64,000 nt of DNA. It comes from Candidatus Gottesmanbacteria bacterium. Its GTDB lineage: Bacteria; Patescibacteriota; Microgenomatia; UBA10105; UBA927. The notes beneath the pieces are model-generated. The model searched no databases and was not told the origin of the DNA. It was given only the letters and a program-made list of their open reading frames with translations. Below are positions 1 to 64,000 of the stretch, one piece after another. The stretch spans positions 731,548-795,547 of the forward strand of contig OY969569.1 of assembly GCA_963701185.1 (NCBI GenBank), in the 5' to 3' direction. The stretch's first letter is position 1. Each line of letters begins with the position of its first letter. Position numbers and translations under genes: made by a program.

Positions 1-446
1 TAACCGCGCAACCCGCCGAAATCTACTAAAATACCTCCGCGGACCGGTTCTTTCAGCGTAACTTCAACGACTTCACCGCTCTTTTGCTTTTCATCAAGGG
101 CCGCCCACCGTTTTTCAAAAATACTCCGGCGCAGGGACAAGACGGACTGTCCGCGGTCATTTTCTGCAACGATAACCTGTGCCACCACCGTATCGCCGAC
201 TTTCAGGGCCATAAGCATGTCGCGGTACGTCTCAAGCTCCCGGTCGATAACCACTCCCTCGGTTTTGCCGCCGATATCGATCGTCATTTCTTTCCGGGAT
301 ACACGCGTGATTTTCCCCTCCACAACATCGCCTTTTTTTACGCCTTTGAGGGTATAGGAGGTTTGCGCAAGGAGCTCCTCCATTGTTTGTGGATTTTGCT
401 TGTCCGTCGTAGCTTTAGCGGAGGTGGATTGCTTTTTTGTAGCCAT
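1..446 (-). CDS. rpsA: Ribosomal protein S1-like (S1 RNA-binding domain protein). N-terminal 148 aa lie in the window; the gene continues past the window start.
   Basis: Minus-strand ORF with ATG at 444-446 (MATKKQSTSAKATTDKQNPQTMEELLAQTSYTLKGVKKGDVVEGKITRV...). It has S1-type motifs (GDVVEGKI, GEVVEVTLKEPVRGGILVDFGG). It is absent from the ORF track because it is truncated by the window edge. Confidence 0.6.
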   Translation of the reverse strand, partial: MATKKQSTSAKATTDKQNPQTMEELLAQTSYTLKGVKKGDVVEGKITRVSRKEMTIDIGGKTEGVVIDRELETYRDMLMALKVGDTVVAQVIVAENDRGQSVLSLRRSIFEKRWAALDEKQKSGEVVEVTLKEPVRGGILVDFGGLRG

Positions 447-532
447 TCATATACCTGCTTTCGTTAGGATACGGGGTATTATACCGGATTTTTCCTGCTG
501 AGACAAGCGTTTGTTATGATACACTTGAAACC

Positions 533-2188
533 ATGAGCCGCAGTGAAAAAACAGTCTTGTCTATCGTTGTCGGACTCAGCCTTCTGGCTACACTTGCCAA
601 TGCCCGGTTCTTCTTCTACGGTCTTTTCCATACACCAAAAGGCATGGTGTATCTGGGATTGATTCATTTTTATGAAGACTATTTTTTCTACCTCAGCCAC
701 TTTACCCAGGGCGCGCATGGTGCATGGCTTGTGGCCAACCGGTTTACCAGTGAAGTCACTCAGCCGGGATTCGTATACTGGACCAATCTCATGATGGGAA
801 AAATCGGCGGGTGGCTAGGGCTCTCTCCCGCGTGGTCCTACAACCTCTGGACGATGGTCATGGTTTTTCTCAATCTTATTCTCTCGTACTTCATCATACG
901 CGTTTTTTTGCCGAAGCGCGCCGTTGCACAACTGACGGCATATGTATTTTCGCTCGTTGCCACCTCTCCCATGAAAATCACTGGGGGGCGTATTGTCTGG
1001 ACTCCCCTCCACGAACAGGAGGCACCGCATTTTGCCTTTGATAGACTCGGCGGAGCGCCGCATCATGCAACCGTAATGTTTCTTTTTTATGTCCTGACGC
1101 TTTTAATCTTTCATACGCCCAAAACGAAACCGGGGCGGATTGCACTGGCTATACTTGACCCCCTCGGTATACTCCTTTTGACAATAACCAACCCCGTCAC
1201 GGCAGCACTGTGGATCGGTTGTGTTTGGACATATGCCGCTGTTGCTGCTGCCGTCAAACACATAAATTTCCTGAAACGATATGCCACGCCCGTTATCCCA
1301 TGGAGGCGTCTTATTATCCTTACTGTCGGGTTTCTTATTGCATTCGCGTACATGAATACCACGCTCAATACGCTCCCCCGGCTCCAGGCAAAATTATGGG
1401 AAGCAGCGCAATCAACGCACCCCGCGATTATGGAATATCTCATCTCAGGAGGACCCCTCTTCTTCCTGGCAGGTATCGGCATCGTGCTATTCTTCATATC
1501 TCCACGGCCCCTCATCCTTTTTGCCGTTCTTCTCGGGCTAGCCTCGCACATCGCGTATTTCTCCCCCCTACCGTCACTCCTAGGCATAATCAACGGCAGA
1601 TTCGTGGCTCCTGCCCTGTATCCGTTTTTGGCGGTTCTTGCCGTCTACGGCATACTCGTCTTCAGTAAATTTCTGGCCTCAATGATACGCGGGCTTCTCC
1701 CTCAGACCATGTGTATCCTCGCCCTTACCGTATTTCTTCTGTACAGCGCCCCTACCATCATGTGGGAGTTCGACAGAAAAATGCCGGCGGATGTCGGCAC
1801 GAATAGTCTTGCGTATATACTCAATTATTTGCCGCAGGATACGTACGACGGCTTCTCATATTTATCGCGGCTGCAGCCGTTTGATGATGTCGTTTTAGGC
1901 TTCCATTACTCCTACACGGATCTCTTTATCCCGGCGCTCACCGGCCACAGCGGATACTCCGGTCACATGCTAGAAACCATCAACGCGGCCGAAAAAGATG
2001 CACGCAATGATTCCTTTTATACCCTAAAAATGTCACCGGAAGCTGCCCGGCTTTGGATGCGGGATAACCGCATACGGTATGTAGTCCTGACGTCGAGGGA
2101 GACAAATAATCAGATCTTTGAAGCGCATTATCCGTTTCTCAGAGAGATCTATCAGACGACAAATATAACAATTTACACGCTGCGGTAA
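533..2188 (+). CDS. Large polytopic integral membrane protein, about 12 or more TM helices. Possibly a glycosyltransferase of GT-C/PMT-like fold, but function unknown.
   Basis: 551-aa ORF that is highly hydrophobic with many predicted TM segments. No catalytic motif recognised. Confidence 0.6.
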   Translation: MSRSEKTVLSIVVGLSLLATLANARFFFYGLFHTPKGMVYLGLIHFYEDYFFYLSHFTQGAHGAWLVANRFTSEVTQPGFVYWTNLMMGKIGGWLGLSPAWSYNLWTMVMVFLNLILSYFIIRVFLPKRAVAQLTAYVFSLVATSPMKITGGRIVWTPLHEQEAPHFAFDRLGGAPHHATVMFLFYVLTLLIFHTPKTKPGRIALAILDPLGILLLTITNPVTAALWIGCVWTYAAVAAAVKHINFLKRYATPVIPWRRLIILTVGFLIAFAYMNTTLNTLPRLQAKLWEAAQSTHPAIMEYLISGGPLFFLAGIGIVLFFISPRPLILFAVLLGLASHIAYFSPLPSLLGIINGRFVAPALYPFLAVLAVYGILVFSKFLASMIRGLLPQTMCILALTVFLLYSAPTIMWEFDRKMPADVGTNSLAYILNYLPQDTYDGFSYLSRLQPFDDVVLGFHYSYTDLFIPALTGHSGYSGHMLETINAAEKDARNDSFYTLKMSPEAARLWMRDNRIRYVVLTSRETNNQIFEAHYPFLREIYQTTNITIYTLR

Positions 2189-2220
2189 CGGGAGGTCAAG
2201 CGTACATCTCCTCTGTCACC

Positions 2221-2607
2221 TTATACGTGTTCCGCTTTTTCCGCAACCATGGCCTCCGCTTTGGTCTTGTGGATTGTCCCGTCCGGGTGATGGGATGGGG
2301 CATAAATCGTATAGAGTTTCAATGGGTTCGTTGATGACGTATTGATGACGTTATGGTCGCTTCCGGCGGGCACGATAGCCACATCTCCGTCTTTTACGAT
2401 GTGCTCCTCACCGGCAATAATCACTTTCCCCTCCCCGCTCTCAAAACGGAAAAACTGATCATTATCGGGGTGTACCTCCATGCCGATTTCTTCGCTTGGC
2501 GCGAGCGCCATCAAGACCAGCTGGTGATGCGGGCCCGTGTATAAGACGCGGCGGAAAAACGTATTCTCCCGGGTAAGTTCTTCTATGTGACCCGTGTATC
2601 CAATCAT
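2221..2607 (-). CDS. Cupin domain protein
   Basis: 128 aa with a cupin-like G(x)5HxH...E...G...H pattern (VAIVPAGSDHNV; EEHIVKDGD). Confidence 0.65.
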   Translation of the reverse strand: MIGYTGHIEELTRENTFFRRVLYTGPHHQLVLMALAPSEEIGMEVHPDNDQFFRFESGEGKVIIAGEEHIVKDGDVAIVPAGSDHNVINTSSTNPLKLYTIYAPSHHPDGTIHKTKAEAMVAEKAEHV

Positions 2608-2635
2608 AGGTTTAATCCCCCCTTCTTCTCTAAGA

Positions 2636-3250
2636 TTACCAATTTCCTACTCCGATATCAAACGGGACGGCGGTAGAAAAAATTTTTTCAAATAGGATTT
2701 TTGACCCGACCGGCGCAATCATGCCATCCGTATCGATATACCGTTTGCCCGATCGCCCGACATAGGTGTGGTTCTGAAGCAGCCTCCGGAACCCGAATTC
2801 CTCATAAAACTCCAGCGCCTTCAGGGAATGCGTGTCAGCGCACAGGTATGCCACATCGCAGTGTTTTTTTGCCAGTAAATCCATCCCTCTTCTCACCATG
2901 CGTGTCGCGATCCCCTGTTTCCGTTTATCCGGATGCGTCGCCACACTTCCTATACCGCCCAGCACAATTTTCTGTCCGTTATAGACAATGGTTCTCTTAA
3001 ACACGCGTGTTTCACCAATAAGCCGACCGTTTTCCATCGCCAGAATGTAATAGAGTAAATCTCCACTTGAACAAAACCTGTCATGCCCGTCGGCATGCTG
3101 TTTGTCCGTGGGTTCGCCATGATGGCGAAAGCATAGAAGGTCGAGCTCGGTAACCGAGCGTGCGATAAGAGTCGGAAGAAACGACGGATGGATAGTTAGC
3201 TTAACCATACAATCCATTGTACTCTTATAGCCATCAAAAAACCGCTCCAA
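2636..3250 (-). CDS. GNAT family N-acetyltransferase. The start is uncertain and is possibly M12 at about 3217.
   Basis: Acetyl-CoA binding motif region (VATHPDKRKQGIATRMV; EFYEEFGF). Confidence 0.7.
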   Translation of the reverse strand: MERFFDGYKSTMDCMVKLTIHPSFLPTLIARSVTELDLLCFRHHGEPTDKQHADGHDRFCSSGDLLYYILAMENGRLIGETRVFKRTIVYNGQKIVLGGIGSVATHPDKRKQGIATRMVRRGMDLLAKKHCDVAYLCADTHSLKALEFYEEFGFRRLLQNHTYVGRSGKRYIDTDGMIAPVGSKILFEKIFSTAVPFDIGVGNW

Positions 3251-3254
3251 AGTC

Positions 3255-3372
3255 CCCCAGCCTCGACCTATCTTCCCGGTTCCTTGCGAAACAGGTATTG
3301 TCAGCGCTGACGCGTTTCACTTCCGAGTTCGGAATGGGATCGGGTGGGTCCACGTCGCTCAAAAGACTGGAA
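3255..3372 (-). rRNA. rrf: 5S ribosomal RNA
   Basis: The minus-strand sequence contains the universal 5S core CCGAACTCGGAAGTGAAACGC. The terminal helix CCAGTC...GGCTGG closes the molecule. Confidence 0.8.
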
Positions 3373-3768
3373 GACACTGGAGCGGTTAAGCTCAGTGTCA
3401 GTAGTTGATTCGTAAGGGATAACCCAATGGTTTACCCATACTGCAAAACAATTTGTTGGAATAAAGAACGAAGGATTTCCCTTTGTTCTCCACAACATCG
3501 ATCGATTAGTACGAGTAAGCTAAGCACCTTACGGTGTGTACACTTCTCGCCTATCAAACCCGTATTCTCCGGGTGATCTATAACGATTCTTCATCTTGGG
3601 TTGGGCTTGGTGCTTGAGATGCTTTCAGCACTTATCCCGTCCGGATCTAGCTACCCAACGTTGCCTGTTGTCAGACAATTGGCACACCAGGGATCCGTTC
3701 CTCCCGGTCCTCTCGTACTAGGGAGAACTCCCCTCAAGAATCTAACGCTTGCACAGGATAGAGACCGA

Positions 3769-4074
3769 CAATTGTGTTACCTGCATATCGCTATGCAGTT
3801 CAGACTATATCTTCCCAGCCGTTCGTGAACAGCTGTGGTCTGACGTGTAGTCGTTGAGGTTCCCCCGATATGATCGGGGTTACCTGCTGATTGACTGCAA
3901 TGAACGATTGTCACCTCGACTTTTGGTCGGGGTACGTTCATATACTCAGTGTTTCCAGCAAATAGTCAGATTTATTTTAAGATTTCAAAATATAACAGTT
4001 AATCTCCTTCGATGGGGTTCATATAGAAGTCGGAAATCGGACAGCATATAGCGCGTTCTAATGCGCTAAGTCTC
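3769..4074 (-). mobile_element. Group I intron, ORF-less and about 306 nt, in 23S domain V (equivalent to E. coli about 2593). The 5' exon ends in U and the intron ends in G.
   Basis: Removing it restores GTCGTGAGACAGT|TCGGTCTCTATC, which is collinear with E. coli GACAGTTCGGTCCC. It contains P/Q elements (TGCTGGAAAC...AATCAGCAGG), an R element (CAACGACTACACG) and an S element (GGAAGATATAGTCTGA). Confidence 0.6.
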
Positions 4075-4110
<36 letters not shown>

Positions 4111-4730
4111 CTTTTAACCGGCGAACAGCCGGACCCTTGGGACCTTCTCCAGCCCCAGGATAGGATGAGCCGACATCGAGGTGCCAAACCGCCTCGTCGA
4201 TATGGACTCTCGGAAGCGATCAGCCTGTTATCCCCAGAGTAGCTTTTATCCGTTAAGCCCGCTACCTCCCACGAGGGTATGCGAGGATCACTAACACCTA
4301 CTTTCGTATCTGCTCGACTTGTACGTCTCGCAGTCAAGCTGGCTTATCGCGTTTGCACGACAAGTCCTGGTTTCCATTCAGGATTAGCCAACCTTTGTAC
4401 GCCTCCGTTACACTTTTGGAGGCAACCTCCCCAGTTAAACTGCCCACCAGACAGTGTTCTTCTCCCGGATTTTTATGCGGGATAAGTAAGATTTCGTCAT
4501 TTCGAAGAGTGGTATTCCATGTTTCGCCCGAAGGCTCCCACCTATGCTCGACAGTTAAAATAACGTCCTCAGTGCCAAGTTACAGTAAAGCTTCACGGGG
4601 TCTTTTTGTCCATGTGTAAGTAGGCCGCATCTTCACAGCCATTTCAATTTCGCCGGGTAACAGTTCAAGACAGTCACTAAGTCGTTCAACCTTTCGTGCG
4701 GGTCGGAACTTGCCCGACAAGGAATTTCGC

Positions 4731-5202
4731 TTATTCGTGTTAACTGCATATCGCTATGCAGATCAGACTATATCTTCCCCGATTTATTCAGGGTTGCACG
4801 TATAGTCGTTGAGGATTTTAATTAATCTTCTTTTTTGAAGAAAGCGCGGAAAAAGTTGTCTTAGCTTGTACTGATAAAACAGTGTGTTAAGGCTCTTTCT
4901 ATATTATGCCTTCCTCAATAAAATGTTATCCAAGAGTTACTTTTTCTAGAAAAAGAATTATTCTTGGGCATAATAAAGAGAACCGCTAAATCAAAATTTG
5001 GTTAACATAACCACCCCCCTTCTGATTTAGATTAATTAGTCTTTCCTGCTGATTGACTCCACTGAGAGGATTTTTACCTTTCGGTACCTTCAGATACAGA
5101 GTGTTTCCAGCATTTAGTACAATTTTTCATACACTCATTTTTCCTTATGCACATGAGTGTTGAGAGGTTTGAATACCTCACTATGGCAGCGACCCACTTC
5201 GT
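4731..5202 (-). mobile_element. Group I intron, ORF-less and about 470 nt, in 23S domain IV between GGTAG and CGAAATTCC (equivalent to E. coli about 1931). The exact splice junctions are ambiguous by 1-3 nt.
   Basis: It interrupts an otherwise collinear H69-H71 sequence. It shares its P/Q/R/S core and an about 75-nt identical 3' end with the first intron (CCTCAACGACTA.ACGT...GGGAAGATATAGTCTGA.CTGCATAGCGATATGCAG). It has no ORF on the rRNA strand. Confidence 0.55.
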
Positions 5203-6666
5203 CTACCATAGAACAGTTATAGTTACTGCTGCCGTTCACCGGAGCTTAAAAACCAGCCTTCCATCTTGCGAGGTCAGTCAGCCATTTAACTTACCGGCAC
5301 TGGCAGGTGTCAGCCCCTATACGTTGCGTTTCGGCTTTGCAGAGACCTGTGTTTTAGTTAAACAGTCGCTTAATAATCTTTTGTTGAAACCCCGATTTAC
5401 ATCGGGGCAAGGCATCTCCCATAAGTTACGCCTAGTTTTTTTGCCGAGTTCCTTGAACTGCTGTCTCCCGCTCGCCTTGGTATACTCGACCAGCCCACCT
5501 GTGTCGGTTTGCGGTACGGATAAACATATGCTTCTCAACGGAAACTTTTCTCGAAAACAGAACTATCTCTGTTGCCCGGCCTTACGGCGCACGACTTCCC
5601 TACTTCTCAATTAAACGCAATAACGGATTTACCAATTATCACTATTTCGAAGCATTAGATCGGCCAACGAATCAACCGCGAGACCAATCCCCCTTTGTCC
5701 CTCCTTTGAGTCTTAATCAACATACACTTGTAACGGAATATCAACCGTTTATCCATCGAGCTACGCCCCAATATGGCCTCGCCTTAGGTCCGACTAACCC
5801 GAAGTCGACGAACGTTGCTTCGGAAACCTTGGGCATTCGGCATGAAAGATTCTCACTTTCAAACGCTACTCATACCGGCATTCTCACTTCTGTCCGCTCC
5901 AGCTGCCCTTACGGGCTGACCTTCACTGCAGAACAGAACGCTCCCCTACCACTCACTCCCGATAAATCGGAAATAAATTTCAATCTTCGGTAACATACTT
6001 GAGCCTCGATCATTTTCGGCGCCACGGCTTTCGTCCAGTGAGCTGTTACGCTTTCTTTAAAGGATGGCTGCTTCTGAGCCAACTTCCTGGGTGTCTTAAA
6101 ACATGACTTCCTTAACCACTTAGCATATATTTAGAGACCTTAGATGAGAGTCTGGGTTGTTTCCCTTTTGACACACGCGCTTAGCCGTGCATGTCTGACT
6201 GGCCAGGTACATACAAAAGTATTCGGAGTTTGATTGAATGCACGATTCCTTGCGAAACACGTATCATTCAGTGCTCTACCCCTTCATACGAATAACTGAC
6301 CGCTATACCTAAATATATTTCGGGGAGAACCAGCTATCTCCAGGTTCGATTGGCATATTACCCCTAACCACAAGTCATCTCACAGATTTGCAACTCTGAC
6401 GAGTTCGGGCCTCCTCTCGACTTTCGTCGAGATTCACCCTGCTCATGGTTAGCTCACCTGGTTTCGGGTCTACCGACTGCTGCACTATTTCGCCCTATTA
6501 GACTCGCTTTCCCTACGCCTCCCCAACTTGCGTTGGTTAAACTTGCAGTAGATCGATAACTCGCCGGTTCATTCTTCAATAGGCACGACGTCATCCCGAT
6601 AAATCGGGACTTCGTCTGTTTGTTAGCAGACAATTTCAGGTACTATTTCATTCCCCTTCCGGGGTG

Positions 6667-6705
<39 letters not shown>

Positions 6706-6918
6706 GTATTCATGTATTTAGCCTTGGATCGTGGTCGACCCGGATTCCCACAGACCCTTCGTGCTCCATGGTACTTAGGAACCATTAGAGGAAATTGTCA
6801 GTTTCGAATACAGGCTTTCACTCTCTCTGGTCGCCTATTCCGAGGCGTTCTTCTATCAACAATTTCATCCCATATCACTGGCCCTGCAACCCCAACCCTT
6901 GCGGATTGGTTTAGGCTG

Positions 6919-6950
<32 letters not shown>

Positions 6951-7438
6951 TCTATTGATTTATTTTCCTCACCTTACTTAGATGTTTCAGTTCAGATGGT
7001 ATCCCACGCAACACTATGATCATCTTTCGATAATTTTTATGTTGCGCTCCCCCTTGCGGGGTGGGTTGCCCCATTCGGAAACCGCCGGATCGGAGGATTA
7101 TGGCTCCTCCCCGACGAATATCGCTGCTATATGCGTCCTTCCTCGGCATGAATACCCTGGGCATCCATTGTCAACTTGTAGCGTTGCAGAGAACAAAGGA
7201 GGCATCCGCCAGCTGGCGGATACACGCCTTGTTCTTTCTCCAACAAAATTGATTTGCAAGTAAGAAATAACCCTTTATGATTACCCCTTACGATGCAACT
7301 ACTTGTTAATTTACTTTCTTTCCATAATAGGAATTGCACCTACGCTATGGAAAAAGTCGTTACGATTTTAATGAGCGACTCGCGCTCTTGACGCGAGAAT
7401 AATCTCGATTTTATCGGGACTAATCTCGAAACAAGAGC

Positions 7439-7514
7439 TGGTGGACCTGACCGGATTCGAACCGGTGACCTCAGCATTGCAAATGCTGCGCTCTACCAGC
7501 TAAGCTACAGGCCC
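7439..7514 (-). tRNA. tRNA-Ala (anticodon UGC)
   Basis: Minus strand reads GGGCCTGTAGCTTAGCTGGTAGAGCGCAGCATTTGCAATGCTGAGGTCACCGGTTCGAATCCGGTCAGGTCCACCA. It forms a cloverleaf with a TGC anticodon, the G3:U70 Ala identity pair and an encoded CCA. Confidence 0.85.
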
Positions 7515-7523
7515 GGTCATGTC

Positions 7524-7552
7524 AATAAAAAACCCCGCCTTTGATGCGGGGC
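7524..7552 (-). terminator. Intrinsic terminator on the minus strand between the upstream protein genes and tRNA-Ala/23S
   Basis: Hairpin CCCCGC-CTTTGAT-GCGGGG followed on the minus strand by TTTTTTATT. Confidence 0.45.
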
Positions 7553-7698
7553 TACATTCACTCATTCGAGGCGACTACACACGCAAACACTGCCAAATTT
7601 GGTTTCGGTTTGAATATGGTTGGTTACGTCTCATGAATTGAAATATCGGCCTTGCATCTAAGGGCAAATATGAATTATAACCAGCTTAGCTTCGCTTG

Positions 7699-8073
7699 TC
7701 AACCAGTTATTTCCCCAGCCTGTCTGCCTCGATAAAAATCGCTGAATGCTTTCAGTAGTTGATCACTATTAAGCTTCATTGCAGCAACAATAAAGGGTTC
7801 TAACTTTTCCAAAGAGAGCATCTTCCCCTCAGTTCGAAGTTCGTGCATTCTATCAAACATCTGAATATCCAATCTTATACGATCAGCCGTATCTGTTGTT
7901 GCGGATTTGGTTTCGGAATACCTCCTTGAAAATTCTGGGTCTGCAAATTGCAAATCTGTTCTTATTAAACCTTCAATAACGACGGTCCTCTTTCTGGATT
8001 CTGGTAGCGCTTCCCAAGCTGTTTGCGTGAGACTTTCAGTCATAAAATACTCCTTTGGTGACTTATAGTACAC
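7699..8073 (-). CDS. Hypothetical protein
   Basis: 124-aa ORF with no recognised motif. Confidence 0.45.
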   Translation of the reverse strand: MYYKSPKEYFMTESLTQTAWEALPESRKRTVVIEGLIRTDLQFADPEFSRRYSETKSATTDTADRIRLDIQMFDRMHELRTEGKMLSLEKLEPFIVAAMKLNSDQLLKAFSDFYRGRQAGEITG

Positions 8074-8109
8074 TCTCTCCCTGAAAAATGCAAATTGGAT
8101 CGTATGGAC

Positions 8110-9381
8110 CTACTTCATTGCTTTGAGGATACGGGTGAGGGCGAGGTAGAAGGCAGCAGTGCGCAAATCTGTTTTGTGCTTTTTTGCGGCCAGCCAGACG
8201 TTAGTCGCTTCTTTCTTCATCTTGGTTTTCAGCTTCCGGTTCACAACCTCTTTCGTCCAGTGCTGGCCCTTGAGATTCTGTTCCCATTCAAAACAGGAGA
8301 CGGACACGCCGCCGGAATTGGAGAGTACGTCGGGAATGACGGGAATTCCGCGCTTATATAATATAGTATCCCCTTCCGGCGCCGTCGGGCCGTTGGCCAT
8401 CTCCAAAACGACTTTTGCCTTGACCTTCGACGCGTTGGCGCCCGTTAATACGTTTTCCAATGCGGAGGGCACGAGTATATCAACAGGTAATTCCAAAAGT
8501 TCTGCGTTTGTGATCGTCTTCCCTCCGTTGAGATACCCATGTTTCTTTTTGCTTTCGAGAGTCAGCTCCGGATTTAGCCCTTCCGGCACGTAAATACCGC
8601 CTTTGCTATCCGATACTGCAACCACCTTAATACCCGCTTCGTCCAAAAACTTTGCCACGTTATACCCGACATTCCCGAACCCCTGCACGGCGGCGGTTAA
8701 CTGTTTTCCCGCTAGTTTATGGTGCTTTAGGATGGTTTGCAAAACATACAGTCCCCCCAACCCCGTTGCCTCTGCTCTCCCTTCCGAGCCGCCGTCTTTA
8801 ATGAGTTTTCCGGTAAATGTGGCGCGGAGTTTTTTGTCTTTCGATTTCCGCATCTTCATAAACTCATCCAGCATCCATCCCATGATGACGCCGTTGGTGT
8901 TGACGTCCGGTGCCGGCACATCTAATCGCGGTCCGATGCACTCCCATATTGCCCGTACATATGCGCGCGAAAGACGTTCCAGTTCTTTTTCAGACAAGGT
9001 TTTGGGATCCACGATGATGCCGCCCTTACCGCCGCCCATGGGGAGATTGGCAACCGAACACTTAATGGTCATCCAAAATGACAGAGCTTTGACCTCATCA
9101 AGGTTCACGTCACGGTGATACCGGATGCCGCCTTTGTACGGGCCGCACGCATTATTAAACTGCACGCGGTATCCCTGGAATATTTTGGTTGACCCGTCAT
9201 CCAGTCTCACCGGAATCGTGACAGTAATAATCCGCTGCGGTTGGGAAAGAAGGGTAAGAAGAAGCGTTGAATCTTTTTTAGGAAATAACTTGGCTGCTTT
9301 TGCAAGTTGCGCCATTGCACTTTCAAACGGGTTGATGTGTTGCATAAGCACCGAGTATACGCTACGGAAAAAAATTTTCAA
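8110..9381 (-). CDS. gdhA: Glutamate dehydrogenase (Glu/Leu/Phe/Val dehydrogenase family)
   Basis: KGGIRYH catalytic lysine motif; a GFGNVG dinucleotide-binding motif; 423 aa. Confidence 0.9.
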   Translation of the reverse strand: MKIFFRSVYSVLMQHINPFESAMAQLAKAAKLFPKKDSTLLLTLLSQPQRIITVTIPVRLDDGSTKIFQGYRVQFNNACGPYKGGIRYHRDVNLDEVKALSFWMTIKCSVANLPMGGGKGGIIVDPKTLSEKELERLSRAYVRAIWECIGPRLDVPAPDVNTNGVIMGWMLDEFMKMRKSKDKKLRATFTGKLIKDGGSEGRAEATGLGGLYVLQTILKHHKLAGKQLTAAVQGFGNVGYNVAKFLDEAGIKVVAVSDSKGGIYVPEGLNPELTLESKKKHGYLNGGKTITNAELLELPVDILVPSALENVLTGANASKVKAKVVLEMANGPTAPEGDTILYKRGIPVIPDVLSNSGGVSVSCFEWEQNLKGQHWTKEVVNRKLKTKMKKEATNVWLAAKKHKTDLRTAAFYLALTRILKAMK

Positions 9382-9390
9382 GAAGGAAAA

Positions 9391-9801
9391 TCAGATATGT
9401 ATTATATGGCCTAAATGTTTTGCTTTATGATAATACTCGCCGTCTGCCGTGAGATACTCACTATTCCGGGCAATCGCCAGGATATGATAGGACGCATCGT
9501 ATACCGTTGTACCGCACATATAGGCTACAGAAAGCGATTTTCGAATTTGAATTTGTGTTAAAGGAATAATATCTATGGGTAATTTTTGAAATTGTCCCAG
9601 CACGTCATCCGCAAGAGTTGGATCCTTGAGCGTAAACCGAAGACCGTTTCCCGCTTCTAACGGTAAAAGACTGGTCGACAAAATCTTCACCTTTCGCTTC
9701 TTTGCATTCCGCAAAAGTACAGTCACAGTTTCCACAATCTGTGGATGATCTTCCAACAAAAATCGGAGAATAATCGAGGCGTCGATGACGACTGTTTTCA
9801 T
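9391..9801 (-). CDS. vapC: PIN-domain ribonuclease toxin (VapC-like)
   Basis: N-terminal MKTVVIDASIILRFLL with the conserved acidic residue; about 136 aa; 4-nt overlap with the upstream small gene. Confidence 0.75.
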   Translation of the reverse strand: MKTVVIDASIILRFLLEDHPQIVETVTVLLRNAKKRKVKILSTSLLPLEAGNGLRFTLKDPTLADDVLGQFQKLPIDIIPLTQIQIRKSLSVAYMCGTTVYDASYHILAIARNSEYLTADGEYYHKAKHLGHIIHI

Positions 9802-10070
9802 AGCCTTCCCTGTCCGATCGCCTCTTTGAGAGCTTGCCCTGTCACTTTAGGCAAACGCCGCCGGAGTGCGATAAACGCTTCCACGCTATCACCAGCGCTC
9901 ACATCCAGTAGTTTTTCCTCCACGGCGCTTGCAATAAAGCTGCTCACTTCCCGCTTCCCGAGTTGAGCCGACAACTGTCTGTAGATGTAGCTGGGCATAC
10001 TGATGCTGAATTTGCTTACAGTATTACTCATAGTATGAATTACAGTACTACTTATTATTGAAATTGTCAA
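9798..10070 (-). CDS. Ribbon-helix-helix type antitoxin (VapB-like). The start is possibly at about 10031.
   Basis: Small protein (KFSISMPSYIYRQL...) with RHH-like beta-strand plus helices, translationally coupled (ATGA) to the PIN gene. Confidence 0.55.
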   Translation of the reverse strand: MTISIISSTVIHTMSNTVSKFSISMPSYIYRQLSAQLGKREVSSFIASAVEEKLLDVSAGDSVEAFIALRRRLPKVTGQALKEAIGQGRL

Positions 10071-10085
10071 GCGCGGCGCTACTGA

Positions 10086-10772
10086 TTAATAAAATAATTC
10101 AAATTTCACTTGGGTATCGGGTACGCCTGCATCCTTCAATTTCACTCGCACATCCTCCACCATCGCTTTATTACCACAAAGGTAGTACTCCGATTCTCTG
10201 AGGTTTGTCCGGGAAAATAGGTGATCCTGTACATGCCCCCGTTTCCCTCCCCATACATCGCTGGGTTGGGAAAGAATAATATGGAGTGCGGCGGCGCCAA
10301 ACTCTTTTTGCCAAAATATATCTTCTTCATGCCGCAATCCCCAATACACTTCCATCATGTCGGAGGGGTGATCCCCGATCATGGAGTGAAACGGGGCAAT
10401 CCCCGTCCCTGTCGCGACTAATATCTTCCCACGAGGAGACTCCTTGTAGGTAAAATTCCCCAGCGGCCCCATCAATTCCATCTGATCTCCGACCTTGGCT
10501 GCCAAGGTCCATTTCGAATACACTCCCATGGGCGACACGTCATGGATGAGCATAATGGAAGTTTTTTCCGACGGAGGCGAGGCGATGGACATTGTACGGT
10601 TAACTCCAGGCGCAACATAGAGCATCACCGTCTGTCCTGCAAGAAAGGTAATTTCTTTAGGTTCGATGAGTTCGAACCGCTCCAGATACACCTTGCTCGA
10701 TATTTTTTCGATCGCGGTGAGCCGGGATTTAAATTTTTGCGGTTTAGGAAGCAACATATTTTTGTACGTCAA
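10086..10772 (-). CDS. FAD/NAD(P)-binding oxidoreductase, ferredoxin-NADP reductase-like
   Basis: FNR-like arrangement of an RxYS-type FAD region (MSIASPP) and a GTGIAP NAD(P)-binding motif. Confidence 0.65.
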   Translation of the reverse strand: MTYKNMLLPKPQKFKSRLTAIEKISSKVYLERFELIEPKEITFLAGQTVMLYVAPGVNRTMSIASPPSEKTSIMLIHDVSPMGVYSKWTLAAKVGDQMELMGPLGNFTYKESPRGKILVATGTGIAPFHSMIGDHPSDMMEVYWGLRHEEDIFWQKEFGAAALHIILSQPSDVWGGKRGHVQDHLFSRTNLRESEYYLCGNKAMVEDVRVKLKDAGVPDTQVKFELFY

Positions 10773-11706
10773 GGGCGGCCATACATCCCATGCCGGCCGC
10801 TACCACGGCTTGGCGGTATTGGAAATCCACACAATCCCCGGCGGCAAAGATCCCGGGGACCGTGGTTGCCGTATGGTAATCCCCGGGTTTTTGCAACCCG
10901 TGGACAATGACATATCCTTTCGGATCAAGGGAAAGCGTTTCTTTGAGAAATTCGGTGTTGGGTTTGTGTCCGATGGCTAAAAACACTCCTTGAGCCGGGT
11001 ACGCTTCTCCTTTACCGGTTACCACATCTTTGATACGCACCCCTGTCACAGTAGAATCACCCAAAATTTCTTCGATGATTTTATTGGTCAGCATCGCGAT
11101 TTTAGGATTCTTTCTAGCACGTTCCAGCATGATAGGGCTTGCCCGGAATTCAGCCCGTCTGTGGATGATGGTCACGCGAGTTGCAAACGTTGTCAGAAAA
11201 TTTGCTTCCTCCATCGCGGTATCTCCGCCTCCGACGACGACAACTTCTTTTCCGCGGAAGAAAAATCCGTCGCACGTGGCACAGGCGGATACGCCGCGGC
11301 CGGCCAGTTTTGTTTCCGACGGCAATCCCAAATACTGTGCTGCCGCGCCTGTTGCCACAATTACGGTTTTTGTTTCATACGAACCGTTTTCTGTTTTTAC
11401 AAAAAACGTGTTATTATTTTTTTTAACCTTCGTTACGATCTCCTGCTTTATTTCCGTACCAAAACGCACGACCTGCTCCTGCATGTCCATCATCAGTTGC
11501 GGTCCGGTGATCCCTTTGGGAAACCCCGGAAAATTTTCCACTTCCGTCGTCGTGGTCAGCTGCCCGCCCGGCTGTATCCCGGAAATGATGAGTGTTTTAA
11601 GAAAAGCCCGTGAGGTGTAGAGTGCGGCCGTATATCCTGCCGGGCCGCTGCCGATAATGACGACATCGTAGATCATACGATTAATTGATGAGTTTATTGA
11701 GTTCAC
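10744..11706 (-). CDS. trxB: Thioredoxin-disulfide reductase. The likely true start is at about 11676.
   Basis: GSGPAGYTAA FAD motif; CATC redox-active disulfide; GGGDTAMEEA NADPH motif. Confidence 0.9.
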   Translation of the reverse strand: MNSINSSINRMIYDVVIIGSGPAGYTAALYTSRAFLKTLIISGIQPGGQLTTTTEVENFPGFPKGITGPQLMMDMQEQVVRFGTEIKQEIVTKVKKNNNTFFVKTENGSYETKTVIVATGAAAQYLGLPSETKLAGRGVSACATCDGFFFRGKEVVVVGGGDTAMEEANFLTTFATRVTIIHRRAEFRASPIMLERARKNPKIAMLTNKIIEEILGDSTVTGVRIKDVVTGKGEAYPAQGVFLAIGHKPNTEFLKETLSLDPKGYVIVHGLQKPGDYHTATTVPGIFAAGDCVDFQYRQAVVAAGMGCMAALDVQKYVAS

Positions 11707-12004
11707 TCATGAGAGTCTCTTTGCTCTGTACACCAATAAACTGCTTTACCACGGTTCCCCCTTTGAAAATCATCAGGGTCGGGATGCTCATAATGCCGAA
11801 TTTCTGGGAAATAGCCGGATTTTCATCCACATTTAGTTTTCCTACTTTCGCTTTGCCGTCCATGACCGCAGCAACTTCTTCTACAATCGGCCCCTGTATC
11901 TGGCACGGACCGCACCAGACCGCCCAAAAATCCACCAGCACTGGTGTATTATGTTTTAACACTTCCGTATCGAAATTTGCATCCGTTATCGTTACATCTG
12001 CCAT
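11681..12004 (-). CDS. trxA: Thioredoxin
   Basis: WCGPC active site; 107 aa. Confidence 0.9.
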   Translation of the reverse strand: MADVTITDANFDTEVLKHNTPVLVDFWAVWCGPCQIQGPIVEEVAAVMDGKAKVGKLNVDENPAISQKFGIMSIPTLMIFKGGTVVKQFIGVQSKETLMSELNKLIN

Positions 12005-12049
12005 ATATACTCCTCCTTCAGAGTTATCAGTGTACCATTCCTTATTTTA

Positions 12050-12493
12050 TTGTACAATACAATTCTTATGCGAATATTTTTTGCAGGTCCGCTGACTGAT
12101 CTCAGAAATCCGACGGTTACCAAAGCATTCTACCGCCGATTGGCCGCCGTGGCTCGCACAAACGGTTTTGACTACTTTTGGGCATTTTTAAACGGCACCG
12201 ATCCGGTTTTAAATCCCGACGTATCACCGAAAGAAGTCTACCGGGTCGATACCAAACAATTATCTCAAAGCGATTTCATGGTTGCCTACATGGGTGAACC
12301 CTCAACCGGTACCGGCATTGAGATCGAATATGCCAAAGCGCATAACATTCCCGTCTATATTCTCTACGAAAAAGGCAGGCGTATTTCCCGCATGCTGCGC
12401 GGCTGTCCCGCAATAAAAAAAGAAATCGTATTCACCTCCCCCGAAGATGGGCTCAAACAATTCGATACCCTGCTTTCAAAACTACGTCTGTGA
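12050..12493 (+). CDS. Nucleoside 2-deoxyribosyltransferase-like protein
   Basis: N-terminal FFAGPL, then PSTGTGIEIEYAKA. This resembles the NDT-family YxAGP...GTxxExGxA motifs. Confidence 0.5.
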   Translation: MYNTILMRIFFAGPLTDLRNPTVTKAFYRRLAAVARTNGFDYFWAFLNGTDPVLNPDVSPKEVYRVDTKQLSQSDFMVAYMGEPSTGTGIEIEYAKAHNIPVYILYEKGRRISRMLRGCPAIKKEIVFTSPEDGLKQFDTLLSKLRL

Positions 12494-12653
12494 TCTTCAT
12501 TTCTGCGATTTTTTTTTCGTCAAATTCCACCTGCAGCGTTTGTTTTACATAATTGCAATTGGCTTTCACCCCTGCATCCTCAAGATCGCTTTCAATCATA
12601 AGCGCGCAGCTTGTGCAGTGCATGCCGTCAATTTTATATGTTTTTTTGATCAT
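12453..12653 (-). CDS. copZ: Copper chaperone CopZ (HMA domain)
   Basis: GMHCTSC (MxCxxC) in a 66-aa ferredoxin-like HMA domain. The ORF-track start lies upstream; the internal Met fits the domain. Confidence 0.8.
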   Translation of the reverse strand: MIKKTYKIDGMHCTSCALMIESDLEDAGVKANCNYVKQTLQVEFDEKKIAEMKITDVVLKAGYRIV

Positions 12654-12657
12654 AGAG

Positions 12658-13647
12658 TTAATCCGCCACGGTAAATGCGCCGGTATACATGCCCATACTG
12701 CAGGAATACGCAAGCCGGCCGCTCTTTTGGGGGGTAAATTCAATCGTCTCATCACCCGTCACGGGCAAAACTTTGGAAATATTGAGATCCGGGATAGTGA
12801 ATGCTCTTGCACACCCCTGCGTATTATTCGTTGCGAGGGTGAGATGCACCGGAACGCCGCGTTTCAGCGTGTTTGCGCTCGCTGCATACCCGTGGCTGGT
12901 TACCGTAATCGTGACGTCCTGTACCCCACCCGTAACCTCGGCCGTACTACCCACGGTAAACTCCCCGGTGGCCGCGCGGTAGTAATTTTGAAGTGTATAC
13001 GGCGAACCCATAAGTCCCAGCCCCCCATTTACAGACAGGATAGCAAATACGAATATGATTGCCGCCGCCGCATAGGAGAATACTTTCTTTTGGAGAAGCT
13101 CCACAACTGTCGCACCGAGTATAAAAAAGACCGGACTCGTGCCCAATATAAATGCAAACATGATGGCCGCGCCACTAAATGGATTGCCGCTGGCAACTGC
13201 AACCGCCATGGTGGCCTGGGTAATCCCGCAGGGCAACAGAATCGTCAGGAAACCCAATAGTGCGGGGGCAAACAAAGACTTACTCCTACTGGTATTTTTC
13301 ATCATCCGGAATGTCCAGCGCGGCGGCGTAATGACGAAATATCGAAAGACTGGGTGCGCATCAATGATCCGCAGGGCTGTCGCGATCATGAATAAGCCTG
13401 CCCCAATCTGCACCCATCCCAACAGTTTCGGCGTCAGGGTTAATGTTGACCCGATAAGTCCGAGAAGAAACCCAAGGAGTGTATAGGCGAAAAGCTTGAA
13501 GACCACAAACATGCCCATCTGCTGCCACCTGTTTGATTCGTTATTGATTGCAGAGGCTAACAGCCCTCCCTGCACAGCCAGGCACGAAATGCCGCCTGTG
13601 GTAAGTCCTGTCAGAAACGCAAGCCACACGAGATTCATAGAGGACAT
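12658..13647 (-). CDS. CcdA/DsbD_2-superfamily membrane domain fused to a C-terminal cupredoxin-like domain with non-canonical ligands
   Basis: TM region with one Cys in an early helix (GGISCLAVQGG) and a PC motif in a later helix (LLPCGITQAT). The C-terminal about 110 aa matches the cupredoxin_1 pattern (FTIPDL...IEFTPQKSGRLAYSCSMGMYTGAFTV). Cys/Met replace the usual His ligands. Confidence 0.6.
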   Translation of the reverse strand: MSSMNLVWLAFLTGLTTGGISCLAVQGGLLASAINNESNRWQQMGMFVVFKLFAYTLLGFLLGLIGSTLTLTPKLLGWVQIGAGLFMIATALRIIDAHPVFRYFVITPPRWTFRMMKNTSRSKSLFAPALLGFLTILLPCGITQATMAVAVASGNPFSGAAIMFAFILGTSPVFFILGATVVELLQKKVFSYAAAAIIFVFAILSVNGGLGLMGSPYTLQNYYRAATGEFTVGSTAEVTGGVQDVTITVTSHGYAASANTLKRGVPVHLTLATNNTQGCARAFTIPDLNISKVLPVTGDETIEFTPQKSGRLAYSCSMGMYTGAFTVAD

Positions 13648-13680
13648 TGTACCGTATAAACTGACTCCGATACAACGCTT

Positions 13681-13860
13681 CTAGCTCACGTATTGTGATG
13701 AGTTTTTATCAAACATCTTTTTACAGCTTTCTGAACAAAATCCAAATTCTTTCCCGTTGTAAACACTCTTAAACTTTGCCGTACTGACAGTTACCGTCAT
13801 ACCGCAAACAGGGTCTTTCGTTTTTCCTTCACCGGAAAATAGTTTTTTTAGAAAATTCAT
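13681..13860 (-). CDS. YHS-domain (TRASH-like) metal-binding mini-protein, 59 aa, not in the ORF track
   Basis: Hand translation gives MNFLKKLFSGEGKTKDPVCGMTVTVSTAKFKSVYNGKEFGFCSESCKKMFDKNSSQYVS. It carries the canonical DPVCGM...Y.G..Y.FCS..C YHS signature. Confidence 0.65.
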   Translation of the reverse strand: MNFLKKLFSGEGKTKDPVCGMTVTVSTAKFKSVYNGKEFGFCSESCKKMFDKNSSQYVS

Positions 13861-13868
13861 AGTTTTTA

Positions 13869-14096
13869 TTAAACGATCTCTCCCTTCTTTTCAAGCATCA
13901 TGTGATGCATCGTTGCCACCTGAACCCATATCGCGATAAGAATAAGAATACCGGTGCAAAGTAATACGTCCACCTTCGAGATTCCGAGGAGAGTTTCTGA
14001 TCCACCTAAAACGGCAACTGCAAATAAAATAACACCGATAACCCCGACGCCAACACTCACAACATGCAGTAATTTCGATAATTTCATACTCTTCAC
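13869..14096 (-). CDS. Small membrane protein with a C-terminal MHHMM motif
   Basis: 75-aa ORF with two TM helices. The terminal ...VATMHHMMLEKKGEIV suggests metal binding. Confidence 0.4.
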   Translation of the reverse strand: MKSMKLSKLLHVVSVGVGVIGVILFAVAVLGGSETLLGISKVDVLLCTGILILIAIWVQVATMHHMMLEKKGEIV

Positions 14097-14102
14097 CTCC
14101 TT

Positions 14103-14804
14103 CTAAAGTTTTTCTCTACGGAGTAGCAGAGCGTTAAATACGACGATCACTGAGGAGGCGCTCATAAGGAGCGCTGCCCATTCAGGCCGAAGTAAGATAC
14201 CGAATGCCGGATACAAAACTCCCGCTGCCGTGGGAATGGCAAACACGTTGTATCCTGTCGCCCATATGAGATTTTGTACCATTTTCGCATTCGTCTTTCG
14301 GCTCAAAGAAATAGCCTTCACAACATCGAGCGGATTGTTTTTCATAAGGACTATACTTGCCGATTCAATAGCGACATCGGTTCCCGCGCCTATTGCGATA
14401 CCCACGTGGGATTGTGTGAGGCTTGGGGCATCGTTCACGCCATCACCAACCATCGCGACAATATGGCCGTGTTTTTGTAGTTCTTTAACTTTATTTACCT
14501 TGTCGTCCGGTAGTACGTGCGCAAATACCGTATCAACATGTAACTGGCGCCCTATGACATCCGCTACATCCTGCGTATCCCCGGTGAGCATTGCGGTTTT
14601 AATACCCATCTCGTGCAACCGTTCAATTGCTTCTTTAGATTCATCACGAATGATATCGGAAAGATACATGGCACCCTGAAATACGTTATCTATCGCAATG
14701 TAGACCGGGGTTTTTCCTTTCATCTGCTGGATTTTAGACGGAAGCGCGATATGGAGCTCATCCAAAAGCGTTTTGTTGCCGACAACGACTTTTTTACCTT
14801 TCAC
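14103..14804 (-). CDS. copA: C-terminal part of the Cu(I)-translocating P1B-type ATPase CopA (hinge GDGVNDAP plus last two TM helices). The gene is split from the N-terminal part by frameshift(s).
   Basis: MVGDGVNDAP, HVGIAIG and a C-terminal TM pair. This frame continues upstream as FKSYPGKGAAGVVKGKKVVVGNKTLL, the expected CopA sequence. Confidence 0.8.
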   Translation of the reverse strand: MKGKKVVVGNKTLLDELHIALPSKIQQMKGKTPVYIAIDNVFQGAMYLSDIIRDESKEAIERLHEMGIKTAMLTGDTQDVADVIGRQLHVDTVFAHVLPDDKVNKVKELQKHGHIVAMVGDGVNDAPSLTQSHVGIAIGAGTDVAIESASIVLMKNNPLDVVKAISLSRKTNAKMVQNLIWATGYNVFAIPTAAGVLYPAFGILLRPEWAALLMSASSVIVVFNALLLRREKL

Positions 14805-16378
14805 AACTCCAGCAGCTCCTTTCCCCGGATATGACTTAAAGTTCTGTTACTTCGGGAATAGGTAATATTTTGTTTTTTTGCTTCATTTACGATCCCCTGG
14901 GCGATTGAATGTTGGGATTTTACCTCCACCGCACTTGCTAAGGACAATAAATCTTTATCTGATATTTTTGAACCTTTGGTTTGGACGATCTGATTGATAC
15001 CGAATTCACCGCGGGTAAGCGTTCCTGTTTTGTCAAAGACGACATAATCAATTTTCCGGGCGATCTCGAGCCCTTTCATGTCTTTGATAAGGATGCCGTT
15101 TTTTGCGCCGAGCGTAGACGTGATGGTGGTTACCGTAGGAATAGCCAGGCCGAGAGCGTGCGGACAGGCAACCACAATTGCAGCTACGGCTACCGTTGCA
15201 GCAAAAACTGCGCCTTGAGGAAAAATAAACATCCAGAATACAAATGACAATAATCCTGCAACGACTGCAACATAAAATAAGACTGCCGCTGCCCGATCGG
15301 CGAGGTGCTGTACATTGGGTTTTGACATCTGCGCTTCGCGGATAAGTTTCATGATTTGAGAAATCGCGGTATCTGCGCCGGTTCTCGTAACCTCAATGGT
15401 GAGTGCCCCGTCCTGATTGAGCGTTCCGCCGATAACTTTATCGTCCTTCGCTTTACTGACGGGGCGCGATTCACCGGTCACCATCGATTCGTTTACCGAA
15501 CTTTCTCCTTCCACTATTATGCCGTCAATGGGAATTTTTTCTCCGGGCTTGACCAATAAACGGCTGCCGATAACGACGTCACTGGTACCAACGTCCACGA
15601 TCGTTCCGTTTTTAACCAGATGTGCCGACGGAGGGATAAGTTTGGCAAGCTCGGCAAGTGCTCCTGTTGCGCCACGAACAGCCCGCATTTCCAGCCAGTG
15701 GCCGAGTAAAAAGACGGAGATTAAGGTGGCAATTTCCCAGTAGAGTGACTCCCCGGGAAAAAGAAACGTTGCGGCAACGGAAAACGTATACCCGACGGTA
15801 ATGGCAAACGCGACCAGGGTCATCATTCCCGGATTTCTTTTGGATAGTTCGCCTTTGGCTGCCTTAAAAAACGGAATACCGCCAAAAAAATAAATAAACG
15901 TGCCGATCACAAATTGGAGTATGGCAAGTCCGGTGAATACTGCCTGAAAACCGAGCCATTTCTGAATATTCGGAGATAAAAGCATCGTGATGAGAACGAG
16001 CGGAAGGGTAATGAAGAAACGTCGTCGGAAATCCTTCTCCATAGAACTATGATCTTCATGTCCTTCGTGGGAAGAAGTCATCGGAACAAGCTTCATGCCG
16101 CATTTCGGACAATCCCCGGGTTTTTCCGTAATGACATCGGGGTCCATCGGACACGTATACAGGGTACCCGTATTCCCCTGCGCTTTTTGGTGACGTTCGC
16201 CCATAGCGGGAACCAATTTCATACCGCATTTGGGGCATGTACCGGGCCTGGAAGACGTAACCTCTTCATGCATCGGGCACGTATATATTTTGTGTTCAAT
16301 CTGTTTCATGTGGAGCATCCTTGATCCCCTGTTTTTGACCCACGTCCTCGTATCACTATACCATACAGAAATATACAT
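14801..16378 (-). CDS. copA: N-terminal part of CopA. It holds two HMBD repeats, TM helices and the actuator and phosphorylation domain through DKTGTLT, then is frame-disrupted near 14835-14880.
   Basis: Two YTCPMH...PG.CPKCGMKLVP repeats; the TGE motif (MVTGESRP); VVFDKTGTLT. The ORF tail after ...AKKQNI is out of frame relative to CopA homologs. Confidence 0.8.
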   Translation of the reverse strand: MYISVWYSDTRTWVKNRGSRMLHMKQIEHKIYTCPMHEEVTSSRPGTCPKCGMKLVPAMGERHQKAQGNTGTLYTCPMDPDVITEKPGDCPKCGMKLVPMTSSHEGHEDHSSMEKDFRRRFFITLPLVLITMLLSPNIQKWLGFQAVFTGLAILQFVIGTFIYFFGGIPFFKAAKGELSKRNPGMMTLVAFAITVGYTFSVAATFLFPGESLYWEIATLISVFLLGHWLEMRAVRGATGALAELAKLIPPSAHLVKNGTIVDVGTSDVVIGSRLLVKPGEKIPIDGIIVEGESSVNESMVTGESRPVSKAKDDKVIGGTLNQDGALTIEVTRTGADTAISQIMKLIREAQMSKPNVQHLADRAAAVLFYVAVVAGLLSFVFWMFIFPQGAVFAATVAVAAIVVACPHALGLAIPTVTTITSTLGAKNGILIKDMKGLEIARKIDYVVFDKTGTLTRGEFGINQIVQTKGSKISDKDLLSLASAVEVKSQHSIAQGIVNEAKKQNITYSRSNRTLSHIRGKELLEL

Positions 16379-16398
16379 TAAGATTCTATGAAAATCTG

Positions 16399-16758
16399 TT
16401 ATTTTTGCTGTGCCATTTCTATTTTATGCTCGGCAATTCCCAGGGCTTCGGCCCCTGATATCAGAGGCAATTCGGAATTTTGAAATTCCTTTGATTGAAG
16501 CAAATTGTTGAGTTCTTCCGGCGTGGTCAGTTCTGCGTGGAAGAAAATTTCAACGGCAGAACGCTCCGGGTTGACTTTGGCATCGACAACATGACGCTGT
16601 ACTTTTAGCTTTTGCTCTATGAGCTTGGGATCTAGACTTTGCAATTCTTTCGGCAGCGGAAGTGTCACAGCGGGCATGAGTGTCATTCCACACTTCGGAC
16701 AGCGCCCTGGTTTATCTAACAGTACTTCCTTGTGCATCGGACAGGTATACATAGTCAT
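16399..16758 (-). CDS. Heavy-metal-binding domain (HMBD, YTCPMHxEV...CPKCGM) protein
   Basis: MTMYTCPMHKEVLLDKPGRCPKCGMTLMP is the same motif as the CopA N-terminal repeats. 119 aa. Confidence 0.7.
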   Translation of the reverse strand: MTMYTCPMHKEVLLDKPGRCPKCGMTLMPAVTLPLPKELQSLDPKLIEQKLKVQRHVVDAKVNPERSAVEIFFHAELTTPEELNNLLQSKEFQNSELPLISGAEALGIAEHKIEMAQQK

Positions 16759-16770
16759 ATGTCTATTGTA

Positions 16771-17397
16771 CTAGACTTTCATGAAAAAAGAAGGAAACCA
16801 TCCGGGAGTTACTTTTTTGTAACGTTGATAATCGTCTCCAAACGTCTCTTCCATTTCTCTCTCTTCAGTACTCGCTAGCCGGATATACCGCCAAATAAGG
16901 ATGGGCGCCATGATAAGGGTAACAAGGGTCGGCCATTGAAGAAGGAAGCCAAAAATAATGAGGATAAATGCGACATACTGTGGATGACGGATATATGTAT
17001 AGATGCTGGTAGTCGCCAGCCGGCGCTCTTTCTGTGCCTTATAGAGCACTTCCCAGGATTTTCCAAGAAGGATAATGCCGCCGATAATCAAAACATTGCT
17101 GACAATATGTAATATATCAAAATGCGGATCGCCCTTGATTCCCAGCAATGTATTGAGAATATGGCCTTTATCATGGGTATAATCCAGCCCGAAACGGTTA
17201 CCGAAGAATGAAGTCAAAAGGTAAATGGTAAGCGGAAATCCGTACATTTCAGCAAAAAGCGCTACGATAAACGCACCCATGGACCGGAATGTCGTCCAGT
17301 CGGTTTTTGTCCTTGGTTTAAACGCGCTTTTGATAAAGAAAAGGAATATGACGATGTTAAAGATGGCAAACAGCCAATTTCCGTATCCGTTGTCCAT
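16771..17397 (-). CDS. Isoprenylcysteine carboxyl methyltransferase (ICMT)/PEMT-family membrane methyltransferase
   Basis: Multi-TM protein with an RHPxY...E C-terminal signature (IRHPQYVAF...EEREMEETFGDDY). Confidence 0.7.
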   Translation of the reverse strand: MDNGYGNWLFAIFNIVIFLFFIKSAFKPRTKTDWTTFRSMGAFIVALFAEMYGFPLTIYLLTSFFGNRFGLDYTHDKGHILNTLLGIKGDPHFDILHIVSNVLIIGGIILLGKSWEVLYKAQKERRLATTSIYTYIRHPQYVAFILIIFGFLLQWPTLVTLIMAPILIWRYIRLASTEEREMEETFGDDYQRYKKVTPGWFPSFFMKV

Positions 17398-17456
17398 ATG
17401 GCAGCAGTATAAGACATCAAAGATGAAGATTATGTGATGATTCTGGTGGTGTCTGA

Positions 17457-18203
17457 TTACGATGCTAATCTGACTAATTTAGCCTTCACATTGAGACGTT
17501 TCCATGTTGTACCGGGCGGAACACAGGTAATAAGCGTAATGTACGAATTATCAAATTGTTGCTCCAATGGTGAAAGGTCTGTGGGGTCAGTAACGGTCAT
17601 GTCAAAAATGACATACCGGTACTCCACCCCGTCATAGGTAACAAATATTTCATCACCGCGTTTCAGCGTCGGGAGTGTCGAGAAAATAGTTTTATAATCC
17701 GTGGGATTGAATAACTGAGGCAGCGTAGAGTGTCCGAACACGATTGTGGTGCCGTACTCCCCCGGAAGGCCTGTGCCGCCGTAATGAATGAGACTCTTGC
17801 TAAGGTCATTACCCCCTATAACGACGCTTGCATCTTTTATTTTTAGCTTCGGAATAGACAACGTGTATGCATTGACCGGAGAAACTACTTTTTTTTGCGG
17901 TTTTGTGGGATACCATGAATTTGCATCCGTTGATGTATCCCCGCCGGGAGTTATTTGTCCGGCCGCTAAAACCACGGGCGAAAGTCCTGTTTCGGTGTCG
18001 GCAACAGGTGAAATAATCTTAGCTATAAACGGAGCCGTAAATATGGTAAACGATAAGATCGGCCAAAAAGTCCATAGCAATATTGAAACTCCAAGGATTA
18101 TGAATACTGCCGATAACTTTTCTGAGTGTTTTCGTCGTTGCCAAAAAAATTGTTTTTTTTGAAAATCGCCCGGTTGGGCTTTAACGTATCGATACAGCGC
18201 CAT
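17457..18203 (-). CDS. Sortase family transpeptidase
   Basis: N-terminal TM anchor, catalytic TLITC motif near the C-terminus and a conserved His/Arg framework. Confidence 0.7.
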   Translation of the reverse strand: MALYRYVKAQPGDFQKKQFFWQRRKHSEKLSAVFIILGVSILLWTFWPILSFTIFTAPFIAKIISPVADTETGLSPVVLAAGQITPGGDTSTDANSWYPTKPQKKVVSPVNAYTLSIPKLKIKDASVVIGGNDLSKSLIHYGGTGLPGEYGTTIVFGHSTLPQLFNPTDYKTIFSTLPTLKRGDEIFVTYDGVEYRYVIFDMTVTDPTDLSPLEQQFDNSYITLITCVPPGTTWKRLNVKAKLVRLAS

Positions 18204-18218
18204 ATAGATGAGCGACTC

Positions 18219-18389
18219 TTAATGTTTGTGTCCCCCATCCTTCATCATCCAGACATGAAGAAGCGGGCAGAGAAGGAGCGCTCCTGCAAACAGAAGAGTT
18301 TCCACAGATACTTTAAACATGGTAACCGCGACAACGGCCAGTGCGATCACTCCCAGACAAATGACTCCGACACGACCTGCCTCCTTCAT
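18219..18389 (-). CDS. DUF2933-like mini membrane protein, 56 aa, not in the ORF track
   Basis: Hand translation gives MKEAGRVGVICLGVIALAVVAVTMFKVSVETLLFAGALLLCPLLHVWMMKDGGHKH, one TM helix plus a CPLLHxxMM...GGHxH tail. ATG at 18387-18389. Confidence 0.5.
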   Translation of the reverse strand: MKEAGRVGVICLGVIALAVVAVTMFKVSVETLLFAGALLLCPLLHVWMMKDGGHKH

Positions 18390-18450
18390 GCGATCAGTAT
18401 AAAAAACAGAGTATTATGAAAGCATGAAGGAGGGGTGAAGACTTCTTCAT

Positions 18451-19110
18451 TTAAAGCTTTGCCACCTCCGCGAGCATCTCCTTGTTTCTGACTGCCATCT
18501 GGGCATCATCAAGCGTAGATCGAACGATCCCGTCTTTATCAATTAAGATGTATGTATGTCCGGGAAATTGGCCCCTGTGCATTGACGAGTTGAGCGTTAA
18601 TACGCCGAACAGATTAGAAACCGACCGGTCCGGATCCAAAAGTACGGTGTTGCCGGCGAGCTCCGGCATCTTGTCAATTGCCTGCTTCCATTCCTCTTTT
18701 GTGTTAACCGTAATATTGAAAACCGCCGTATTTTTGGCTGCAAAATCTTTATCCTGGCCAAAAGCGATTATCTGATTCCAACAGGCCGGATAGCACATCA
18801 GACCCTCGTTAAAGAAAAGAACCACGTTTTTACCGCGAAAGTCTTTAAGGCTGATTGTTTTCCCATCATAACTGGGTGCCGTAAAATCCGGTGCAGGCGT
18901 ATTGATAAGGCTATCAAAAATAGCTGAATCTGCCGGCTTTGGTTTATGATGATCTGCCATCGAATCACCGGCGGCCGGCGTTTGCGCCTGTGTATTGACC
19001 GTTGCTGAGCCCGAATTTTTGATACATAGGGCTCCTAATATTACTACTGCCACAATAACTTCAGTGGCAATGATGACGATGTGTTTCTCAGTGAATTTCA
19101 TGATGTTCAC
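18451..19110 (-). CDS. Thiol-disulfide oxidoreductase of thioredoxin fold (TlpA/ResA/redoxin-like). It is membrane anchored and extracytoplasmic.
   Basis: N-terminal TM helix and a CYPAC CxxC motif in a thioredoxin-fold context (NVVLFFNEGLMCYPAC). Confidence 0.7.
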   Translation of the reverse strand: MNIMKFTEKHIVIIATEVIVAVVILGALCIKNSGSATVNTQAQTPAAGDSMADHHKPKPADSAIFDSLINTPAPDFTAPSYDGKTISLKDFRGKNVVLFFNEGLMCYPACWNQIIAFGQDKDFAAKNTAVFNITVNTKEEWKQAIDKMPELAGNTVLLDPDRSVSNLFGVLTLNSSMHRGQFPGHTYILIDKDGIVRSTLDDAQMAVRNKEMLAEVAKL

Positions 19111-20005
19111 CTCCTTTCATAAATTTTTTTCTGTCCATCCATTGCTTCAAGGCTTCTATAATAATTGCTCCAATAATGAGGACGAAAATACCGGCCCAAA
19201 CAGGTTCAGGAATAATTCCGGTATAGGTACCGATGAATTGAGTGAGCCGGGCTATGTAAATAGTAACGGATAGCTGGTACGTGTTTTGCATCGTAAGCTG
19301 ATTGGTGATGGTGAGATACAGAATGAGTATGCCTATAAAAAAGTACATACTGCCGGAAACAACGTTGGAAAGCGTGCTGGTGATCGTAAGCCTGAAAAGT
19401 TTGAAGGTCATGGGAGTTCTCAGCACCAATAGTTTTTGCGTGATGCGTGTTTTATCCAGAACTGCCGACAATACAAACAGCGGTATGACCATACCCAACA
19501 CATAGGTTATTGTGTACAGGGCGCCCCAAAGATATGAGCCTGGTAATGCGGACAGCGTAAGGACTCCGGCCAGGACCGGTGCACAACAGGTCGTCGCTAT
19601 CGCTGAAAATATGCCCAAAATAAAAATGGAAACCATGTCATATTTTTTAAATTCCGGGTGGGCAATCATCGGCAAAGAAAATTGTTTCCCTAAAAGGAGC
19701 GAAATACCAAGAAGCACCAGAAATGAAGCACCACCGAAAAATAATGCGTCGTGATACTGCCTAAACAACATGGATACTGCCGCTGTCCCTAGCCCGATCG
19801 GAATAAATACAGCTAAAAGTCCTAAGAAGTAGACAAACGTCATCAAAAAAACCGTACGTTTTTGTTTCACGACGGAAGCAAAGTACGTAGGAAGCAGCAC
19901 GGTAATGCAGCAGGGTGCCGCGAGCGCCGCAATTCCGGCAATAAAAGCAGACACGAGTGACGCACTCACAAGTACATCCATATTCCAAGAAGTTTTTAGC
20001 AACAA
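19088..20005 (-). CDS. CcdA/DsbD-superfamily polytopic membrane protein with paired-Cys (CC) motifs; paralog 1
   Basis: AAPCCITVLLPTYFA in TM1 and TTCCAPVLAGVLTLS in a later TM. It is a clear paralog of the 23047-23892 gene. Confidence 0.55.
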   Translation of the reverse strand: MLLKTSWNMDVLVSASLVSAFIAGIAALAAPCCITVLLPTYFASVVKQKRTVFLMTFVYFLGLLAVFIPIGLGTAAVSMLFRQYHDALFFGGASFLVLLGISLLLGKQFSLPMIAHPEFKKYDMVSIFILGIFSAIATTCCAPVLAGVLTLSALPGSYLWGALYTITYVLGMVIPLFVLSAVLDKTRITQKLLVLRTPMTFKLFRLTITSTLSNVVSGSMYFFIGILILYLTITNQLTMQNTYQLSVTIYIARLTQFIGTYTGIIPEPVWAGIFVLIIGAIIIEALKQWMDRKKFMKGGEHHEIH

Positions 20006-20184
20006 CCTCCCCCGCTATGTTGTCGGGGCTTACCCACAAACTGCTGTTGGTTTTTATCAAATTGGGCTTGACAGCTTTCGGAACAGAACCTATACGTCGT
20101 TCCGTTATGGCGTGTCTGATATGGAGACTCTCCGACTCCCATTCCACAGACCGGATCCTTTGACTTTTTAGAAAACCAATTCAT
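19996..20184 (-). CDS. YHS-domain metal-binding mini-protein with a C-terminal GGGCC
   Basis: MNWFSKKSKDPVCGMGVGESPYQTRHNGTTYRFCSESCQAQF is a canonical YHS signature. The terminal ...HSGGGCC adds Cys. Confidence 0.65.
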   Translation of the reverse strand: MNWFSKKSKDPVCGMGVGESPYQTRHNGTTYRFCSESCQAQFDKNQQQFVGKPRQHSGGGCC

Positions 20185-20247
20185 AGATATCTCCTTTCAG
20201 GAACAATCAGTATGAGCTTTCATTGTAGAGACTGTGGTATGAAGAAA

Positions 20248-21645
20248 TTATGAGGATGAAAGCGGCAAATAGATCGTAAACTCGCTACCCTTGCTAACCT
20301 GGCTTTTGACGTGTATCGCACCATGGTGCGCGTTAATAATCGCCAGGGCAATAGACAGACCAAGTCCGGAGCCGAACGTTTTATCGGTTTTACTCCCTCG
20401 GTAGTACCGTTCAAATATATGGGGTACGTCCTTTTTGTGAATGCCGACGCCGATGTCTCTGATCTGAATGAGTATATGTTCGTCCGTTGTGGTTAATCGG
20501 ATGCGAACCGTGCCTCCACTTGGCGTGTACCGGATTGCGTTATCGATGATATTGATGACGGCACGCGACAGTTTGTCTTTTTTTCCATATGCTTTCACAT
20601 CGGGCTGTATAGCGGTTTCAATTCGTATCTTTTTTTCGGTTGCCAACTTGACGGCAATTTCCTTGAGCTCCCTCAGCAGTTCTGAGATGTCAAAGGTTTC
20701 AAATTGCTGGGTTGCGCTGTCTGCTTCCGACCACGCAAGATCTAAAATATTCTTCACCGTGTTTGTTACTCTTTTGGTATCGATGAGTGTTTCGGAGAGG
20801 GCTTTTTTGTACTCCTCTTTTGTTCGTTCTTTTGCAAGGATGACTTCACTACCGGTTTGAAGGATAGACAGAGGGGTTTTGAGTTCATGGGCAACATCGC
20901 CGATAAACTGGCGTTCGCGGGTAAATGCGTCATGAAGGCGGTCAAGGAGTGTGTTAAACGTCACTGCGAGTTTTTCTATTTCATCACCCGTATGTGGGTT
21001 CGTCACCCGCTCATGTAAGTTATCAGGGTTGATATGTTCAAGTTCTCCCGTAATCGTTGCAACAGGCTGTATAGCACCGCGTGCATTCAGGTATCCCCCA
21101 ATAATCGTAGGAATGAGGAAAATGATAAAGACACCGCCGAGAATGGTCAGAAGTATATTGATGGACTGTTGTATGGCGTCAATCGGATGACCCATAAAGA
21201 CAACACCGACAAAAATATTGTTTTGATGAACAGGACTTACATAAAATCGCATCAGTTGTGTCCCCACGGTTTGATCAGTAAAAAATGGGCGGTCTGTGTT
21301 TTTCGCAGTTTCAAATAATTGCGAGAATCGGGTGTCCGGCGGGTTTGTTGCCTGCGAACTGGTCACTGTCTTTCCCGCGCTATTGGTTATAACAACAAGC
21401 ATTCCCGGAAGCTGGCTAAATTCCTGCAGAAAGGATTGCGCGGCAAAGGCTTCATGCATCGTGCCGTTTGTCTGGGTAACGATCTCGATAATTTTATTGC
21501 TGTGTTCGATGAGCGTCCTATCAACCTGTGAGAACAGCGTTTGTTTGGTGAGAATGAAGAAACTTATGAAGATGATCGCGATGGCAAGGATAAACGATGC
21601 CGTATACCAGAGTGTCAGACGGAAGAGAATACTTTTCGTGTTCAT
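20248..21645 (-). CDS. Sensor histidine kinase with two TM helices, HAMP, HisKA and HATPase_c (CusS/CopS-like)
   Basis: H-box DVAHELKTPLS; N, G1 and G2 boxes (IIDNAIRYT, DIGVGI, GSGLGLSI). Confidence 0.9.
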   Translation of the reverse strand: MNTKSILFRLTLWYTASFILAIAIIFISFFILTKQTLFSQVDRTLIEHSNKIIEIVTQTNGTMHEAFAAQSFLQEFSQLPGMLVVITNSAGKTVTSSQATNPPDTRFSQLFETAKNTDRPFFTDQTVGTQLMRFYVSPVHQNNIFVGVVFMGHPIDAIQQSINILLTILGGVFIIFLIPTIIGGYLNARGAIQPVATITGELEHINPDNLHERVTNPHTGDEIEKLAVTFNTLLDRLHDAFTRERQFIGDVAHELKTPLSILQTGSEVILAKERTKEEYKKALSETLIDTKRVTNTVKNILDLAWSEADSATQQFETFDISELLRELKEIAVKLATEKKIRIETAIQPDVKAYGKKDKLSRAVINIIDNAIRYTPSGGTVRIRLTTTDEHILIQIRDIGVGIHKKDVPHIFERYYRGSKTDKTFGSGLGLSIALAIINAHHGAIHVKSQVSKGSEFTIYLPLSSS

Positions 21646-22319
21646 GGATGCACACTTATTTTATACCCGATGCCATGAATTGTATGCACGAGTTTGATTT
21701 TGGAATTTTTATCGACTTTCCGCCTCAAGGCTGCGACAAATACATCAACGACGTTACTCATGCTGTCAAAATTATAATCCCACACGTGTTCGGTAATCAT
21801 CGTTCGGGTAACCACTTCTCCTTTGTGGCGCAGTAATAACTCTAAAATGGCAAACTCCTTCGGCGTCAGTTTTATTTCATTTCCGGCTCTCTGGGCGATG
21901 TGTTTCATCGGATCGAGTGTGAGATCATCAAGCGATAGTGTGAGTGTCGGCGCAAGCTGAGTGCTTCTCCTGATAAGCGCATGGATACGGCTGCGTAGTT
22001 CCAAAAAGGAAAATGGTTTACCCAGATAATCATCCGCACCGCTATCCAGGCCGGAAACCCGGTCATCCACCGTAGTTTTAGCGGTAAGCATGAGAATGGG
22101 AGTCTTTATTCCTTTTTTCCGCAGTTCCCGGCAGACAGTCAACCCATTCTTTTTCGGTATCATGACATCCAATATGATAAGGTCGTATGTTTCAGATTCT
22201 GCCAAATACTGACCTTCTTCACCGTCATACGCTGCGTCTACTGCGAATCCCTCTTCAACCAGACCTTGTTTAACGACATGAGATAAGCGGCGTTCATCCT
22301 CTACGACGAGAATTCTCAT
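21642..22319 (-). CDS. OmpR-family response regulator (CusR/CopR-like). The start was moved to the internal Met (MRILVVEDE).
   Basis: Receiver domain with D...D...K residues (LDVMIP, MLTAK) and a C-terminal winged-helix domain (LTPKEFAILELL). It is translationally coupled to the kinase (ATGA). Confidence 0.9.
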   Translation of the reverse strand: MRILVVEDERRLSHVVKQGLVEEGFAVDAAYDGEEGQYLAESETYDLIILDVMIPKKNGLTVCRELRKKGIKTPILMLTAKTTVDDRVSGLDSGADDYLGKPFSFLELRSRIHALIRRSTQLAPTLTLSLDDLTLDPMKHIAQRAGNEIKLTPKEFAILELLLRHKGEVVTRTMITEHVWDYNFDSMSNVVDVFVAALRRKVDKNSKIKLVHTIHGIGYKISVHP

Positions 22320-22466
22320 ACCTGCATTATACGCTAAAATTATGAAGGAATTATTAAGATTTGATCGTAACGATTGTGGGACGTTCATTCCTATATTCAT
22401 GAAATCTTCATATTTAAAAGTGTTTAATACGAAACACCGCAATAATAGCGTGGCAGAGGAGGCTCT
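22320..22466. promoter_or_regulatory. Divergent intergenic control region between the response-regulator arm (-) and the DUF1573/CcdA/rhodanese arm (+)
   Basis: 147-bp AT-rich spacer. It holds a perfect palindrome GTGTTT-N6-AAACAC (22420-22437) and ATGAA-ATC-TTCAT (about 22398-22410), then a GAGGAGG RBS before the 22467 ATG. Confidence 0.35.
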
Positions 22467-22967
22467 ATGAGTGGAGAAACCAAATTTATTATCGGTGTGT
22501 CGGTTGTTACTGTTGCAATAATCGTCGGGGCAATCGTGCTCTTCAGCAATCAAAAACCGGCACCCAAACGGGAAGAATTAGGATCCGCAAGCATGACGAT
22601 TGATAAAAAGTCCGAGGATTTTGGCTCCATGAAGGTCAGTGATGAGCGGCGTGCCGCATTTACCATAACCAATACAGGCGACTCGATTCTCCGGATCTGG
22701 AAAGTAGCGACCTCCTGCGACTGTACGGCGGCGACCGTTAAAATCGGCGACACGGAAACTCCGGAGTTTAGTATGGCAGGGATGATGAGTTCGGAGCGCG
22801 CCAACTGGCTCGGTGAAGTGCCTGCAGGTAAAAACGCTGTTTTGACCGTTATCTACCGGCCGAGCGTTATGCCGGTTAACGGTCCGATTACCCGTCAGGT
22901 AAACTTTTCAACCAACGACCCGAATAACCCGGATGTGCAAGTCAGCATCTCGGCGAATGTACTATAA
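22467..22967 (+). CDS. DUF1573-like membrane-anchored protein
   Basis: N-terminal TM helix followed by a beta-rich domain with a TSCDCTAA motif. Confidence 0.6.
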   Translation: MSGETKFIIGVSVVTVAIIVGAIVLFSNQKPAPKREELGSASMTIDKKSEDFGSMKVSDERRAAFTITNTGDSILRIWKVATSCDCTAATVKIGDTETPEFSMAGMMSSERANWLGEVPAGKNAVLTVIYRPSVMPVNGPITRQVNFSTNDPNNPDVQVSISANVL

Positions 22968-23046
22968 AATTTTTAATCAATTTTTATTTTCTTAATTTTT
23001 AGTATTCAATGAAAATTTCAAATTAAAAATTGAAAATTAAGACTTT

Positions 23047-23892
23047 ATGAACAGCTTAGCTCTCATACAAAGTATTTCCTTAATTACAGCGTTTTTTGGC
23101 GGCATGGTGGCACTGTTTGCGCCGTGCTGCATCACGTTCCTTCTTCCAAGCTACCTCGCCAATATCTTCCGGGGCCGGAAAAATATTTTAGGGCTCACGC
23201 TCCTGTTTGGCCTGGGCATTGCAACCGTTCTTGTCCCGGCCGCCCTGGGAATCAGGGCTGTGGGACAGCTCTTTCAAAAATTCCATACCCAGACATATCT
23301 TGTCGGCGGCGCATTCATGGTCATTTTGGGTCTTATGGAGCTGACCGGCAAAAAAATTACAATTCCGATGCTCAACCTCACCATCGACCTTAACGCACAT
23401 AAAAGTCCCTGGGCAGTGTACGTCCTGGGTGTATTTTCCGGCATCACCTCGAGTTGCTGCACGCCGGTTCTTGCCGGTATTTTAACATTAAGTTTCCTCT
23501 CCCCCTCTTTCCTGTGGGCCGGTCTTGCCGGAGTAGCCTATGTCGCCGGCATGGTTGTACCGCTTGTTATCCTTGCTCTTCTTTTGGACCGCGTTGATTG
23601 GCAGAAAATGATGAATATAAAAGGGAAAACAGTGAATCTTTTTGGGAAAGCAAGACTACTGACCGACGTCGTTGCAGGATTCCTGTTTATCGCGGTAGGC
23701 ATACTGTTTAGCGCCCTGGCCGCTTCCGGCAATATCGCCATGGGCACCACAAAACCGGTTGAGGCAACGCTTGGGACGGGTGTTATGAATATCGTAAGAA
23801 GCGTTCGCTCTATTCCGGGGAGCGAATTTTTCTTTGCCGCGGCTCTCATTATAACCATCGTCATTGTTATATGGAAAGGAAAAAAAGTATGA
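23047..23892 (+). CDS. CcdA/DsbD-superfamily membrane protein with CC motifs; paralog 2
   Basis: ALFAPCCITFLLPSYLA and SSCCTPVLAGILTLS. It is collinear with the 19088-20005 protein. Confidence 0.55.
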   Translation: MNSLALIQSISLITAFFGGMVALFAPCCITFLLPSYLANIFRGRKNILGLTLLFGLGIATVLVPAALGIRAVGQLFQKFHTQTYLVGGAFMVILGLMELTGKKITIPMLNLTIDLNAHKSPWAVYVLGVFSGITSSCCTPVLAGILTLSFLSPSFLWAGLAGVAYVAGMVVPLVILALLLDRVDWQKMMNIKGKTVNLFGKARLLTDVVAGFLFIAVGILFSALAASGNIAMGTTKPVEATLGTGVMNIVRSVRSIPGSEFFFAAALIITIVIVIWKGKKV

Positions 23893-24974
23893 AAAAAACA
23901 TCCAATGAATTACCAAAAAAGGCAACGACAGTTCTCGTTCTCGTATCGCTCGTCCTGACCGGATATCTTTTGGGTGCCAAACAGGATGCACTGCGAGGTA
24001 TTCTTGCCAATCCGTTTTCTGCCGGCTATCGTCAGCAAAATGCGGTGAGTGCAAAACAGCTGGCTGGAATGATGAAAAACAAGGATTTTACGCTCATTAA
24101 CGTCCACACGCCGTACGAGGGTGAAATACCTAAAACCGACGCATTTATCGCCTACGATAAAATCGTCGAGAATTCGGCAAGCCTTCCCAAAGATAAGAAC
24201 GCGCCGATTATCCTCTACTGCCATACCGGCCGCATGAGCGATGAGGCCGTCACGACACTCAAAAAAATGGGATACACCAACGTGCGCCAGCTGGCGGGTG
24301 GGACGAACGCGTGGAAAAAAGCCGGACAAACCGTCATGGACCTCCAGTCACTGACTGACGAGGTGCTTCCGAAAAATGGTGCGACGCTTTCCGTGTCCTG
24401 GGGTGATATCTGGCCGAAACTCGTCGCGGCCGGGGTCATAGATCTTGCGAAGTTCAAAGAAACGGTCAAGCCGACGCCCGACCAGGAAAAAATTCTGACG
24501 GAAGGATCGGATGAAAAAATTACCATCACTGCCGAAAACAGTCAGTTTATTGTCGATGCGCTGTGGGCATTGGGTCTGGCGCAAAAAAGTACCGTCTATA
24601 CGGACGGCCCGATGGGCAAGGAGTATAAAAAAGAGGCCGGTAACTTCTCATCAACCGGCGGGTGGACATTGGCGCGCGGCAACGCAACGGACTATCTTGG
24701 CCAGCTTGACGTCATTCCGTTGACGGATGCCCAGCAGAAAAAAGTTGCGGAGATTGCCAAAAACGTCTATCGCCCGTGCTGCGGCAATTCAACATGGTTT
24801 CCGGACTGCAACCATGGCATGGCGGCCCTTGCGGCTATAGAACTCATGGTGTACGCAGGAATGGAAGAAAAACAGATTTATAAAGAGGTGCTCGCCTTAA
24901 ACAGCTTTTTCTTTCCGCACGAATTATCTCACGACTGCGACCTATTTTGCGAGGGCTGGTACACCGTGGGATAA
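23871..24974 (+). CDS. Membrane-anchored rhodanese-domain protein fused to an unrecognised C-terminal Cys/His-rich domain
   Basis: N-terminal TM helix. The rhodanese active-site loop LYCHTGRMS sits in an about 100-aa rhodanese fold. The about 200-aa C-terminal region has CCGNSTWFPDCNHG and HDCDLFC with no family I can name. Confidence 0.7.
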   Translation: MERKKSMKKTSNELPKKATTVLVLVSLVLTGYLLGAKQDALRGILANPFSAGYRQQNAVSAKQLAGMMKNKDFTLINVHTPYEGEIPKTDAFIAYDKIVENSASLPKDKNAPIILYCHTGRMSDEAVTTLKKMGYTNVRQLAGGTNAWKKAGQTVMDLQSLTDEVLPKNGATLSVSWGDIWPKLVAAGVIDLAKFKETVKPTPDQEKILTEGSDEKITITAENSQFIVDALWALGLAQKSTVYTDGPMGKEYKKEAGNFSSTGGWTLARGNATDYLGQLDVIPLTDAQQKKVAEIAKNVYRPCCGNSTWFPDCNHGMAALAAIELMVYAGMEEKQIYKEVLALNSFFFPHELSHDCDLFCEGWYTVG

Positions 24975-25160
24975 AGTGGACGCCAAAGAGGCCTTGGGCG
25001 CCACATACTCAGGCGGCCAGGGTGCGGCAGAAATTTCCAAAAAAGTGGGTCCCCTGCCCTACGGACAGAAGTCAGCCGGCGGCTGCGGCGCGTAACATAT
25101 GATCATACTGCCAATAGTAAGTGGCATCTATCGACAATCGGATTACTTGCTCTATACGGG

Positions 25161-25517
25161 GTGACGTTAATTACACTCAACGGGTGGCCGGGTTCGCTCG
25201 AAGAAATTCAGTCGCTCTGGTGGCTTCTGGTGCCGCTTGCCATAGCCTTCGGGACACAGGTGGGCATGTTTGTTGCTCTCAAGCGGCGCGCACGGATTCA
25301 CGGGGCTACATCGCTTGCAGGAGGTGGCGCGTCCGCGGGCGTGAGCATGCTTGCCTGCTGCGTCCATCATGCAACGGATGCGCTCCCGCTTTTGGGCATG
25401 TCGGCTGTGGGATTTTTTCTCATCCGTTTTCAAAAACCGCTGCTTGTCGCGAGTATCGCCATAAATAGTATCGGCATCTGGTATATGTACAAACACTTAA
25501 AAAAGGCGTCGCTATGA
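25161..25517 (+). CDS. Small membrane protein with an ACCVHH motif. GTG start; the start is uncertain.
   Basis: 118-aa ORF with three or four TM helices and paired Cys plus His in a TM region. Confidence 0.45.
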   Translation: MTLITLNGWPGSLEEIQSLWWLLVPLAIAFGTQVGMFVALKRRARIHGATSLAGGGASAGVSMLACCVHHATDALPLLGMSAVGFFLIRFQKPLLVASIAINSIGIWYMYKHLKKASL

Positions 25518-25936
25518 TCAAAATACTACTCCCCATCCTTGCCGTGCTCGTGGCAATAATTCTTCTCCGGAATAAACCGGCAGCAGGGCCGTCACCGGTC
25601 CCATTTGAAACAAAACAAAATACTGAGGCAAATGTGGAGATATCTGTGACGCCGCAAACACTCACGCCGGGTAAACAGGCAACATTTCAGATATCTTTTA
25701 CTACGCACTCCGTGGACCTCAATTTTGACGTTGCGGGCAGTGCGGAATTGGTTGATGAAAAAAACAATATTCTGGGGAAAGCCGTGTGGGATGGCACCCC
25801 GCCGGGCGGCCATCACCGCAGCGGTGCGCTGACGTTTTCAGCCCCTCTCCCTAAACAAATAAAATCCGTCACTCTTACCCTCGCGGATATTTCCGGAATC
25901 GCAACACGTACGTTTGAATGGAAGGTGATAGAATAA
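25514..25936 (+). CDS. Secreted or membrane-anchored beta-rich protein with a GTPPGGHHRSG motif
   Basis: N-terminal signal anchor, 4-nt overlap with the upstream gene and a His-containing loop. Confidence 0.5.
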   Translation: MIKILLPILAVLVAIILLRNKPAAGPSPVPFETKQNTEANVEISVTPQTLTPGKQATFQISFTTHSVDLNFDVAGSAELVDEKNNILGKAVWDGTPPGGHHRSGALTFSAPLPKQIKSVTLTLADISGIATRTFEWKVIE

Positions 25937-26082
25937 TGAAAGATTGGCTTTTATTATTCGCTATTCTTGCATGTCCTCTTGTACATATATTTTTTATGCG
26001 ACACAATGATCATAAACAACGAAACCCTCCTTCGCTAAAGCTTCGGAGGGCGAGGGGAGGTGAACACCATCATGAAACATAA
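25936..26082 (+). CDS. Second DUF2933-like mini-protein, 48 aa, not in the ORF track, with a His-rich tail
   Basis: Hand translation gives MKDWLLLFAILACPLVHIFFMRHNDHKQRNPPSLKLRRARGGEHHHET. It shares the LxCPL(L/V)Hxx(M/F)M core with the 18219-18389 protein. TAATG overlap with the upstream stop. Confidence 0.4.
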   Translation: MKDWLLLFAILACPLVHIFFMRHNDHKQRNPPSLKLRRARGGEHHHET

Positions 26083-26338
26083 CCCCATCGCAACTGCCAA
26101 CGCGGCCGCGGCCACAATAGCAGTCATTTATGTCGTATGCGCACTGTTTTTTGTGATTGCTCCGGATCTGTCAATGGCCATTGCAAAAACCTGGTTTCAC
26201 GGCATCGATATTTCGCTCATAGATGCGCGGATAGCCACTTTCGGTTCGTTTATCCTGGGTTTGGTTTCTGCCACCGTCAGCGCCTGGCTCGTAGGATATT
26301 TATTTGCCGTCATATATAATAAACTCACAGAAAAATGA
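26072..26338 (+). CDS. Small two-TM membrane protein
   Basis: A GGGGAGGTGA RBS lies 6 nt upstream of ATG 26072 (MKHNPI...). The ORF track lists a GTG start at 26060. Confidence 0.5.
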   Translation: MKHNPIATANAAAATIAVIYVVCALFFVIAPDLSMAIAKTWFHGIDISLIDARIATFGSFILGLVSATVSAWLVGYLFAVIYNKLTEK

Positions 26339-26352
26339 GGAGGTGAGTGTTT

Positions 26353-26481
26353 ATGATGGGATATTATGGGGGCATGATGGGTTCGTGGGGTCTGTTTGGG
26401 TCACTAACCTGGCTCCTGTTGATCATCTTTTTAATTCTCGGCATCGCGTACTTCTGGAAAGAGATCAATAAAAAACGATGA
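26353..26481 (+). CDS. Single-TM mini-protein, 42 aa
   Basis: AGGAGGTGA RBS; MMGYYGGMMGSWGLFGSLTWLLLIIFLILGIAYFWKEINKKR. Confidence 0.35.
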   Translation: MMGYYGGMMGSWGLFGSLTWLLLIIFLILGIAYFWKEINKKR

Positions 26482-26786
26482 CGCTGTTTCAGAAAAAAAC
26501 GTATCAACTACTGACCACCGTCCCGCGTGGCCGTGTAACGACATACAAGGCCTTAGCCGATGCGCTGGGAACCAAGGGCTACCGCGCGATTGGGCAATTC
26601 ATGAAACATAATCCGTACGCCCCTGCAGTCCCCTGCCACCGTGTGGTGGCGTCTACTGGCACCATCGGAGGATTTAATGGCGGAATTACCAAGAAAATCC
26701 GCATGCTGCGGGAGGAAGGAGTTAAAATTTCCGGAAAAAATATTATCGATTTCCCTACCGTGTTATTTCCTTTTCCAGACTCTTGA
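26478..26786 (+). CDS. MGMT-family protein (methylated-DNA-protein-cysteine methyltransferase DNA-binding domain only, YbaZ-like)
   Basis: VPCHRVV active-site motif within an about 80-aa HTH domain; no N-terminal domain. Confidence 0.7.
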   Translation: MTLFQKKTYQLLTTVPRGRVTTYKALADALGTKGYRAIGQFMKHNPYAPAVPCHRVVASTGTIGGFNGGITKKIRMLREEGVKISGKNIIDFPTVLFPFPDS

Positions 26787-27402
26787 TGCTCGGAATCACG
26801 AGCTGCCTCCGGCGACAGTCAATGAGTCCGCGTTTTTTGAGTATCGCCACCTGCATACTTGCTGTTTCCCGCGTCGTACCGATCCAGGAAGCAATTTCCC
26901 GATGTGTCAAAGGCACAGGAAGAACGACGGACGATGCATCTTTTTCACCGAGATTGCGGGCCAAGAACAGCAGCAAAAGTACCGTTTTCTGATACGCGGT
27001 GCCCGTAATAAGGTGCTCAATGCGCCTCCTGCACCCGCACAGACCCAATAGAAGCCGCCGCGCCAAATCATAGACAACCGGAGGATTATCATGTAAGAAT
27101 TTTCTGACCGCTTCTTTAGGCGCCCGCCATATCTCAACCGGGGTCACCGTCTCGAGATAATACCGGTTCGGCTCGTTATTGATGACCCAGGTCATCGGAA
27201 AAAATGACCCTGGTTTAAAAATATGAAGGATAAGCATGGTGCCCGACCGGCTTACCGTAAACTGACGTACGTATCCTTTTTTGAGGTATAACACGCCGCG
27301 CGGGGTATCTTCCGCCCGGAGAATGACATCCCCTTTCCGGTATGTGAGACGCGTAAACTTACCGAAAAACGCCTCAAGCGTTTCGGCGACCAGAGAATCC
27401 AT
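26755..27402 (-). CDS. Crp/Fnr-family transcriptional regulator
   Basis: N-terminal cNMP-binding beta-roll and a C-terminal HTH (REIASWIGTTRETASMQV). Confidence 0.85.
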   Translation of the reverse strand: MDSLVAETLEAFFGKFTRLTYRKGDVILRAEDTPRGVLYLKKGYVRQFTVSRSGTMLILHIFKPGSFFPMTWVINNEPNRYYLETVTPVEIWRAPKEAVRKFLHDNPPVVYDLARRLLLGLCGCRRRIEHLITGTAYQKTVLLLLFLARNLGEKDASSVVLPVPLTHREIASWIGTTRETASMQVAILKKRGLIDCRRRQLVIPSIKSLEKEITR

Positions 27403-27419
27403 ATTCTAGTATTCCATGC

Positions 27420-27860
27420 GTGATGTGGTATAGTAAACATATGAAACACACTCTACGTTTAAACCGGATTATTTTCGTTCTTGCCATCATGGGAATTCTC
27501 ATTGCCGCCTACGTCACCCAAAGCTTTTTACGGAACACCGGCATTATCTGCGTATCGAGCGGCTGTGAGTTGGTACGCAAAAATCCGGCAAGTTATCTGT
27601 GGGGCGTTCCGGTGCCGTCGGTAGGACTCCTTGGCTACTCCGTTATCGCAATCCTTGCGTTTTTACGGACAACAAATCCCGCAAAAGGCCTGTTGTACGG
27701 AATTCTGGGAATGACGGCATTCGGCGTTGTATTCACCAGCTGGTTTACGTACACGGAGCTCTTTGTTATTAAGGGGATCTGTACGTGGTGCGCAATCTCC
27801 ACCGTTAACATGTTTGTGTTGTTTGGTTTAGCCCTCAAAAGTTACCAATTGGAAAAATAA
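27420..27860 (+). CDS. VKOR (vitamin K epoxide reductase) family protein. The likely start is at 27441.
   Basis: Four-TM protein with loop cysteines (CVSSGC) and the active-site CxxC in TM4 (GICTWC). Confidence 0.75.
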   Translation: MMWYSKHMKHTLRLNRIIFVLAIMGILIAAYVTQSFLRNTGIICVSSGCELVRKNPASYLWGVPVPSVGLLGYSVIAILAFLRTTNPAKGLLYGILGMTAFGVVFTSWFTYTELFVIKGICTWCAISTVNMFVLFGLALKSYQLEK

Positions 27861-27861
27861 T

Positions 27862-28608
27862 ATGTTTGACCTGTCCGGCAAAGTTGCACTCGTCACCGGC
27901 GCTTCCAGCGGTATGGGAAGAGCTTCAGCCATCGCCTTGGCAAATCAGGGAGCTAAAGTTGTTGTCAGCGCCCGCCGGCTCGACCGTCTTCAGGCACTCG
28001 TTGCAGAAATCAAAAATCACGGCCACGATGCCTTCGCAGTCCAGATGGATGTAACAAAAAAAACGGAGGTTGACGCAGCCGTCGCCGCCGCAGTAAATAC
28101 ATTCGGCCGTCTGGACATTCTCGTCAATAATGCCGGGGCACTCGACTACTCCCCGTTTCTTACCATGACGGAAGAAAAATGGGATCTCATCATCGACACC
28201 AACCTCAAGGGGTATTTTTATGCAGCGCAGGCTGCCGCGCGCGAAATGGCAAAAAATAAATGGGGCCGTATTATCAATATTGCGTCTATCGCATCCGGAG
28301 GAGCCGGGATTGGCATGGCAAACCTTGTTCATTATACCGCCAGTAAAGGCGGCGTGATCGGCATGACCGAGGCACTCGCGGCAGAACTCGGACAGTATAA
28401 TATTCTCGTTAACGCCATCGGTCCGGGAGGCATTGATACGGAAATGACTAAAGGCATCGACGCATCGTCATTCACCAGCCGGCTGTCCGTTAAGCGCCTC
28501 GGCAAACCCGAAGAAATCGCGGCCGCAGTCGTCTATTTTGCGTCAGAGGAAGCGGGCTACACCACAGGATCAACCCTTTATGTTGATGGCGGATGGTTAG
28601 CACAATAA
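27862..28608 (+). CDS. SDR-family oxidoreductase (FabG-like)
   Basis: TGASSGMG cofactor motif; NNAG; a Y...K catalytic dyad (YTASKGGV). Confidence 0.9.
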   Translation: MFDLSGKVALVTGASSGMGRASAIALANQGAKVVVSARRLDRLQALVAEIKNHGHDAFAVQMDVTKKTEVDAAVAAAVNTFGRLDILVNNAGALDYSPFLTMTEEKWDLIIDTNLKGYFYAAQAAAREMAKNKWGRIINIASIASGGAGIGMANLVHYTASKGGVIGMTEALAAELGQYNILVNAIGPGGIDTEMTKGIDASSFTSRLSVKRLGKPEEIAAAVVYFASEEAGYTTGSTLYVDGGWLAQ

Positions 28609-28624
28609 GGAGGAGGTGATACGT

Positions 28625-28768
28625 ATGGCAAAGAAAACAAAAATGAAATTAGACGTCATGAGTATCACCGTACTGCTCGTTATGGCAATTTTCGGCGGAC
28701 TTATTGGTTTCTACGTCGGACAAGCGGCAGGAATCAATGCGGCAATTCAGACTGTTGGAATAAGATAA
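28625..28768 (+). CDS. Single-TM mini-protein, 47 aa
   Basis: AGGAGGAGGTGA RBS; MAKKTKMKLDVMSITVLLVMAIFGGLIGFYVGQAAGINAAIQTVGIR. Confidence 0.35.
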   Translation: MAKKTKMKLDVMSITVLLVMAIFGGLIGFYVGQAAGINAAIQTVGIR

Positions 28769-28824
28769 AAACGTGTTTAACCGAAACATCCCGCGGAGCT
28801 TTAGCGAAGTGGGATTTTTCGTGG

Positions 28825-29520
28825 CTAGAGGTAGAGCGCCACGGTCATGTTCCAGAAGATATGAACGAGAATCGGGGCGACGAGCGAACCTGTGTTGTAA
28901 TAGAGCAAACTGTTGGCTACCGCCAACACCAAATCCGTCACGATAAAAAGAACCAACGTCATCCCCTGCAATCTGGTCGCCGTCACCAGAATCGGTATAT
29001 GAAGAAGGACAAACATCACCGATGAAACAGTGGTTGAATACAACAAATTCTTTGTTTTTTCATACAGCCGGTTAAAAACGAATCCGCGTGAGAGTAATTC
29101 CTCCGTAAATGCTGTTGCCAGTGACAGAATAATGAGGAAAAATCCGTACTGCTGGAACGCGGCAATTGGATTAACGTCCAGTTTCCCATACTTGATGGCA
29201 TGGGTGGCCAGTCCTTCGAGCGCAAAGACGACGCCGAATCCCAATCCTATGTATACGCTGGTAAAGAAATTGTGCCAGGTGAGACCGATCGACGCGAGTC
29301 TCTCTTTTTCTTTGTTACGGACATACCAGATAACCGGCGCCACAAACACAAGAGGTTTGAAGATAAACTCATCAGCCCATTCCGGAAGTTTGAAAAAATA
29401 CCGGTACAGGCTCCACGCCAGGAGAATCCACGCCCAGAGACGAAAAACACTGGAAACTGACGTCCCTACTTTTTTGACAGCCATACTATAACAATACCCC
29501 ACTCGTTCATTTCGGTGCAA
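28825..29520 (-). CDS. CPBP-family (CAAX protease/Abi) intramembrane metalloprotease
   Basis: FTEELLSRGF (EExxxR), FVLLH and HIFWN motifs. Confidence 0.8.
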   Translation of the reverse strand: MHRNERVGYCYSMAVKKVGTSVSSVFRLWAWILLAWSLYRYFFKLPEWADEFIFKPLVFVAPVIWYVRNKEKERLASIGLTWHNFFTSVYIGLGFGVVFALEGLATHAIKYGKLDVNPIAAFQQYGFFLIILSLATAFTEELLSRGFVFNRLYEKTKNLLYSTTVSSVMFVLLHIPILVTATRLQGMTLVLFIVTDLVLAVANSLLYYNTGSLVAPILVHIFWNMTVALYL

Positions 29521-29986
29521 GTATCAATACCGCTTCACTCATGGTCCCGATTAACTGACTCACGAGTTCTACGGCCGCCGTACGGGTAAGTGACCGCAGA
29601 TTGTGGGGAAAATAGTGAAAAACCAGATTTCTCCCCTCTTTCCACGTATGCCAAAAGCGTGCGGCCAGCTCTACTCCATAGCGATCCGCTATTTGTTTAT
29701 ACGCACTTCGCCCGCCGAGGCGGCGGGCCATATTCGGAGACAGTGCTTTACCGATACGGAAATGGTCGCTGTGGTATTCGCGGTCGGAAATAATGTTGAC
29801 GTCCAAAAATAGTTTCTTCAAAAATCCTTCATAAAGTTTAGCGTATGGAAAAACAAGGTAGGAAAAATCCGTCGGAGGTTGGTCGCGGTGTCGCGCGCTA
29901 TCTTCAATCAAAAATTCCCCGTCGCGGATCAGCGCCCGCATATCCGGGGATAAATACTGCCAGAGGGGTGACGTTTCTTCTATCAT
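29507..29986 (-). CDS. Hypothetical protein. The start was moved to the internal Met, giving a 4-nt overlap with the upstream gene.
   Basis: The ORF track extends it to 30136. The first 50 codons would overlap the upstream membrane-protein gene. Confidence 0.45.
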   Translation of the reverse strand: MIEETSPLWQYLSPDMRALIRDGEFLIEDSARHRDQPPTDFSYLVFPYAKLYEGFLKKLFLDVNIISDREYHSDHFRIGKALSPNMARRLGGRSAYKQIADRYGVELAARFWHTWKEGRNLVFHYFPHNLRSLTRTAAVELVSQLIGTMSEAVLILAPK

Positions 29987-30444
29987 GCCCAGCGGAGAAA
30001 TAATAACGTTTCTACGATAAACATCGTCGCGAATATGACCATCCCCCACCGCTGAAGCGGAACGGACACCGGTCCAGCAACCATACGGTACCACATGGTG
30101 AGGTTGCCGGCAATCTGCCACTCTCCTACCTGCCAAAGCAACATGGTCAAATACAGCGACAGCACCAGACCGTCGGCAAGCATACTGTTTGCACTTGTCA
30201 CGACAAACAGCGAGAGGACAACAAATGCCCCGGCAAAAACGATGCTTCGAAACGGCGAAGGGGTAATGGCGGCAAACACCTCCGCCGCGTCCAGGAGATA
30301 CACGCCGATCACGCCGCCGAGAAGAAACCAGACGGCCTCAAGAGGCGGGTGGATATACCACTTAACAAACCCTAACAGCCCCAAATACGCGAGCGAAAGA
30401 AACAGAAATAACAACGGCTTACGGGAAATGATCTGTTTGAACAT
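29983..30444 (-). CDS. Hypothetical polytopic membrane protein
   Basis: 153 aa, four or five TM helices. Confidence 0.5.
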   Translation of the reverse strand: MFKQIISRKPLLFLFLSLAYLGLLGFVKWYIHPPLEAVWFLLGGVIGVYLLDAAEVFAAITPSPFRSIVFAGAFVVLSLFVVTSANSMLADGLVLSLYLTMLLWQVGEWQIAGNLTMWYRMVAGPVSVPLQRWGMVIFATMFIVETLLFLRWA

Positions 30445-30456
30445 ACCTTTAGTATA

Positions 30457-30735
30457 CTATTCTTTTCCTTTCCGCAGCTCACTCATTTTCCACATAAAAA
30501 GCTTGGCACGGCTTCTGGCATTGGCATCCTTCACAAACGTGAGGGCTTTTTCCAACACCGCCCTGGGCACGGTTTTGGCAAGGCGTATGTAAAGGGATTT
30601 GTGTTTGTAGTCTTCGAGGGATTCCGCAAGATATATGCCGTACGACTGAAATTCACGGGAAATATATTTATCTTCCAGCGGGTTAAATTTCTTGAGGATG
30701 TCACCGATCGTCGGGATAACGGTTTGATCTGCCAT
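30457..30735 (-). CDS. Hypothetical protein
   Basis: 92-aa ORF tightly packed upstream of pth. Confidence 0.45.
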   Translation of the reverse strand: MADQTVIPTIGDILKKFNPLEDKYISREFQSYGIYLAESLEDYKHKSLYIRLAKTVPRAVLEKALTFVKDANARSRAKLFMWKMSELRKGKE

Positions 30736-30737
30736 AT

Positions 30738-31304
30738 CTAGTTAAACCTGTTCATCGCCACATCTAGACCTTTCAGGAGCCCTATCTGTACCGCTTCGGT
30801 GCCGTGTTTAATGAGGTGTTTAAACGATCCGGCCTCCGATCGGCGGAACCGAGACAGCACAAATGAAATCACGGACCGATCTTGAGTCTCCGCTCCCCTC
30901 CCGATACCAAGTCGGAACCGGATAAACATATCGGTGCCCAGTTCCTTAATAACGGATTCTATGCCGTGATGTCCGGCACTCCCGCCTTTTTCCCGGATTT
31001 TAATCTTGCCGAGGGGCAGATCGATATCATCATGGATAACCCACACATCAGAAGGAGCCAATTTATAAAAATTCACAAGTGCTTTTACGGCAAACCCGGA
31101 TTTATTCATAAATGTCTGGGGTTTAACCAACATCACTTCACCGATTCTTGCCGTCAATACGTTTTTCTTCTCATCCTTTTGCCATGCCGGCGGGACCCCG
31201 ACCCCAAGCTCTTTTTCCAGCTTGTCGACGACCATAAAACCTATGTTATGGCGGGTATCTTTATATTCACTCCCCGGATTACCAAGACCTATGATTAATT
31301 TCAT
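30738..31304 (-). CDS. pth: Peptidyl-tRNA hydrolase
   Basis: MKLIIGLGNPGSEYKDTRHNIGF N-terminal signature. Confidence 0.9.
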   Translation of the reverse strand: MKLIIGLGNPGSEYKDTRHNIGFMVVDKLEKELGVGVPPAWQKDEKKNVLTARIGEVMLVKPQTFMNKSGFAVKALVNFYKLAPSDVWVIHDDIDLPLGKIKIREKGGSAGHHGIESVIKELGTDMFIRFRLGIGRGAETQDRSVISFVLSRFRRSEAGSFKHLIKHGTEAVQIGLLKGLDVAMNRFN

Positions 31305-31311
31305 ACTTTTC

Positions 31312-31809
31312 TTACGTCAACAATTGTACCACGTCTTGGTCCGTCACTTGCGTAAAATCACGGTAAAACTCTCCGACAGCTCCGAAATCGGCAGGTTTTT
31401 CCAAAACAATCACGTCATCGACGAGAGTTTGAAATTTTTCCGCGACGTCTGCGGGCGCGACCGGCAATGCAATAAAAATTTTTTTTACACCCTGCTCTTT
31501 CACCCACCGGACCGCGGCCTCCATTGTGGCCCCGGTTGCCGCCCCGTCGTCCGTAAGAATGATTGTCTTCCCCCGGACATCGAGCTTTTGCCCTTCGGGT
31601 ACCCGTGCACCGACGGCCAACTCCGGGTTTCCCGAACTTCCGATCTTTTTAACGACAAGCACGTCGTGCGGAACATGGAGAACGCGTGATAGCGCTGCCG
31701 AAACGGCAACGCCCCCGCGCGCGAGGCCTACAATAAGATCCGCCGTTATACGGCGTGAAATAAGTTCTTTTCCTAAACGCAATCCTGCGTCTGTTCTGTC
31801 TGTAAACAC
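31312..31809 (-). CDS. Phosphoribosyltransferase family protein
   Basis: PRPP-binding motif IILTDDGAATGATM. Confidence 0.7.
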   Translation of the reverse strand: MFTDRTDAGLRLGKELISRRITADLIVGLARGGVAVSAALSRVLHVPHDVLVVKKIGSSGNPELAVGARVPEGQKLDVRGKTIILTDDGAATGATMEAAVRWVKEQGVKKIFIALPVAPADVAEKFQTLVDDVIVLEKPADFGAVGEFYRDFTQVTDQDVVQLLT

Positions 31810-31811
31810 AC

Positions 31812-32138
31812 TTACTTCATTTTCGCCAACTGTTTTTCTGCGAGTTCTCCGACGTACGGAACCTTATACATTTCTCCCTGGAATGATTTCCACATAAGGA
31901 CGATCCAGAGGATAAATGCGACAAAAGATAATAGGAGTCCCGTGAGCCACCCCAAGATCGGGATGAATCCCAGCACAATATTGACGACGAATATGCCGCC
32001 GAACAATATGGTTGACTGCATCGCATGAAAACGGACGAATTTATTCTGCTTTTCGACAAGAAGAATAATGATACCGGTCACGAATCCTAATAAATAGGAT
32101 GCCGCCGCGAGTAAATTTTCGTTACTTTTTGCTGCCAT
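31812..32138 (-). CDS. DUF4870-like small membrane protein
   Basis: AASYLLGFVTGIIIL...HAMQS pattern with TM helices. Confidence 0.55.
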   Translation of the reverse strand: MAAKSNENLLAAASYLLGFVTGIIILLVEKQNKFVRFHAMQSTILFGGIFVVNIVLGFIPILGWLTGLLLSFVAFILWIVLMWKSFQGEMYKVPYVGELAEKQLAKMK

Positions 32139-32197
32139 TGTATATCACCTCCCCCCTCTCTTTCCACGATAACGAAGCGGAAGAGTGCCGTCAATGG

Positions 32198-33532
32198 CTA
32201 AAATATGGACAATTGTTCGCGGGAAGCATCAACGAGGGGTTTCTCTTCACCTTCGCGCCAGAGCTTGACGACGCCGAAGACGCCGTCGTAGCCCGGATCA
32301 ATGACAATATCGCCCCTGCGCACCTTATCAACGCCCACCGCTACCCGCTCCCCTGCAATTTTGGCAATATCATCATGCTTTGCTTTCAAAAGAACGGTAA
32401 ATTCCCCGCCTAAGGCATCCGTCAACAGCCGGTACGGCGTCTGTACTTTGGGGCTGGCAACGGGCGACCCGATGCATTCGGAAATAATTTCCTGAAGGGG
32501 TACCAACATCACAAACGGCGGACGTTTCGGAAATGCCTTGCTTGCCGTCATCTGTATATTTGCATTTTTTGATAATTGATAATTGATAATTGATAATTTG
32601 AGGTCTGCTTCAGACCGATGTGCTAGTTGTCCCACGCGCTGTTCCACTCCCTGCGTCAGGGGTTTGCCGCACACCGGACACGTGACGCCGTTTTTTTCTA
32701 TCTCTTTGGGACCCCAGCGGATATTGCAGGCGCGGTGCCCCGACCAGTGATACTTTCCCTCCTCCGGATAAAATTCGATGGTGTAGGCAATTTTTTCTGG
32801 TCCATCTTGTTTTATTGCCCGATAAATTGCGTCATAGGTTAATTTTTCTACGTCAAACACCGTTGATTCACGACCGAGTTTTGGACCACTGTGTGCATCG
32901 GAAAACGACACGATGGAACGGGTATCCAGTTCTTTAATCCGCCAGTTCATTGACGGACTGCTCGACAATCCTGTTTCAACTGCATAGATATTCTTTGCAT
33001 ATGGACCAAACGCTTCATCAATACTGTTAAAACCACTCATGGAGCCAAACAAAGCGAACCATGGAGTCCAAATATGAGCTCCAATAAGAAGCGCTTTTGG
33101 CTCAATTGTTAAAACGAGCTCGGCAAGTTGAATTGAAGTAAGTCCGATAATCGGCCGGCCGTCGCTCATGAGATTGCATCCCTGTTTGGTCATCTCTTTA
33201 TTGATTTTGTCAGCAGAATCAAGGGACGGCACCCATATGAGCGTATGGATGCGGCGGCCTTTTCCGTTTTGAGTATAAATGCAGGATACTTCCGTCGCCA
33301 GAAGAAAGAGCGGGTCGTCCTTTTTTGCGGTTTTCAGCTTTAATAAGCCGTTCCCGAGCTCTTCCAGGTTTGCCCTGATCTCCCGCATCCACAGGGGGTG
33401 CGTCCAATCCCCGGTTGCCACAAGCCCCATGCCCTTCCTTCTCGTCCAGGCACAAATTTCCGGCAGCACCATATGGGGCGATACCGCCCGCGAGTATTTA
33501 GAGTGTAATTGTAAATCCGCAATAATTTGCAT
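32198..33532 (-). CDS. PHP-domain metal-dependent phosphoesterase family protein (TIGR00375-like)
   Basis: N-terminal DLQLHSKYS PHP motif with further His/Asp clusters. It contains an internal 4x heptamer tandem repeat. Confidence 0.65.
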   Translation of the reverse strand: MQIIADLQLHSKYSRAVSPHMVLPEICAWTRRKGMGLVATGDWTHPLWMREIRANLEELGNGLLKLKTAKKDDPLFLLATEVSCIYTQNGKGRRIHTLIWVPSLDSADKINKEMTKQGCNLMSDGRPIIGLTSIQLAELVLTIEPKALLIGAHIWTPWFALFGSMSGFNSIDEAFGPYAKNIYAVETGLSSSPSMNWRIKELDTRSIVSFSDAHSGPKLGRESTVFDVEKLTYDAIYRAIKQDGPEKIAYTIEFYPEEGKYHWSGHRACNIRWGPKEIEKNGVTCPVCGKPLTQGVEQRVGQLAHRSEADLKLSIINYQLSKNANIQMTASKAFPKRPPFVMLVPLQEIISECIGSPVASPKVQTPYRLLTDALGGEFTVLLKAKHDDIAKIAGERVAVGVDKVRRGDIVIDPGYDGVFGVVKLWREGEEKPLVDASREQLSIF

Positions 33533-33535
33533 GAA

Positions 33536-34354
33536 CTATTCGAATACTTCCCGCATGAAGGCGCGGAATTTCCTGTTAAATTGTTTTGTAACGGAGGGCT
33601 GACGTTTTTTCTTTTCACTATACGGCGCTCCCCCCATGATATACCCCGGCATGCTCCGCGGCGTTTTGTTGGTTAAAAGAACGGAAAATACGCTCCGCGC
33701 ATATGACTGTAATGTCTTGAGGGTTTTTTGATACCGCAGACGCCGGAACGAATACACATACAGCGTCTCCCGCAGAATGTGCAATTTGACGCCTCGTTTG
33801 GTTAATCGCGTGACCAGGTCATGGTCTTCTCCGAAAAGATGCTGTTCGTCAAATCCGTCAATAGCCTGAAATGCCTGTTTCTTTACTGCCATAAACGTTC
33901 CCTGCGTCGTCGGCCGGTGAAAAAGAATAGCCGCTTCAATAAACATGTCAAAAAGGAGTGTGATGAGACCATCAGACGGCTTTTCTGAATCCGATCGGAA
34001 CCATGTGGTAAATAACCCGGGCTTTCTCTCCTGTATAAACCTGTCGGCGCGCTCCAGCGCGTACGGCAATACAATACTGTCCGCATCGATAAACAGAAGC
34101 CATGGTCCTTTCGCGACATTGGCACCTGCGTTCCGTTGCTTGGAAATATTCGGGTGCTCCACCGATAGTACGGTGAACTTTGGCAGTTTGTTTTTAAACG
34201 ACTGTGCCGCCGCAATAGTATTATCGCGTGATGCCCCGTCCACCACGATGACCTCAAAATCCTTACGTGTTTGCGTGGTAAGCGAGTCAAGTAGCTTCGG
34301 CAGGAATTTCTCTTCATTGAGGGTCGGGATAATAATGGAAAAGCGAATGGCCAT
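33536..34354 (-). CDS. Family 2 glycosyltransferase. The start was moved to the internal Met.
   Basis: FSIIIPTLNEE...VIVVDGASRDNT and DAD/DxD motifs. Confidence 0.8.
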   Translation of the reverse strand: MAIRFSIIIPTLNEEKFLPKLLDSLTTQTRKDFEVIVVDGASRDNTIAAAQSFKNKLPKFTVLSVEHPNISKQRNAGANVAKGPWLLFIDADSIVLPYALERADRFIQERKPGLFTTWFRSDSEKPSDGLITLLFDMFIEAAILFHRPTTQGTFMAVKKQAFQAIDGFDEQHLFGEDHDLVTRLTKRGVKLHILRETLYVYSFRRLRYQKTLKTLQSYARSVFSVLLTNKTPRSMPGYIMGGAPYSEKKKRQPSVTKQFNRKFRAFMREVFE

Positions 34355-34364
34355 ATGGCCCGTA

Positions 34365-36068
34365 TTATACGCGAATTCCCTGATTCTTGTACATAGCAGC
34401 CAGCTCGCGGACGGTCGTGGCCTGGTCGGGAGATTTATCGTCGCGGATACGAACGAGACGCGGGAACCGCACGGCAATACCCGCCCCGTGCGTCGGGGAA
34501 CGGGTCAGGTCATCGCCCGCCAGTTCAACCACGATTTTCGGCGCCACCCACACGTCAGGGACAAGCATTTTATTGACGTCTTTATATTCTTTCGGAGCCA
34601 AGGAAACTTTAATATCATTGAGGCGTTTGCGGATTTCTTTCCAGAGTTCATCCGACACTCCGGTTCCGATTTTGGTGACCGTCACAATGGAATCGCCGCG
34701 CACCACTCCCACCAGAAACGCTCCGATCCCGAAACCCGAGCGTTTCCCCTCTCCGCGGTAATACCCCATGATCACAGCATCTATTGTATCCGTAAGCTTG
34801 CCGGTCTTACCCTCTTCCTCTTTAAATTTCACCCAATGATAGCCTGCACGGCCCGGCTCGTAGATGCTGTCCCATTTTTTGACGACCGCTCCCTCCAATC
34901 CTTTTTTCAGTTGTTCATCATGATACCGGCGGATTTCGTTGGCCTCGCGCGTAACAATTTCAGGTGAAAGCATGAGGGTATTATTTTTCCTAAGAGTCTC
35001 TTCCAATATCTTTCGGCGGCCGGAAAGCGGAAGAGACAGTAATTCTTTCCCGTTTTTGTAGAGAATATCGAAGACGAAAAACTTTAAAGGCGTGCTTTTG
35101 GCGGATTCCGTAATTCCGTGCTTCCGTTTTCTCGTTGACGTTTCCTGAAACGGAACAAGTTTGTCGTTTTTGGCATCATACCCCACGGCTTCACTGTCTA
35201 AAATCACCTCATCCGCATTCAACTCCTTCCCAATCTCCTGCAACTCCGGAAACATATTTGTTGTATTTTCAAGATTTCTTGAAAATGATTTCACTTCCTG
35301 TCTCTTAAAATGGATTTGTACCCGCACGCCGTCGTACTTGGGCTCGACGGCTACTTCACCCATTTTTTTGATCATATCGTCGGCATTGGGTAGGCGGGCA
35401 CACAGAGACGCCAGAATCGGCGCCCCGACTTTCGCATGGATATGGGACAGTCCCCTCATTCCATCTTTTTTTACTTCAGTTGCCAACAGCCCGATATCGG
35501 GGCGGACGTTGTAGGCGGCTTCCAGCCGCGGGCGAAGCGATTTATCACCGGCTATCATCCACGACAGCGCGTCCAAAATCGTCATGTCCGAAAATCCCAG
35601 TCGTAGTTTATCTAAAGGAATACGGGCAATGTATCGTGCGGAGATTGCGTCAGAACCGCGAAGTAAATCAGCCAGTAATCCGATTTTTTTCTCCTGCGAT
35701 CCCGTTCCTCCCACCCGCGCCAGAGTATCGAGCGCCTTGTAGACGTCCGAAACACTCAAACCCCCGCTGCCTTTGTGAAGTGCTTCTGCCGCTGCCCCCA
35801 AATCGCCGAATCTTTTAAACTCTTTTCGTACTGCGTCCTCGGGAATATCGTACGCCTTGGCAATGGCGCGGATCATAAACTTATCGGCAACACCGAATTC
35901 AATAGCTTCATAGAGAGGAACCGTGCGGCCCTGCAGAAGGTAGCAGATTTCGCCGATTTCCTGAAGTTTGGCGGCACGGAAAAGCTCCGCAAGAATTTCC
36001 GTCATGCTATTCCGAGACGGCGTCGCTTCAAGACGCTGAAAATACGTGGCAAGGAACGAGAATGTCAT
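34365..36068 (-). CDS. lig: ATP-dependent DNA ligase
   Basis: Adenylation motif I EPKYDGVRVQIH; an OB domain; 567 aa. Confidence 0.9.
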   Translation of the reverse strand: MTFSFLATYFQRLEATPSRNSMTEILAELFRAAKLQEIGEICYLLQGRTVPLYEAIEFGVADKFMIRAIAKAYDIPEDAVRKEFKRFGDLGAAAEALHKGSGGLSVSDVYKALDTLARVGGTGSQEKKIGLLADLLRGSDAISARYIARIPLDKLRLGFSDMTILDALSWMIAGDKSLRPRLEAAYNVRPDIGLLATEVKKDGMRGLSHIHAKVGAPILASLCARLPNADDMIKKMGEVAVEPKYDGVRVQIHFKRQEVKSFSRNLENTTNMFPELQEIGKELNADEVILDSEAVGYDAKNDKLVPFQETSTRKRKHGITESAKSTPLKFFVFDILYKNGKELLSLPLSGRRKILEETLRKNNTLMLSPEIVTREANEIRRYHDEQLKKGLEGAVVKKWDSIYEPGRAGYHWVKFKEEEGKTGKLTDTIDAVIMGYYRGEGKRSGFGIGAFLVGVVRGDSIVTVTKIGTGVSDELWKEIRKRLNDIKVSLAPKEYKDVNKMLVPDVWVAPKIVVELAGDDLTRSPTHGAGIAVRFPRLVRIRDDKSPDQATTVRELAAMYKNQGIRV

Positions 36069-36250
36069 TTGATGTACAGAAAGTAGGCAGCAACAATGAG
36101 CACCAGAAACAAAAGGCCAAATCCTATGGCGACCCCGCCGTCCGGCTCATGTTTGGATACTTTTTCTATCCCCTGAAGGATGACAACTGCCGCAATCAAT
36201 GACGGGATAATCATCAGGGCATACACGACTCCCGATCCGGAAAGATCCAT
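36065..36250 (-). CDS. Two-TM mini-protein
   Basis: 61 aa, hydrophobic, ATGA-coupled to the ligase gene. Confidence 0.4.
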   Translation of the reverse strand: MDLSGSGVVYALMIIPSLIAAVVILQGIEKVSKHEPDGGVAIGFGLLFLVLIVAAYFLYIK

Positions 36251-36266
36251 ACTTCTCTATCATCGC

Positions 36267-37367
36267 TTACTCTCCTCCGGTCGTCAAGACGTACTTGACG
36301 CCTTTAGTGGAGCCTTCTTTCCGCAGGATGCCTTTTTTGATGAGATCCTTGATTTCCCGAAGCACGGTATCTTCCGAAATCATGGGGAACAGCTCAAAAA
36401 ACACTTTGTTCTGCAAAAATCCGTTTTCCTGGATAAATTCCACCACCTTAATCTGCCGTTCGGAGAGGGCCAGCTGCTGACCGCCGAGTTGTTTTTTCAT
36501 CTTCAAATCGGTAGAAAGCGACTTTACCTTTTCTTTGATACGCGTGAGTTCAATGGCCAACCCTTCGGTAAAGTATTCGATCCAGTTGGTCAGATTCCCT
36601 TCCTGTTTGGCGACACTCTGCAGCGCTTCGTAGTATGAGAGCGGCTCACGGTCATAATATTCCTCCAGCGAGAAAAAACGCTTGATATCATAGCCTTCTT
36701 TCACTAATGCGAGTGTTGCGGCGGCACGTGCTACGCGTCCGTTTCCGTCCAAAAACGGATGAATACGGACGAGCTCATAATGGACGATACCCGCCTTGAG
36801 GACCGCATGCATATCGTCCGGCCCGACCCCGTTGAGCCAGCGCAGAAATGCATCAATAAGAAACGGAATTTCGACAGCCGGCGGCGGACGGAAGGTGATT
36901 TCTCCGGTAGCAGAATTCTTTACCACCACTTGGGTTCTGCGATATTCCCCTACCACGTCATCAGCAAGCATCCTGTGCACCGTCAGGGAATGGATATGTT
37001 TGAGGGTCTCGGGCGAAATTTCATTATTGTCGTACTGTTCGATAAACTGCAGGACATTGCGGTAATTGAGTACTTCCTGTATATCCCGGTCGCGGCCGAC
37101 GATTTTTGCACCGGCCAAAACTTTTTCCGCTTCGGCAATATTCAGCTCATTGCCCTCGATATGCGTCCCGTGGTGGACGGTGCGCACCAAAGCATCTTCG
37201 CGGAATTTTGCTTCCCAGGCGGGAACGAGAGGCGCATTCTCAATAATCTCACGGGCTGATTCAACGACCCCGATGTATTTGAGAATTTTATTGGTAATGG
37301 TAAACTTGGGAGTGTACATAGTCTGCGTATACCCGTAGGGTATAGATTTCCTGTATAATAACCGCAT
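36267..37367 (-). CDS. Fic-family (AMPylase) protein with a C-terminal winged HTH
   Basis: Core motif HPFLDGNGRVAR. Confidence 0.85.
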   Translation of the reverse strand: MRLLYRKSIPYGYTQTMYTPKFTITNKILKYIGVVESAREIIENAPLVPAWEAKFREDALVRTVHHGTHIEGNELNIAEAEKVLAGAKIVGRDRDIQEVLNYRNVLQFIEQYDNNEISPETLKHIHSLTVHRMLADDVVGEYRRTQVVVKNSATGEITFRPPPAVEIPFLIDAFLRWLNGVGPDDMHAVLKAGIVHYELVRIHPFLDGNGRVARAAATLALVKEGYDIKRFFSLEEYYDREPLSYYEALQSVAKQEGNLTNWIEYFTEGLAIELTRIKEKVKSLSTDLKMKKQLGGQQLALSERQIKVVEFIQENGFLQNKVFFELFPMISEDTVLREIKDLIKKGILRKEGSTKGVKYVLTTGGE

Positions 37368-37635
37368 GAGACAGGAAAATCAATCCCGAAAGCGTTTGCA
37401 CCTGCTAATCCTCAAACAAATGCTCACGCTTACCGCCAGCGGCTTCGGATTAGTCGCGGCACTTGCCTGGAATAACGTCATACAGGAATTCGTCGCAACC
37501 CGGATAAAACCATTCCTGCCTTCCGGCAGCGGGCTCCTGTCGCTTTTCATCTATGCAGTCATTGTCACCGTAGTAGCCGTCACTGTTACCTACCAATTGA
37601 CCAGACTTATTGATAAGCTGGATAGTAAGTCATGA
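37366..37635 (+). CDS. Small two-TM membrane protein
   Basis: 89-aa ORF whose stop overlaps the start of the Mur ligase gene. Confidence 0.45.
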   Translation: MRQENQSRKRLHLLILKQMLTLTASGFGLVAALAWNNVIQEFVATRIKPFLPSGSGLLSLFIYAVIVTVVAVTVTYQLTRLIDKLDSKS

Positions 37636-38957
37636 AACGCATGAAGGCACTCCTTGTCCCATTTGTCCTCCGGTATCTGCGGACAATCGCGCGTATTGCG
37701 CTCTCCCAAACCCGCGCAACCATTATCGGAATAGCCGGGTCCGTCGGAAAAACCAGCACCCGCGAGGCACTCTTTGCCATCCTGAAGGATGTTGCCCCCA
37801 CCCATATGGTTTCGGGAAATTCGGAAACCGGAGTTCCTTTAGGTCTCGTCGGGCTCTTTCCCCACGACTATTCCCCCGCCGATTGGGCACGGATGATGCT
37901 GACAGCACCATTGCGCATCGGGTTTTTAAAACGCATGCGTTATGTCATCGTCGAAATGGGTATTGATGACCCGTATCCGCCGAAAAACATGGGGTACTTA
38001 CTCACCATCGTCAAACCGGATATCGGGATTATCACGGAGGAATCCGCCGCCCATACGATGCAGTTTGAAAAGATTTTTGGCCCCAATATGGTCATCTCCG
38101 ACACCGAGCGCCTGAAACTTCTTACTGAAGCGATCACAAAAGAAGATGCCAAAATGCTCGCAAACTGCAAACTCAGTATAGTAAACGGCGACAATCCGTA
38201 TCTGACGAAAGAAATTCCCCGTGCTCTCACATTCGGGACCAAAAAATCATCGGCGTTGAGGATAACCGGGTATACGGTAGACATCAATAAAACAACATTC
38301 TCATACGCGCTCGGAGACGCGCTCATTACCCTTCAATTCAAAAAGTATGCATTCCCCAAAGACCTTGCATACGTGTTTGCGCCGGCCATACTTTCCGCTT
38401 ACAAACTCAATATTCCTGTCGATACTATCCGGAAAAATCTTGAAAAGAATTTCACTCCGCCCAAGGGGCGCGAAAGCCTGTTTGACGGCATCAACCATTC
38501 AATCATCATCGACTCATCCTACAACGCATCCAAACAATCCGTTCTCTCGTTTTTAGAACTCACCGCAACACTAAAACGGCAAAGCCGCCGTCATACGATT
38601 GTCGTTTTGGCGGACATGCTTGAGCTGGGCAATGAATCGCAAATCGAGCACGAAGCAGTAGCCCGTGCTCTCGACGACATTCCCGATACACTGTATTTGG
38701 TCGGTCCACTCACAAAACGGTTTATTTTACCCAAATTCCCGCAGGCCAAATGGTTTCCTTCCGTTCTTGAACTCAATGACGCATTGATGCACATCCCGCA
38801 TCGAAGCCTGCTTTTGTTTAAAGGCTCCCAGGGCAATCTGTGGCTTGAGGAAAGCATTAAATTATTGCTGAAAAACAAAGGGGACATATCACGTCTCTGC
38901 CGCCAGAACGCCTTCTGGCAGCGCGTCAAAAAAGCCGCAGGCCGCTGGGTTGATTAA
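37632..38957 (+). CDS. Mur ligase family protein (MurF-like)
   Basis: P-loop GIAGSVGKTSTRE and the Mur ligase middle and C-terminal domain layout. Confidence 0.75.
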   Translation: MKRMKALLVPFVLRYLRTIARIALSQTRATIIGIAGSVGKTSTREALFAILKDVAPTHMVSGNSETGVPLGLVGLFPHDYSPADWARMMLTAPLRIGFLKRMRYVIVEMGIDDPYPPKNMGYLLTIVKPDIGIITEESAAHTMQFEKIFGPNMVISDTERLKLLTEAITKEDAKMLANCKLSIVNGDNPYLTKEIPRALTFGTKKSSALRITGYTVDINKTTFSYALGDALITLQFKKYAFPKDLAYVFAPAILSAYKLNIPVDTIRKNLEKNFTPPKGRESLFDGINHSIIIDSSYNASKQSVLSFLELTATLKRQSRRHTIVVLADMLELGNESQIEHEAVARALDDIPDTLYLVGPLTKRFILPKFPQAKWFPSVLELNDALMHIPHRSLLLFKGSQGNLWLEESIKLLLKNKGDISRLCRQNAFWQRVKKAAGRWVD

Positions 38958-39039
38958 TTGTCATTCCCGCGAAGGCGGGAATCTGCCTTCCGTACGATAA
39001 CTCATTGTTTTCCTTTTGGTAAATCAATATACTTGAATC

Positions 39040-40113
39040 ATGGATCCTCCCACTGTCCAACCGATACCCTCTCAACAACCCAAAAATAACGTAAATATTT
39101 TTATCAATATTTTTATCTTTCTCCTGGGCATCCTCATCGGTCTGGGCATTCCCAAAACAACCCTTCTCTCCGGCCTCCGCATCCCGTATCTTAGCGCCAC
39201 CCCAACCCCTACGCCCTTCCCTATTCCAACCCCTACGCCCAACCCGACGGCGGATTGGAAAACGTATACCAATAATAATCTTGGCTTTTCTTTTAAATAT
39301 CCGGTTGATTATTTTAAATTCCAAGAAGAATCCAGCACTGGCGTTTATTTGGCCCCATCTAAAGGGCAAGGAGGAAATGGACCTAAATTTTTAGAAAAGA
39401 CAGATGTATGGCTGGACGTGAACGATGAAACTCCTGTAGATTTGTCACCTGAGACTCCAAAAAATCCTGTAATTATAGGAGGGGTTAGCGGTTACAAAAT
39501 CGTGAGTAATTTTGCCGTAGTTGCTGGGGACGTGAGAATTTATGACTATTTAGCGTGGGTTTCAAAAAATAATAAACTTTATACTATCTCCCTATCGTCA
39601 TGGGATCCTAATACACTTAAAAATTCTGAAAAACTCTTTGATCAAATCCTCTCCACGTTTACATTTATCGGGCAGTCCTCTGCGGCATCGCCGACGCCGA
39701 CTGTGCCTCCAAACTGGATACGGCATACATTCAATACGCATGGTTTGATGATGTATACACCGGATGACTGGCGATCCAGTATTACTGATTTTCCAGAAGA
39801 TTCGACGTCGTTGATTAAATTCTGGAAAAAATCATCTCCGACGATCGTCCCGATTCAATTGGACATTAAATCCAGTTGGGATAATACCGGCAATGCACAG
39901 ACTCAGCCTAAAAATTTCACTGTTGACGGCAGTATTCCTGCATATCGTACGGATCCGCCAGCCAAAACCCAACTAACACAGGAACGCTATCAGACTAATG
40001 TATTTTTCGAATATAACGGTAAGGTTTACGTTTTCGAGTGTGTCCACAACTGGACTCAAGATTACCTGAATACATGCAATACCATGCTTGCAACGCTCCA
40101 GTTTACGAAGTAA
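39040..40113 (+). CDS. Secreted or anchored protein with a Pro/Thr-rich linker
   Basis: N-terminal TM anchor, then TPTPTPFPIPTPTPNPT and a second PT stretch (ASPTPTVPP). Confidence 0.55.
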   Translation: MDPPTVQPIPSQQPKNNVNIFINIFIFLLGILIGLGIPKTTLLSGLRIPYLSATPTPTPFPIPTPTPNPTADWKTYTNNNLGFSFKYPVDYFKFQEESSTGVYLAPSKGQGGNGPKFLEKTDVWLDVNDETPVDLSPETPKNPVIIGGVSGYKIVSNFAVVAGDVRIYDYLAWVSKNNKLYTISLSSWDPNTLKNSEKLFDQILSTFTFIGQSSAASPTPTVPPNWIRHTFNTHGLMMYTPDDWRSSITDFPEDSTSLIKFWKKSSPTIVPIQLDIKSSWDNTGNAQTQPKNFTVDGSIPAYRTDPPAKTQLTQERYQTNVFFEYNGKVYVFECVHNWTQDYLNTCNTMLATLQFTK

Positions 40114-40888
40114 GAAGCAATTCCTTCATGGTTAGCGGGATTTGGGTGGCTAAATCCGTGGCGTTAAAGTATGAGCCAACTTTTTTGTAGAGCGCATCTC
40201 CTGCTTTTTTATTGATAAAACTCCCGGCAATCGTCGCCAAAAATGGGTCGTTGGTGCAGGCCAAAGCGGCAATAAGGCCGGCCAATACATCCCCGGTACC
40301 GCCTTTGGTCATGCCGGGATTACCGCCCTTTATCACACGGCAATTCCCGTTTGCATCGCAGGCCACGTCCTTCTCCCCTTTCAATAAAACGATACACTGA
40401 TATTTTTTTGCAGCTTCTGCAACATCAAGATTTCCGAATAGATGAGCATATTCTTGATGATGAGGTGTCAATATAGCATGAGGCGGAATCAGTGCTTTAT
40501 CCATCATCTGCAGACTTCCGGCATCAATCACCCACTGTTTCTTTGGATATTTTGCAAGAAGTGTGTTTGTAAGTGTTTTCGTTTCGTCATCTCTCGTCAT
40601 CCCCGGACCTATCAGGATAACGTCATCTTCTTCAATATATGCATTAATATCCCCCCGGGGGACGACAATACCATTTCGAAACTCATGTTTGACCAATTCA
40701 TTGTTCTCCGGCACCGAAGAATAATGGACAAGATCCACAATCCGCGAGGCCACAGTGAGACTCCATAAGCTCGCTGCGTGAAACAATTTTGATCCGCCGA
40801 TAACTAATAACCTGCCGTTTTGCCCTTTGTGGCTCCCCCGCGCCGGAAGTATCAGTTTTTTGACATCATCAATCGTCACAGGATTCAT
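40103..40888 (-). CDS. ADP-dependent NAD(P)H-hydrate dehydratase (YjeF C-terminal domain/carbohydrate kinase-like)
   Basis: GPGMT and GGTGDVLAGLIAAL motifs. Confidence 0.8.
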   Translation of the reverse strand: MNPVTIDDVKKLILPARGSHKGQNGRLLVIGGSKLFHAASLWSLTVASRIVDLVHYSSVPENNELVKHEFRNGIVVPRGDINAYIEEDDVILIGPGMTRDDETKTLTNTLLAKYPKKQWVIDAGSLQMMDKALIPPHAILTPHHQEYAHLFGNLDVAEAAKKYQCIVLLKGEKDVACDANGNCRVIKGGNPGMTKGGTGDVLAGLIAALACTNDPFLATIAGSFINKKAGDALYKKVGSYFNATDLATQIPLTMKELLLTS

Positions 40889-41895
40889 AGCCGTATTGTA
40901 TCAACTTTTATCCCCTGTTTTTTGAATAGCGCGACCACTTCCTCCTCTGCGGAACTTACGATCGTCTGCTGTTTGTCTAACAGGTTAAGTACTAATTCGC
41001 GATGCGGGACATCCAATTCTGAAAATATATCGTCCAGGATAAGAAGCGGCCGTTCTTCTGCTTCCTTCTCTATGTAGGAAAGCTCAGCCAATTTCAGCCA
41101 TAAAATCGCTAAGCGTTGTTCTCCGCGACTTCCGTATTTACTTAAATCCAGATCATTTTTCGTGACGAGAAAATCATCGCGGTGCGGCCCCACGAGCGTG
41201 GAACCGGCTGCAACTTCTTCATCCTTATATTGTGCCAGCCGTGATTCCGAAATAACGCTTTTATCATATGCCACATGATATATGATGCCTGACACATGAT
41301 ATCCGTTGATAAAATCAATCAACGCGGCCCGTTTATCCGTCAAATATCCACCCGCCTTAATAAGCAACTGGTCCCAAAATTGCAGTTGATGGCGGTGTGC
41401 CTTGCCCTCGTTAATCAAATCGAGTAATCTATTCCGCTGCCGCAGTCCCCGCTCGTACGACAAAAGGTTCCTCCGGTATTCCCGGTCAACCTGTATGAGG
41501 ACACTGTCTAAGTATTTACGCCGGAGAGACGGGCTGTCGGTGACAAGCTCCAGATGTTCCGGCCAAAACAGGACGGCCCGCAGATTTCCGACAAAATCTA
41601 TTTGTCTCCGGGGTATTCCGTTCACGAGAAATTTTTTTGTCGGTGTCAGCACTACTTCTACGGTCGTATCGCCTCCTGTCCCCTTCACCCGCCCGAATTC
41701 AGCCTTCCACTGCACCATTTCTGCATCAGCATCGGCACGGAAACTTTTCCCCATAGAGAGCAACATAATAGCCTCGAGGATATTCGTTTTACCCGCCGTA
41801 TTGGGCCCGATGATAAGCGTCGTGTCTGGAGAAAAGGCAAACGACCGTTTCGTGTAACTGCGGAAATGGGTAAGAGTAAGATCCGACAGCGTCAT
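40885..41895 (-). CDS. recF: DNA replication and repair protein RecF
   Basis: Walker A IIGPNTAGKTNILEA and an SMC-like signature. Confidence 0.9.
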   Translation of the reverse strand: MTLSDLTLTHFRSYTKRSFAFSPDTTLIIGPNTAGKTNILEAIMLLSMGKSFRADADAEMVQWKAEFGRVKGTGGDTTVEVVLTPTKKFLVNGIPRRQIDFVGNLRAVLFWPEHLELVTDSPSLRRKYLDSVLIQVDREYRRNLLSYERGLRQRNRLLDLINEGKAHRHQLQFWDQLLIKAGGYLTDKRAALIDFINGYHVSGIIYHVAYDKSVISESRLAQYKDEEVAAGSTLVGPHRDDFLVTKNDLDLSKYGSRGEQRLAILWLKLAELSYIEKEAEERPLLILDDIFSELDVPHRELVLNLLDKQQTIVSSAEEEVVALFKKQGIKVDTIRL

Positions 41896-42593
41896 GCGAT
41901 CGTGGTACCGTGGAATTCCTTATTGTCCAAAGCTTTTGCCAGATTATCAAGATTTTTACCGTTTAACAGTTTAACGGTAACACCTAACTTCTGAGCAAGT
42001 CTTGAGGCAATCGGGTCAAACGGCATGTTCAGGCCGGGAATCCATTTGTCGCCCACAATGGGGAAATATTCTTTCCAGGTGAGATCGACCATGGGTTTCG
42101 CGTCCGGAAACTTATTGGGGTCTTTATCATACACCTGATCTATATTTGTTAAATTAATAATATATTTCATACCATAATCTGCACAAAGCGTGATTGCGCA
42201 ATAATCTGTACTCCACCCCGGCTTCCAACCGGCCGCAATTGCTACCGGCTTTTCAATTTTCAGAATAATTTCGTAGTGCTTGATAACCCGCGGATCCGCG
42301 ATATCCACAAAAATTGTCCGGAGTAACTGGGCGTTCAGACGCGTAGCGTGGAGGCCTATCCAGTCCAGATCCAAATCAGTAATTTTTTGACCACGGACGG
42401 TGCTTGCTGCTTTTTGATATTGCCGCGTTGTCGCTCCTCCACCCACGACAATAAAAAATTTCCGTTTTTTCTCGGAAATCTGTTTACGGATAAATGTATT
42501 AAAACGGGTAAGAAATTCCGTATCAATGCCGCCGCTTGGGACAACAAGCGATCCGCCGAGGGAAAGGACAAAGGTGTTATGTGTATCCACCAT
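41892..42593 (-). CDS. Amino-acid-kinase-fold protein, probably an archaeal-type UMP kinase
   Basis: VLSLGGS N-terminal motif and VVGGG. Confidence 0.65.
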   Translation of the reverse strand: MVDTHNTFVLSLGGSLVVPSGGIDTEFLTRFNTFIRKQISEKKRKFFIVVGGGATTRQYQKAASTVRGQKITDLDLDWIGLHATRLNAQLLRTIFVDIADPRVIKHYEIILKIEKPVAIAAGWKPGWSTDYCAITLCADYGMKYIINLTNIDQVYDKDPNKFPDAKPMVDLTWKEYFPIVGDKWIPGLNMPFDPIASRLAQKLGVTVKLLNGKNLDNLAKALDNKEFHGTTIA

Positions 42594-42679
42594 ACAATAT
42601 GTGTAATCTTACGGGAAGCCTGTTTATTTGTCAACGAAGGGCAAATATGATATAGTTTGTCCACTTTAGGAGAAAAACT

Positions 42680-42865
42680 ATGGCAGGTCAAAAATCAGAA
42701 ACATTACAAAAACCAACAACAGCACCAAGAATTGAAACAACGGTCAACACGCTTACCAAAGATGCCGTAAAAAAGGGGGCTGATCTGGCTGTTGCTCTAC
42801 AAGCGGCAGCAGCGGTTGCTGCTTATCAACCCGGAGGCCACCTCCATAATCGAGCGGAAGATTAA
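42680..42865 (+). CDS. Hypothetical small protein
   Basis: 61-aa ORF with an AGGAG RBS. Confidence 0.35.
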   Translation: MAGQKSETLQKPTTAPRIETTVNTLTKDAVKKGADLAVALQAAAAVAAYQPGGHLHNRAED

Positions 42866-42877
42866 TGCAGCCTCTCT

Positions 42878-43477
42878 ATGGAAACGACTTTATACTTGGT
42901 ACGACACGGAGAAGTCCATAATCCGCGCCATGTCCTTCCGGGACGCACTCCCGGTTTTCATCTGAGTACACACGGCAAAGCCCAGGCAAAAAAAGCAGGG
43001 CTTTTTTTAAAAAACCGGCATATTGACGTTATCTATACCAGCCCCATGGAACGCTGCCGGGAAACCGCGGATAGTATCCGCCGCCAGACAGGTACATCTG
43101 TCCCCCTGTATACTCATAACGGCCTCACGGAAATTGCCACCACGCGCGATGGTGAACCTCTTACCGCACTGGAAAAAGACAAATTTAATTTTTTTACGCC
43201 GAAATATGCAAAACGGGGCGCCGAGTCCATGTCAGACATCTATAACCGTGCCTCAAAAACCATCAGGGACATACTCCGTACACATCCGGGTAAAACGTGC
43301 GTTGTCGTCACGCACGGGGATATCATTATTTTTCTGAAAATGAAGCTCTTCTGGAACACATTGGAATTTTCACTCTCCCGGGGTCCGCACTACCCCCCGC
43401 CGTGCAGCATTCTCGGATTGCAGTTTTCAAAAAAAGGCAGTCTCACCCAAAGCACGGAGATTATTTTTTTCACATAA
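42878..43477 (+). CDS. Histidine phosphatase (phosphoglycerate mutase-like) family protein
   Basis: LYLVRHGE catalytic RHG motif. Confidence 0.8.
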   Translation: METTLYLVRHGEVHNPRHVLPGRTPGFHLSTHGKAQAKKAGLFLKNRHIDVIYTSPMERCRETADSIRRQTGTSVPLYTHNGLTEIATTRDGEPLTALEKDKFNFFTPKYAKRGAESMSDIYNRASKTIRDILRTHPGKTCVVVTHGDIIIFLKMKLFWNTLEFSLSRGPHYPPPCSILGLQFSKKGSLTQSTEIIFFT

Positions 43478-43486
43478 GATTCCACT

Positions 43487-44590
43487 ATGAGCAAAGAAAC
43501 AGACATCCGTGAATCCGTAGCCCGGCACTTCAACAATCTGGGTATTCCTGTCGAGTCCATAGATCATGTCGGAGAGGGATACCACGCGACAGGATTCAGG
43601 CTTCTTTTCCGGGACGGCGGCCTCCTTTTCTTACGATTTATACGCCCTACGGAATTCGGCCATGACCTACCCGGAGACAGAATAAAAACCATGATTGAAG
43701 CCTCCCGCGATCTCCCTTCTTCGATTAAAACCCTGAATATTTTAGGCATAACAGAGGAAAACACTATTGTCGATCTTTCTCATCTGAAAGAAGTCGTAAC
43801 GCTGAGCGAATTTTTTCCAACAGGAGCAAAAAGCTTTTGTGAAAATCTGCGCAAACCAACGTCAACCCGCGAAGAAGCATATGAGTTGGCCTCCTCAATT
43901 GAACCCAAAGCCCGTATCATTGGTGCGACCATGGCGGAAATCCACAAGACAGCGTTCGAAGGGCCGGCAGACGCCGCAAAATCTTTGTATAAACGCTCCA
44001 CACGGGCCGTCATTCACAATGACGAGCTGATGGCCGGTGTCGGTGATCTGGACATGGTGGATTTTGAAAACATTGACTGGATGAAGCACAAGGATTTTGT
44101 CCGGCTTTTGGCGGACAGCGAACTCGCCCGCTATGCCATCGGCACGCACCCGGAACGTGTACGGCAAATTCACGGAGATTATTGGGTAAATAATTTATAT
44201 TTTGATAAAAACGACGTTATTATTGTCACCGACGGCCGGCTCAATTGGGGCGAGCCGGGCATCGACGCGGGGTGGATGGTCGGAGAATTCCTCATGCAGG
44301 ATCTTGTCCGCTTCGGCCATATGAACGACATCTTTACCCGTGTTGCCCAAAACGCCATGGACACCTATCAGGCGGTGAGCGGCGATACCGAAATTTACCG
44401 TTTCATGGGCCTTCCGTACGCATTCCAGGCATTTGCGGAAGCGGTATTCACCCCACATATCACCTCCCAACAACGCCGGCTTCTTGTGGCAACGGCCATC
44501 GGCACCCTGCAGGATACAAAACAAGGCCTCCCGTTTGATTTCAACAAACTTAACACATACACCGCCCGGGGCCTGGAACTGCTAACATAA
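43487..44590 (+). CDS. APH/ChoK-like phosphotransferase (kinase fold)
   Basis: Brenner-type motif IHGDYWVNNLYFDKND with the downstream D.G motif. Confidence 0.65.
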   Translation: MSKETDIRESVARHFNNLGIPVESIDHVGEGYHATGFRLLFRDGGLLFLRFIRPTEFGHDLPGDRIKTMIEASRDLPSSIKTLNILGITEENTIVDLSHLKEVVTLSEFFPTGAKSFCENLRKPTSTREEAYELASSIEPKARIIGATMAEIHKTAFEGPADAAKSLYKRSTRAVIHNDELMAGVGDLDMVDFENIDWMKHKDFVRLLADSELARYAIGTHPERVRQIHGDYWVNNLYFDKNDVIIVTDGRLNWGEPGIDAGWMVGEFLMQDLVRFGHMNDIFTRVAQNAMDTYQAVSGDTEIYRFMGLPYAFQAFAEAVFTPHITSQQRRLLVATAIGTLQDTKQGLPFDFNKLNTYTARGLELLT

Positions 44591-44602
44591 TAGTACGACT
44601 AT

Positions 44603-45451
44603 ATGATGTACGGTCTTATCGCCATGCTTGGCTGGGGCATCAGCAACTTTTTTTCCGGGCGCCTTGCTAAATCCATCGGATTTCTACCCGCATTGGTTGC
44701 GGGTACGACGGGTGTTGTTGTTTGTCTTCTGTCTATCATGCTGGCTTCCCGTCTCCCTGTTATGGCCCCCCGGAGTGATACGCTGGGACTTCTCCTTCTG
44801 GCCGGCGGACTTCTGTCTGTCGCGGGTTTGGCTTTTTACAAAGGCCTTGAAGTCGGAAAAATTGCTCTCCTGTCCCCGATTGCCGCTTCATGGCCGATGG
44901 GTATCGCAATTATTGGCATCGCCGCCAGTCAATCGCCGGTTTCCTCTTCCCAATATATCGGCATGTTTCTTGTGACCGTTGGTGTCTTTGTCGCGTCGGT
45001 AAAACGCGTGAATAAGAAAATAAATTTTTCGGATCCGGGCATACCGTATGCCTTGATCGCGCTCGCTGCGTGGATCGGAGCATTTTATTTTTTCGGCCGA
45101 ACCATCACCGGAACATCATGGATGCTGTTTAATATTCTGTTCTTATCGATCAGTATCCTTTTTGAACTGGCATATGCGGGATGGAAAAAATCCTCCGTCA
45201 CATGGAAACCAACACAAAATAACCTCGTGTATCTCGCCGCTTGCTCTATCCCGTCGGCCGCCGCATTTTATTTTTATAGCTTGGGTATGAGATCTGCCCA
45301 AAGCAGCACAACCGCCATAACAACGAATGCCAACCCCGTCATCACAGTACTGTTGGCATTGGTTCTCTTGCGGGAACGGCTTAACCGGAGGCAATTGACC
45401 GGTATCGCGATGGTGATCGGCGGCCTGGTAATAATAAACGTGGGCATATGA
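44603..45451 (+). CDS. EamA/DMT-family transporter
   Basis: Ten TM helices with two EamA-like repeats. Confidence 0.75.
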   Translation: MMYGLIAMLGWGISNFFSGRLAKSIGFLPALVAGTTGVVVCLLSIMLASRLPVMAPRSDTLGLLLLAGGLLSVAGLAFYKGLEVGKIALLSPIAASWPMGIAIIGIAASQSPVSSSQYIGMFLVTVGVFVASVKRVNKKINFSDPGIPYALIALAAWIGAFYFFGRTITGTSWMLFNILFLSISILFELAYAGWKKSSVTWKPTQNNLVYLAACSIPSAAAFYFYSLGMRSAQSSTTAITTNANPVITVLLALVLLRERLNRRQLTGIAMVIGGLVIINVGI

Positions 45452-45885
45452 CACACACCGCATTTTCTGAAATTTTGATTCCCAGCCGTTATCAGGGGCT
45501 TCCTATAAAAATCCGCATTTCTAAAACTACCGACCTCTCCAAAACTGTTCTTGTTCTCCACCCTGGGGCATTTGAGTTTCTCGGCGGAGATAAAAGCAGG
45601 TATACTAAAATTCTCCTTTGGCTCCGGCTTCATCTTGCTTCACATCCGACCGTCATAACATATGAAACAAGCAGACAATCTATACCTGCGCCGCTTATAT
45701 CCCCCGCGGATCCGCTGTATTGGCAGAAAAAAGAACTATATTGGAAGAAACTGTTCGACGGAAAAACATTTTCCATGGAGCTTGATGACGTCCGAAAAAT
45801 CTATAAATATATTCAAAAATCCTTACAGCCAGAACATATATATTCTGGGGTTTTCGGTTGGCGGCACCATTGCCATGATACTTAG
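45448..45885 (+). CDS. N-terminal fragment of an alpha/beta hydrolase, frameshifted relative to the downstream ORF
   Basis: MTHTAF... runs to ...PEHIY then goes out of frame at an ATATATAT run. The downstream frame continues as NIYILGFSVGGTIAM (GxSxG). Confidence 0.5.
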   Translation: MTHTAFSEILIPSRYQGLPIKIRISKTTDLSKTVLVLHPGAFEFLGGDKSRYTKILLWLRLHLASHPTVITYETSRQSIPAPLISPADPLYWQKKELYWKKLFDGKTFSMELDDVRKIYKYIQKSLQPEHIYSGVFGWRHHCHDT

Positions 45886-46813
45886 CCACGAAATTCCCGC
45901 CATAACAAAACTCTGTCTTATGGGCTCTGCTATTTCGACAAAACGGCCATATCTCCCAACACTAAACGGTTATCCGAATAAAAAATGGATCCTCAAGCGG
46001 ATAACCGACTATCCGAACGCAATTAAAATTATGCAGGGAATTCGGGATACTGTTGTTTCCTTAGAAGACGCCGAGGAGATTTTTCATGTTTTGCGATCAG
46101 CCTGTTACGCATCCTTTGAACGTTTTGCCGATGCAGACCATATGTTTTCCGGTAATAATGAATATTATTTAATGCACAGCGGCTTCTTCAATCTTTCAGG
46201 AATTTTTTTGATACAACATTCGACAGCCCGTGATACAATCTATGCTATGAAACATCCTTCGATTATTCTCATTTCCGGCGGGTCATGCTCGGGTAAATCC
46301 GTGTTCGCACATCTTTTCCGCAGCGCCTTTATCCTGGAGATGGACCATTTTTACTTCGGTAAATCCCAGATGAAACCACAGCCCGACGGATCCTATGATT
46401 TTGACGCACCGGATGCGGTAGATATAGCGGATTGCGCGCGCGCAGTGCGCGGCCTTGTTTCCGGAAAATCCGTCACCATTCCGAAATACGACATGAAAAT
46501 AAGCGAGCGCACCGGAACGCAGCGGATTCAAGTACCCACGGATGCGAAGTTTCTCGTCATTGAGGGCATATTTGCTTTCTATTCCCCTCTTCGCGAACTG
46601 GCGGATCTGAAAATTTATATCGATGTCCCCACGGAACTGCGTGTGGCTCGGCGCATGATCCGGGACGAAAAAAAGGGCAGATCAGATATCCAAACGCTTT
46701 CCTGGTCCGTCACCGTTGAAAAAAATCATCAGACGTATGTCGAGCCGATGAAAAAATTCGCGGACATTATTGTCCCTTTTAGCTACAGTCCGGTACAGTT
46801 ATCTTCGGTATAA
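45662..46813 (+). CDS. Alpha/beta-hydrolase (GFSVGG nucleophile elbow) fused in-frame to a uridine kinase/phosphoribulokinase-like P-loop domain
   Basis: GFSVGG; then ILISGGSCSGKSV P-loop; IYIDVPTELRVARRMIRD is Udk-like. Together with the upstream fragment this is one gene carrying a frameshift. Confidence 0.6.
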   Translation: MKQADNLYLRRLYPPRIRCIGRKKNYIGRNCSTEKHFPWSLMTSEKSINIFKNPYSQNIYILGFSVGGTIAMILSHEIPAITKLCLMGSAISTKRPYLPTLNGYPNKKWILKRITDYPNAIKIMQGIRDTVVSLEDAEEIFHVLRSACYASFERFADADHMFSGNNEYYLMHSGFFNLSGIFLIQHSTARDTIYAMKHPSIILISGGSCSGKSVFAHLFRSAFILEMDHFYFGKSQMKPQPDGSYDFDAPDAVDIADCARAVRGLVSGKSVTIPKYDMKISERTGTQRIQVPTDAKFLVIEGIFAFYSPLRELADLKIYIDVPTELRVARRMIRDEKKGRSDIQTLSWSVTVEKNHQTYVEPMKKFADIIVPFSYSPVQLSSV

Positions 46814-47840
46814 ACTCATATGCCTCACGCGGCAACCGGTCGAGTGTAAAGAATCCAAGCCCGGCTACGTCTTTTCGTACAACAAGCTGCATATCCGGAA
46901 GCTGCGGACCGCAATCAAATATACGTACAGACGACGGATCCTCACGGAGCGCTAGTTCGTGATAGTGTGCCAATAATTCCGATATGTTATCCCAACTGCC
47001 TACACGGATTTCATTTTTGAACGGAAAATAATTATGGTTCAACGGTCCATCCAGAACAATGGATGCCACCGCGCCGCTCTCAATTTCGGTTTTAAATGCT
47101 TTCGGCGTATCGTCCACAATAATCATGCGGCCAAGCCATCCGGCGGACCGCAAATTCCCCAACCAGGAAGTTACAACTGTATGTTTATATTCATTCACCA
47201 GTGTCGGCTCTACGGGACTGCAATATAAGTAGCCTGTTTTCGGCTCCGCATGTGTCCGTGCATCCACAAGGACAGTCATCGGATCAACAGGCAGTCCATT
47301 CCACTCTATGACCCGCTTGGTAATAGCAAACATTTCCGACATCCGTCCGGTCAGATATGTGTACAGATGCCCCATGGAGTGGAGCGCGTGAACTGTTTCC
47401 ACTGCCCGTTGCTCCGCCCGGTTTACAAATGGATTGACATCAGGATGATGATTGGCCTGAATGATGTTCTGTACTTCGTCAATTTCCGCTGTCTGCCATT
47501 GCGGGATTCTGCGCGAATGACCGCATGCCTGTAAATCAGCATTCGTAGCTGTAACCCCTGTTACATGGGAAATCGCCTTAAGCAAATCATCTGTATGCGG
47601 CCACACGGTATTATCTAAATCAATAATGACAACCGGTCTGTAGACGGGATTCAATACTTCACTGAAAATTACCGTTTTTGTTTCCCCTTGTTCCGTCAAA
47701 ACAGCTGACCGTGGTCCGGCTATAGGTAACAGCTGGGGATCCAAATGACGATCAAGCCTCTCGGTGGAATGAAGTATGTTTTCTGCCTCTTTTCTTAAAT
47801 GATGATTGGTTTCAGACTCTTGTCTCGCTAAAAACGCCAT
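46779..47840 (-). CDS. HAD-superfamily hydrolase domain protein with additional domains
   Basis: HAD motif I VIIDLDNTVW. Confidence 0.55.
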   Translation of the reverse strand: MAFLARQESETNHHLRKEAENILHSTERLDRHLDPQLLPIAGPRSAVLTEQGETKTVIFSEVLNPVYRPVVIIDLDNTVWPHTDDLLKAISHVTGVTATNADLQACGHSRRIPQWQTAEIDEVQNIIQANHHPDVNPFVNRAEQRAVETVHALHSMGHLYTYLTGRMSEMFAITKRVIEWNGLPVDPMTVLVDARTHAEPKTGYLYCSPVEPTLVNEYKHTVVTSWLGNLRSAGWLGRMIIVDDTPKAFKTEIESGAVASIVLDGPLNHNYFPFKNEIRVGSWDNISELLAHYHELALREDPSSVRIFDCGPQLPDMQLVVRKDVAGLGFFTLDRLPREAYEFIPKITVPDCS

Positions 47841-47941
47841 AAATGATCCCTCGTTGGCAGAATAGGATTCATCCTATCATAGGGTTTGGGGCATTGCAAG
47901 AGGATTTTTCTATAAAAAATGCTATAATATGACACTATTTT

Positions 47942-50053
47942 ATGACAGGCAGCCGCCACAGTAATGAATATGAACCGGAACCTCAAACGGGTTCGTTTAT
48001 TGTCCCGATCGAACAGTATGAAAGTCCGGCGTCACGCATCCGCGGATTTAAAGAACTTCTGAAATATAAACTATGTGCTCCCAACCCTATGTTCATACTC
48101 GGACATGCTGCATTTACCCAATATCTTTCCCATGAACGACTCACACCTGATATTCAGAACGCTATCGGAAACGCTTTCGATACCATCCGGCTCCATAATC
48201 CGACCCGCGGGGCGTATGTGGGGCGCGCATTTTATGTTCCCGGTATTGATAATCCGAACGGTCCCAGAACTGCCGGCATCTATGATAAAAAGGAATATAT
48301 TCGGGAAGTAGAAAAATTTTACCGTTTCGTCGTTACCCATAACTATCATTCCGATAAAAATGCGGATATCGCCCTTATTTTCCATCCGTTTTTGAGTGCA
48401 ACGGACCCACGGCCGATGTACGGAAATATACGCCTTCGAACCAACGAAAAACTCCCGTGGGCCGGCGGCCTGGTCGTCCCCCATCCGGAACCCGGACGCA
48501 AACACCAAATGGAAATTCATGCGGCGTTCGGTGCAGATGAATCGGTAAAAAGTTATCCGGCTGATATCTACCTGATCGATCCTGACCGGATATCCGTCAC
48601 ACAGAAGCATATTGCCCTGAAAAACGAAACAACGGTTCCGGTTTCCGGCAGTACATATGATGAACACTTTCCGATTCCCCGAAGATTTCAGTCCGAACAG
48701 GCGCTCACTGATCATGAAATTCTTGCCGTCGCCCGGGAAGCGGAAAAGGTATTTGCCAAACGGCCATTCGCCCGCATTGAGTTTATGATCCAACACGACG
48801 GCGTATATATCCGGGAAATAGCCCCATGGGAGCCTGATGATGAAACGGAACTCTTTCGGTTTCCGTCCGGCGCATCAATAACCGGCCCGGTCATCCGTGT
48901 CGCTGACGAAAGCGATATTGGACGGATGAACGGCCCGGACGCAATCGTCTATTTTCCTCCCGAAGCTTCCCGCCGCAGGACAACGGATCTTTTTACCATG
49001 GTGGCGCATGCTCCGCAAATCACGCGGCTCGTGGCGCTGTGCTCCGGAAACATTACGACCGCACATGCCGTCAAAGTTATTGCTGAATCAGGCCACAGTA
49101 TTGTTATGGTCGGCGACAAAAAATTCCCGGACGGGATAGCGGTGACTGTGTACAAAAATAACGAGGGAAAACCTGTTGTTGAACCGGTCGATCCCTATTT
49201 TGATGCCATTATTCCCCTCGCGGATGTCCAACGGTTATCTGCTGGGGAAGCGGGAAATAAAGTGGGACGTCTTTCCATGATGAAAGAACAGGGCATACCG
49301 GTGCCTGACGGATTTGCCATAAGCTCGCAAGCCATCAAGCGCTATCTCCATGACCTTAGTATAAATCGGCATATCGCGCTGTTGGATGCCGCTGATCCGG
49401 ACAACATGACATACATCCGTACAATTACCGACAAAATACAGAAAAAAATTCTTGCAACTCCGCTTCCGATATCTCTGGAAGAACGAATCCGCAAGGCGAC
49501 CAACATATATAACTTCCCGACGTACATGATCCGTTCGTCCGGCAGTGAAGACGGTGCAGGCATATCCCGCGCGGGACTCTATAAATCTTCCAGTGATGTA
49601 AAGCCGGAACATGTCCCCGGCATGATACGGGAAACTATTGCTAGTTATTTCTCCGCCGCAAGCGTTATCGATATCCTCAAAGCCGGACAGCTTCCTTCGG
49701 ATATCGCCGTCGGCGTCGGCATCCATGAATATATTCCTGACCTTCCGGGAACACTTGGTGCCGTTGTTTTTACCTACCCCGACTCCATCACCATAGAAAC
49801 CGTAGAGGGATCGCCGGAATCAATCGTTTCCGGAACGGCAAAAGATTTCATCCGTATCACATACGACAGGAAAAATAAGCACAGTTCACTTACTCCCGTG
49901 GGATCTCCCAAACAACACATAACAGACGACATGATCCACAACGTTGTCCGTACGGTTAGCCAGATAGAGGAGCTATTTAAAACCTATCAGGACGTGGAGC
50001 TCATGATCCGTCCAGACGGGAAACTGTGGGTGTTCCAGGCACGGCCGAGATAA
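47942..50053 (+). CDS. PEP-utilizing enzyme/PPDK-family protein (nucleotide-binding PPDK_N-like regions plus a swivelling His domain)
   Basis: The C-terminal region reads AGEAGNKVGRLSMMKEQGIPVPDGFAIS...KLWVFQARPR. An N-terminal region ends ...ARIEFMIQHDGVYIREIAPW. The middle region is a mobile-domain-like segment (GNITTAHAVKVIAESGHSIVMVG). Confidence 0.65.
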   Translation: MTGSRHSNEYEPEPQTGSFIVPIEQYESPASRIRGFKELLKYKLCAPNPMFILGHAAFTQYLSHERLTPDIQNAIGNAFDTIRLHNPTRGAYVGRAFYVPGIDNPNGPRTAGIYDKKEYIREVEKFYRFVVTHNYHSDKNADIALIFHPFLSATDPRPMYGNIRLRTNEKLPWAGGLVVPHPEPGRKHQMEIHAAFGADESVKSYPADIYLIDPDRISVTQKHIALKNETTVPVSGSTYDEHFPIPRRFQSEQALTDHEILAVAREAEKVFAKRPFARIEFMIQHDGVYIREIAPWEPDDETELFRFPSGASITGPVIRVADESDIGRMNGPDAIVYFPPEASRRRTTDLFTMVAHAPQITRLVALCSGNITTAHAVKVIAESGHSIVMVGDKKFPDGIAVTVYKNNEGKPVVEPVDPYFDAIIPLADVQRLSAGEAGNKVGRLSMMKEQGIPVPDGFAISSQAIKRYLHDLSINRHIALLDAADPDNMTYIRTITDKIQKKILATPLPISLEERIRKATNIYNFPTYMIRSSGSEDGAGISRAGLYKSSSDVKPEHVPGMIRETIASYFSAASVIDILKAGQLPSDIAVGVGIHEYIPDLPGTLGAVVFTYPDSITIETVEGSPESIVSGTAKDFIRITYDRKNKHSSLTPVGSPKQHITDDMIHNVVRTVSQIEELFKTYQDVELMIRPDGKLWVFQARPR

Positions 50054-50327
50054 TATTCGTCAGTTCTTCTCGGACCGCTTTATTGTTCTCCCTATACGTC
50101 AAAAGGGGGTTCTTGTCTTCCGGCTGGTGCCAAAACAAAGGAGATAGATCTTCATGTCCGGGCACTTCTATTTCCAACCCTCCGTTTTTTAATTGAGTAA
50201 GGCTGACAACAACCGCGCTGATAGTCTTAGGTAATACAATGGAATCAGCATCTTCGTTCAGTCCGTGGTTGAGCTCTGTTCCTTTTTGAATCTTAATTTT
50301 TTGACCAATTTCAAACTTGTTTAGCAT
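50001..50327 (-). CDS. Hypothetical protein
   Basis: 108-aa ORF overlapping the 3' end of the convergent gene. Confidence 0.3.
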   Translation of the reverse strand: MLNKFEIGQKIKIQKGTELNHGLNEDADSIVLPKTISAVVVSLTQLKNGGLEIEVPGHEDLSPLFWHQPEDKNPLLTYRENNKAVREELTNIISAVPGTPTVSRLDGS

Positions 50328-50368
50328 AAGGGGAAATAACTATACTCCTGAATAAATTACTTGTCAAA

Positions 50369-51424
50369 TCAAGCTAAAACGTGCGCGTTGACGAAGGATT
50401 TAAGCTCCTTTTTAAACCGTTCCTTGCTGAATTTTTTGGCCTGGGCAATACAATCTTCGGCACGAAATGTCATCGTTTCAAATTTCCGGATCGCAGATGC
50501 AAGATCACCGGTAAATAAGATTCCGGTTTTTCCGTCAATGACAGATTCTTTGTACCCGCCTCCCGCATACGCGATAACCGGTGTCCCTGCTGCCATCGCC
50601 TCAACTGGGGTCATGCCGAAATCCTCGTCGGTTGCTAAGGCCAAAAACGCCTTCGCGCCGGTGTAGAGCCTCGCAAGTTCGGTATCCGAAACATACCCAA
50701 GAAACTCGATGTTTTTATTGCTGCTTCCGTTTGCCCCTACGATTTTCAGATAAAATCCTAATTTTTTTGCCGCTGCGAGAGCAAGATCAAGACCTTTGCT
50801 TCCGACCGGGCGCGAAACAAAAAGATAATAATTTTCTTTTTTCACATTCAGCACTTTCGGAAGATCAATCGGTGGATAGATTACGGTCGAATCACGGCGG
50901 TAAAACTTTTGAATACGACGCTTTGTCTCTTCGGAATTAGCAATAAAATAATCGACCCGTTGGGCGGCGTTATAATCATACTGTCGCAGGAAAAATCCAA
51001 CGACCGTCGCATACGCGCGGACAATTGGATACTTTTGCCAATTTACGCTTGTCGGATAACCGTAGAGCCACCGTGGCGGCGTATGGCAGTAACAAATTTC
51101 GATCGCGTGTCCCTTCTTTTTAAATCCTTTCGTCACGTACCAACTGGAGGAACCAAGAACCACATCATACCCGGAAAGGTCAAAGGAATTCCAAATCGCC
51201 GGCGCCAGAAACCGTAAGGGGCTGGCCAATGGATACAGATACTGCATCCATGATGTCCGGATATCCTTATGTTTCAACCGCTCCCACGCGGGCGATCCCT
51301 TTTTGCAGTACGCCGTATAGATCGGCGCCCCCGGCCAAAGTTCGGACATGGCCACAAGTACCCGCTCCGCTCCCCCGAATTCATTGAGCTGATCATGCAC
51401 CAGTGCGATTTTCATATTTGACAA
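50369..51424 (-). CDS. Family 4 (GT-B) glycosyltransferase
   Basis: EDFGMTPVEAMAAGTPVIA EX7E-type motif. Confidence 0.85.
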   Translation of the reverse strand: MSNMKIALVHDQLNEFGGAERVLVAMSELWPGAPIYTAYCKKGSPAWERLKHKDIRTSWMQYLYPLASPLRFLAPAIWNSFDLSGYDVVLGSSSWYVTKGFKKKGHAIEICYCHTPPRWLYGYPTSVNWQKYPIVRAYATVVGFFLRQYDYNAAQRVDYFIANSEETKRRIQKFYRRDSTVIYPPIDLPKVLNVKKENYYLFVSRPVGSKGLDLALAAAKKLGFYLKIVGANGSSNKNIEFLGYVSDTELARLYTGAKAFLALATDEDFGMTPVEAMAAGTPVIAYAGGGYKESVIDGKTGILFTGDLASAIRKFETMTFRAEDCIAQAKKFSKERFKKELKSFVNAHVLA

Positions 51425-51523
51425 TTCATACTACCATGGTATACTATTTACATAGTCGGACTCGAAGCGACCCCTCGCCGTAAAATCGGAGAGTGATGTC
51501 GATAAGACCGACTTTTTTGTCCA

Positions 51524-51970
51524 TTAAACATACTTTAAAATCTCTTTCTCTGAAATTTTCCTAACCTTACGGAGCCTCCCTTTCGATCTGTGTACTCCCC
51601 AAGCTAAAGAGTGGGCGGGCGATCGTTTTCCAATCCGTACAAAACGAATATCCGGAACTTTCTTTGTACCACTGCGGACAAACAATTTTGTAAGTGTTTC
51701 TTCAATAATTATATTCTTTCCCGTATATTCCTCATCAATTCTTAATACCGGAATATCATGTTCCCTCATGAGAATAAACACTAAAACACCAAATAATACT
51801 GCCGGTATATCTTTTGCAGGAATCAAACTATGTCTCCGAAGATAAATAATCACCTTTCTTTTTGCTCCGGCATTCACAAATACCGCTCCACTTTGACTAT
51901 TTGCGAAAGCCACCGCCGTTCCTGTACTCAAATCCTCTACTCTGCCACTTTGATCAACTTCTACCGCCAT
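51524..51970 (-). CDS. Hypothetical protein with a basic C-terminus
   Basis: 148-aa ORF. Confidence 0.4.
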   Translation of the reverse strand: MAVEVDQSGRVEDLSTGTAVAFANSQSGAVFVNAGAKRKVIIYLRRHSLIPAKDIPAVLFGVLVFILMREHDIPVLRIDEEYTGKNIIIEETLTKLFVRSGTKKVPDIRFVRIGKRSPAHSLAWGVHRSKGRLRKVRKISEKEILKYV

Positions 51971-51983
51971 ATTCGTGCAATTT

Positions 51984-52541
51984 TCATAAAAATCTAAAAA
52001 CTAACAATACTAGCCAAATGTACCATATTGTCATACACAAAATTTGAACGAAAACATTCGTTTTTTTCGCAAACATGTAGCCGAATGCCAAAATGATAGG
52101 GACAACGACTGCAACATTTGTAAACTGTATAAAAAATAAATTACGGGTTAATTGCGCAACGTATAATTGACCCAACGCCCACAAAACACCGCTGCTATAT
52201 ACAACAATTCTATGCATGACCGTGTGTCTTCCTTCAGTAAAATACGCGAGTGATCCGAAAAGAACTGCGGATACGATCAACGACCATGCTGCCGGTGAAC
52301 TGTACGACATTTTGAAAAACTGAATGAGAAACAAAACAAAACCGAGATCGAGAAGGCCTTTGATCAAAAAATTTAATCGAAACATCACCGCGTGAGTCGA
52401 GCGTTCGAGAAACAAAACTGATTTAGATACGGTATGTTTTGTGAAAGAAAAATTCGGCGCTCTTCGAATCAAGAATAATGCAATTAAACCAAACAATGGT
52501 ATTGATAGAACGCTATTATATTTAAAAAATTCCGGTACCAT
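51984..52541 (-). CDS. Hypothetical polytopic membrane protein
   Basis: 185 aa, five or six TM helices. Confidence 0.5.
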   Translation of the reverse strand: MVPEFFKYNSVLSIPLFGLIALFLIRRAPNFSFTKHTVSKSVLFLERSTHAVMFRLNFLIKGLLDLGFVLFLIQFFKMSYSSPAAWSLIVSAVLFGSLAYFTEGRHTVMHRIVVYSSGVLWALGQLYVAQLTRNLFFIQFTNVAVVVPIILAFGYMFAKKTNVFVQILCMTIWYIWLVLLVFRFL

Positions 52542-52543
52542 AT

Positions 52544-53428
52544 TTAAAATAATTCTTGTTGTTTTGATTGTTCACTTTGCACTTGTACCTTTTCACTTTT
52601 CACTTCTTCTCCGGTAATCCTCTTCAAAAGAGACCGGAAGCCGAACGTAGTAAGCTCTCTCACGGCTTCAGGCCGGTTCAGACTTCCCAGGGGCACGAGA
52701 GAGCCTTCCAGTGGCACGTTGGTGCGGATTGTCGACAAATCATGACACATGCGTGCACTCTTTTTCTCCTCTGCCGTCAATTCTTTTGTCTGTAAAATAG
52801 CCTCAAGGGTTTTATATTTTATCAGGAGGGCTACCGCGGTCTTTGGCCCTATGCCCGCGACCCCGGGATAATTATCCGACGGGTCGCCGGCAAGTGCTTT
52901 AAAATCCGGAATTTTATCAGGTGCTACCCCCATCCGTTCTAGAACCGCTTTTTCATCGTATAATTTCGCCTGCGATAACCCTTTGGTGGGCATATACACA
53001 AGAATGTGATCATCATCCACTAACTGAAGCAAGTCTCTATCTCCTGTGACAATAATCACCTGGTCTTTGGATTGTGTAGCTAAGGTACCAATGACATCGT
53101 CCGCCTCGAATCCGTCTTGTTCAAAAATCGGTATGCCGAAACCCGATACCAGCGCATGCACTTTGGGGATTTGATCTACTAACTCATCGTCCATCTTTGG
53201 ACGTTTGGCCTGATATCCCTCAAATAATTTTTTCCGGAATGTGGGCTTGGGCCGGTCAAAGGCAACGGCAACATGTGTGGGTTTCAGGTCCCCGATGAGG
53301 CGAAGAAGCATGGTCCCGAACCCGTAGACGGCATTCACGACCGATCCGTCGGGAGCCGTTAAGGGTGGAATCGCATGATACGCACGGTGAAGAATTGCGT
53401 TTCCATCAATTAAAACCAGTCGGTTCAT
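52544..53428 (-). CDS. 5'-3' exonuclease (FEN/Pol I N-terminal domain type, stand-alone)
   Basis: LVLIDGNAILHRAYHA start and acidic clusters (EADDVIGTLA, VTGDRDLLQLV). Confidence 0.85.
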   Translation of the reverse strand: MNRLVLIDGNAILHRAYHAIPPLTAPDGSVVNAVYGFGTMLLRLIGDLKPTHVAVAFDRPKPTFRKKLFEGYQAKRPKMDDELVDQIPKVHALVSGFGIPIFEQDGFEADDVIGTLATQSKDQVIIVTGDRDLLQLVDDDHILVYMPTKGLSQAKLYDEKAVLERMGVAPDKIPDFKALAGDPSDNYPGVAGIGPKTAVALLIKYKTLEAILQTKELTAEEKKSARMCHDLSTIRTNVPLEGSLVPLGSLNRPEAVRELTTFGFRSLLKRITGEEVKSEKVQVQSEQSKQQELF

Positions 53429-55311
53429 TCTACCTTCTTCTTGGGGCCACCCATCATTGCTTCAAATTCTTCGCCTTCAACCGTTTCTTTTTTGATAAGT
53501 TCCGCGGCGATGAGGTCCAATTGTTTCTTGTGTTTCTTAAGTATGTCCACTGCTTCTTTATATCCTGTGTTGACAAATTTTTGGACTTCAACGTCTATTT
53601 TACCAAGCATATCCGGTGAAATTTGCTGGGCTTCGGTGAGGCTCTTCCCCCACTCCGTTACGTCCATCTGCGGGCCGAAGTTGATGGGACCGAGGTCCGA
53701 CATGCCGAATTCCATCACCATATAGCGGGCAATTCTCGTTGCCTGATCTATATCATTGGCGGCGCCGGACGTCATTTCGTTGAAAATCAACTGCTCTGCC
53801 GCACGGCCTCCCATGGTCATGGCAATTTCATCAATAAGACGGGACTTTGTTTCATGCAGGCGGTCTTTCTCCGGCGGAGACAATGTATACCCCAGCGCCA
53901 TACCGCGGGAAACAATACTGATCCTGTGTACCGCGTCCGTGAATTTGGAAAAATAGGAAACCACCGCATGCCCGCCTTCGTGATAGGCTGTCATTTTCCG
54001 GTCCAGTTCACTCTGCAGCCGTTTTTTCTCCGGCCCGAGCTTTACTTTCGTTGCCGCTTCTTCAAGGTCACTCATGTCGATTTCTTTTTTGTTCCCGCGG
54101 GCCGCCTGGATCGCAGATTCATTGAGCATGTTCTCCAAATCCGCCCCTGAAAAACCGACTGTCCGTTTGGCCACTTTATCCCAGTCCACAGCAACTGTAA
54201 ACGGTTTCCCGCGCGCATGAATTTTTAAAATGGCTTTCCGTCCTTCGATATCCGGCATATCCAACACCACCCTGCGGTCAAACCGTCCGGGCCGCAGGAG
54301 CGCCGGGTCCAGTAAATCCCCGCGGTTGGTCGCAGCCACAATAAGAACCGCGACATTGGGTTCAAATCCGTCCATTTCAACCAATATTTGGTTCAGAGTC
54401 TGTTCCCGTTCGTCATGCCCGCCCATGATGCCGACACTGCGCATGCGGCCGATGGCATCAATTTCATCGATAAAAATAATGGCCGGTGCGGTTTTCTTTG
54501 CCTGAGCAAATAAATCGCGGACGCGCGCCGCGCCCACGCCGACCAGCATCTCCATAAATTCCGATCCGGCAATGCTGTAAAACGATGTTTTCGCCTCTCC
54601 TGCCATAGCTTTGGCAAGAAGTGTTTTTCCTGTTCCGCTGGGGCCGACTAAGAGCACCCCTTTCGGAGTCCGGGCACCGAGTGCTTTATATTTTGTGGGA
54701 TTTTTCAAAAAATCGACAACTTCCTCGAGTTCCTTTTTCGCCTCATCCACGCCTGCCACATCCGCAAACGTCACTTTAGGCAAATCTTTATTCCAAATCC
54801 GGGCTTTGCTCTGGCCGAAGCTAAAAAGGTTATCCTGCGCCCCTCGGGCCTGGCGAAAGAGGAAAAGGAAAAACAATACGGTCAGAACAAGAGGTAAAAC
54901 ATTGGAAATAATATTGATCCACATCTGACTCGCGCTTTGATCGCGGACGGTAATAGCTACATTTTTAGGATCAACTCCTGCATCAAAGAGCAGTTTATAC
55001 AGGGAATCCTGCGTTTCCTTGCGCGATACGGCTTTCGTGCCGTTTTTATATGACACCGTCAACTTGGTCTCCTCTACGTCAATACTGTTCACGGTACCTG
55101 CTTTCACATCGCTAATCACGGAAGAAAGAGGGTTTTCCGGCAAATTGGGGTTTTGCCCACTCATACTGCCCAGGAAGGATAAAAGAATAAACACAACAAA
55201 CAACCCGATGAAGACATTTTTGAGGTTCAGATGAAACTGGAACATCCAGATTTTGGATTTCTTGCCGTTCCCGTTCTTTTTTATGGTTTTCGAAGGCGTT
55301 TTTTCAGGCAT
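53425..55311 (-). CDS. ftsH: ATP-dependent zinc metalloprotease FtsH
   Basis: Walker A GPSGTGKT; SRH; the HEGGHA zinc motif. Confidence 0.95.
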
Positions 55312-55335
55312 AGGTACCCGGCAAGTATACCACGT

Positions 55336-56712
55336 TTATCGGATTTTCGCGCCTGGCGGCATGCCGTCGGCGGACAAAAAGAGAGGCTTTCCGTCAGGGC
55401 TGTCGACCGCCATAATCATCCCTTGTGATTCTTCATCCATCATCTTGCGCGGCGCGAGGTTGGTGATAAAGAAAAACTGTTTTCCGGCGAAATAGTCCGG
55501 CGTGTATCCGAACGCGCGCACACCGGTAAAGATAACGCGCGTCCCTTTCTCTCCGAAATCGACAACAAGCCGGATAAGCTTGTCGCTGCCTTCTTTATTT
55601 TCCGCTTCCACCACTTTACCAACGCGCATTTCAACGCGCGCAAACTCATCAATGGTTATCGAATTCAAAGCTGAGCTTTCAGATTTTTTAAAGCTCAGCT
55701 TTGTATTGAATGAATACTGATTTACCAGTCCGATTGCTTCTCGTACCTCGTCCATTGTTTTACCCGCAACCGCTTGTGCTTTTGCCGCCCCCTCCTCCAA
55801 AATCTTTTTGACTTTTTCCGGATGATTTTTCAAATCTTCGTATCGTGCGCGGGATTTTTTGAACGTTTTCATCAAAGATTCGAATAAATAATTTTTTACC
55901 TCAATATCAGATACCTGGCCTTTCGTATAGCTCTCTTTCAATTGGTTTGTTTTCTCTGATTCCCCAAAAAAATCGAGGTATGTGAAAACCATATTCCCTT
56001 CTATGTGTCCGGGGTCGGTCGCGTGTTTTCGGGTGGGATCGGTGTATGCACTGTTCACTTGTTTCTTAATAATTTCCTCTTGATCAAAAATACTGATGAT
56101 GTTTCCCAGAGATTTACTCATCTTCCGTTTCCCGTCGGTCCCCATAATTGTCGCCACTTCTTCGGGGATATATGGATCGGGAATTTTGAATACCTGTTTC
56201 TTATATATTTTGTTAAACCGCTCGGCGACGTCGCGGGCAATTTCAATATGCTGCTTCTGGTCCTTCCCTACCGGCACCAAATCAGGCTTATAGAGAAGTA
56301 TATCCGCCGCCATGAGCATAGGATAACTAAACAACCCGACGTTGATGTCATCTTCCATCACGTCTTTGGCGAGTTTATCCTTGTATGCATGCGCACGTTT
56401 CAGAAGCCCCAGTGGAGTTATGTTGTTAAGAATTGACTGCAGTTCGGTGTGCTCTGTCACATCCGACTGACGGAAAAACGTAATATTTTTTAAATCGCCA
56501 AGAAGAGCCAATTCATTCAGAATCAGCGTTTCAGTATTTTGCTGCAGCCGCGTTTTATCCTGAATAGTCGTTAACGCATGCAAATCAGCCACGAAAAGAA
56601 AGCAGTCATACTCTTCTGACAGCTTTTTGAATTGGCTCACTGCTCCCAAATAGTTCCCAATATGGAGACTTCCGTCCCCGCTCGGCGTAATCCCTGACAA
56701 TATGCGTTTCAT
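55336..56712 (-). CDS. trpS: Tryptophanyl-tRNA synthetase with a C-terminal EMAP/Myf-type tRNA-binding domain
   Basis: GITPSG...HIGNYLGA and KMSKS. The C-terminal about 100 aa read EMRVGKVVEAENKEGSDKLIRLVVDFGEKGTRVIFTGV...ESQGMIMAV...PPGAKIR, like the MetRS/PheT Myf domain. Confidence 0.85.
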   Translation of the reverse strand: MKRILSGITPSGDGSLHIGNYLGAVSQFKKLSEEYDCFLFVADLHALTTIQDKTRLQQNTETLILNELALLGDLKNITFFRQSDVTEHTELQSILNNITPLGLLKRAHAYKDKLAKDVMEDDINVGLFSYPMLMAADILLYKPDLVPVGKDQKQHIEIARDVAERFNKIYKKQVFKIPDPYIPEEVATIMGTDGKRKMSKSLGNIISIFDQEEIIKKQVNSAYTDPTRKHATDPGHIEGNMVFTYLDFFGESEKTNQLKESYTKGQVSDIEVKNYLFESLMKTFKKSRARYEDLKNHPEKVKKILEEGAAKAQAVAGKTMDEVREAIGLVNQYSFNTKLSFKKSESSALNSITIDEFARVEMRVGKVVEAENKEGSDKLIRLVVDFGEKGTRVIFTGVRAFGYTPDYFAGKQFFFITNLAPRKMMDEESQGMIMAVDSPDGKPLFLSADGMPPGAKIR

Positions 56713-57413
56713 ATTCCCTCCTTTGTATAATACCGTTTTAATAAGCTTTCGGCGAGTATTGAAAGTGAACTATAGACGGGAATCGGATAATTGGCTGGAA
56801 AAACGAGCGGCAACTCCGTGCAACCGAGAACAATACCGTCGACGTATTCATTCGTTACTATATTTTCGGCCAGCCGAACTAATTTCTTCTGCAGAAATTT
56901 CCTGTCCCCTCCCTCAATGACCCCGCGGATAATATTTTCAATCTCCCCGTAATATTTTTCCGGCGGCACAACACACGAAACTCCATGTCGCGACAAGGCT
57001 TTTTGATATAACCCAAGCTTCAGAGACGTCGGAGATGCTAAAAGCAATACGCGTTTATGACGTACTGACGCTTTTGTTACAACTTCATCCACAACGGATA
57101 CAAACGATACCGATGTCTGTTTTTGCAGGCGGCCGCTAAGTAAACACGCGGTATTGCATGCAATCGAGATGACAGTCGCTCCATACCGAGCCAACCGCCT
57201 CGTCCGGTCCTCTAGCATAACAGCCGCCTTTTCCATCTCCCGTGTATCGGAGAGAAAATCCGGTACCGGCACAGAATCAATGAGAATCTCGGGGAAATCA
57301 TCGTTATTCCGGGCGCCATAGCGCTGCTTTGCCCCATCAATAAGCAAACGATAGAGCTCCGCGCTCGCTTGCGGCCCCATGCCACCGATAATCCCGATCA
57401 TTTTTTGTTTCAT
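56709..57413 (-). CDS. Aspartate/glutamate racemase family protein
   Basis: IGIIGGMGPQAS, ACNTA and GCTELPL motifs. Confidence 0.85.
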   Translation of the reverse strand: MKQKMIGIIGGMGPQASAELYRLLIDGAKQRYGARNNDDFPEILIDSVPVPDFLSDTREMEKAAVMLEDRTRRLARYGATVISIACNTACLLSGRLQKQTSVSFVSVVDEVVTKASVRHKRVLLLASPTSLKLGLYQKALSRHGVSCVVPPEKYYGEIENIIRGVIEGGDRKFLQKKLVRLAENIVTNEYVDGIVLGCTELPLVFPANYPIPVYSSLSILAESLLKRYYTKEGI

Positions 57414-57464
57414 AATTGGCTTTCGTGGCGCCCCGTCAATTGACGGGGCGCCACATTGTTTTTT

Positions 57465-58775
57465 CTATTCCATTCTCCCCTCTAAAAACTCCTCATAGGC
57501 ACCCAGATCCAACAATCCGTGCCCGGAAAGGTTAAAAAGAATCGTTTTCTTTTTCCCTTCCTTTTTGGCACGAATGGCCTCAACAATCACATGCTTAATG
57601 GCATGTGCAGATTCAGGAGCCGGGATAATTCCCTCGGTTTGAGCAAAAAGCTTCGCCGCCTCAAACACTTCCGTTTGCCCGTACGCCACCGCTTCGATCA
57701 GCTTCTTGTAATACAAAAAGCACACAAGCGGCGCGTCCCCGTGATAGCGCAATCCTCCTGCGTGAATCGGTGACGGCACGTAGTCGCTCCCTACCGTATA
57801 CATTTTCATGAGCGGCGTGAGCCCGGCCGTATCGCCCGAGTCGTACCGATACTGCCCGCGGGTTAGCGACGGACATGCAGTCGGTTCGACGGCAACAATC
57901 CGCAGGTGTTTCTTCTTGCCGGAGAGTTTATCCGCAACAAACGGAAAACTAATCCCCGCGAGATTGCTCCCTCCCCCGCAACACCCGATGACGATATCAG
58001 GATACTCACCCTCTTTGGCAATCTGCCTCATCGCCTCCTGACCGATAATGGTCTGGTGCAGCATCACATGATTAAGGACGCTCCCAAGCGCATAATGCGT
58101 GTTTGGCGTCGTTGCGGCCACCTCAATTGCCTCGGAAATCGCCATCCCCAGGCTTCCGGTTGTATCTGGATCCTTTTTCAGGAACGCCCGGCCGGCCACC
58201 GTTTCGTTTGACGGGCTGGCAACAACCTTTGCCCCGTACAGATGCATAACCGTTTTCCTGTACGGCTTATGGTCATAGGACGTCCGCACCATAAACACCC
58301 GGCACTTCATGTCAAACAATTTGCATGCAAGTGCGAGTGCCGATCCCCACTGACCGGCTCCGGTTTCGGTCGTAAGACCCGTAATCCCCTCTTTTTTGTT
58401 GTAATACGCCTGCGCGATGGCGGTATTCAACTTGTGACTCCCGACCGCTGAAACGCCTTCATACTTAAAATAAATATGTGCCGGCGTCCCCAGCGCTTTT
58501 TCCAACCGCTTCGCCCGCAATAAGGGCGTCGGCCGGTACGTCGCGTACAACTCCCGCACCTCGTCCGGTATGGGAATTTCCTTTTCCAATGAAACCTCCT
58601 GCCTGATAAGCTCCATTGGAAACAGCCGTGCCAAAGCCTCCGGGCCGATCGGCTGTTTCGTCTTCGGGTCCAACGGCGGCGCTGGCAATTCTCCGAGATA
58701 TTTCTTCAAATAATACGGGAGATTGAGATATGTTTTGGGTAGCTCCCGACTATCCAATATATTCATTTTTTTCAT
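57465..58775 (-). CDS. trpB: Tryptophan synthase beta-like PLP enzyme, TrpB2 type
   Basis: PLP-lysine region GSHKLNTA and a TrpB2-type N-terminal extension. Confidence 0.85.
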
Positions 58776-58870
58776 AGTTTCTCCTTAAATAACTTGTTTA
58801 TACGAAAGAGCAAGCGACTCGTTTCGCCAATACTCTCGTCCTTTTGTTTTACAAAATCGTAATTTCATAG

Positions 58871-59266
58871 TTATAATAATGTCTGAATTGTTATTGCTCT
58901 TGATTTCGGACGATCAACAATCAAATGTCGCGTGGTCCTCGATGGGAACACGTGTTTTACATTTGCCTTCGCTATCACAGCCTCTTTTAGTATCTGCATC
59001 TGCAAATCTTTCCGTCGTAAATACACTTTCACGTTTGGACTAAAATAGTCGACAAAATACACCGGCATCTTTTTCACGCCTATTTGTTTCAGGACGGTGT
59101 AACGATGGTGACCGTCCAAAATTACGTACGACCGCCGATCCACAACAATCGGTTTATTAATCGCCCCGTTCGCTTCAATTTTTTTTTGTAGCTTACAAAG
59201 CCGGTTCTTATCGATTTTCTCGTGACATTTAAGCTTGCGTATGTCTACCAGCATAATTTTTTTCAT
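58871..59266 (-). CDS. ParB-like nuclease domain (ParB/Srx fold) protein
   Basis: ILDGHHR motif in a 131-aa protein. Confidence 0.65.
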   Translation of the reverse strand: MKKIMLVDIRKLKCHEKIDKNRLCKLQKKIEANGAINKPIVVDRRSYVILDGHHRYTVLKQIGVKKMPVYFVDYFSPNVKVYLRRKDLQMQILKEAVIAKANVKHVFPSRTTRHLIVDRPKSRAITIQTLL

Positions 59267-59267
59267 A

Positions 59268-59341
59268 GGCAGGCGGAGTAGGACTTGAACCTACAATCAC
59301 TTGTTTTGGAGACAAGTGCTCTACCATTGAGCTATCCGCCT
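59268..59341 (-). tRNA. tRNA-Trp (anticodon CCA)
   Basis: Minus strand reads AGGCGGATAGCTCAATGGTAGAGCACTTGTCTCCAAAACAAGTGATTGTAGGTTCAAGTCCTACTCCGCCTGCC. It folds into a cloverleaf with an A1:U72 pair, a CCA anticodon and a GGTTCAAGTCC T-arm. Confidence 0.8.
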
Positions 59342-59642
59342 AAACACACAAAAAGCCCGTACAAATACCCACTCGTTGGATACTTGTACGGGCCTTTGCG
59401 GCTGTGCCACCGTACGCTGTCCGCTTCACTAAAAAGCTCCCTTACGGGAGCGTCAGATGAGGCGGACCTTCTTCTTGACGCACTCCACTTTCGCGACATG
59501 CGTTCCTGTCTTTTTACGGTTTCGGCTCCGTACTTGATTTAAGAGTCAGCTTGCCCCGATTATATCGGGGCTGACCCGGTTCCAACCCTCCGGATCAACG
59601 CTTGTATTAACTTAGTGAGAAGTATATCACATCCATTCTTTC

Positions 59643-59672
59643 TTGACAAGTTCGCTTGTTTTCAGTTATAAT
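59643..59672 (+). promoter_or_regulatory. Near-consensus sigma70 promoter for the MazE-like/Doc operon
   Basis: TTGACA (59643-59648), a 17-18 nt spacer, then TATAAT. A GGAGG RBS follows 7 nt before ATG 59697. Confidence 0.5.
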
Positions 59673-59696
59673 GGCGTTATAACGGAGGTAACAATT

Positions 59697-59942
59697 ATGT
59701 TGCAAAAAATTATTCGCGTTGGAAATTCACTCGCAGTCACACTTCCAAGACAATTTACAGACGAAGCAAAATATAAAGCTGGCGATATGGTTCAAGTCGA
59801 AACAAATTCATCAATAAAATCTGTATACGTCCGCCCGTCAACCGATAATCAAACACCCGGACTTACGCCGGAATTTAAAACATGGCTTGACGAGGTTGTT
59901 AAAAATGAAGCAGATATTATTAAATCACTCGCAAAAGTATGA
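59697..59942 (+). CDS. AbrB/MazE/SpoVT-type antitoxin
   Basis: IIRVGNSLAVTLPRQF swapped-hairpin motif. 4-nt overlap with the Doc gene. Confidence 0.7.
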   Translation: MLQKIIRVGNSLAVTLPRQFTDEAKYKAGDMVQVETNSSIKSVYVRPSTDNQTPGLTPEFKTWLDEVVKNEADIIKSLAKV

Positions 59943-60322
59943 AGTATGTCACGCTCGAAGAGGTTATAGTCATTCATTTGACCATGATTCGGGTGGGCGG
60001 CGGCCGGGGAGATTTACTAGATTTCACGCTTCTTCATAGCGCGATTGAACGGCCAAAAACAACATTTGGCGGACAAGAACTCTATCCAACGATCTGGAAG
60101 AAAGCAGCCGCACTTCTCCATTCGCTCGTAAAAAACTACCCATTTGATGACGGAAATAAACGAACTGCATATTATACGACAAAACGTTTTTTACATATCA
60201 ATGGATTTGAACTTTTTGCACCAGAAAAAACAGTTATTCCATTTATGGTTTCTGTCGATGTTAAAAATCTTACATTGCAACAAATTGCTTCGTGGCTTAA
60301 AGAGCATTGCACAAAACTATAA
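59939..60322 (+). CDS. doc: Doc (death-on-curing) Fic-fold toxin
   Basis: YPFDDGNKRTA, i.e. the HxFx(D/N)GNKR Doc motif. Confidence 0.8.
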   Translation: MKYVTLEEVIVIHLTMIRVGGGRGDLLDFTLLHSAIERPKTTFGGQELYPTIWKKAAALLHSLVKNYPFDDGNKRTAYYTTKRFLHINGFELFAPEKTVIPFMVSVDVKNLTLQQIASWLKEHCTKL

Positions 60323-60330
60323 CGGGTGAA

Positions 60331-60381
60331 TTCAAATTTTCTGCGCGCAGATACCTCGGAATGAGGACGCGAGCACAGAAA
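60331..60381. terminator. Possible bidirectional hairpin between the convergent doc and yraN genes
   Basis: Imperfect inverted repeat AAATTTTCTGCGCGCAG...GAGCACAGAAAATTT. Confidence 0.3.
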
Positions 60382-60399
60382 ATTTAGATGAGCCTGTTC

Positions 60400-60786
60400 T
60401 CAACATACATTCTCATAATGCGTGAGGCGCACCACTTCGTTATCCACCCCCAACACAACCGCTACCACGTCAATGCGGCACAGGACGGATCCGCCTTTCA
60501 AATACATCGTTGCCATATTGCGGATCCGATGTAATTTACCGGGGCCGATCATTTCCTCGGGGAGGCCGAAATCAACACCTATTTTCGTTTTCACCTCGAC
60601 AAAAACTAGTACGTCTTTATCTTTTGCGATGATATCGATCTCTCCGAATTTATTGGAAAAATTACGTTCGAGAATCGTATATCCCTTTTTCTGAAGCGTT
60701 CGGGCGGCAATATCCTCTCCGACATGACCGGTAGAACGATTGAATTGTTTCATTGATATGCGGCGAGCCTGTTTTTTCGCGCGCAA
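60400..60786 (-). CDS. yraN: YraN-family (UPF0102) endonuclease-like protein
   Basis: GEDIAARTLQKKGYTILERNFSNKFGEIDIIA...VFVEVKTK. Confidence 0.75.
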   Translation of the reverse strand: MRAKKQARRISMKQFNRSTGHVGEDIAARTLQKKGYTILERNFSNKFGEIDIIAKDKDVLVFVEVKTKIGVDFGLPEEMIGPGKLHRIRNMATMYLKGGSVLCRIDVVAVVLGVDNEVVRLTHYENVC

Positions 60787-60833
60787 TCATCCGAAGGGCG
60801 TGAGCACGAAAAAACATGACGAGCCGCTGATTA

Positions 60834-62363
60834 TTATGTTAATTGCTTATACTGCAACGCCTCCGCCATATGGACTGGTAATATCGTATTTTCCGCAGCC
60901 AAATCCGCAATCGTGCGGGCAACTTTTATGAGGCGCATATAACTGCGCGCGGAGAAATCATATTTTTCCGCCGCCATTTTCAGGAAATTTTCCGCTTCCG
61001 GAGTAAGATTGCAATAAAGTTTTACCTCACGGTTGCGCATCTGGGAGTTGGTATAAAGACCGGTCCCGGCAAAACGTTTCGATTGAATGCCCCTGGCGCG
61101 GATTACGGATTTTTTTGCTTCTTTTGAATCAAGCGACGGACTGGTATGCTCCTTCGTAATCGATAATTTCTCCACCTCAACCGGCGCTACCATCACGGTG
61201 AGATCGATGCGGTCCAAAATGGGACCGGAAATCCGGTGGCGGTATTTGGCAATCTGACGCTCCGTGCATTTGCATTCCCGCCGGGGATGTCCCAGATACC
61301 CGCACGGACAGGGATTGATAGCGGCAATCAAGGTAAAGCTTGCCGGATACCGTACGTGGCCGGCTACCCGTACAATTTCCACCGTGCCGTCCTCCATCGG
61401 CTGGCGAAGGCTTTCCAGGACGCTTCGCGGAAATTCCGGCATTTCATCCAGGAATAAAACGCCTAAATGGGCTAAACTTACCTCGCCCGGCAAAGGATTG
61501 GTTCCCCCGCCGATGACACCTGCGGCCGACACGCCGTGATGCGGGCTGCGAAATGAGCGTTTTTTCATAAGAGCCACTCCCGGCGGCAGTAATCCCGAAA
61601 TCGAAAATATCCGCGTCACCTCAAGCGCTTCCGCGTCGGTTAATGGCGGTAATATGCCGGGTAATGCGCGGGCCAGCATCGTCTTGCCCGTTCCGGGCGG
61701 ACCCCACATGAGGACGTTGTGCCCGCCGGAGGCGGCAATCACAAGCGCCCGTTTTGCCTGCTCCTGACCGGCAATTTCTTTCAGGTCAAAATCGATGGGG
61801 ATATCGTCATCCGCAACGATATATTCTCTGTGCGCAAGCGCCGGAATCGTTTTTTCTCCTGTGATATGCAGAACGAGATCTGCAAGCATAGTAACGGGAA
61901 GTACCGTCACATCAGATACCACGCCTGCCTCCGCGGCCGACGGGGTGGGGACAAAAATAACAGCTTCTTTCTTTTTTGCCGCATGAAGAGCTAAGAGTAA
62001 AATACCGCGTGTGGGTCGGAGCGTTCCGTCAAGAGAAAGCTCACCATAAAAATAGATATTTCCTTTGGGTAATATAAGCTGTCCGCTTGCGATAAGCACG
62101 CCCACGGCAATCGGCAAATCATACGCAGCCCCGTCTTTTGGCAGATCTGCAGGCGCCAGATTGACGGTTATTTTTTTCGGCGGAAAATCAAAACCGGAAT
62201 TGATCATCGCCGTTTTCACCCGCTCACGCGCCTCTTCAACCGCCTTACTTGCCAAGCCCACAATCGTAAAACCGGGAAAACCCGCCGTCGCCACGTCCAC
62301 CTCGACATCAACGGGTACGGTTTCAAGTCCGACGTTGGCGACAGAATTAATTTTCACTAACAT
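60834..62363 (-). CDS. comM: YifB/ComM family Mg-chelatase-like AAA+ ATPase
   Basis: Walker A GPPGTGKTM. Confidence 0.9.
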   Translation of the reverse strand: MLVKINSVANVGLETVPVDVEVDVATAGFPGFTIVGLASKAVEEARERVKTAMINSGFDFPPKKITVNLAPADLPKDGAAYDLPIAVGVLIASGQLILPKGNIYFYGELSLDGTLRPTRGILLLALHAAKKKEAVIFVPTPSAAEAGVVSDVTVLPVTMLADLVLHITGEKTIPALAHREYIVADDDIPIDFDLKEIAGQEQAKRALVIAASGGHNVLMWGPPGTGKTMLARALPGILPPLTDAEALEVTRIFSISGLLPPGVALMKKRSFRSPHHGVSAAGVIGGGTNPLPGEVSLAHLGVLFLDEMPEFPRSVLESLRQPMEDGTVEIVRVAGHVRYPASFTLIAAINPCPCGYLGHPRRECKCTERQIAKYRHRISGPILDRIDLTVMVAPVEVEKLSITKEHTSPSLDSKEAKKSVIRARGIQSKRFAGTGLYTNSQMRNREVKLYCNLTPEAENFLKMAAEKYDFSARSYMRLIKVARTIADLAAENTILPVHMAEALQYKQLT

Positions 62364-63198
62364 AATATTTTCCTCCTCGTTCCGTCAACTGACCGGTTAC
62401 GGTAAGGAGTGATAATTGCGCGCCTATATCCGATACAGGTTTATGAAGTTTTCTGGCAATATCATTTGCGGTTAATACACTTTCCTGAAGAAGTTGAAGG
62501 AGCGGATCTTTCATAATCGGCAGCGGTTTTGGCGTATCACCCAACCACATACGGGCATACCCCTGATCAATAAGTGCGTTGGTACCGGAGGATGTCCGGC
62601 TCGTAATTTCTCCCGGGACAGCCCACAGCCGGCGTTTGAGCTTACGGGCGATATTGGCGGTAATCAGGGACCCGCTTTTGACCGCCGCTTCAACAACGAT
62701 GATGTCTTCCGAAAGGGTGGCGACGATGCGGTTTCGTACCGGAAAGGTCCACAAGGTCGGCTTTTGATCTTCCCACTCGCTCAACAGTAATCCGCCGGAT
62801 GAAACAATACGGTCGGCAATTTTCCGGTCAGCGCCCTCCAAAACCCGTGTTATCCCCCACCCCAACACCGCAATGGTCTTGCCGCCGCTCTCCATACACA
62901 CTTCGTGAGCGTATTGGTCCACGCCATACATAAATCCGGAGACGATGGTCTTTTTTTCAAAGACGAGACGGGGAACGATTTTTTCAATAACGCGCCGGCC
63001 ATAGTCGGTCATGCGGCGTGCGCCGACAATCGCCACACAGGAGTCAAAAATTTCCGGATTCCACTTTCCCGCATAGAACAATTCCTTTGGAGGATTTGAC
63101 AGATCCGCGAGTCTCGCCAATTCGGGGAGTTTTTTCCAATTCTCCACCCGTCTATGAGGCAGCATATATGTAAGGATACCATACCCGTCGCCAATCAT
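62347..63198 (-). CDS. dprA: DNA processing protein DprA (Smf)
   Basis: Rossmann-like AIVGARRMTDYG motif. Confidence 0.85.
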   Translation of the reverse strand: MIGDGYGILTYMLPHRRVENWKKLPELARLADLSNPPKELFYAGKWNPEIFDSCVAIVGARRMTDYGRRVIEKIVPRLVFEKKTIVSGFMYGVDQYAHEVCMESGGKTIAVLGWGITRVLEGADRKIADRIVSSGGLLLSEWEDQKPTLWTFPVRNRIVATLSEDIIVVEAAVKSGSLITANIARKLKRRLWAVPGEITSRTSSGTNALIDQGYARMWLGDTPKPLPIMKDPLLQLLQESVLTANDIARKLHKPVSDIGAQLSLLTVTGQLTERGGKYYVSEN

Positions 63199-63283
63199 GG
63201 TACAATACGCTAACTAACCCTTTCTGTTGGTGACCCCATGGGTCAGGTAATAGTAAGGTAACCTAAGGAGGTGAATACTATTT

Positions 63284-63652
63284 ATGGCACTTAAATTATT
63301 TGTTGGGGGACTTTCATGGGACACGACAGACGACTCGCTCAAAACTTTTTTTGCGGCAGCCGGTACGGTCACCAGCGCGAAAATTATCACTGATAAGTTT
63401 TCCGGAAAATCCCGCGGATTTGGTTTTGTCGAAATGAGCTCAGACGATGAAGCGAAGAAAGCTATCGCCGACTTAAACGGCAAGACGCTTGACGGACGTG
63501 CAATCGTCGTCAATGAAGCCAAACCGATGGCTCCGCGCGAAAATCGCGGATTCGGAGGCGGCGGCAGTGGATATCGAGGCGGCGGCGGAGGTGGAAGAGA
63601 TTTCCACGGAGGCGGCCGAGGAGGAGATGATCGCGGAGGACGGAATTGGTAA
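63284..63652 (+). CDS. RRM-type RNA-binding protein with a Gly/Arg-rich tail
   Basis: RNP2 LFVGGL and RNP1 RGFGFVEM, then GGGGSGYRGGGGGGRD. A GGAGGTGA RBS precedes it. Confidence 0.85.
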   Translation: MALKLFVGGLSWDTTDDSLKTFFAAAGTVTSAKIITDKFSGKSRGFGFVEMSSDDEAKKAIADLNGKTLDGRAIVVNEAKPMAPRENRGFGGGGSGYRGGGGGGRDFHGGGRGGDDRGGRNW

Positions 63653-63680
63653 GCGTATTTGTTTATAAACAAAACAATAA

Positions 63681-63705
63681 AAGCCCCGCAAAACGGGGCT
63701 TTTAT
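63681..63705 (+). terminator. Rho-independent terminator of the RRM gene
   Basis: GCCCCG-CAAAA-CGGGGC followed by TTTTAT. Confidence 0.6.
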
Positions 63706-64000
63706 GTATTTGGTTGCGGGGCCAGGAGGCGCGCCTGGTCTAGAAGATTATGCTTCCCTGTTATTCTCTCATTCCTGAAAGTGTCGGACTATATCATTCC
63801 CCCTTTTCTATCTACAAGGAGGGGACTTGGCGTATAGTCTCTACGGACTCTCTCCGATTGAATCGGAGGTTGCCTCGGTATTGCCCGGTCTGGGTTTCAC
63901 CGATACAGCCAAATTTTCATCCGATATTTGCATATCGACGGGCCCATTTTGAGCCTTCTGTGCGACTCTACACTACCCCGCGCTGTTTAAAGAACATTGT

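Follow-up and report, generated by a model that had tools for sequence, protein, structure and literature searches.

A real gene island, assigned from its sequence to copper stress, is present in the window (the whole 64,000-nucleotide stretch of DNA analysed) of a Microgenomates/Gottesmanbacteria-type genome of the CPR, which are tiny-genome bacteria, and consists mostly of modules that recur beside copper pumps elsewhere. An ORF scan delineates 14 co-directional minus-strand genes at positions 12453-22319, and the calculated gaps and overlaps between them range from -23 to +63 nt. A previous sequence-only reading had reported these 14 packed genes at correct coordinates, with all gaps put at under 60 nt (two measure 61 and 63 nt), and its domain assignments hold in Pfam searches, two mini-proteins discussed below excepted; its gene list covered the minus-strand array and overlooked the island's other half, which runs divergently on the plus strand to about 26480. 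The best explanation, which we consider probable as a whole, is that 12453-22319 represents one half of a copper-stress island of ~14 kb (about 12453-26481), placed under a CopRS/CusRS-type two-component system, and that its 14 genes form a regulon of juxtaposed modules rather than an indivisible operon.

Gene content of the island

Module membership is based on homology and conserved linkage, and the roles given to the modules are putative. The first, composed of CopZ, YHS, HMBD and the P1B ATPase, would provide cytoplasmic Cu(I) buffering and export. It includes a CopZ-like HMA protein with a GMHCTSC motif (12453..12653, minus strand, as are all features until the divergent half is considered; Pfam HMA and NCBIfam CopZ models), a stand-alone HMBD protein (16399..16758; YTCPMH...CPKCGM; Pfam HMBD, E 1.4e-12) and two mini-proteins, namely YHS/TRASH mini-protein 1 (19996..20184; Pfam YHS, E 1e-13), which ends in GGGCC and has a strong Shine-Dalgarno sequence upstream of its gene, and YHS mini-protein 2 (13681..13860; Pfam YHS, E 3e-16). 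The P1B copper ATPase (14103..16318; Pfam E1-E2_ATPase and two N-terminal HMBD copies), with Pfam and NCBIfam matches to both halves, has a CPH rather than a CPC motif in TM4. Its earlier description as CopA was right about the two HMBD repeats but not about a single ORF: two frame changes, in an A7 run at 14873-14879 and near 14838-14842, split the gene into ORFs 14801-16378 and 14103-14804, as located by three-frame translation against the intact orthologues of L002 and L090 (716 aa in L090). Translation likely starts at 16318, because the ATG at 16378 falls inside the promoter. The array further encodes a two-helix mini-protein with an MHHMM motif (13869..14096), an ORF that matched nothing in the Pfam search and has a 70% identical homologue adjoining the ICMT gene in L055, and a DsbD_2 membrane domain fused to Cupredoxin_1 (12658..13647; Pfam E 1e-28 and 3e-11), the gene of which recurs with CopZ/HMA in CPR loci.

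The second module is a widespread, biochemically uncharacterised accessory set of ICMT, DUF2933 and cupredoxin proteins travelling with copper ATPases. The ICMT/PEMT-family membrane methyltransferase (16771..17397; Pfam ICMT/PEMT, E about 5e-10) has 576 confirmed relatives in GTDB genomes, the best 80 of which are 51-78% identical and come from across phyla; a P1B ATPase is encoded within 10 kb of the ICMT gene in 65 of these 80 loci, and many of the other 15 are short contigs. ICMT is almost always linked to a P1B ATPase across phyla, and in GTDB loci the linkage extends to YHS. The DUF2933-like two-helix mini-protein (18219..18389; ...LLLCPLLHVWMMKDGGHKH) falls below the Pfam DUF2933 cut-off (E 0.003, 18 bits versus 21) but has the C-terminal CPLxH...H motif of the family, which is conserved in CPR orthologues.

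In the third module, the neighbouring thioredoxin and thioredoxin reductase would feed a vicinal-Cys CcdA-like membrane protein, which would keep a membrane-anchored CxxxC/His/Met thioredoxin-fold protein reduced; the latter would, outside the membrane, reduce cysteines that copper has damaged or bound, or itself bind Cu(I). The CcdA/DsbD_TM-family protein (19088..19981; Pfam DsbD_TM, E 1e-7) carries vicinal Cys pairs, PCC in TM1 and TCC in TM4, both invariant in 28 homologues, and in its alignment to CcdA (PDB 5VKV, E 2.5e-10) each pair has its first Cys at the position of a CcdA catalytic Cys. Its gene lies directly upstream of that of the membrane-anchored thioredoxin-fold redoxin (18451..19101; Pfam AhpC-TSA/Redoxin, E 5e-21) in 41 of the 44 metagenome loci scorable on that side, and a natural fusion of the two exists (P0297). 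The redoxin had been described as TlpA-like with a CxxC motif, which is actually CxxxC (CYPAC) and invariant in 29 homologues; the motifs M-C-Y-P-A-C-W, SSMH and PGH are invariant in alignment A1. A structural search with its AF2 model (pLDDT 80.5) returned peroxiredoxins and ResA as the nearest folds.

A fourth module, confined to this lineage, would consist of a sortase paralogue, the catalytic Cys of which could plausibly be a client of the thiol module. This cell-wall sortase (17457..18203; Pfam Sortase, E 2e-21), the unusual member of the island, has intact His, TLITC and Arg catalytic motifs; the active-site motifs are conserved, and its clade bears the signature PPGTTW, versus PPGTYW in housekeeping sortases.

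The divergent operon, on the plus strand, begins with the gene for a DUF1573/Ig-like membrane-anchored protein (22467..22967; Pfam DUF1573), syntenic with the CCcdA2 and rhodanese genes in L009, L011, L014, L019, L090 and other loci. A second, paralogous CC-pair CcdA-like membrane protein (23047..23892) aligns with the CC-CcdA family and conserves both CC pairs, with no Pfam match on its own; it is followed by a rhodanese-domain protein (23871..25095; Pfam Rhodanese) with a C-terminal PCCGNSTxFPDCNHG region. The gene for a small CCVHH-motif membrane protein (25101..25517), delineated by three-frame translation and by tblastn searches with its orthologues from L090 and L002, precedes that of a PPGGHHR-motif protein (25514..25936), secreted or anchored, which was recognised by locus comparison and is always paired with the CCxHH protein. 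Three small genes with L090 homologues mark the island end (25918..26481), encoding a second DUF2933-like mini-protein (25918-26082; ORF list), a DUF5676 protein (26060-26338; Pfam DUF5676, E 5e-21) and a 44-aa MMGYYGGMMG mini-protein (26347-26481; ORF list).

Regulators and CopR-type boxes

The array is headed by genes for a CopR/CusR-type OmpR-family response regulator (21642..22319, minus strand; Pfam Response_reg and Trans_reg_C) and a CopS/CusS-type sensor histidine kinase (20248..21645, minus strand; Pfam HAMP, HisKA and HATPase_c), which overlap by 4 nt. The previously proposed CusRS-like two-component system is indeed of the CusRS/CopRS type, the top NCBIfam matches being TIGR01387 cztR_silR_copR for the regulator (263 bits versus a cut-off of 279) and TIGR01386 cztS_silS_copS for the kinase (244 versus 293), both just below their cut-offs.

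The box motif that we searched for derives from the experimentally defined CopR site of C. glutamicum, a site that sits between divergently transcribed genes and controls an ATPase and a TlpA-like gene (PMC3140484). Four copies of this Corynebacterium box (TGAAGATTTnnTGAAGATTT), each 11-12 nt upstream of a -10 hexamer, precede the regulator, ICMT, ATPase and divergent DUF1573 genes. The regulator box (22343..22362, plus strand) is followed by 11 nt, TATAAT, 6 nt and ATG; the DUF1573 box (22391..22410, minus strand) has as its first half TGAAGATTT, which agrees at every position with the half-site of C. glutamicum; the ICMT box (17424..17443, plus strand) is followed by 12 nt and TATACT, and its position is also occupied in L009, L010, L014 and L063; the ATPase box (16378..16397, plus strand) is followed by 12 nt and TATGGT. 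These four matches in the window, each with 3 mismatches to the consensus, compare with 0.32 expected, none of 100 shuffles reaching four, and all lie in intergenic gaps of the island. The spacing between box and -10 hexamer (11-12 nt) is kept at most of 28 laid-out sites in related CPR loci. Overall, 29 sites were found in 262 kb of CPR loci versus none in 894 kb of ICMT loci from outside the CPR, and metagenome loci contained 21 sites versus one in the shuffled control.

No Shine-Dalgarno sequence precedes the ICMT and regulator genes, and their start codons come 6-8 nt downstream of the -10 hexamer, as is typical where a gene opens a leaderless transcript. The regulator mRNA is probably leaderless, because its start codon lies 6 nt past TATAAT. 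Copper induction, box function and leaderless starts are here predicted from sequence features. CopS would sense extracytoplasmic copper and phosphorylate CopR, which would then bind direct repeats T[G/T]AAGATTT-nn-T[G/T]AAGATTT overlapping the -35 position at no fewer than four promoters (P_copR, the divergent P_DUF1573, P_ICMT and P_ATPase), and most of these promoters would yield leaderless or short-leader mRNAs.

Recurrence and alternative readings

Neighbourhood comparison, suggested earlier as a check on chance juxtaposition, recovered the same gene set in about 60 related CPR loci. Chance falls far short of explaining the clustering, and the co-localisation of copper export with an extracytoplasmic thiol module is real and conserved across genomes. 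Gene order, the other feature to be compared, is shuffled between genomes: relative to L090, for instance, the window has its central block inverted around the divergent promoter.

The array had been taken as one unit, yet each of the four CopR-type boxes comes with a -10 element of its own, which gives a minimum of four predicted promoters. Read as one operon of 14 genes, with a sole promoter ahead of the regulator gene, the array would be an obligatorily coupled export-plus-repair machine. Such an operon would fit the tight spacing (every gap ≤ 63 nt, several overlaps) and the lack of any strong intrinsic terminator found inside the array, and read-through from P_copR is possible. It is nonetheless improbable, given the correctly spaced internal boxes before the ICMT and ATPase genes, the starts of the ICMT and regulator genes, the shuffled module order, and the different split of the same genes across the divergent promoter in L090. 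If the breaks in the ATPase, rhodanese-domain (frame change at about 24905-24915; two tblastn HSPs in different frames with the L090 orthologue) and CCxHH (near 25125-25135) genes are real, the island may be partly inactive here. Decay, with these three genes being pseudogenes and copper export no longer working, is suggested by four frame disruptions in about 10.4 kb, against intact orthologues in L002, L090, L093 and L094 and no split gene in the six further ORFs examined from other parts of the window. We consider it rather unlikely, since homopolymer runs (A7, T5), typical of assembly or sequencing errors, contain or adjoin two of the four breaks, and the remaining island genes are all intact with conserved motifs. 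Another assembly from this sample, L001, agrees at 99.99% identity along 7.7 kb and ends inside the A7 run.

Vicinal Cys pairs typify metal transfer (MerT) no less than disulfide relays, and the CcdA-like protein and redoxin could carry Cu(I) instead of reducing equivalents, the membrane CC pairs acting as in MerT and the outer CxxxC and His as in Sco, the two together passing copper on at or across the membrane. The invariant CC pairs at both half-sites, the invariant Cys/Met/His cluster of the redoxin (M105, C106, C110, M177, H178, H185), its lack of the peroxiredoxin catalytic Thr and Arg, and the CC-ending YHS protein encoded upstream, probably translationally coupled (longest ORF start used), speak for this reading. 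What makes it doubtful is the clear homology to the electron carrier CcdA with catalytic Cys positions kept, the absence of a SCO1-SenC Pfam match (E ≤ 0.01) and of Sco proteins among the top 50 structural matches, and the trx/trxR genes adjoining the island both here and in L090, which favour a reductant relay. The two readings are not exclusive, because ScsC combines redox activity and Cu(I) binding (PMC8900818). As for the sortase, it may be a passenger, a duplicated housekeeping copy that entered the cluster of a single lineage and plays no copper role: it is 59-69% identical to housekeeping sortases (found in the context alaS/~700-aa protein/sortase/thymidine phosphorylase/yceG), no substrate is identifiable in the window, and sortases lie within 8-10 kb in only 3 of ~62 CPR copper clusters from unbiased samples (about 5%), close to chance for mere proximity. 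This account is conceivable, with the balance tilted somewhat against it, since sortases also occur inside the copper clusters of L002, L093, L094, L090, L021, L137 and L142, in eight of eight cases co-directional and within the cluster, in four different arrangements (behind the DUF2933-like gene, ahead of the regulator, behind an HMBD gene, ahead of the CcdA-like gene). Moreover, all four context-checked PPGTTW relatives, plus the window's own sortase, reside in copper clusters, and all three checked PPGTYW sortases in the housekeeping context.

Relation to known copper systems

The architecture is not unknown: most of its modules are known beside copper pumps, the copper island is widespread in CPR, and two features alone stay atypical, the sortase and the CcdA-like protein in its CC-pair form. 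The earlier assertion that it is not a described cop/cus architecture fails, as the ICMT, DUF2933, cupredoxin and CopA set of the window resembles the published copper-induced merR-copA-cupredoxin-DUF2933-ICMT cluster (PMC8478169). It fails equally for the thiol part, considering the copper-induced DsbD-like and thioredoxin-fold Scs systems (PMC10907172) and C. glutamicum CopRS with TlpA (PMC3140484); the CcdA-like/redoxin pair under a copper regulator parallels both ScsB/ScsC and CopRS-TlpA.

Gene content and setting of the island

The copper-stress island is two-sided. On the minus strand, an ORF scan and gap table confirmed the fourteen genes described in the sequence-only reading, running from 22319 down to 12453 with spacings of −23 to +63 nt, and Pfam and NCBIfam searches recovered every domain named there with the exception of DUF2933: the mini-protein in question scores 18.0 bits against PF11666, under the gathering threshold of 21, and the assignment is based on its conserved CPLxH...H tail and conserved adjacency. 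A plus-strand set diverges from the regulator gene and reaches ~26481. It encodes a DUF1573 protein (22467-22967), a second CC-pair CcdA-like protein (23047-23892), a rhodanese-domain protein (23871-25095), a CCVHH membrane protein (25101-25517) and a PPGGHHR protein (25514-25936), followed by a second DUF2933-like mini-protein, a DUF5676 protein and a 44-aa MMG-rich mini-protein. The CcdA-like, rhodanese-domain and DUF1573 proteins (22467-24974) give weak matches to the selenoprotein-named NCBIfam models TsoB (rhodanese/DsbD fusion) and OS_HP2, which hints that the trio may be a split, Cys-containing counterpart of the selenoprotein-type TsoB/OS_HP2 system.

Protein comparisons place the nearest relatives in Gottesmanbacteria and other Microgenomates (CPR/Patescibacteria), and a 995,214-bp NCBI contig with shorter calls of the window sortase, redoxin and CcdA-like genes (99-100% identical) puts the genome at ~1 Mb. 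A Logan assembly of sample ERR10755943 (locus L001) differs from window positions 14877-22609 by one mismatch in 7,733 bp. The window contains few tRNAs, one being tRNA-Ala (7439-7514), a 5S gene (3255-3371) and a 3.7-kb minus-strand 23S rRNA gene (3486-7191) with a group I intron (3781-4036); the length of the 23S gene suggests further insertions, and this rRNA/tRNA setting, with a long intron-bearing 23S, is typical of CPR genomes. The G+C content of the island (0.45-0.47) is slightly below that of its flanks (0.48-0.51). Minus-strand genes for thioredoxin reductase and thioredoxin (10744-12004) directly flank the CopZ end of the island, an arrangement shared with the comparison locus L090, and upstream of them lies a 228-aa ORF (10086-10772, minus strand) that from sequence alone has the look of an FAD/NAD-binding oxidoreductase. 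A plus-strand ORF of the nucleoside 2-deoxyribosyltransferase family (12050-12493) is convergent with CopZ, with a 41-nt overlap at the 3′ end of the latter; the ORF also contains a terminator-like hairpin (12391-12375) that would serve the minus strand. The plus-strand gene at 27420-27860, 1 kb past the island, encodes a protein of the VKOR family of DsbB-like disulfide-forming enzymes (Pfam E 2e-20), so that envelope thiols in this organism appear to be served by oxidising as well as reducing pathways. This gene adjoins a probable short-chain dehydrogenase, recognised by a sequence motif.

CopR-type boxes and the shuffling of copper modules

The two-component system of the island had been described as CusRS-like. 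Heavy-metal models are indeed the best matches of all families, TIGR01387 for the regulator (263.4 bits) and TIGR01386 for the kinase (243.7 bits), but both fall just short of the cut-offs (279.2 and 292.55, respectively); on these scores, the pair is a divergent relative of the CopRS/CusRS heavy-metal systems and not a curated member. In Corynebacterium glutamicum, the CopR site TGAAGATTTnnTGAAGATTT lies between divergent genes, in an intergenic region from which copB and an operon with tlpA are controlled (PMC3140484), and the region between the regulator and DUF1573 genes of the window contains TGAAGATTTCATGAATATAG. When G or T was allowed at position 2 and three mismatches were tolerated, the 64 kb yielded exactly four CopR-type boxes versus 0.32 expected, a count reached in none of 100 shuffles. 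All four predicted boxes fall in intergenic gaps of the island, upstream of the regulator (22343), DUF1573 (22391), ICMT (17424) and ATPase (16378) genes. Putative sites are thus found both at the regulator's own divergent promoter and beside metal-resistance genes, the pattern taken to mark a heavy-metal two-component system.

Each box is followed, 11-12 nt downstream, by a −10-like hexamer (TATAAT, TTTAAT, TATACT and TATGGT), and in the regulator and ICMT genes the ATG comes 6-8 nt past the −10 without a Shine-Dalgarno sequence. In related CPR loci, 28 sites were compared, and the same geometry recurs at most of them. With up to two mismatches, CPR copper loci yield 29 boxes in 262 kb, versus none in the 894 kb of ICMT loci from outside CPR, and metagenome loci anchored on the redoxin contain 21 boxes compared with one in a shuffled control. 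Given the boxes and the promoter geometry, we interpret the array as a CopR-type regulon served by at least four predicted promoters and yielding mostly leaderless or short-leader mRNAs. Regulon promoters in the window (22320-22466, 17398-17456, 16310-16398) and in the CPR comparison loci (L002, L009-L021, L090, L093, L094) have the ATG 5-10 nt past the −10 and no Shine-Dalgarno sequence, suggestive of leaderless mRNAs in many CPR lineages. A further CopR box is possible ahead of the DUF2933-like/sortase pair, where the window has a weak 13/18 match with non-standard spacing and where the half-sites of L002 and L093 are better spaced.

The ICMT gene (16771-17397, minus strand) encodes a protein matching Pfam ICMT (39.9 bits) and PEMT (40.3 bits), both over the cut-off, and shares its neighbourhood with the P1B ATPase and with DUF2933-like and YHS genes. 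A scan of 185,579 species genomes anchored on it returned 576 confirmed relatives. The top 80, whose neighbourhoods we examined, are 51-78% identical and belong to Proteobacteria, Cyanobacteria (including plasmids), Acidobacteriota, Chloroflexota, a Methanotrichaceae archaeon and CPR; 65 of these 80 have a P1B ATPase within 10 kb, many of the other 15 being short contigs, and YHS domains are frequent, whether as free proteins or as fusions at the N-terminus of the ATPase. Such identity across phyla points to horizontal spread together with P1B ATPases. Conservation of this degree across phyla (L008-L087) is unusually high for a membrane enzyme. Methylation of the C-terminal Cys of the YHS protein (-GGGCC) by ICMT was considered and rejected, as only 3 of ~26 free-standing YHS proteins near ICMT end in Cys and most loci outside CPR have YHS as a fusion with the ATPase. 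The ICMT-anchored neighbourhoods agree with an earlier description of merR-copA-cupredoxin-DUF2933-ICMT as a copper-induced cluster that often resides on genomic islands (PMC8478169).

A metagenome scan anchored on the redoxin gene (18451-19101, minus strand) gave 48 loci of at least 6 kb, and a CC-CcdA-like gene (19088-19981, minus strand, in the window) lies directly upstream in 41 of the 44 in which that side could be scored. The regulator-kinase pair, DUF2933-like, ICMT, ATPase, YHS and DUF5676 genes, the CCxHH/PPGGHHR pair, the DsbD_2-cupredoxin fusion with CopZ, and the DUF1573/second CC-CcdA-like/rhodanese set also recur around the redoxin, in variable order. Relative to L090, the central block of the window is inverted around the divergent promoter, which accounts for its long co-directional run. 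In L014 (6489-8629), the genes for the DUF2933-like protein and ICMT are separated by three others whose products, by eye, look like a repressor of the BlaI/CopY type, an M56 peptidase similar to BlaR1 and a DsbA-like thioredoxin with CPFC. As a rule, the loci are modular and do not keep to a fixed operon. The sequence-only reading had proposed a single novel operon in which copper export is coupled to envelope thiol chemistry. The coupling stands, in that the two are co-conserved across loci and, to judge from the CopR-type boxes, probably co-regulated; the single operon probably does not, since four predicted box-bearing promoters and a shuffled order mark a multi-promoter regulon of known, mobile modules. 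Likewise, co-localisation of the modules recurs in other genomes, but their order is not conserved.

The thiol module, the split ATPase and the sortase

The CC-CcdA-like protein scores 31.9 bits against Pfam DsbD_TM (cut-off 27.1) and aligns with T. thermophilus CcdA (5VKV) at E 2.5e-10, the first Cys of each pair falling on a CcdA catalytic Cys; it thus shares with CcdA both homology and the catalytic Cys of the TM1 and TM4 repeats. Each catalytic Cys is followed by an extra one, and both CC pairs are kept without exception in 28 sequences, the plus-strand paralogue among them. The homologous protein P0297 is a natural 507-aa fusion of a CC-CcdA-like DsbD_TM domain and an AhpC-TSA/Redoxin domain, a Rosetta-stone link between the adjacent CcdA-like and redoxin genes of the window. 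This fusion, the adjacent redoxin and the neighbouring trx/trxR genes suggest that the CC-CcdA-like protein may pass reducing equivalents from thioredoxin to the extracytoplasmic redoxin.

The redoxin is a strong match to the Pfam AhpC/TSA family (E 5e-21). Its motif, initially taken for CxxC, is in fact C-Y-P-A-C, i.e., CxxxC, and does not vary among 29 homologues, nor do FFNEG, SSMH, PGH-Y and DDxMAxRN (core FFNEG-MCYPACW). The predicted model (pLDDT 80.5) has peroxiredoxins and ResA as its nearest structures in the PDB (Foldseek). Function as a peroxidase was rejected, because on alignment to Prx structures the catalytic Thr of P-x3-T-x2-C and the Arg are replaced. Sco/SenC proteins resemble the redoxin at the motif level only, sharing a membrane-anchored thioredoxin fold with CxxxC and a conserved His in ...GHT-Y-LID, but PF02630 gives no match at E ≤ 0.01 and no Sco appears in the top 50 Foldseek PDB matches. 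The invariant Cys, Met and His of the redoxin would be compatible with Cu(I) binding as well as with thiol-disulfide chemistry, both of which have been described for ScsC (PMC8900818).

The domains of the proposed CopA P1B ATPase were recovered, but the window gene is not single: it is split in two ORFs, whereas its orthologue in L090 is intact (716 aa). The L090 protein reads ...AKKRKIAIPEVTAFKSYPGKG..., and the same stretch in the window crosses all three frames (...AKKQNI / LPIPEVTE / FKSYPGKG), with changes at an A7 run (14873-14879) and near 14838-14842, in the N-domain region; no intact frame runs through the A, P and N domains. The best NCBIfam match of both halves is TIGR01511 (ATPase-IB1_Cu), each being under the cut-off because the gene is split. 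P1B-1 Cu(I) ATPases are marked by CPC in TM4, N-x6-YN-x4-P in TM5 and P-x6-M-xx-SS in TM6; as read off the translations, the TM5 and TM6 motifs fit this pattern, and TM4 has CPH instead of CPC. The ATPase of L002 (12849-15089) has CPD at this position, not CPC or CPH, and is only 40-57% identical to that of the window, from which it follows that copper clusters recruit different ATPase subtypes.

The two frame changes sit on A AAA AAA C and CUU UAA G, resembling slippery sites, the second like the prfB +1 site. Programmed frameshifting would nevertheless demand two successive +1 events 40 nt apart, which we judge implausible, and intact orthologues need none; the resemblance is probably coincidental. 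Comparison with L090 orthologues located two further breaks on the plus strand, in the rhodanese gene (near 24905-24915) and the CCVHH gene (near 25125-25135), making four within ~10.4 kb. L001 stops at 14877, inside the A7 run, and another comparison locus, L095, begins past the plus-strand breaks; exact-protein look-ups with the DsbD_2-cupredoxin fusion (12658-13647, minus strand) and the second YHS mini-protein (13681-13860, minus strand), run as an independent check on the breaks, gave no match. Three overlapping ORF pairs elsewhere in the window, checked non-systematically, included no clear split genes. With at least four frame breaks, which may be genuine or may be assembly errors, full function of the island in this genome is in question.

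The sortase (17457-18203, minus strand) is well supported as a domain (Pfam E 2e-21; TIGR01076, 57.4 bits versus a cut-off of 39.35), with FGHS, TLITC and RLNVKA conserved and the catalytic set intact, and no class-specific NCBIfam model reaches its own cut-off. Among the closest relatives with readable gene context, PPGTTW sortases (window/L001, L002, L090, L093, L094) lie inside CopRS copper clusters, and PPGTYW sortases (L005, L088, L092) in the housekeeping context alaS / ~700-aa protein / sortase / thymidine phosphorylase / yceG. More distant sortases (46-47% identity) occupy other positions in the copper clusters of L021, L142 and L137. Four placements are observed: after the DUF2933-like gene, before the regulator, after the HMBD gene and before the CcdA-like gene. 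Inclusion of the sortase in the cluster, as originally proposed, therefore extends to several copper clusters but is no general feature, with a sortase in only 3 of ~62 CPR clusters from two unbiased samples. We conclude that it is a genuine but lineage-restricted accessory member.

Regarding its role, the most attractive hypothesis is that of a thiol-protected backup sortase, and a serious rival is that the gene is a passenger. No sorting signal (LPxTG-like motif plus hydrophobic tail on a plausible gene) was found among the ORFs of the 64-kb window, the ~700-aa protein upstream of the housekeeping sortases has no C-terminal hydrophobic tail either, and our literature search found no described linkage of sortase with copper in CPR or of sortase with CcdA and copper stress. 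A bolder reading, in which the CC-CcdA-like protein, CxxxC redoxin, DUF2933-like protein and sortase would make up a copper-inducible, self-protected surface-anchoring system of one Microgenomates lineage, seems to us unlikely. In it, CopRS would switch on a second sortase and, with it, a relay dedicated to supplying reductant or stripping Cu(I), which would keep the exposed catalytic Cys of that sortase working where copper would otherwise poison the housekeeping enzyme. Equally unlikely seems the separate proposal that the vicinal-Cys CcdA is a new functional subclass; such a variant might move Cu(I) as well as, or instead of, electrons.

Relation to known copper systems

The island modules themselves are known and mobile: a copper-induced envelope system of a DsbD-like and a thioredoxin-fold protein is established in Scs (PMC10907172), and a TlpA-like gene under CopRS in C. 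glutamicum (PMC3140484). Novelty lies in the occurrence in CPR, in the CopR box and predicted leaderless promoter layout that the loci share, in the pairing of a vicinal-Cys CcdA with a CxxxC redoxin, and in the occasional sortase. Current models of copper homeostasis are not overturned by the island. CPR bacteria have minimal genomes, and their regulation is almost unstudied by experiment; here, a concrete, testable regulon emerges, with a regulator, a probable box, fixed promoter geometry and transcripts predicted to be mostly leaderless, which dozens of uncultured lineages have in common. About ten modules, differently shuffled, appear to make up the copper toolkit of CPR, several of them uncharacterised everywhere (ICMT, DUF2933, DUF5676, the CCxHH/PPGGHHR pair, and the CC-pair CcdA together with the CxxxC redoxin), and the lineage-specific sortase paralogue could link copper stress to cell-surface assembly.

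With E. coli CusRS-CusCFBA, the island shares the heavy-metal two-component family (TIGR01386/TIGR01387) and the divergent layout, but the window has no RND/CusCFBA efflux complex and its box is of the actinobacterial CopR type, unlike the E. coli CusR site, which is a palindrome. The ScsABCD and DsbD/CcdA relays likewise pair a DsbD-superfamily membrane protein with an extracytoplasmic thioredoxin-fold partner, the Scs-type pair being copper-induced, protecting or repairing envelope cysteines and able to bind Cu(I) (PMC10907172, PMC5524982, PMC8900818). In contrast, the window membrane protein has only a minimal CcdA-like core, in which both half-sites carry vicinal Cys pairs, extended by ~120 C-terminal residues, and its partner has CxxxC, not CxxC, and belongs to the AhpC/TSA-Redoxin branch, not to the DsbA/DsbC-like ScsC branch. 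A P1B ATPase, a cupredoxin-domain protein, DUF2933 and ICMT are also co-localised in Alteromonas and other marine Gammaproteobacteria (PMC8478169), and the window ICMT is >50% identical to proteobacterial, cyanobacterial and archaeal copies; there, however, the regulator is MerR instead of a two-component system, whereas in the window the cupredoxin is fused to a DsbD_2 membrane domain and the genes do not form an uninterrupted run in that order. The C. glutamicum CopRS regulon (cg3281-cg3289; PMC3140484) likewise combines an OmpR-type CopR and CopS kinase, a CopR box in the divergent intergenic region, and two divergent sets including a P-type copper ATPase, a heavy-metal-binding protein and a TlpA thioredoxin-like protein. 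The window island differs in lacking a multicopper oxidase, in its several additional box-bearing promoters, in the extra CC-pair CcdA-like, ICMT, DUF2933, YHS, HMBD, DsbD_2-cupredoxin, rhodanese and sortase components, and in its host, which belongs to CPR and not to Actinobacteria. CPR and Corynebacterium share the same box, which suggests that CopR specificity is deeply conserved.

Follow-up and report, generated by a model that had tools for sequence, protein, structure and literature searches.

As judged from sequence, the Patescibacteria (CPR bacteria) possess an undescribed and widely conserved cysteine/histidine domain family, here termed domain X, which is probably a new part of their envelope copper defence since, in related CPR bacteria, the X-containing module lies within copper-export operons. 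The copy described here was found in a stretch of 64,000 nucleotides (the window) from Candidatus Gottesmanbacteria, in which X forms the C-terminal part of a membrane-anchored rhodanese encoded directly behind a CcdA-like membrane protein. Much of bacterial diversity belongs to the CPR, whose conserved proteins are for the most part without an assigned function. With its presence in hundreds of species, its invariant Cys/His centre, a confident model without a solved relative and a clear copper-operon context, X offers a testable entry to envelope copper protection in ultra-small, cytochrome-poor bacteria (to our knowledge c-type cytochromes are generally absent from the CPR). The known reach of the CcdA-type thiol transporters would also be extended if one of them serves a client without the thioredoxin fold.

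Gene order and reading frame of the module

The first gene of the module (22467–22967, plus strand) specifies a 166-amino acid protein with an N-terminal transmembrane (TM) anchor, placed at residues 7–25 by hydropathy scan, and an Ig-like domain carrying the CxC motif TSCDCT. It matches Pfam DUF1573 (PF07610; E 3.9e-12, 46.5 bits, cut-off 26.1) and the HYDIN/VesB Ig-like domain (E 1.4e-10), and TSCxCT is retained in all 70 of the DUF1573 homologs that neighbour X. A selenocysteine form (UGC) of DUF1573 has been catalogued (PMC13188914). The original prediction included neither this third partner nor the copper context. The second gene (23047–23892, plus strand) encodes the 281-amino acid CcdA-like protein, and is followed by the rhodanese-X gene. 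Both are real genes: their homologs number in the thousands, and where codons differ between the window and the closest relative, the change is mostly synonymous. The homologs of rhodanese-X begin with MKKTSN, which places the start at the ATG at 23889, 8–12 nt downstream of an AAGGA sequence. This ATG overlaps the CcdA-like stop by 4 nt (ATGA), and the same overlap is found in the closest relative, locus L084. The translational coupling proposed earlier is thus borne out, while the 22-nt overlap quoted for it is true of the longest ORF and not of the gene.

As sequenced, rhodanese-X is an ORF of 367 amino acids (23871–24974, plus strand) ending in a stop at 24974, while its homologs are approximately 400 amino acids in length. 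The DNA alignment with L084 (TTTCCG-ACT vs TTTCCGCACG) reveals a single extra C at 24918, outside any homopolymer, and the +1 frame from 24919 reads through to 25096 and yields the conserved C-terminus ...TNYLTTATYFARAGTPWDKVDAKEALGATYSGGQGAAEISKKVGPLPYGQKSAGGCGA*. Without the insertion the gene runs from 23889 to 25096 on the plus strand and specifies 401 amino acids, as defined by homolog alignment, frame translations and the alignment with L084; the length of 367 given originally has a false end caused by the inserted C. Since the frame is shifted by one nucleotide at 24918, the sequence HDCDLFC, originally taken for a second Cys motif, is out-of-frame text. The C-terminal domain comprises approximately 245 residues rather than 200, its conserved residues being four Cys and one His in place of the six Cys once counted, and its C-terminal Cys, encoded downstream of the false stop, had for that reason been overlooked.

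Downstream of 24918 the repaired frame contains no stop and differs from the closest relative by 19 synonymous and 5 nonsynonymous codons; any inactivation is therefore very recent, or the extra base is a sequencing or assembly error. A programmed frameshift was rejected, as the relatives keep the frame intact. The copA gene of the window displays at least two frame changes around 14805–14865, and with both X and CopA frameshifted the module may be inactive here. It is conceivable, though less likely than not, that the locus is a decaying set of pseudogenes yielding no functional product, in which the 1-nt insertion and the copA frame changes are real mutations. Such decay would agree with the position of the insertion outside a homopolymer and with the public protein record from the same genome (P0001), which is the identical truncated product of 367 amino acids, but the stop-free repaired frame with its excess of synonymous differences, and the intact state of all the remaining module genes, argue against it.

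Divergent from the module, on the minus strand, are ORFs for a response regulator (21642–22319; start MRILVVEDE at 22319) and its partner histidine kinase (20248–21645). This context is recurrent, such a pair standing directly ahead of X in L034, L064, L071 and L080. Further along the minus strand is a paralogous pair (18451–20005) consisting of a second CcdA-like protein (19088–20005) and a membrane-anchored Prx/TlpA-like thioredoxin-fold protein (18451–19110; Pfam AhpC-TSA, E 4.9e-21; motif CYPAC), the two ORFs overlapping by 23 nt; a CcdA-like/thioredoxin-fold pair also adjoins X in L038 and L061. The window further contains CopA with an HMBD, an HMBD protein, a YHS protein, a DsbD_2+cupredoxin protein and, elsewhere, a thioredoxin reductase gene (10744–11706), while Rce1-like and ICMT-like genes are located near the module. 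A promoter and terminator scan of positions 22300–26400 gave counts not above those in shuffled sequence.

The rhodanese and domain X

The rhodanese-X protein starts with the Lys-rich sequence MKKTSNELPKK followed by a signal-anchor TM helix (23922–23978, plus strand), the hydropathy scan agreeing with the N-terminal anchor described originally. Among 241 X-family proteins the residues flanking this anchor include on average 3.4 Lys+Arg on the N-terminal side vs 1.8 on the C-terminal side. Together with the co-location of VKOR with X loci, and a DsbA-like gene in L001, this positive-inside bias suggests that X and the rhodanese face outward, consistent with the extracytoplasmic rhodanese of the original prediction.

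The rhodanese domain (24051–24323, plus strand; residues 61–151 of the 367-amino acid ORF) was recognized by Pfam (PF00581; E 5.4e-12, 46.5 bits vs 22.2), as expected from the previously noted LYCHTGRMS, and has partial NCBIfam matches to PspE and GlpE. In Foldseek 26 chains of PDB rhodaneses matched at E<=1e-3, several of them superposing with an rmsd of ~1.5–2.3 A, and the rhodaneses 1gmx, 5hbo and 3gk5 are among the matches. The catalytic Cys (codon 24219–24221) lies in the loop C-H-T-G-R-M-S; across 117 homologs the Cys, Met and Ser of the loop are invariant, and the Gly and Arg nearly so. The loop opened by this Cys has six residues (CxxGxx[ST]), unlike the CX5R loop of phosphatases, which has seven. 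The domain is consequently a PspE/GlpE-type rhodanese with a loop of the sulfurtransferase class, and the corresponding activity is predicted. It shares with PspE and GlpE the fold, with PspE the six-residue C-x-x-G-R-x-S loop and probably a location outside the cytoplasm; it differs in being membrane-anchored, fused to X and found in copper islands, and it scores far under the equivalog cut-offs. TsoB (NCBIfam NF045694), a rhodanese/DsbD fusion-like selenoprotein family catalogued in PMC13188914, likewise pairs a rhodanese with a DsbD-type membrane domain, but both window proteins match it only weakly (~17 bits vs a cut-off of 805). The two parts are fused in TsoB and are separate, coupled genes here; TsoB is without X, and the window proteins are without selenocysteine.

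Domain X (24363–25096, plus strand) encloses the frameshift. The hallmark of the family is the motif CC-x8-C-x-H, together with a Gly-rich tail that carries one Cys as the third-last residue. The motif CCGNSTWFPDCNHG reported for the window ORF is indeed present, and the invariant centre, C-C-G-N-S-T-W-F-P-D-C-N-H, occupies 24777–24815 on the plus strand. R-P-C-C-x-N ... D-C-N-H-G is invariant across 31 diverse members and occurs in ~115 of 119 representatives; STGGW is also invariant. The tail Cys (codon 25085–25087, plus strand, in …GGCGA-stop; C243 in A4) is invariant among the diverse members and present in nearly all representatives. AF2 models of two X proteins are confident (pLDDT 91.4 and 83.3) and depict a largely helical domain in which the third Cys of the centre is located at a helix N-terminus. 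The pLDDT of the tail is below 50 in both models, and the tail is therefore flexible. Processing of the CaaX type was ruled out for it, the Cys being at -3 and not -4.

That the C-terminal domain belongs to no known family, as originally proposed, has held up against every collection searched. Pfam and NCBIfam yielded nothing from residue 165 on, nor any match for the 31 diverse members at E<=5. PDB sequences, queried both with one sequence and with a profile, gave no match, the sole hit, to All4940 (E 0.07; 63 residues of the N-terminal subdomain), being treated as noise; the fold found no structural match in the PDB. No description of the family was found in the literature searched by topic and by motif string. 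Two resemblances were considered. A papain/C39-like cysteine peptidase was suggested by DC..G..AL at the helix start, and was ruled out since the modelled chain downstream of the Cys consists of helices only and there is no invariant downstream His; no PDB fold match exists for it. The HdrB-type CCG domain (PF02754) was ruled out because X has RPCC[GND]N...DCNH without CXXC, vs CXnCCGXmCXXC, and because none of the 31 members matches this Pfam family at E<=5.

The family comprises 621 clusters at 50% identity from at least 589 species genomes, almost all of them Patescibacteria, and its commonest architecture is a TM helix plus X alone. The original prediction had raised the question of whether the domain always follows a rhodanese or CcdA. 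It does not: in our sample of 81 X loci a rhodanese is present at 25 and a CcdA-like gene, within five genes, at 44. X is the constant element and the rhodanese an optional accessory, being fused to DUF1573 in L030, L056 and L064 and standing alone beside X in L034 and L044.

Membrane partners and copper context

The CcdA-like protein of the module belongs to the CcdA/DsbD superfamily. It carries the motifs APCCITFLLP and SSCCTPVLAG, and is 37% identical (E 3e-48) to the product of 19088–20005, which confirms the paralogy claimed for the two. Of its seven or so hydrophobic segments (hydropathy scan) the first contains APCC and the fourth SSCCTP, reproducing the Pro-flanked Cys placement in the six-TM pseudo-symmetric core of CcdA, and the CC doublets are kept across the family. 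The window copy has no match to Pfam DsbD_TM (PF02683) even at E<=1, while the paralog scores 31.9 bits against a cut-off of 27.1 (E 1e-7). Three of 9–10 homologs exceed this threshold, about half of the database homologs bear precomputed PF02683 annotation, and the source databases call them CcdA. The likeness to CcdA thus includes homology, the Cys motifs in TM1 and TM4, and a gene coupled translationally to that of an outward-facing client. It differs from CcdA in having a vicinal CC in each half, where canonical CcdA has a single Cys, in an additional C-terminal TM, in scoring under the Pfam reporting level, and in a client, rhodanese-X, which is not of the thioredoxin fold.

Other membrane Cys proteins accompany X elsewhere. 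CcdA-like proteins stand directly beside X at ~33 loci; at 13 others the adjacent gene encodes a CPxC membrane protein, all of these being without a CcdA-like match within five genes. A further CxxC membrane family is found at position -1 or -2 of X at five loci, and a GCPxCG domain with 4–5 TM segments is fused to X in proteins of ~500 amino acids.

The genes within five positions of X at the 81 loci include DUF1573 (61 loci), CopA (47), the CcdA-like protein (44, as above), CsoR (42) and cupredoxin (26). In L084 csoR is followed, after a gap of 1 nt, by cupredoxin, copA, DUF1573, ccdA and rhodX, five genes linked by 4-nt overlaps; in the window, regulation is probably by the divergent two-component system. 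The Cu-type fingerprint C...HxxxC is present in 33 of the 46 CsoR-family neighbours, the other 13 having C...HxxxH, which is not of the Cu type. X is also fused to copper domains, namely to a cupredoxin retaining the type-1 Cu ligands (P0294) and, across a TM helix, to an HMA domain with GMTCPSC (P0195). Copper-operon synteny and copper-domain fusions are therefore features of the family. Of the copper, zinc or Fe-S cluster first suggested as the ligand of X, copper has gained from these operons and fusions, while an Fe-S cluster would hardly be expected in a domain that faces outward and belongs to a copper island.

Function and comparison with known systems

The best reading is still the one first proposed, in which a thiol conduit across the membrane serves an extracytoplasmic module, with the qualification that the rhodanese, to which the conduit was to lead, is optional. 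We consider the chances about even that DUF1573, a membrane Cys protein and X, with an optional rhodanese, form the core of a Patescibacteria-wide envelope copper-stress module. Copper would induce the operon together with the CopA exporter, via CsoR in relatives and probably via the divergent two-component system in the window. The CcdA-like protein would carry reducing equivalents from cytoplasmic thioredoxin outward across the membrane, and the tail Cys of X could swing like an arm between the Cys pair in the membrane and the CC/C/H centre. Held as thiolates, the centre may bind or buffer Cu(I) leaving CopA, or reduce Cu(II); Cu(I) binding is suggested by the invariant Cys and His and by the context. 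DUF1573, as an outward-facing Ig-like domain with CxC, may act like DsbD-alpha, an Ig-fold thiol oxidoreductase. The single-Cys rhodanese, where present, would provide an extra reduced-thiol or sulfane-sulfur site on the same reductant supply. The role of reductant is favoured by the coupling of the CcdA-like paralog to a protein with the thioredoxin fold, as is classical for CcdA clients, and by the family members which pass Pfam DsbD_TM. Against it, X is not of the thioredoxin fold, and we know of no CcdA/DsbD client that is not. Vicinal CC doublets are atypical for an electron-conduit CcdA and recall the metal-transporting MerT. The 13 CsoR proteins with C...HxxxH, and the ~40% of loci with no CopA within five genes, also weigh against the copper-stress reading.

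The copper-operon context and CcdA linkage would equally suit a thiol-disulfide reductase or isomerase, an analog of ScsC/DsbC which repairs copper-misoxidised envelope proteins and does not bind copper. In X, exchangeable disulfides would then form from the tail Cys and the CC/C centre, with the CcdA-like protein to recharge them. The Cys at a helix N-terminus resembles redox-active sites, the CcdA paralog is paired with a thioredoxin-fold protein, and the Cu-induced Scs reductases are an established precedent. We nevertheless rate it as rather unlikely, as X has neither thioredoxin fold nor CxxC, metal handling is indicated by the invariant residues near the Cys (His, Asn, Asp and Arg) and by the fusions to HMA and cupredoxin, and few disulfide-bonded envelope clients are known in CPR cells. 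Were the rhodanese central, sulfur drawn from thiosulfate or polysulfide could pass as persulfide to the tail Cys and on to the CC centre, with exported copper trapped as copper sulfide or polysulfide on the outside of the cell. The intact PspE-type loop, invariant in the 117 fused homologs, the movement of the rhodanese between X and DUF1573 or to a stand-alone position, and the modelling of rhodanese and X as one rigid body (AF2 pTM 0.84) are in keeping with such a relay. However, the rhodanese is missing at 56 of the 81 loci, with TM+X alone the commonest form, and is therefore not the core function; the islands contain no other sulfur-metabolism genes, and the CsoR neighbours keep the His ligand in both HxxxC and HxxxH forms. 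We consider the sulfur relay improbable.

Vicinal CC pairs resemble the metal-binding CC of MerT/MerA, and their conservation in both halves of the membrane protein is unusual for CcdA. X might capture a soft metal ion, Cu(I) or possibly Hg or Ag, on the outside of the cell and pass it by ligand exchange to the CC pairs of a membrane protein that conducts metal across the membrane and not electrons. It would fit that an alternative membrane partner matures to a form whose N-terminus, HCPLC, could plausibly bind Cu, and that fusions of cytoplasmic HMA, TM and X exist. Yet import makes little sense beside a CopA exporter, and the membrane family is homologous to DsbD_TM with a paralog paired to a thioredoxin-fold redox protein. 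Neither the membrane protein nor X matches MerT, MerP or MerC in Pfam or NCBIfam, and the neighbouring genes examined include no MerA-like metal reductase, so that we hold metal conduction to be very unlikely.

Returning to the thiol-conduit reading, the closest known counterpart is the Scs/DsbD-CueP system of Salmonella, in which Cu-induced ScsB/DsbD systems hold envelope Cys reduced, and CueP, which takes Cu(I) from CopA, must stay reduced (PMC10907172). The likeness lies in copper induction (here a prediction from synteny), in a DsbD/CcdA-superfamily membrane protein that feeds, here presumably, outward-facing Cys proteins, in a Cys/His protein (CueP there and X here, where the Cu(I) role is putative) and in an Ig-fold Cys domain (DsbD-alpha/ScsB-alpha there, DUF1573 here). 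X has neither the thioredoxin fold nor similarity to CueP or ScsC, and no CxxC, Pfam or PDB fold match which would place it among the thioredoxin-fold effectors of the ScsC/DsbC type or in the CueP family. Here a short protein of the CcdA type, with CC doublets, is the membrane partner, and the Ig-like domain stands apart as the DUF1573 protein, with CxC vs CX3C. The CPR host is monoderm-like, and CsoR or a two-component system would act as regulator in place of CueR/Cpx. We would entertain, but not yet favour, the broader proposition that X is an unrecognised class of outward-facing copper-handling protein and the CPR-wide counterpart of CueP/CusF/Scs, with a Cys3-His centre in a new fold and with a swinging C-terminal Cys which exchanges Cu(I) or electrons directly with membrane Cys pairs of at least three unrelated partner families. 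On this proposition the rhodanese-fused forms might also employ sulfane sulfur to trap copper.

Gly-rich, disordered C-terminal tails with a last Cys are also found in MerA (…CC) and in high-Mr thioredoxin reductase (…GCUG), where a redox- or metal-active Cys shuttles between a partner and a buried centre. The Cys are paired in those tails and single in X, which has an unrelated, non-flavoprotein fold and probably lies outside the cytoplasm; a shuttle role of its tail would be by analogy. CopG (DUF411), like X, is an outward-facing copper-island protein with a vicinal CC (in CopG within CxCC; the metal role of X is presumptive). The two are unrelated in sequence, Pfam DUF411 having no match to X, and CopG adopts a thioredoxin-like fold, unlike the largely helical X. 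In L048 and L082 the second gene upstream of X encodes a TCGCC protein whose likeness to CopG lies in the motif only.

The rhodanese-X gene and its membrane partner

The window module lies on the plus strand and consists of a DUF1573 gene (22467-22967), a CcdA-like gene and a gene for an anchored rhodanese fused to a Cys/His domain of about 245 residues, here called X. Both of the latter ORFs were present as originally predicted. The CcdA-like ORF (23047-23892; 281 aa, approximately seven hydrophobic segments) carries APCCITFLLP in segment 1 and SSCCTPVLAG in segment 4, and is correctly called a second paralog, having 37% identity (E 3e-48) with the minus-strand ORF 19088-20005. The rhodanese-X ORF as sequenced (23871-24974; 367 aa) begins with a Lys-rich N-terminus followed by a single TM helix, while its homologs are about 400 aa in length and all share the C-terminus ...FFFPxNYLTTATYFARQGTxWDKVDAK...KKVGPLPY....GGCGA. 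The window encodes this terminus exactly in its +1 frame, from 24919 to a stop at 25096. DNA alignment of the window with the gene for the full-length relative P0003, from the closest related locus (L084), revealed a single extra C at 24918 (TTTCCG-ACT vs TTTCCGCACG), removal of which gives a protein of 401 aa. Since the repaired frame 3' of this position differs from the closest relative by 19 synonymous and only 5 nonsynonymous codons, the frameshift is, to judge from these substitutions, either a sequencing error or a mutation of very recent date. The public protein of the window genome (P0001) is the identical truncated product. Because of the extra C, HDCDLFC, previously read as a motif of the domain, proves to be out-of-frame text.

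The N-terminus of the homologs, MKKTSN, corresponds to an ATG at 23889 preceded by AAGGA. This start overlaps the CcdA-like stop as ATGA, so that the proposed coupling of the two genes is real and the overlap is 4 nt, identical to that in L084, instead of 22 nt. The DUF1573 and CcdA-like genes are separated by a very AT-rich spacer of 79 nt (22968-23046) where relatives have 4-nt overlaps; a consensus scan of it found no promoter or terminator.

The predicted rhodanese domain with its catalytic Cys loop (LYCHTGRMS) was recovered by Pfam at residues 61-151 of the 367-aa ORF (E 5.4e-12), with partial NCBIfam matches to PspE and GlpE. An AF2 model of the full-length relative was confident (pLDDT 91.4, pTM 0.84), and its N-terminal domain matches solved rhodaneses such as GlpE (1gmx), YgaP (5hbo) and 3gk5. 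The 117 fused homologs conserve both the catalytic Cys and the loop C-x-[TS]-G-R-M-S, which is of the six-residue sulfurtransferase form found in periplasmic PspE. Elsewhere the rhodanese is fused to DUF1573 (loci L030, L056, L064) or free beside X (L034, L044).

Members of the CcdA-like family are named CcdA in the sources, and part of the family passes the Pfam DsbD_TM threshold. The window paralog overlaps the gene of a membrane-anchored thioredoxin-fold protein, the classical client of CcdA, which argues for the family being a reductant conduit. This second coupled set (18451-20184, minus strand) comprises a YHS-domain protein ending in GGGCC, the paralog, and the anchored thioredoxin-fold protein, which is Prx/TlpA-like with an unusual C-Y-P-A-C motif (CxxxC, Sco-like spacing).

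The X family

The original prediction could assign the C-terminal domain to no family, and this held. The approximately 200 residues after the rhodanese in the 367-aa ORF match nothing in Pfam or NCBIfam, 31 X members gave no Pfam match at E≤5, single-sequence and profile queries found no PDB sequence, and Foldseek of the model found no PDB fold (best E 4.6). As a lone query X retrieved 3,315 clusters at 90% identity; a profile search gave 621 representatives at 50% identity, 429 with E≤1e-10. X is encoded in at least 589 of 185,579 species genomes and is a real, large, conserved and undescribed family. Going by record titles, nearly all of its hosts belong to the Patescibacteria (Gottesman-, Woese-, Roizman-, Levy-, Davies- and Amesbacteria, Parcubacteria lineages, Saccharibacteria, Peribacteria and WWE3), with two Chloroflexota. 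Many loci (L005, L008, L011-L013 and others) are titled "uncultured Gammaproteobacteria" or "Pseudomonadales"; these have unchanged gene content and 60-69% identity to Gottesman-/Woesebacteria proteins, and their titles seem to be placeholders or taxonomically wrong.

Among 31 diverse members one Trp, T-G-G (within ASTGGW), R-P-C-C-x-N, D-C-N-H-G and a Cys third from the C-terminus, after a Gly-rich tail, are invariant. The string CC-x8-C-x-H plus the tail Cys occurs in about 115 of 119 representatives. Both predicted models show a disordered tail (pLDDT <50) and place the third Cys at the start of a helix. The C-terminal Cys of this tail suggested CaaX-type processing, which was rejected since a Cys at -3 does not fit the spacing. 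Two minus-strand genes nearby encode an ICMT/PEMT-like membrane methyltransferase (16771-17397), adjoining the HMBD-CopA genes, and, a few kb away, an Rce1-like CAAX protease (28825-29520) that is conserved in L084 as well.

The commonest architecture is a TM anchor plus X (about 300 aa). Others are TM-rhodanese-X, as in the window protein (about 400 aa), a 4-5 TM domain with GCPxCG plus X (about 500 aa), TM plus type-1-copper cupredoxin plus X (P0294), cytoplasmic HMA (GMTCPSC) plus TM plus X (P0195), and X plus BNR repeats (P0235). Fusion to two classical copper-binding domains, cupredoxin and HMA, directly indicates, at the level of domain architecture, a role for X in copper. MKKTSNELPKK precedes the anchor of the rhodanese-X protein, and in 241 single-anchor members flanking Lys+Arg average 3.4 on the N-side versus 1.8 on the C-side, a bias which favours an N-in, C-out orientation.

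Genomic context and proposed function

ORFs were called in 81 X loci and their neighbours classified against reference proteins. Within five genes of X were found DUF1573 (61/81 loci), CopA (47), CC-type CcdA-like proteins (44; 55 when more canonical CcdA forms are included), CsoR (42), cupredoxin (26), rhodanese, fused or separate (25), DUF5676 (21) and a signal-peptide CPxC membrane protein (14). The usual orders are csoR - DUF1573 - (CcdA-like or CPxC protein) - X, or DUF1573 - X - CcdA-like. In L084 csoR is followed after 1 nt by cupredoxin-copA-DUF1573-ccdA-rhodX, these five being linked by 4-nt overlaps. The X module is located in copper-export operons, and this copper context is the main new information on X. 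Thirteen of the 14 loci with the CPxC protein have it directly upstream of X, and none of these 13 has a CcdA-like match within five genes of X. What stays constant is X plus a membrane protein with a buried Cys pair, drawn from at least three unrelated families or fused to X. Every partner is a membrane or an anchored protein, and genes for VKOR or a DsbA-like protein lie nearby, which is in keeping with the outward orientation of X.

The Cu(I)-type C...HxxxC fingerprint is present in 33 of 46 CsoR neighbours. The remaining 13 have C...HxxxH (L038, L039, L041, L049, L057 and others), and the effector may be another one in the lineages that resemble Saccharibacteria and Parcubacteria. In the CPxC protein of about 160-180 aa (at 5519-6004 in L003, and in 13 more loci) the predicted signal peptide ends just before HCPLC, so that the mature protein would start with His-Cys-Pro-Leu-Cys, a plausible copper site; a VCP[IV]C paralog is often nearby on the opposite strand. 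L048 and L082 encode, two genes upstream of X, small anchored SPTCGCCG proteins, identified by motif only, whose CxCC is the motif known from CopG/DUF411.

In DUF1573, an anchored Ig-like domain, TSCxCT is invariant, and a selenocysteine (UGC) form on record (PMC13188914) marks this site as redox-active. Ig-fold Cys domains also occur in DsbD-alpha and ScsB-alpha (PMC10907172).

The observations behind the original prediction were partly confirmed and its interpretation, a membrane electron conduit feeding an extracytoplasmic thiol module, is partly supported. A copper-stress envelope module is the most economical mechanism. The membrane Cys protein would maintain outward-facing thiols in the reduced state, the flexible tail Cys of X would shuttle between it and the CC/C/H centre, and that centre would bind or buffer Cu(I) from CopA, or reduce Cu(II). 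Such a module would resemble the Cu-induced Scs/DsbD-CueP system in its way of working (PMC10907172), while differing in that the effector, X, is unrelated.

Four rivals have to be set beside this mechanism. X might carry out thiol repair and not bind copper; the link to the CcdA-like protein fits this reading, and the cupredoxin and HMA fusions speak for metal handling. The rhodanese raises a sulfane-sulfur or copper-sulfide relay; it is near X in under a third of the loci. In a Mer-like relay the metal would pass via the CC doublets of the membrane protein; APCC and CC[AT]PVL are kept in roughly 90-100% of 49 CcdA-like neighbours. Lastly, the module may be inactivated at the window locus, where the copper island holds at least three indels. 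Besides the rhodanese-X frameshift, the HMBD-type CopA P-type ATPase (14103-16378, minus strand) is split into ORFs of 525 and 233 aa; with the L084 CopA as tblastn query the match moves from frame -1 to frame -3, and translation in all six frames suggests that two indels lie near 14805-14865.

The copper island of the window

A response regulator and a histidine kinase are encoded divergently from the module; in four other loci such a pair is found directly ahead of X. The window also encodes YHS, the second CcdA-like/Prx-like pair, VKOR, an HMBD protein, CopA with HMBD, DsbD_2+cupredoxin and thioredoxin reductase. Downstream on the plus strand (25161-25936) the gene of a small membrane protein, in which M-[LI]-[AS]-C-C-x-H-[HY] is conserved, overlaps that of an anchored Ig-like protein of 140 aa; Pfam gives no family above threshold for either one, and the two families occur near X in 9/81 and 11/81 loci respectively, mutually adjacent in several. 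They are followed by a DUF5676 two-TM protein (26060-26338, plus strand), which in most cases stands one or two genes after X, and by a plus-strand ORF (26478-26786) whose sole match is to the DNA-binding domain of O6-methylguanine methyltransferase (PF01035), which recurs near the copper island in L003 and L084.
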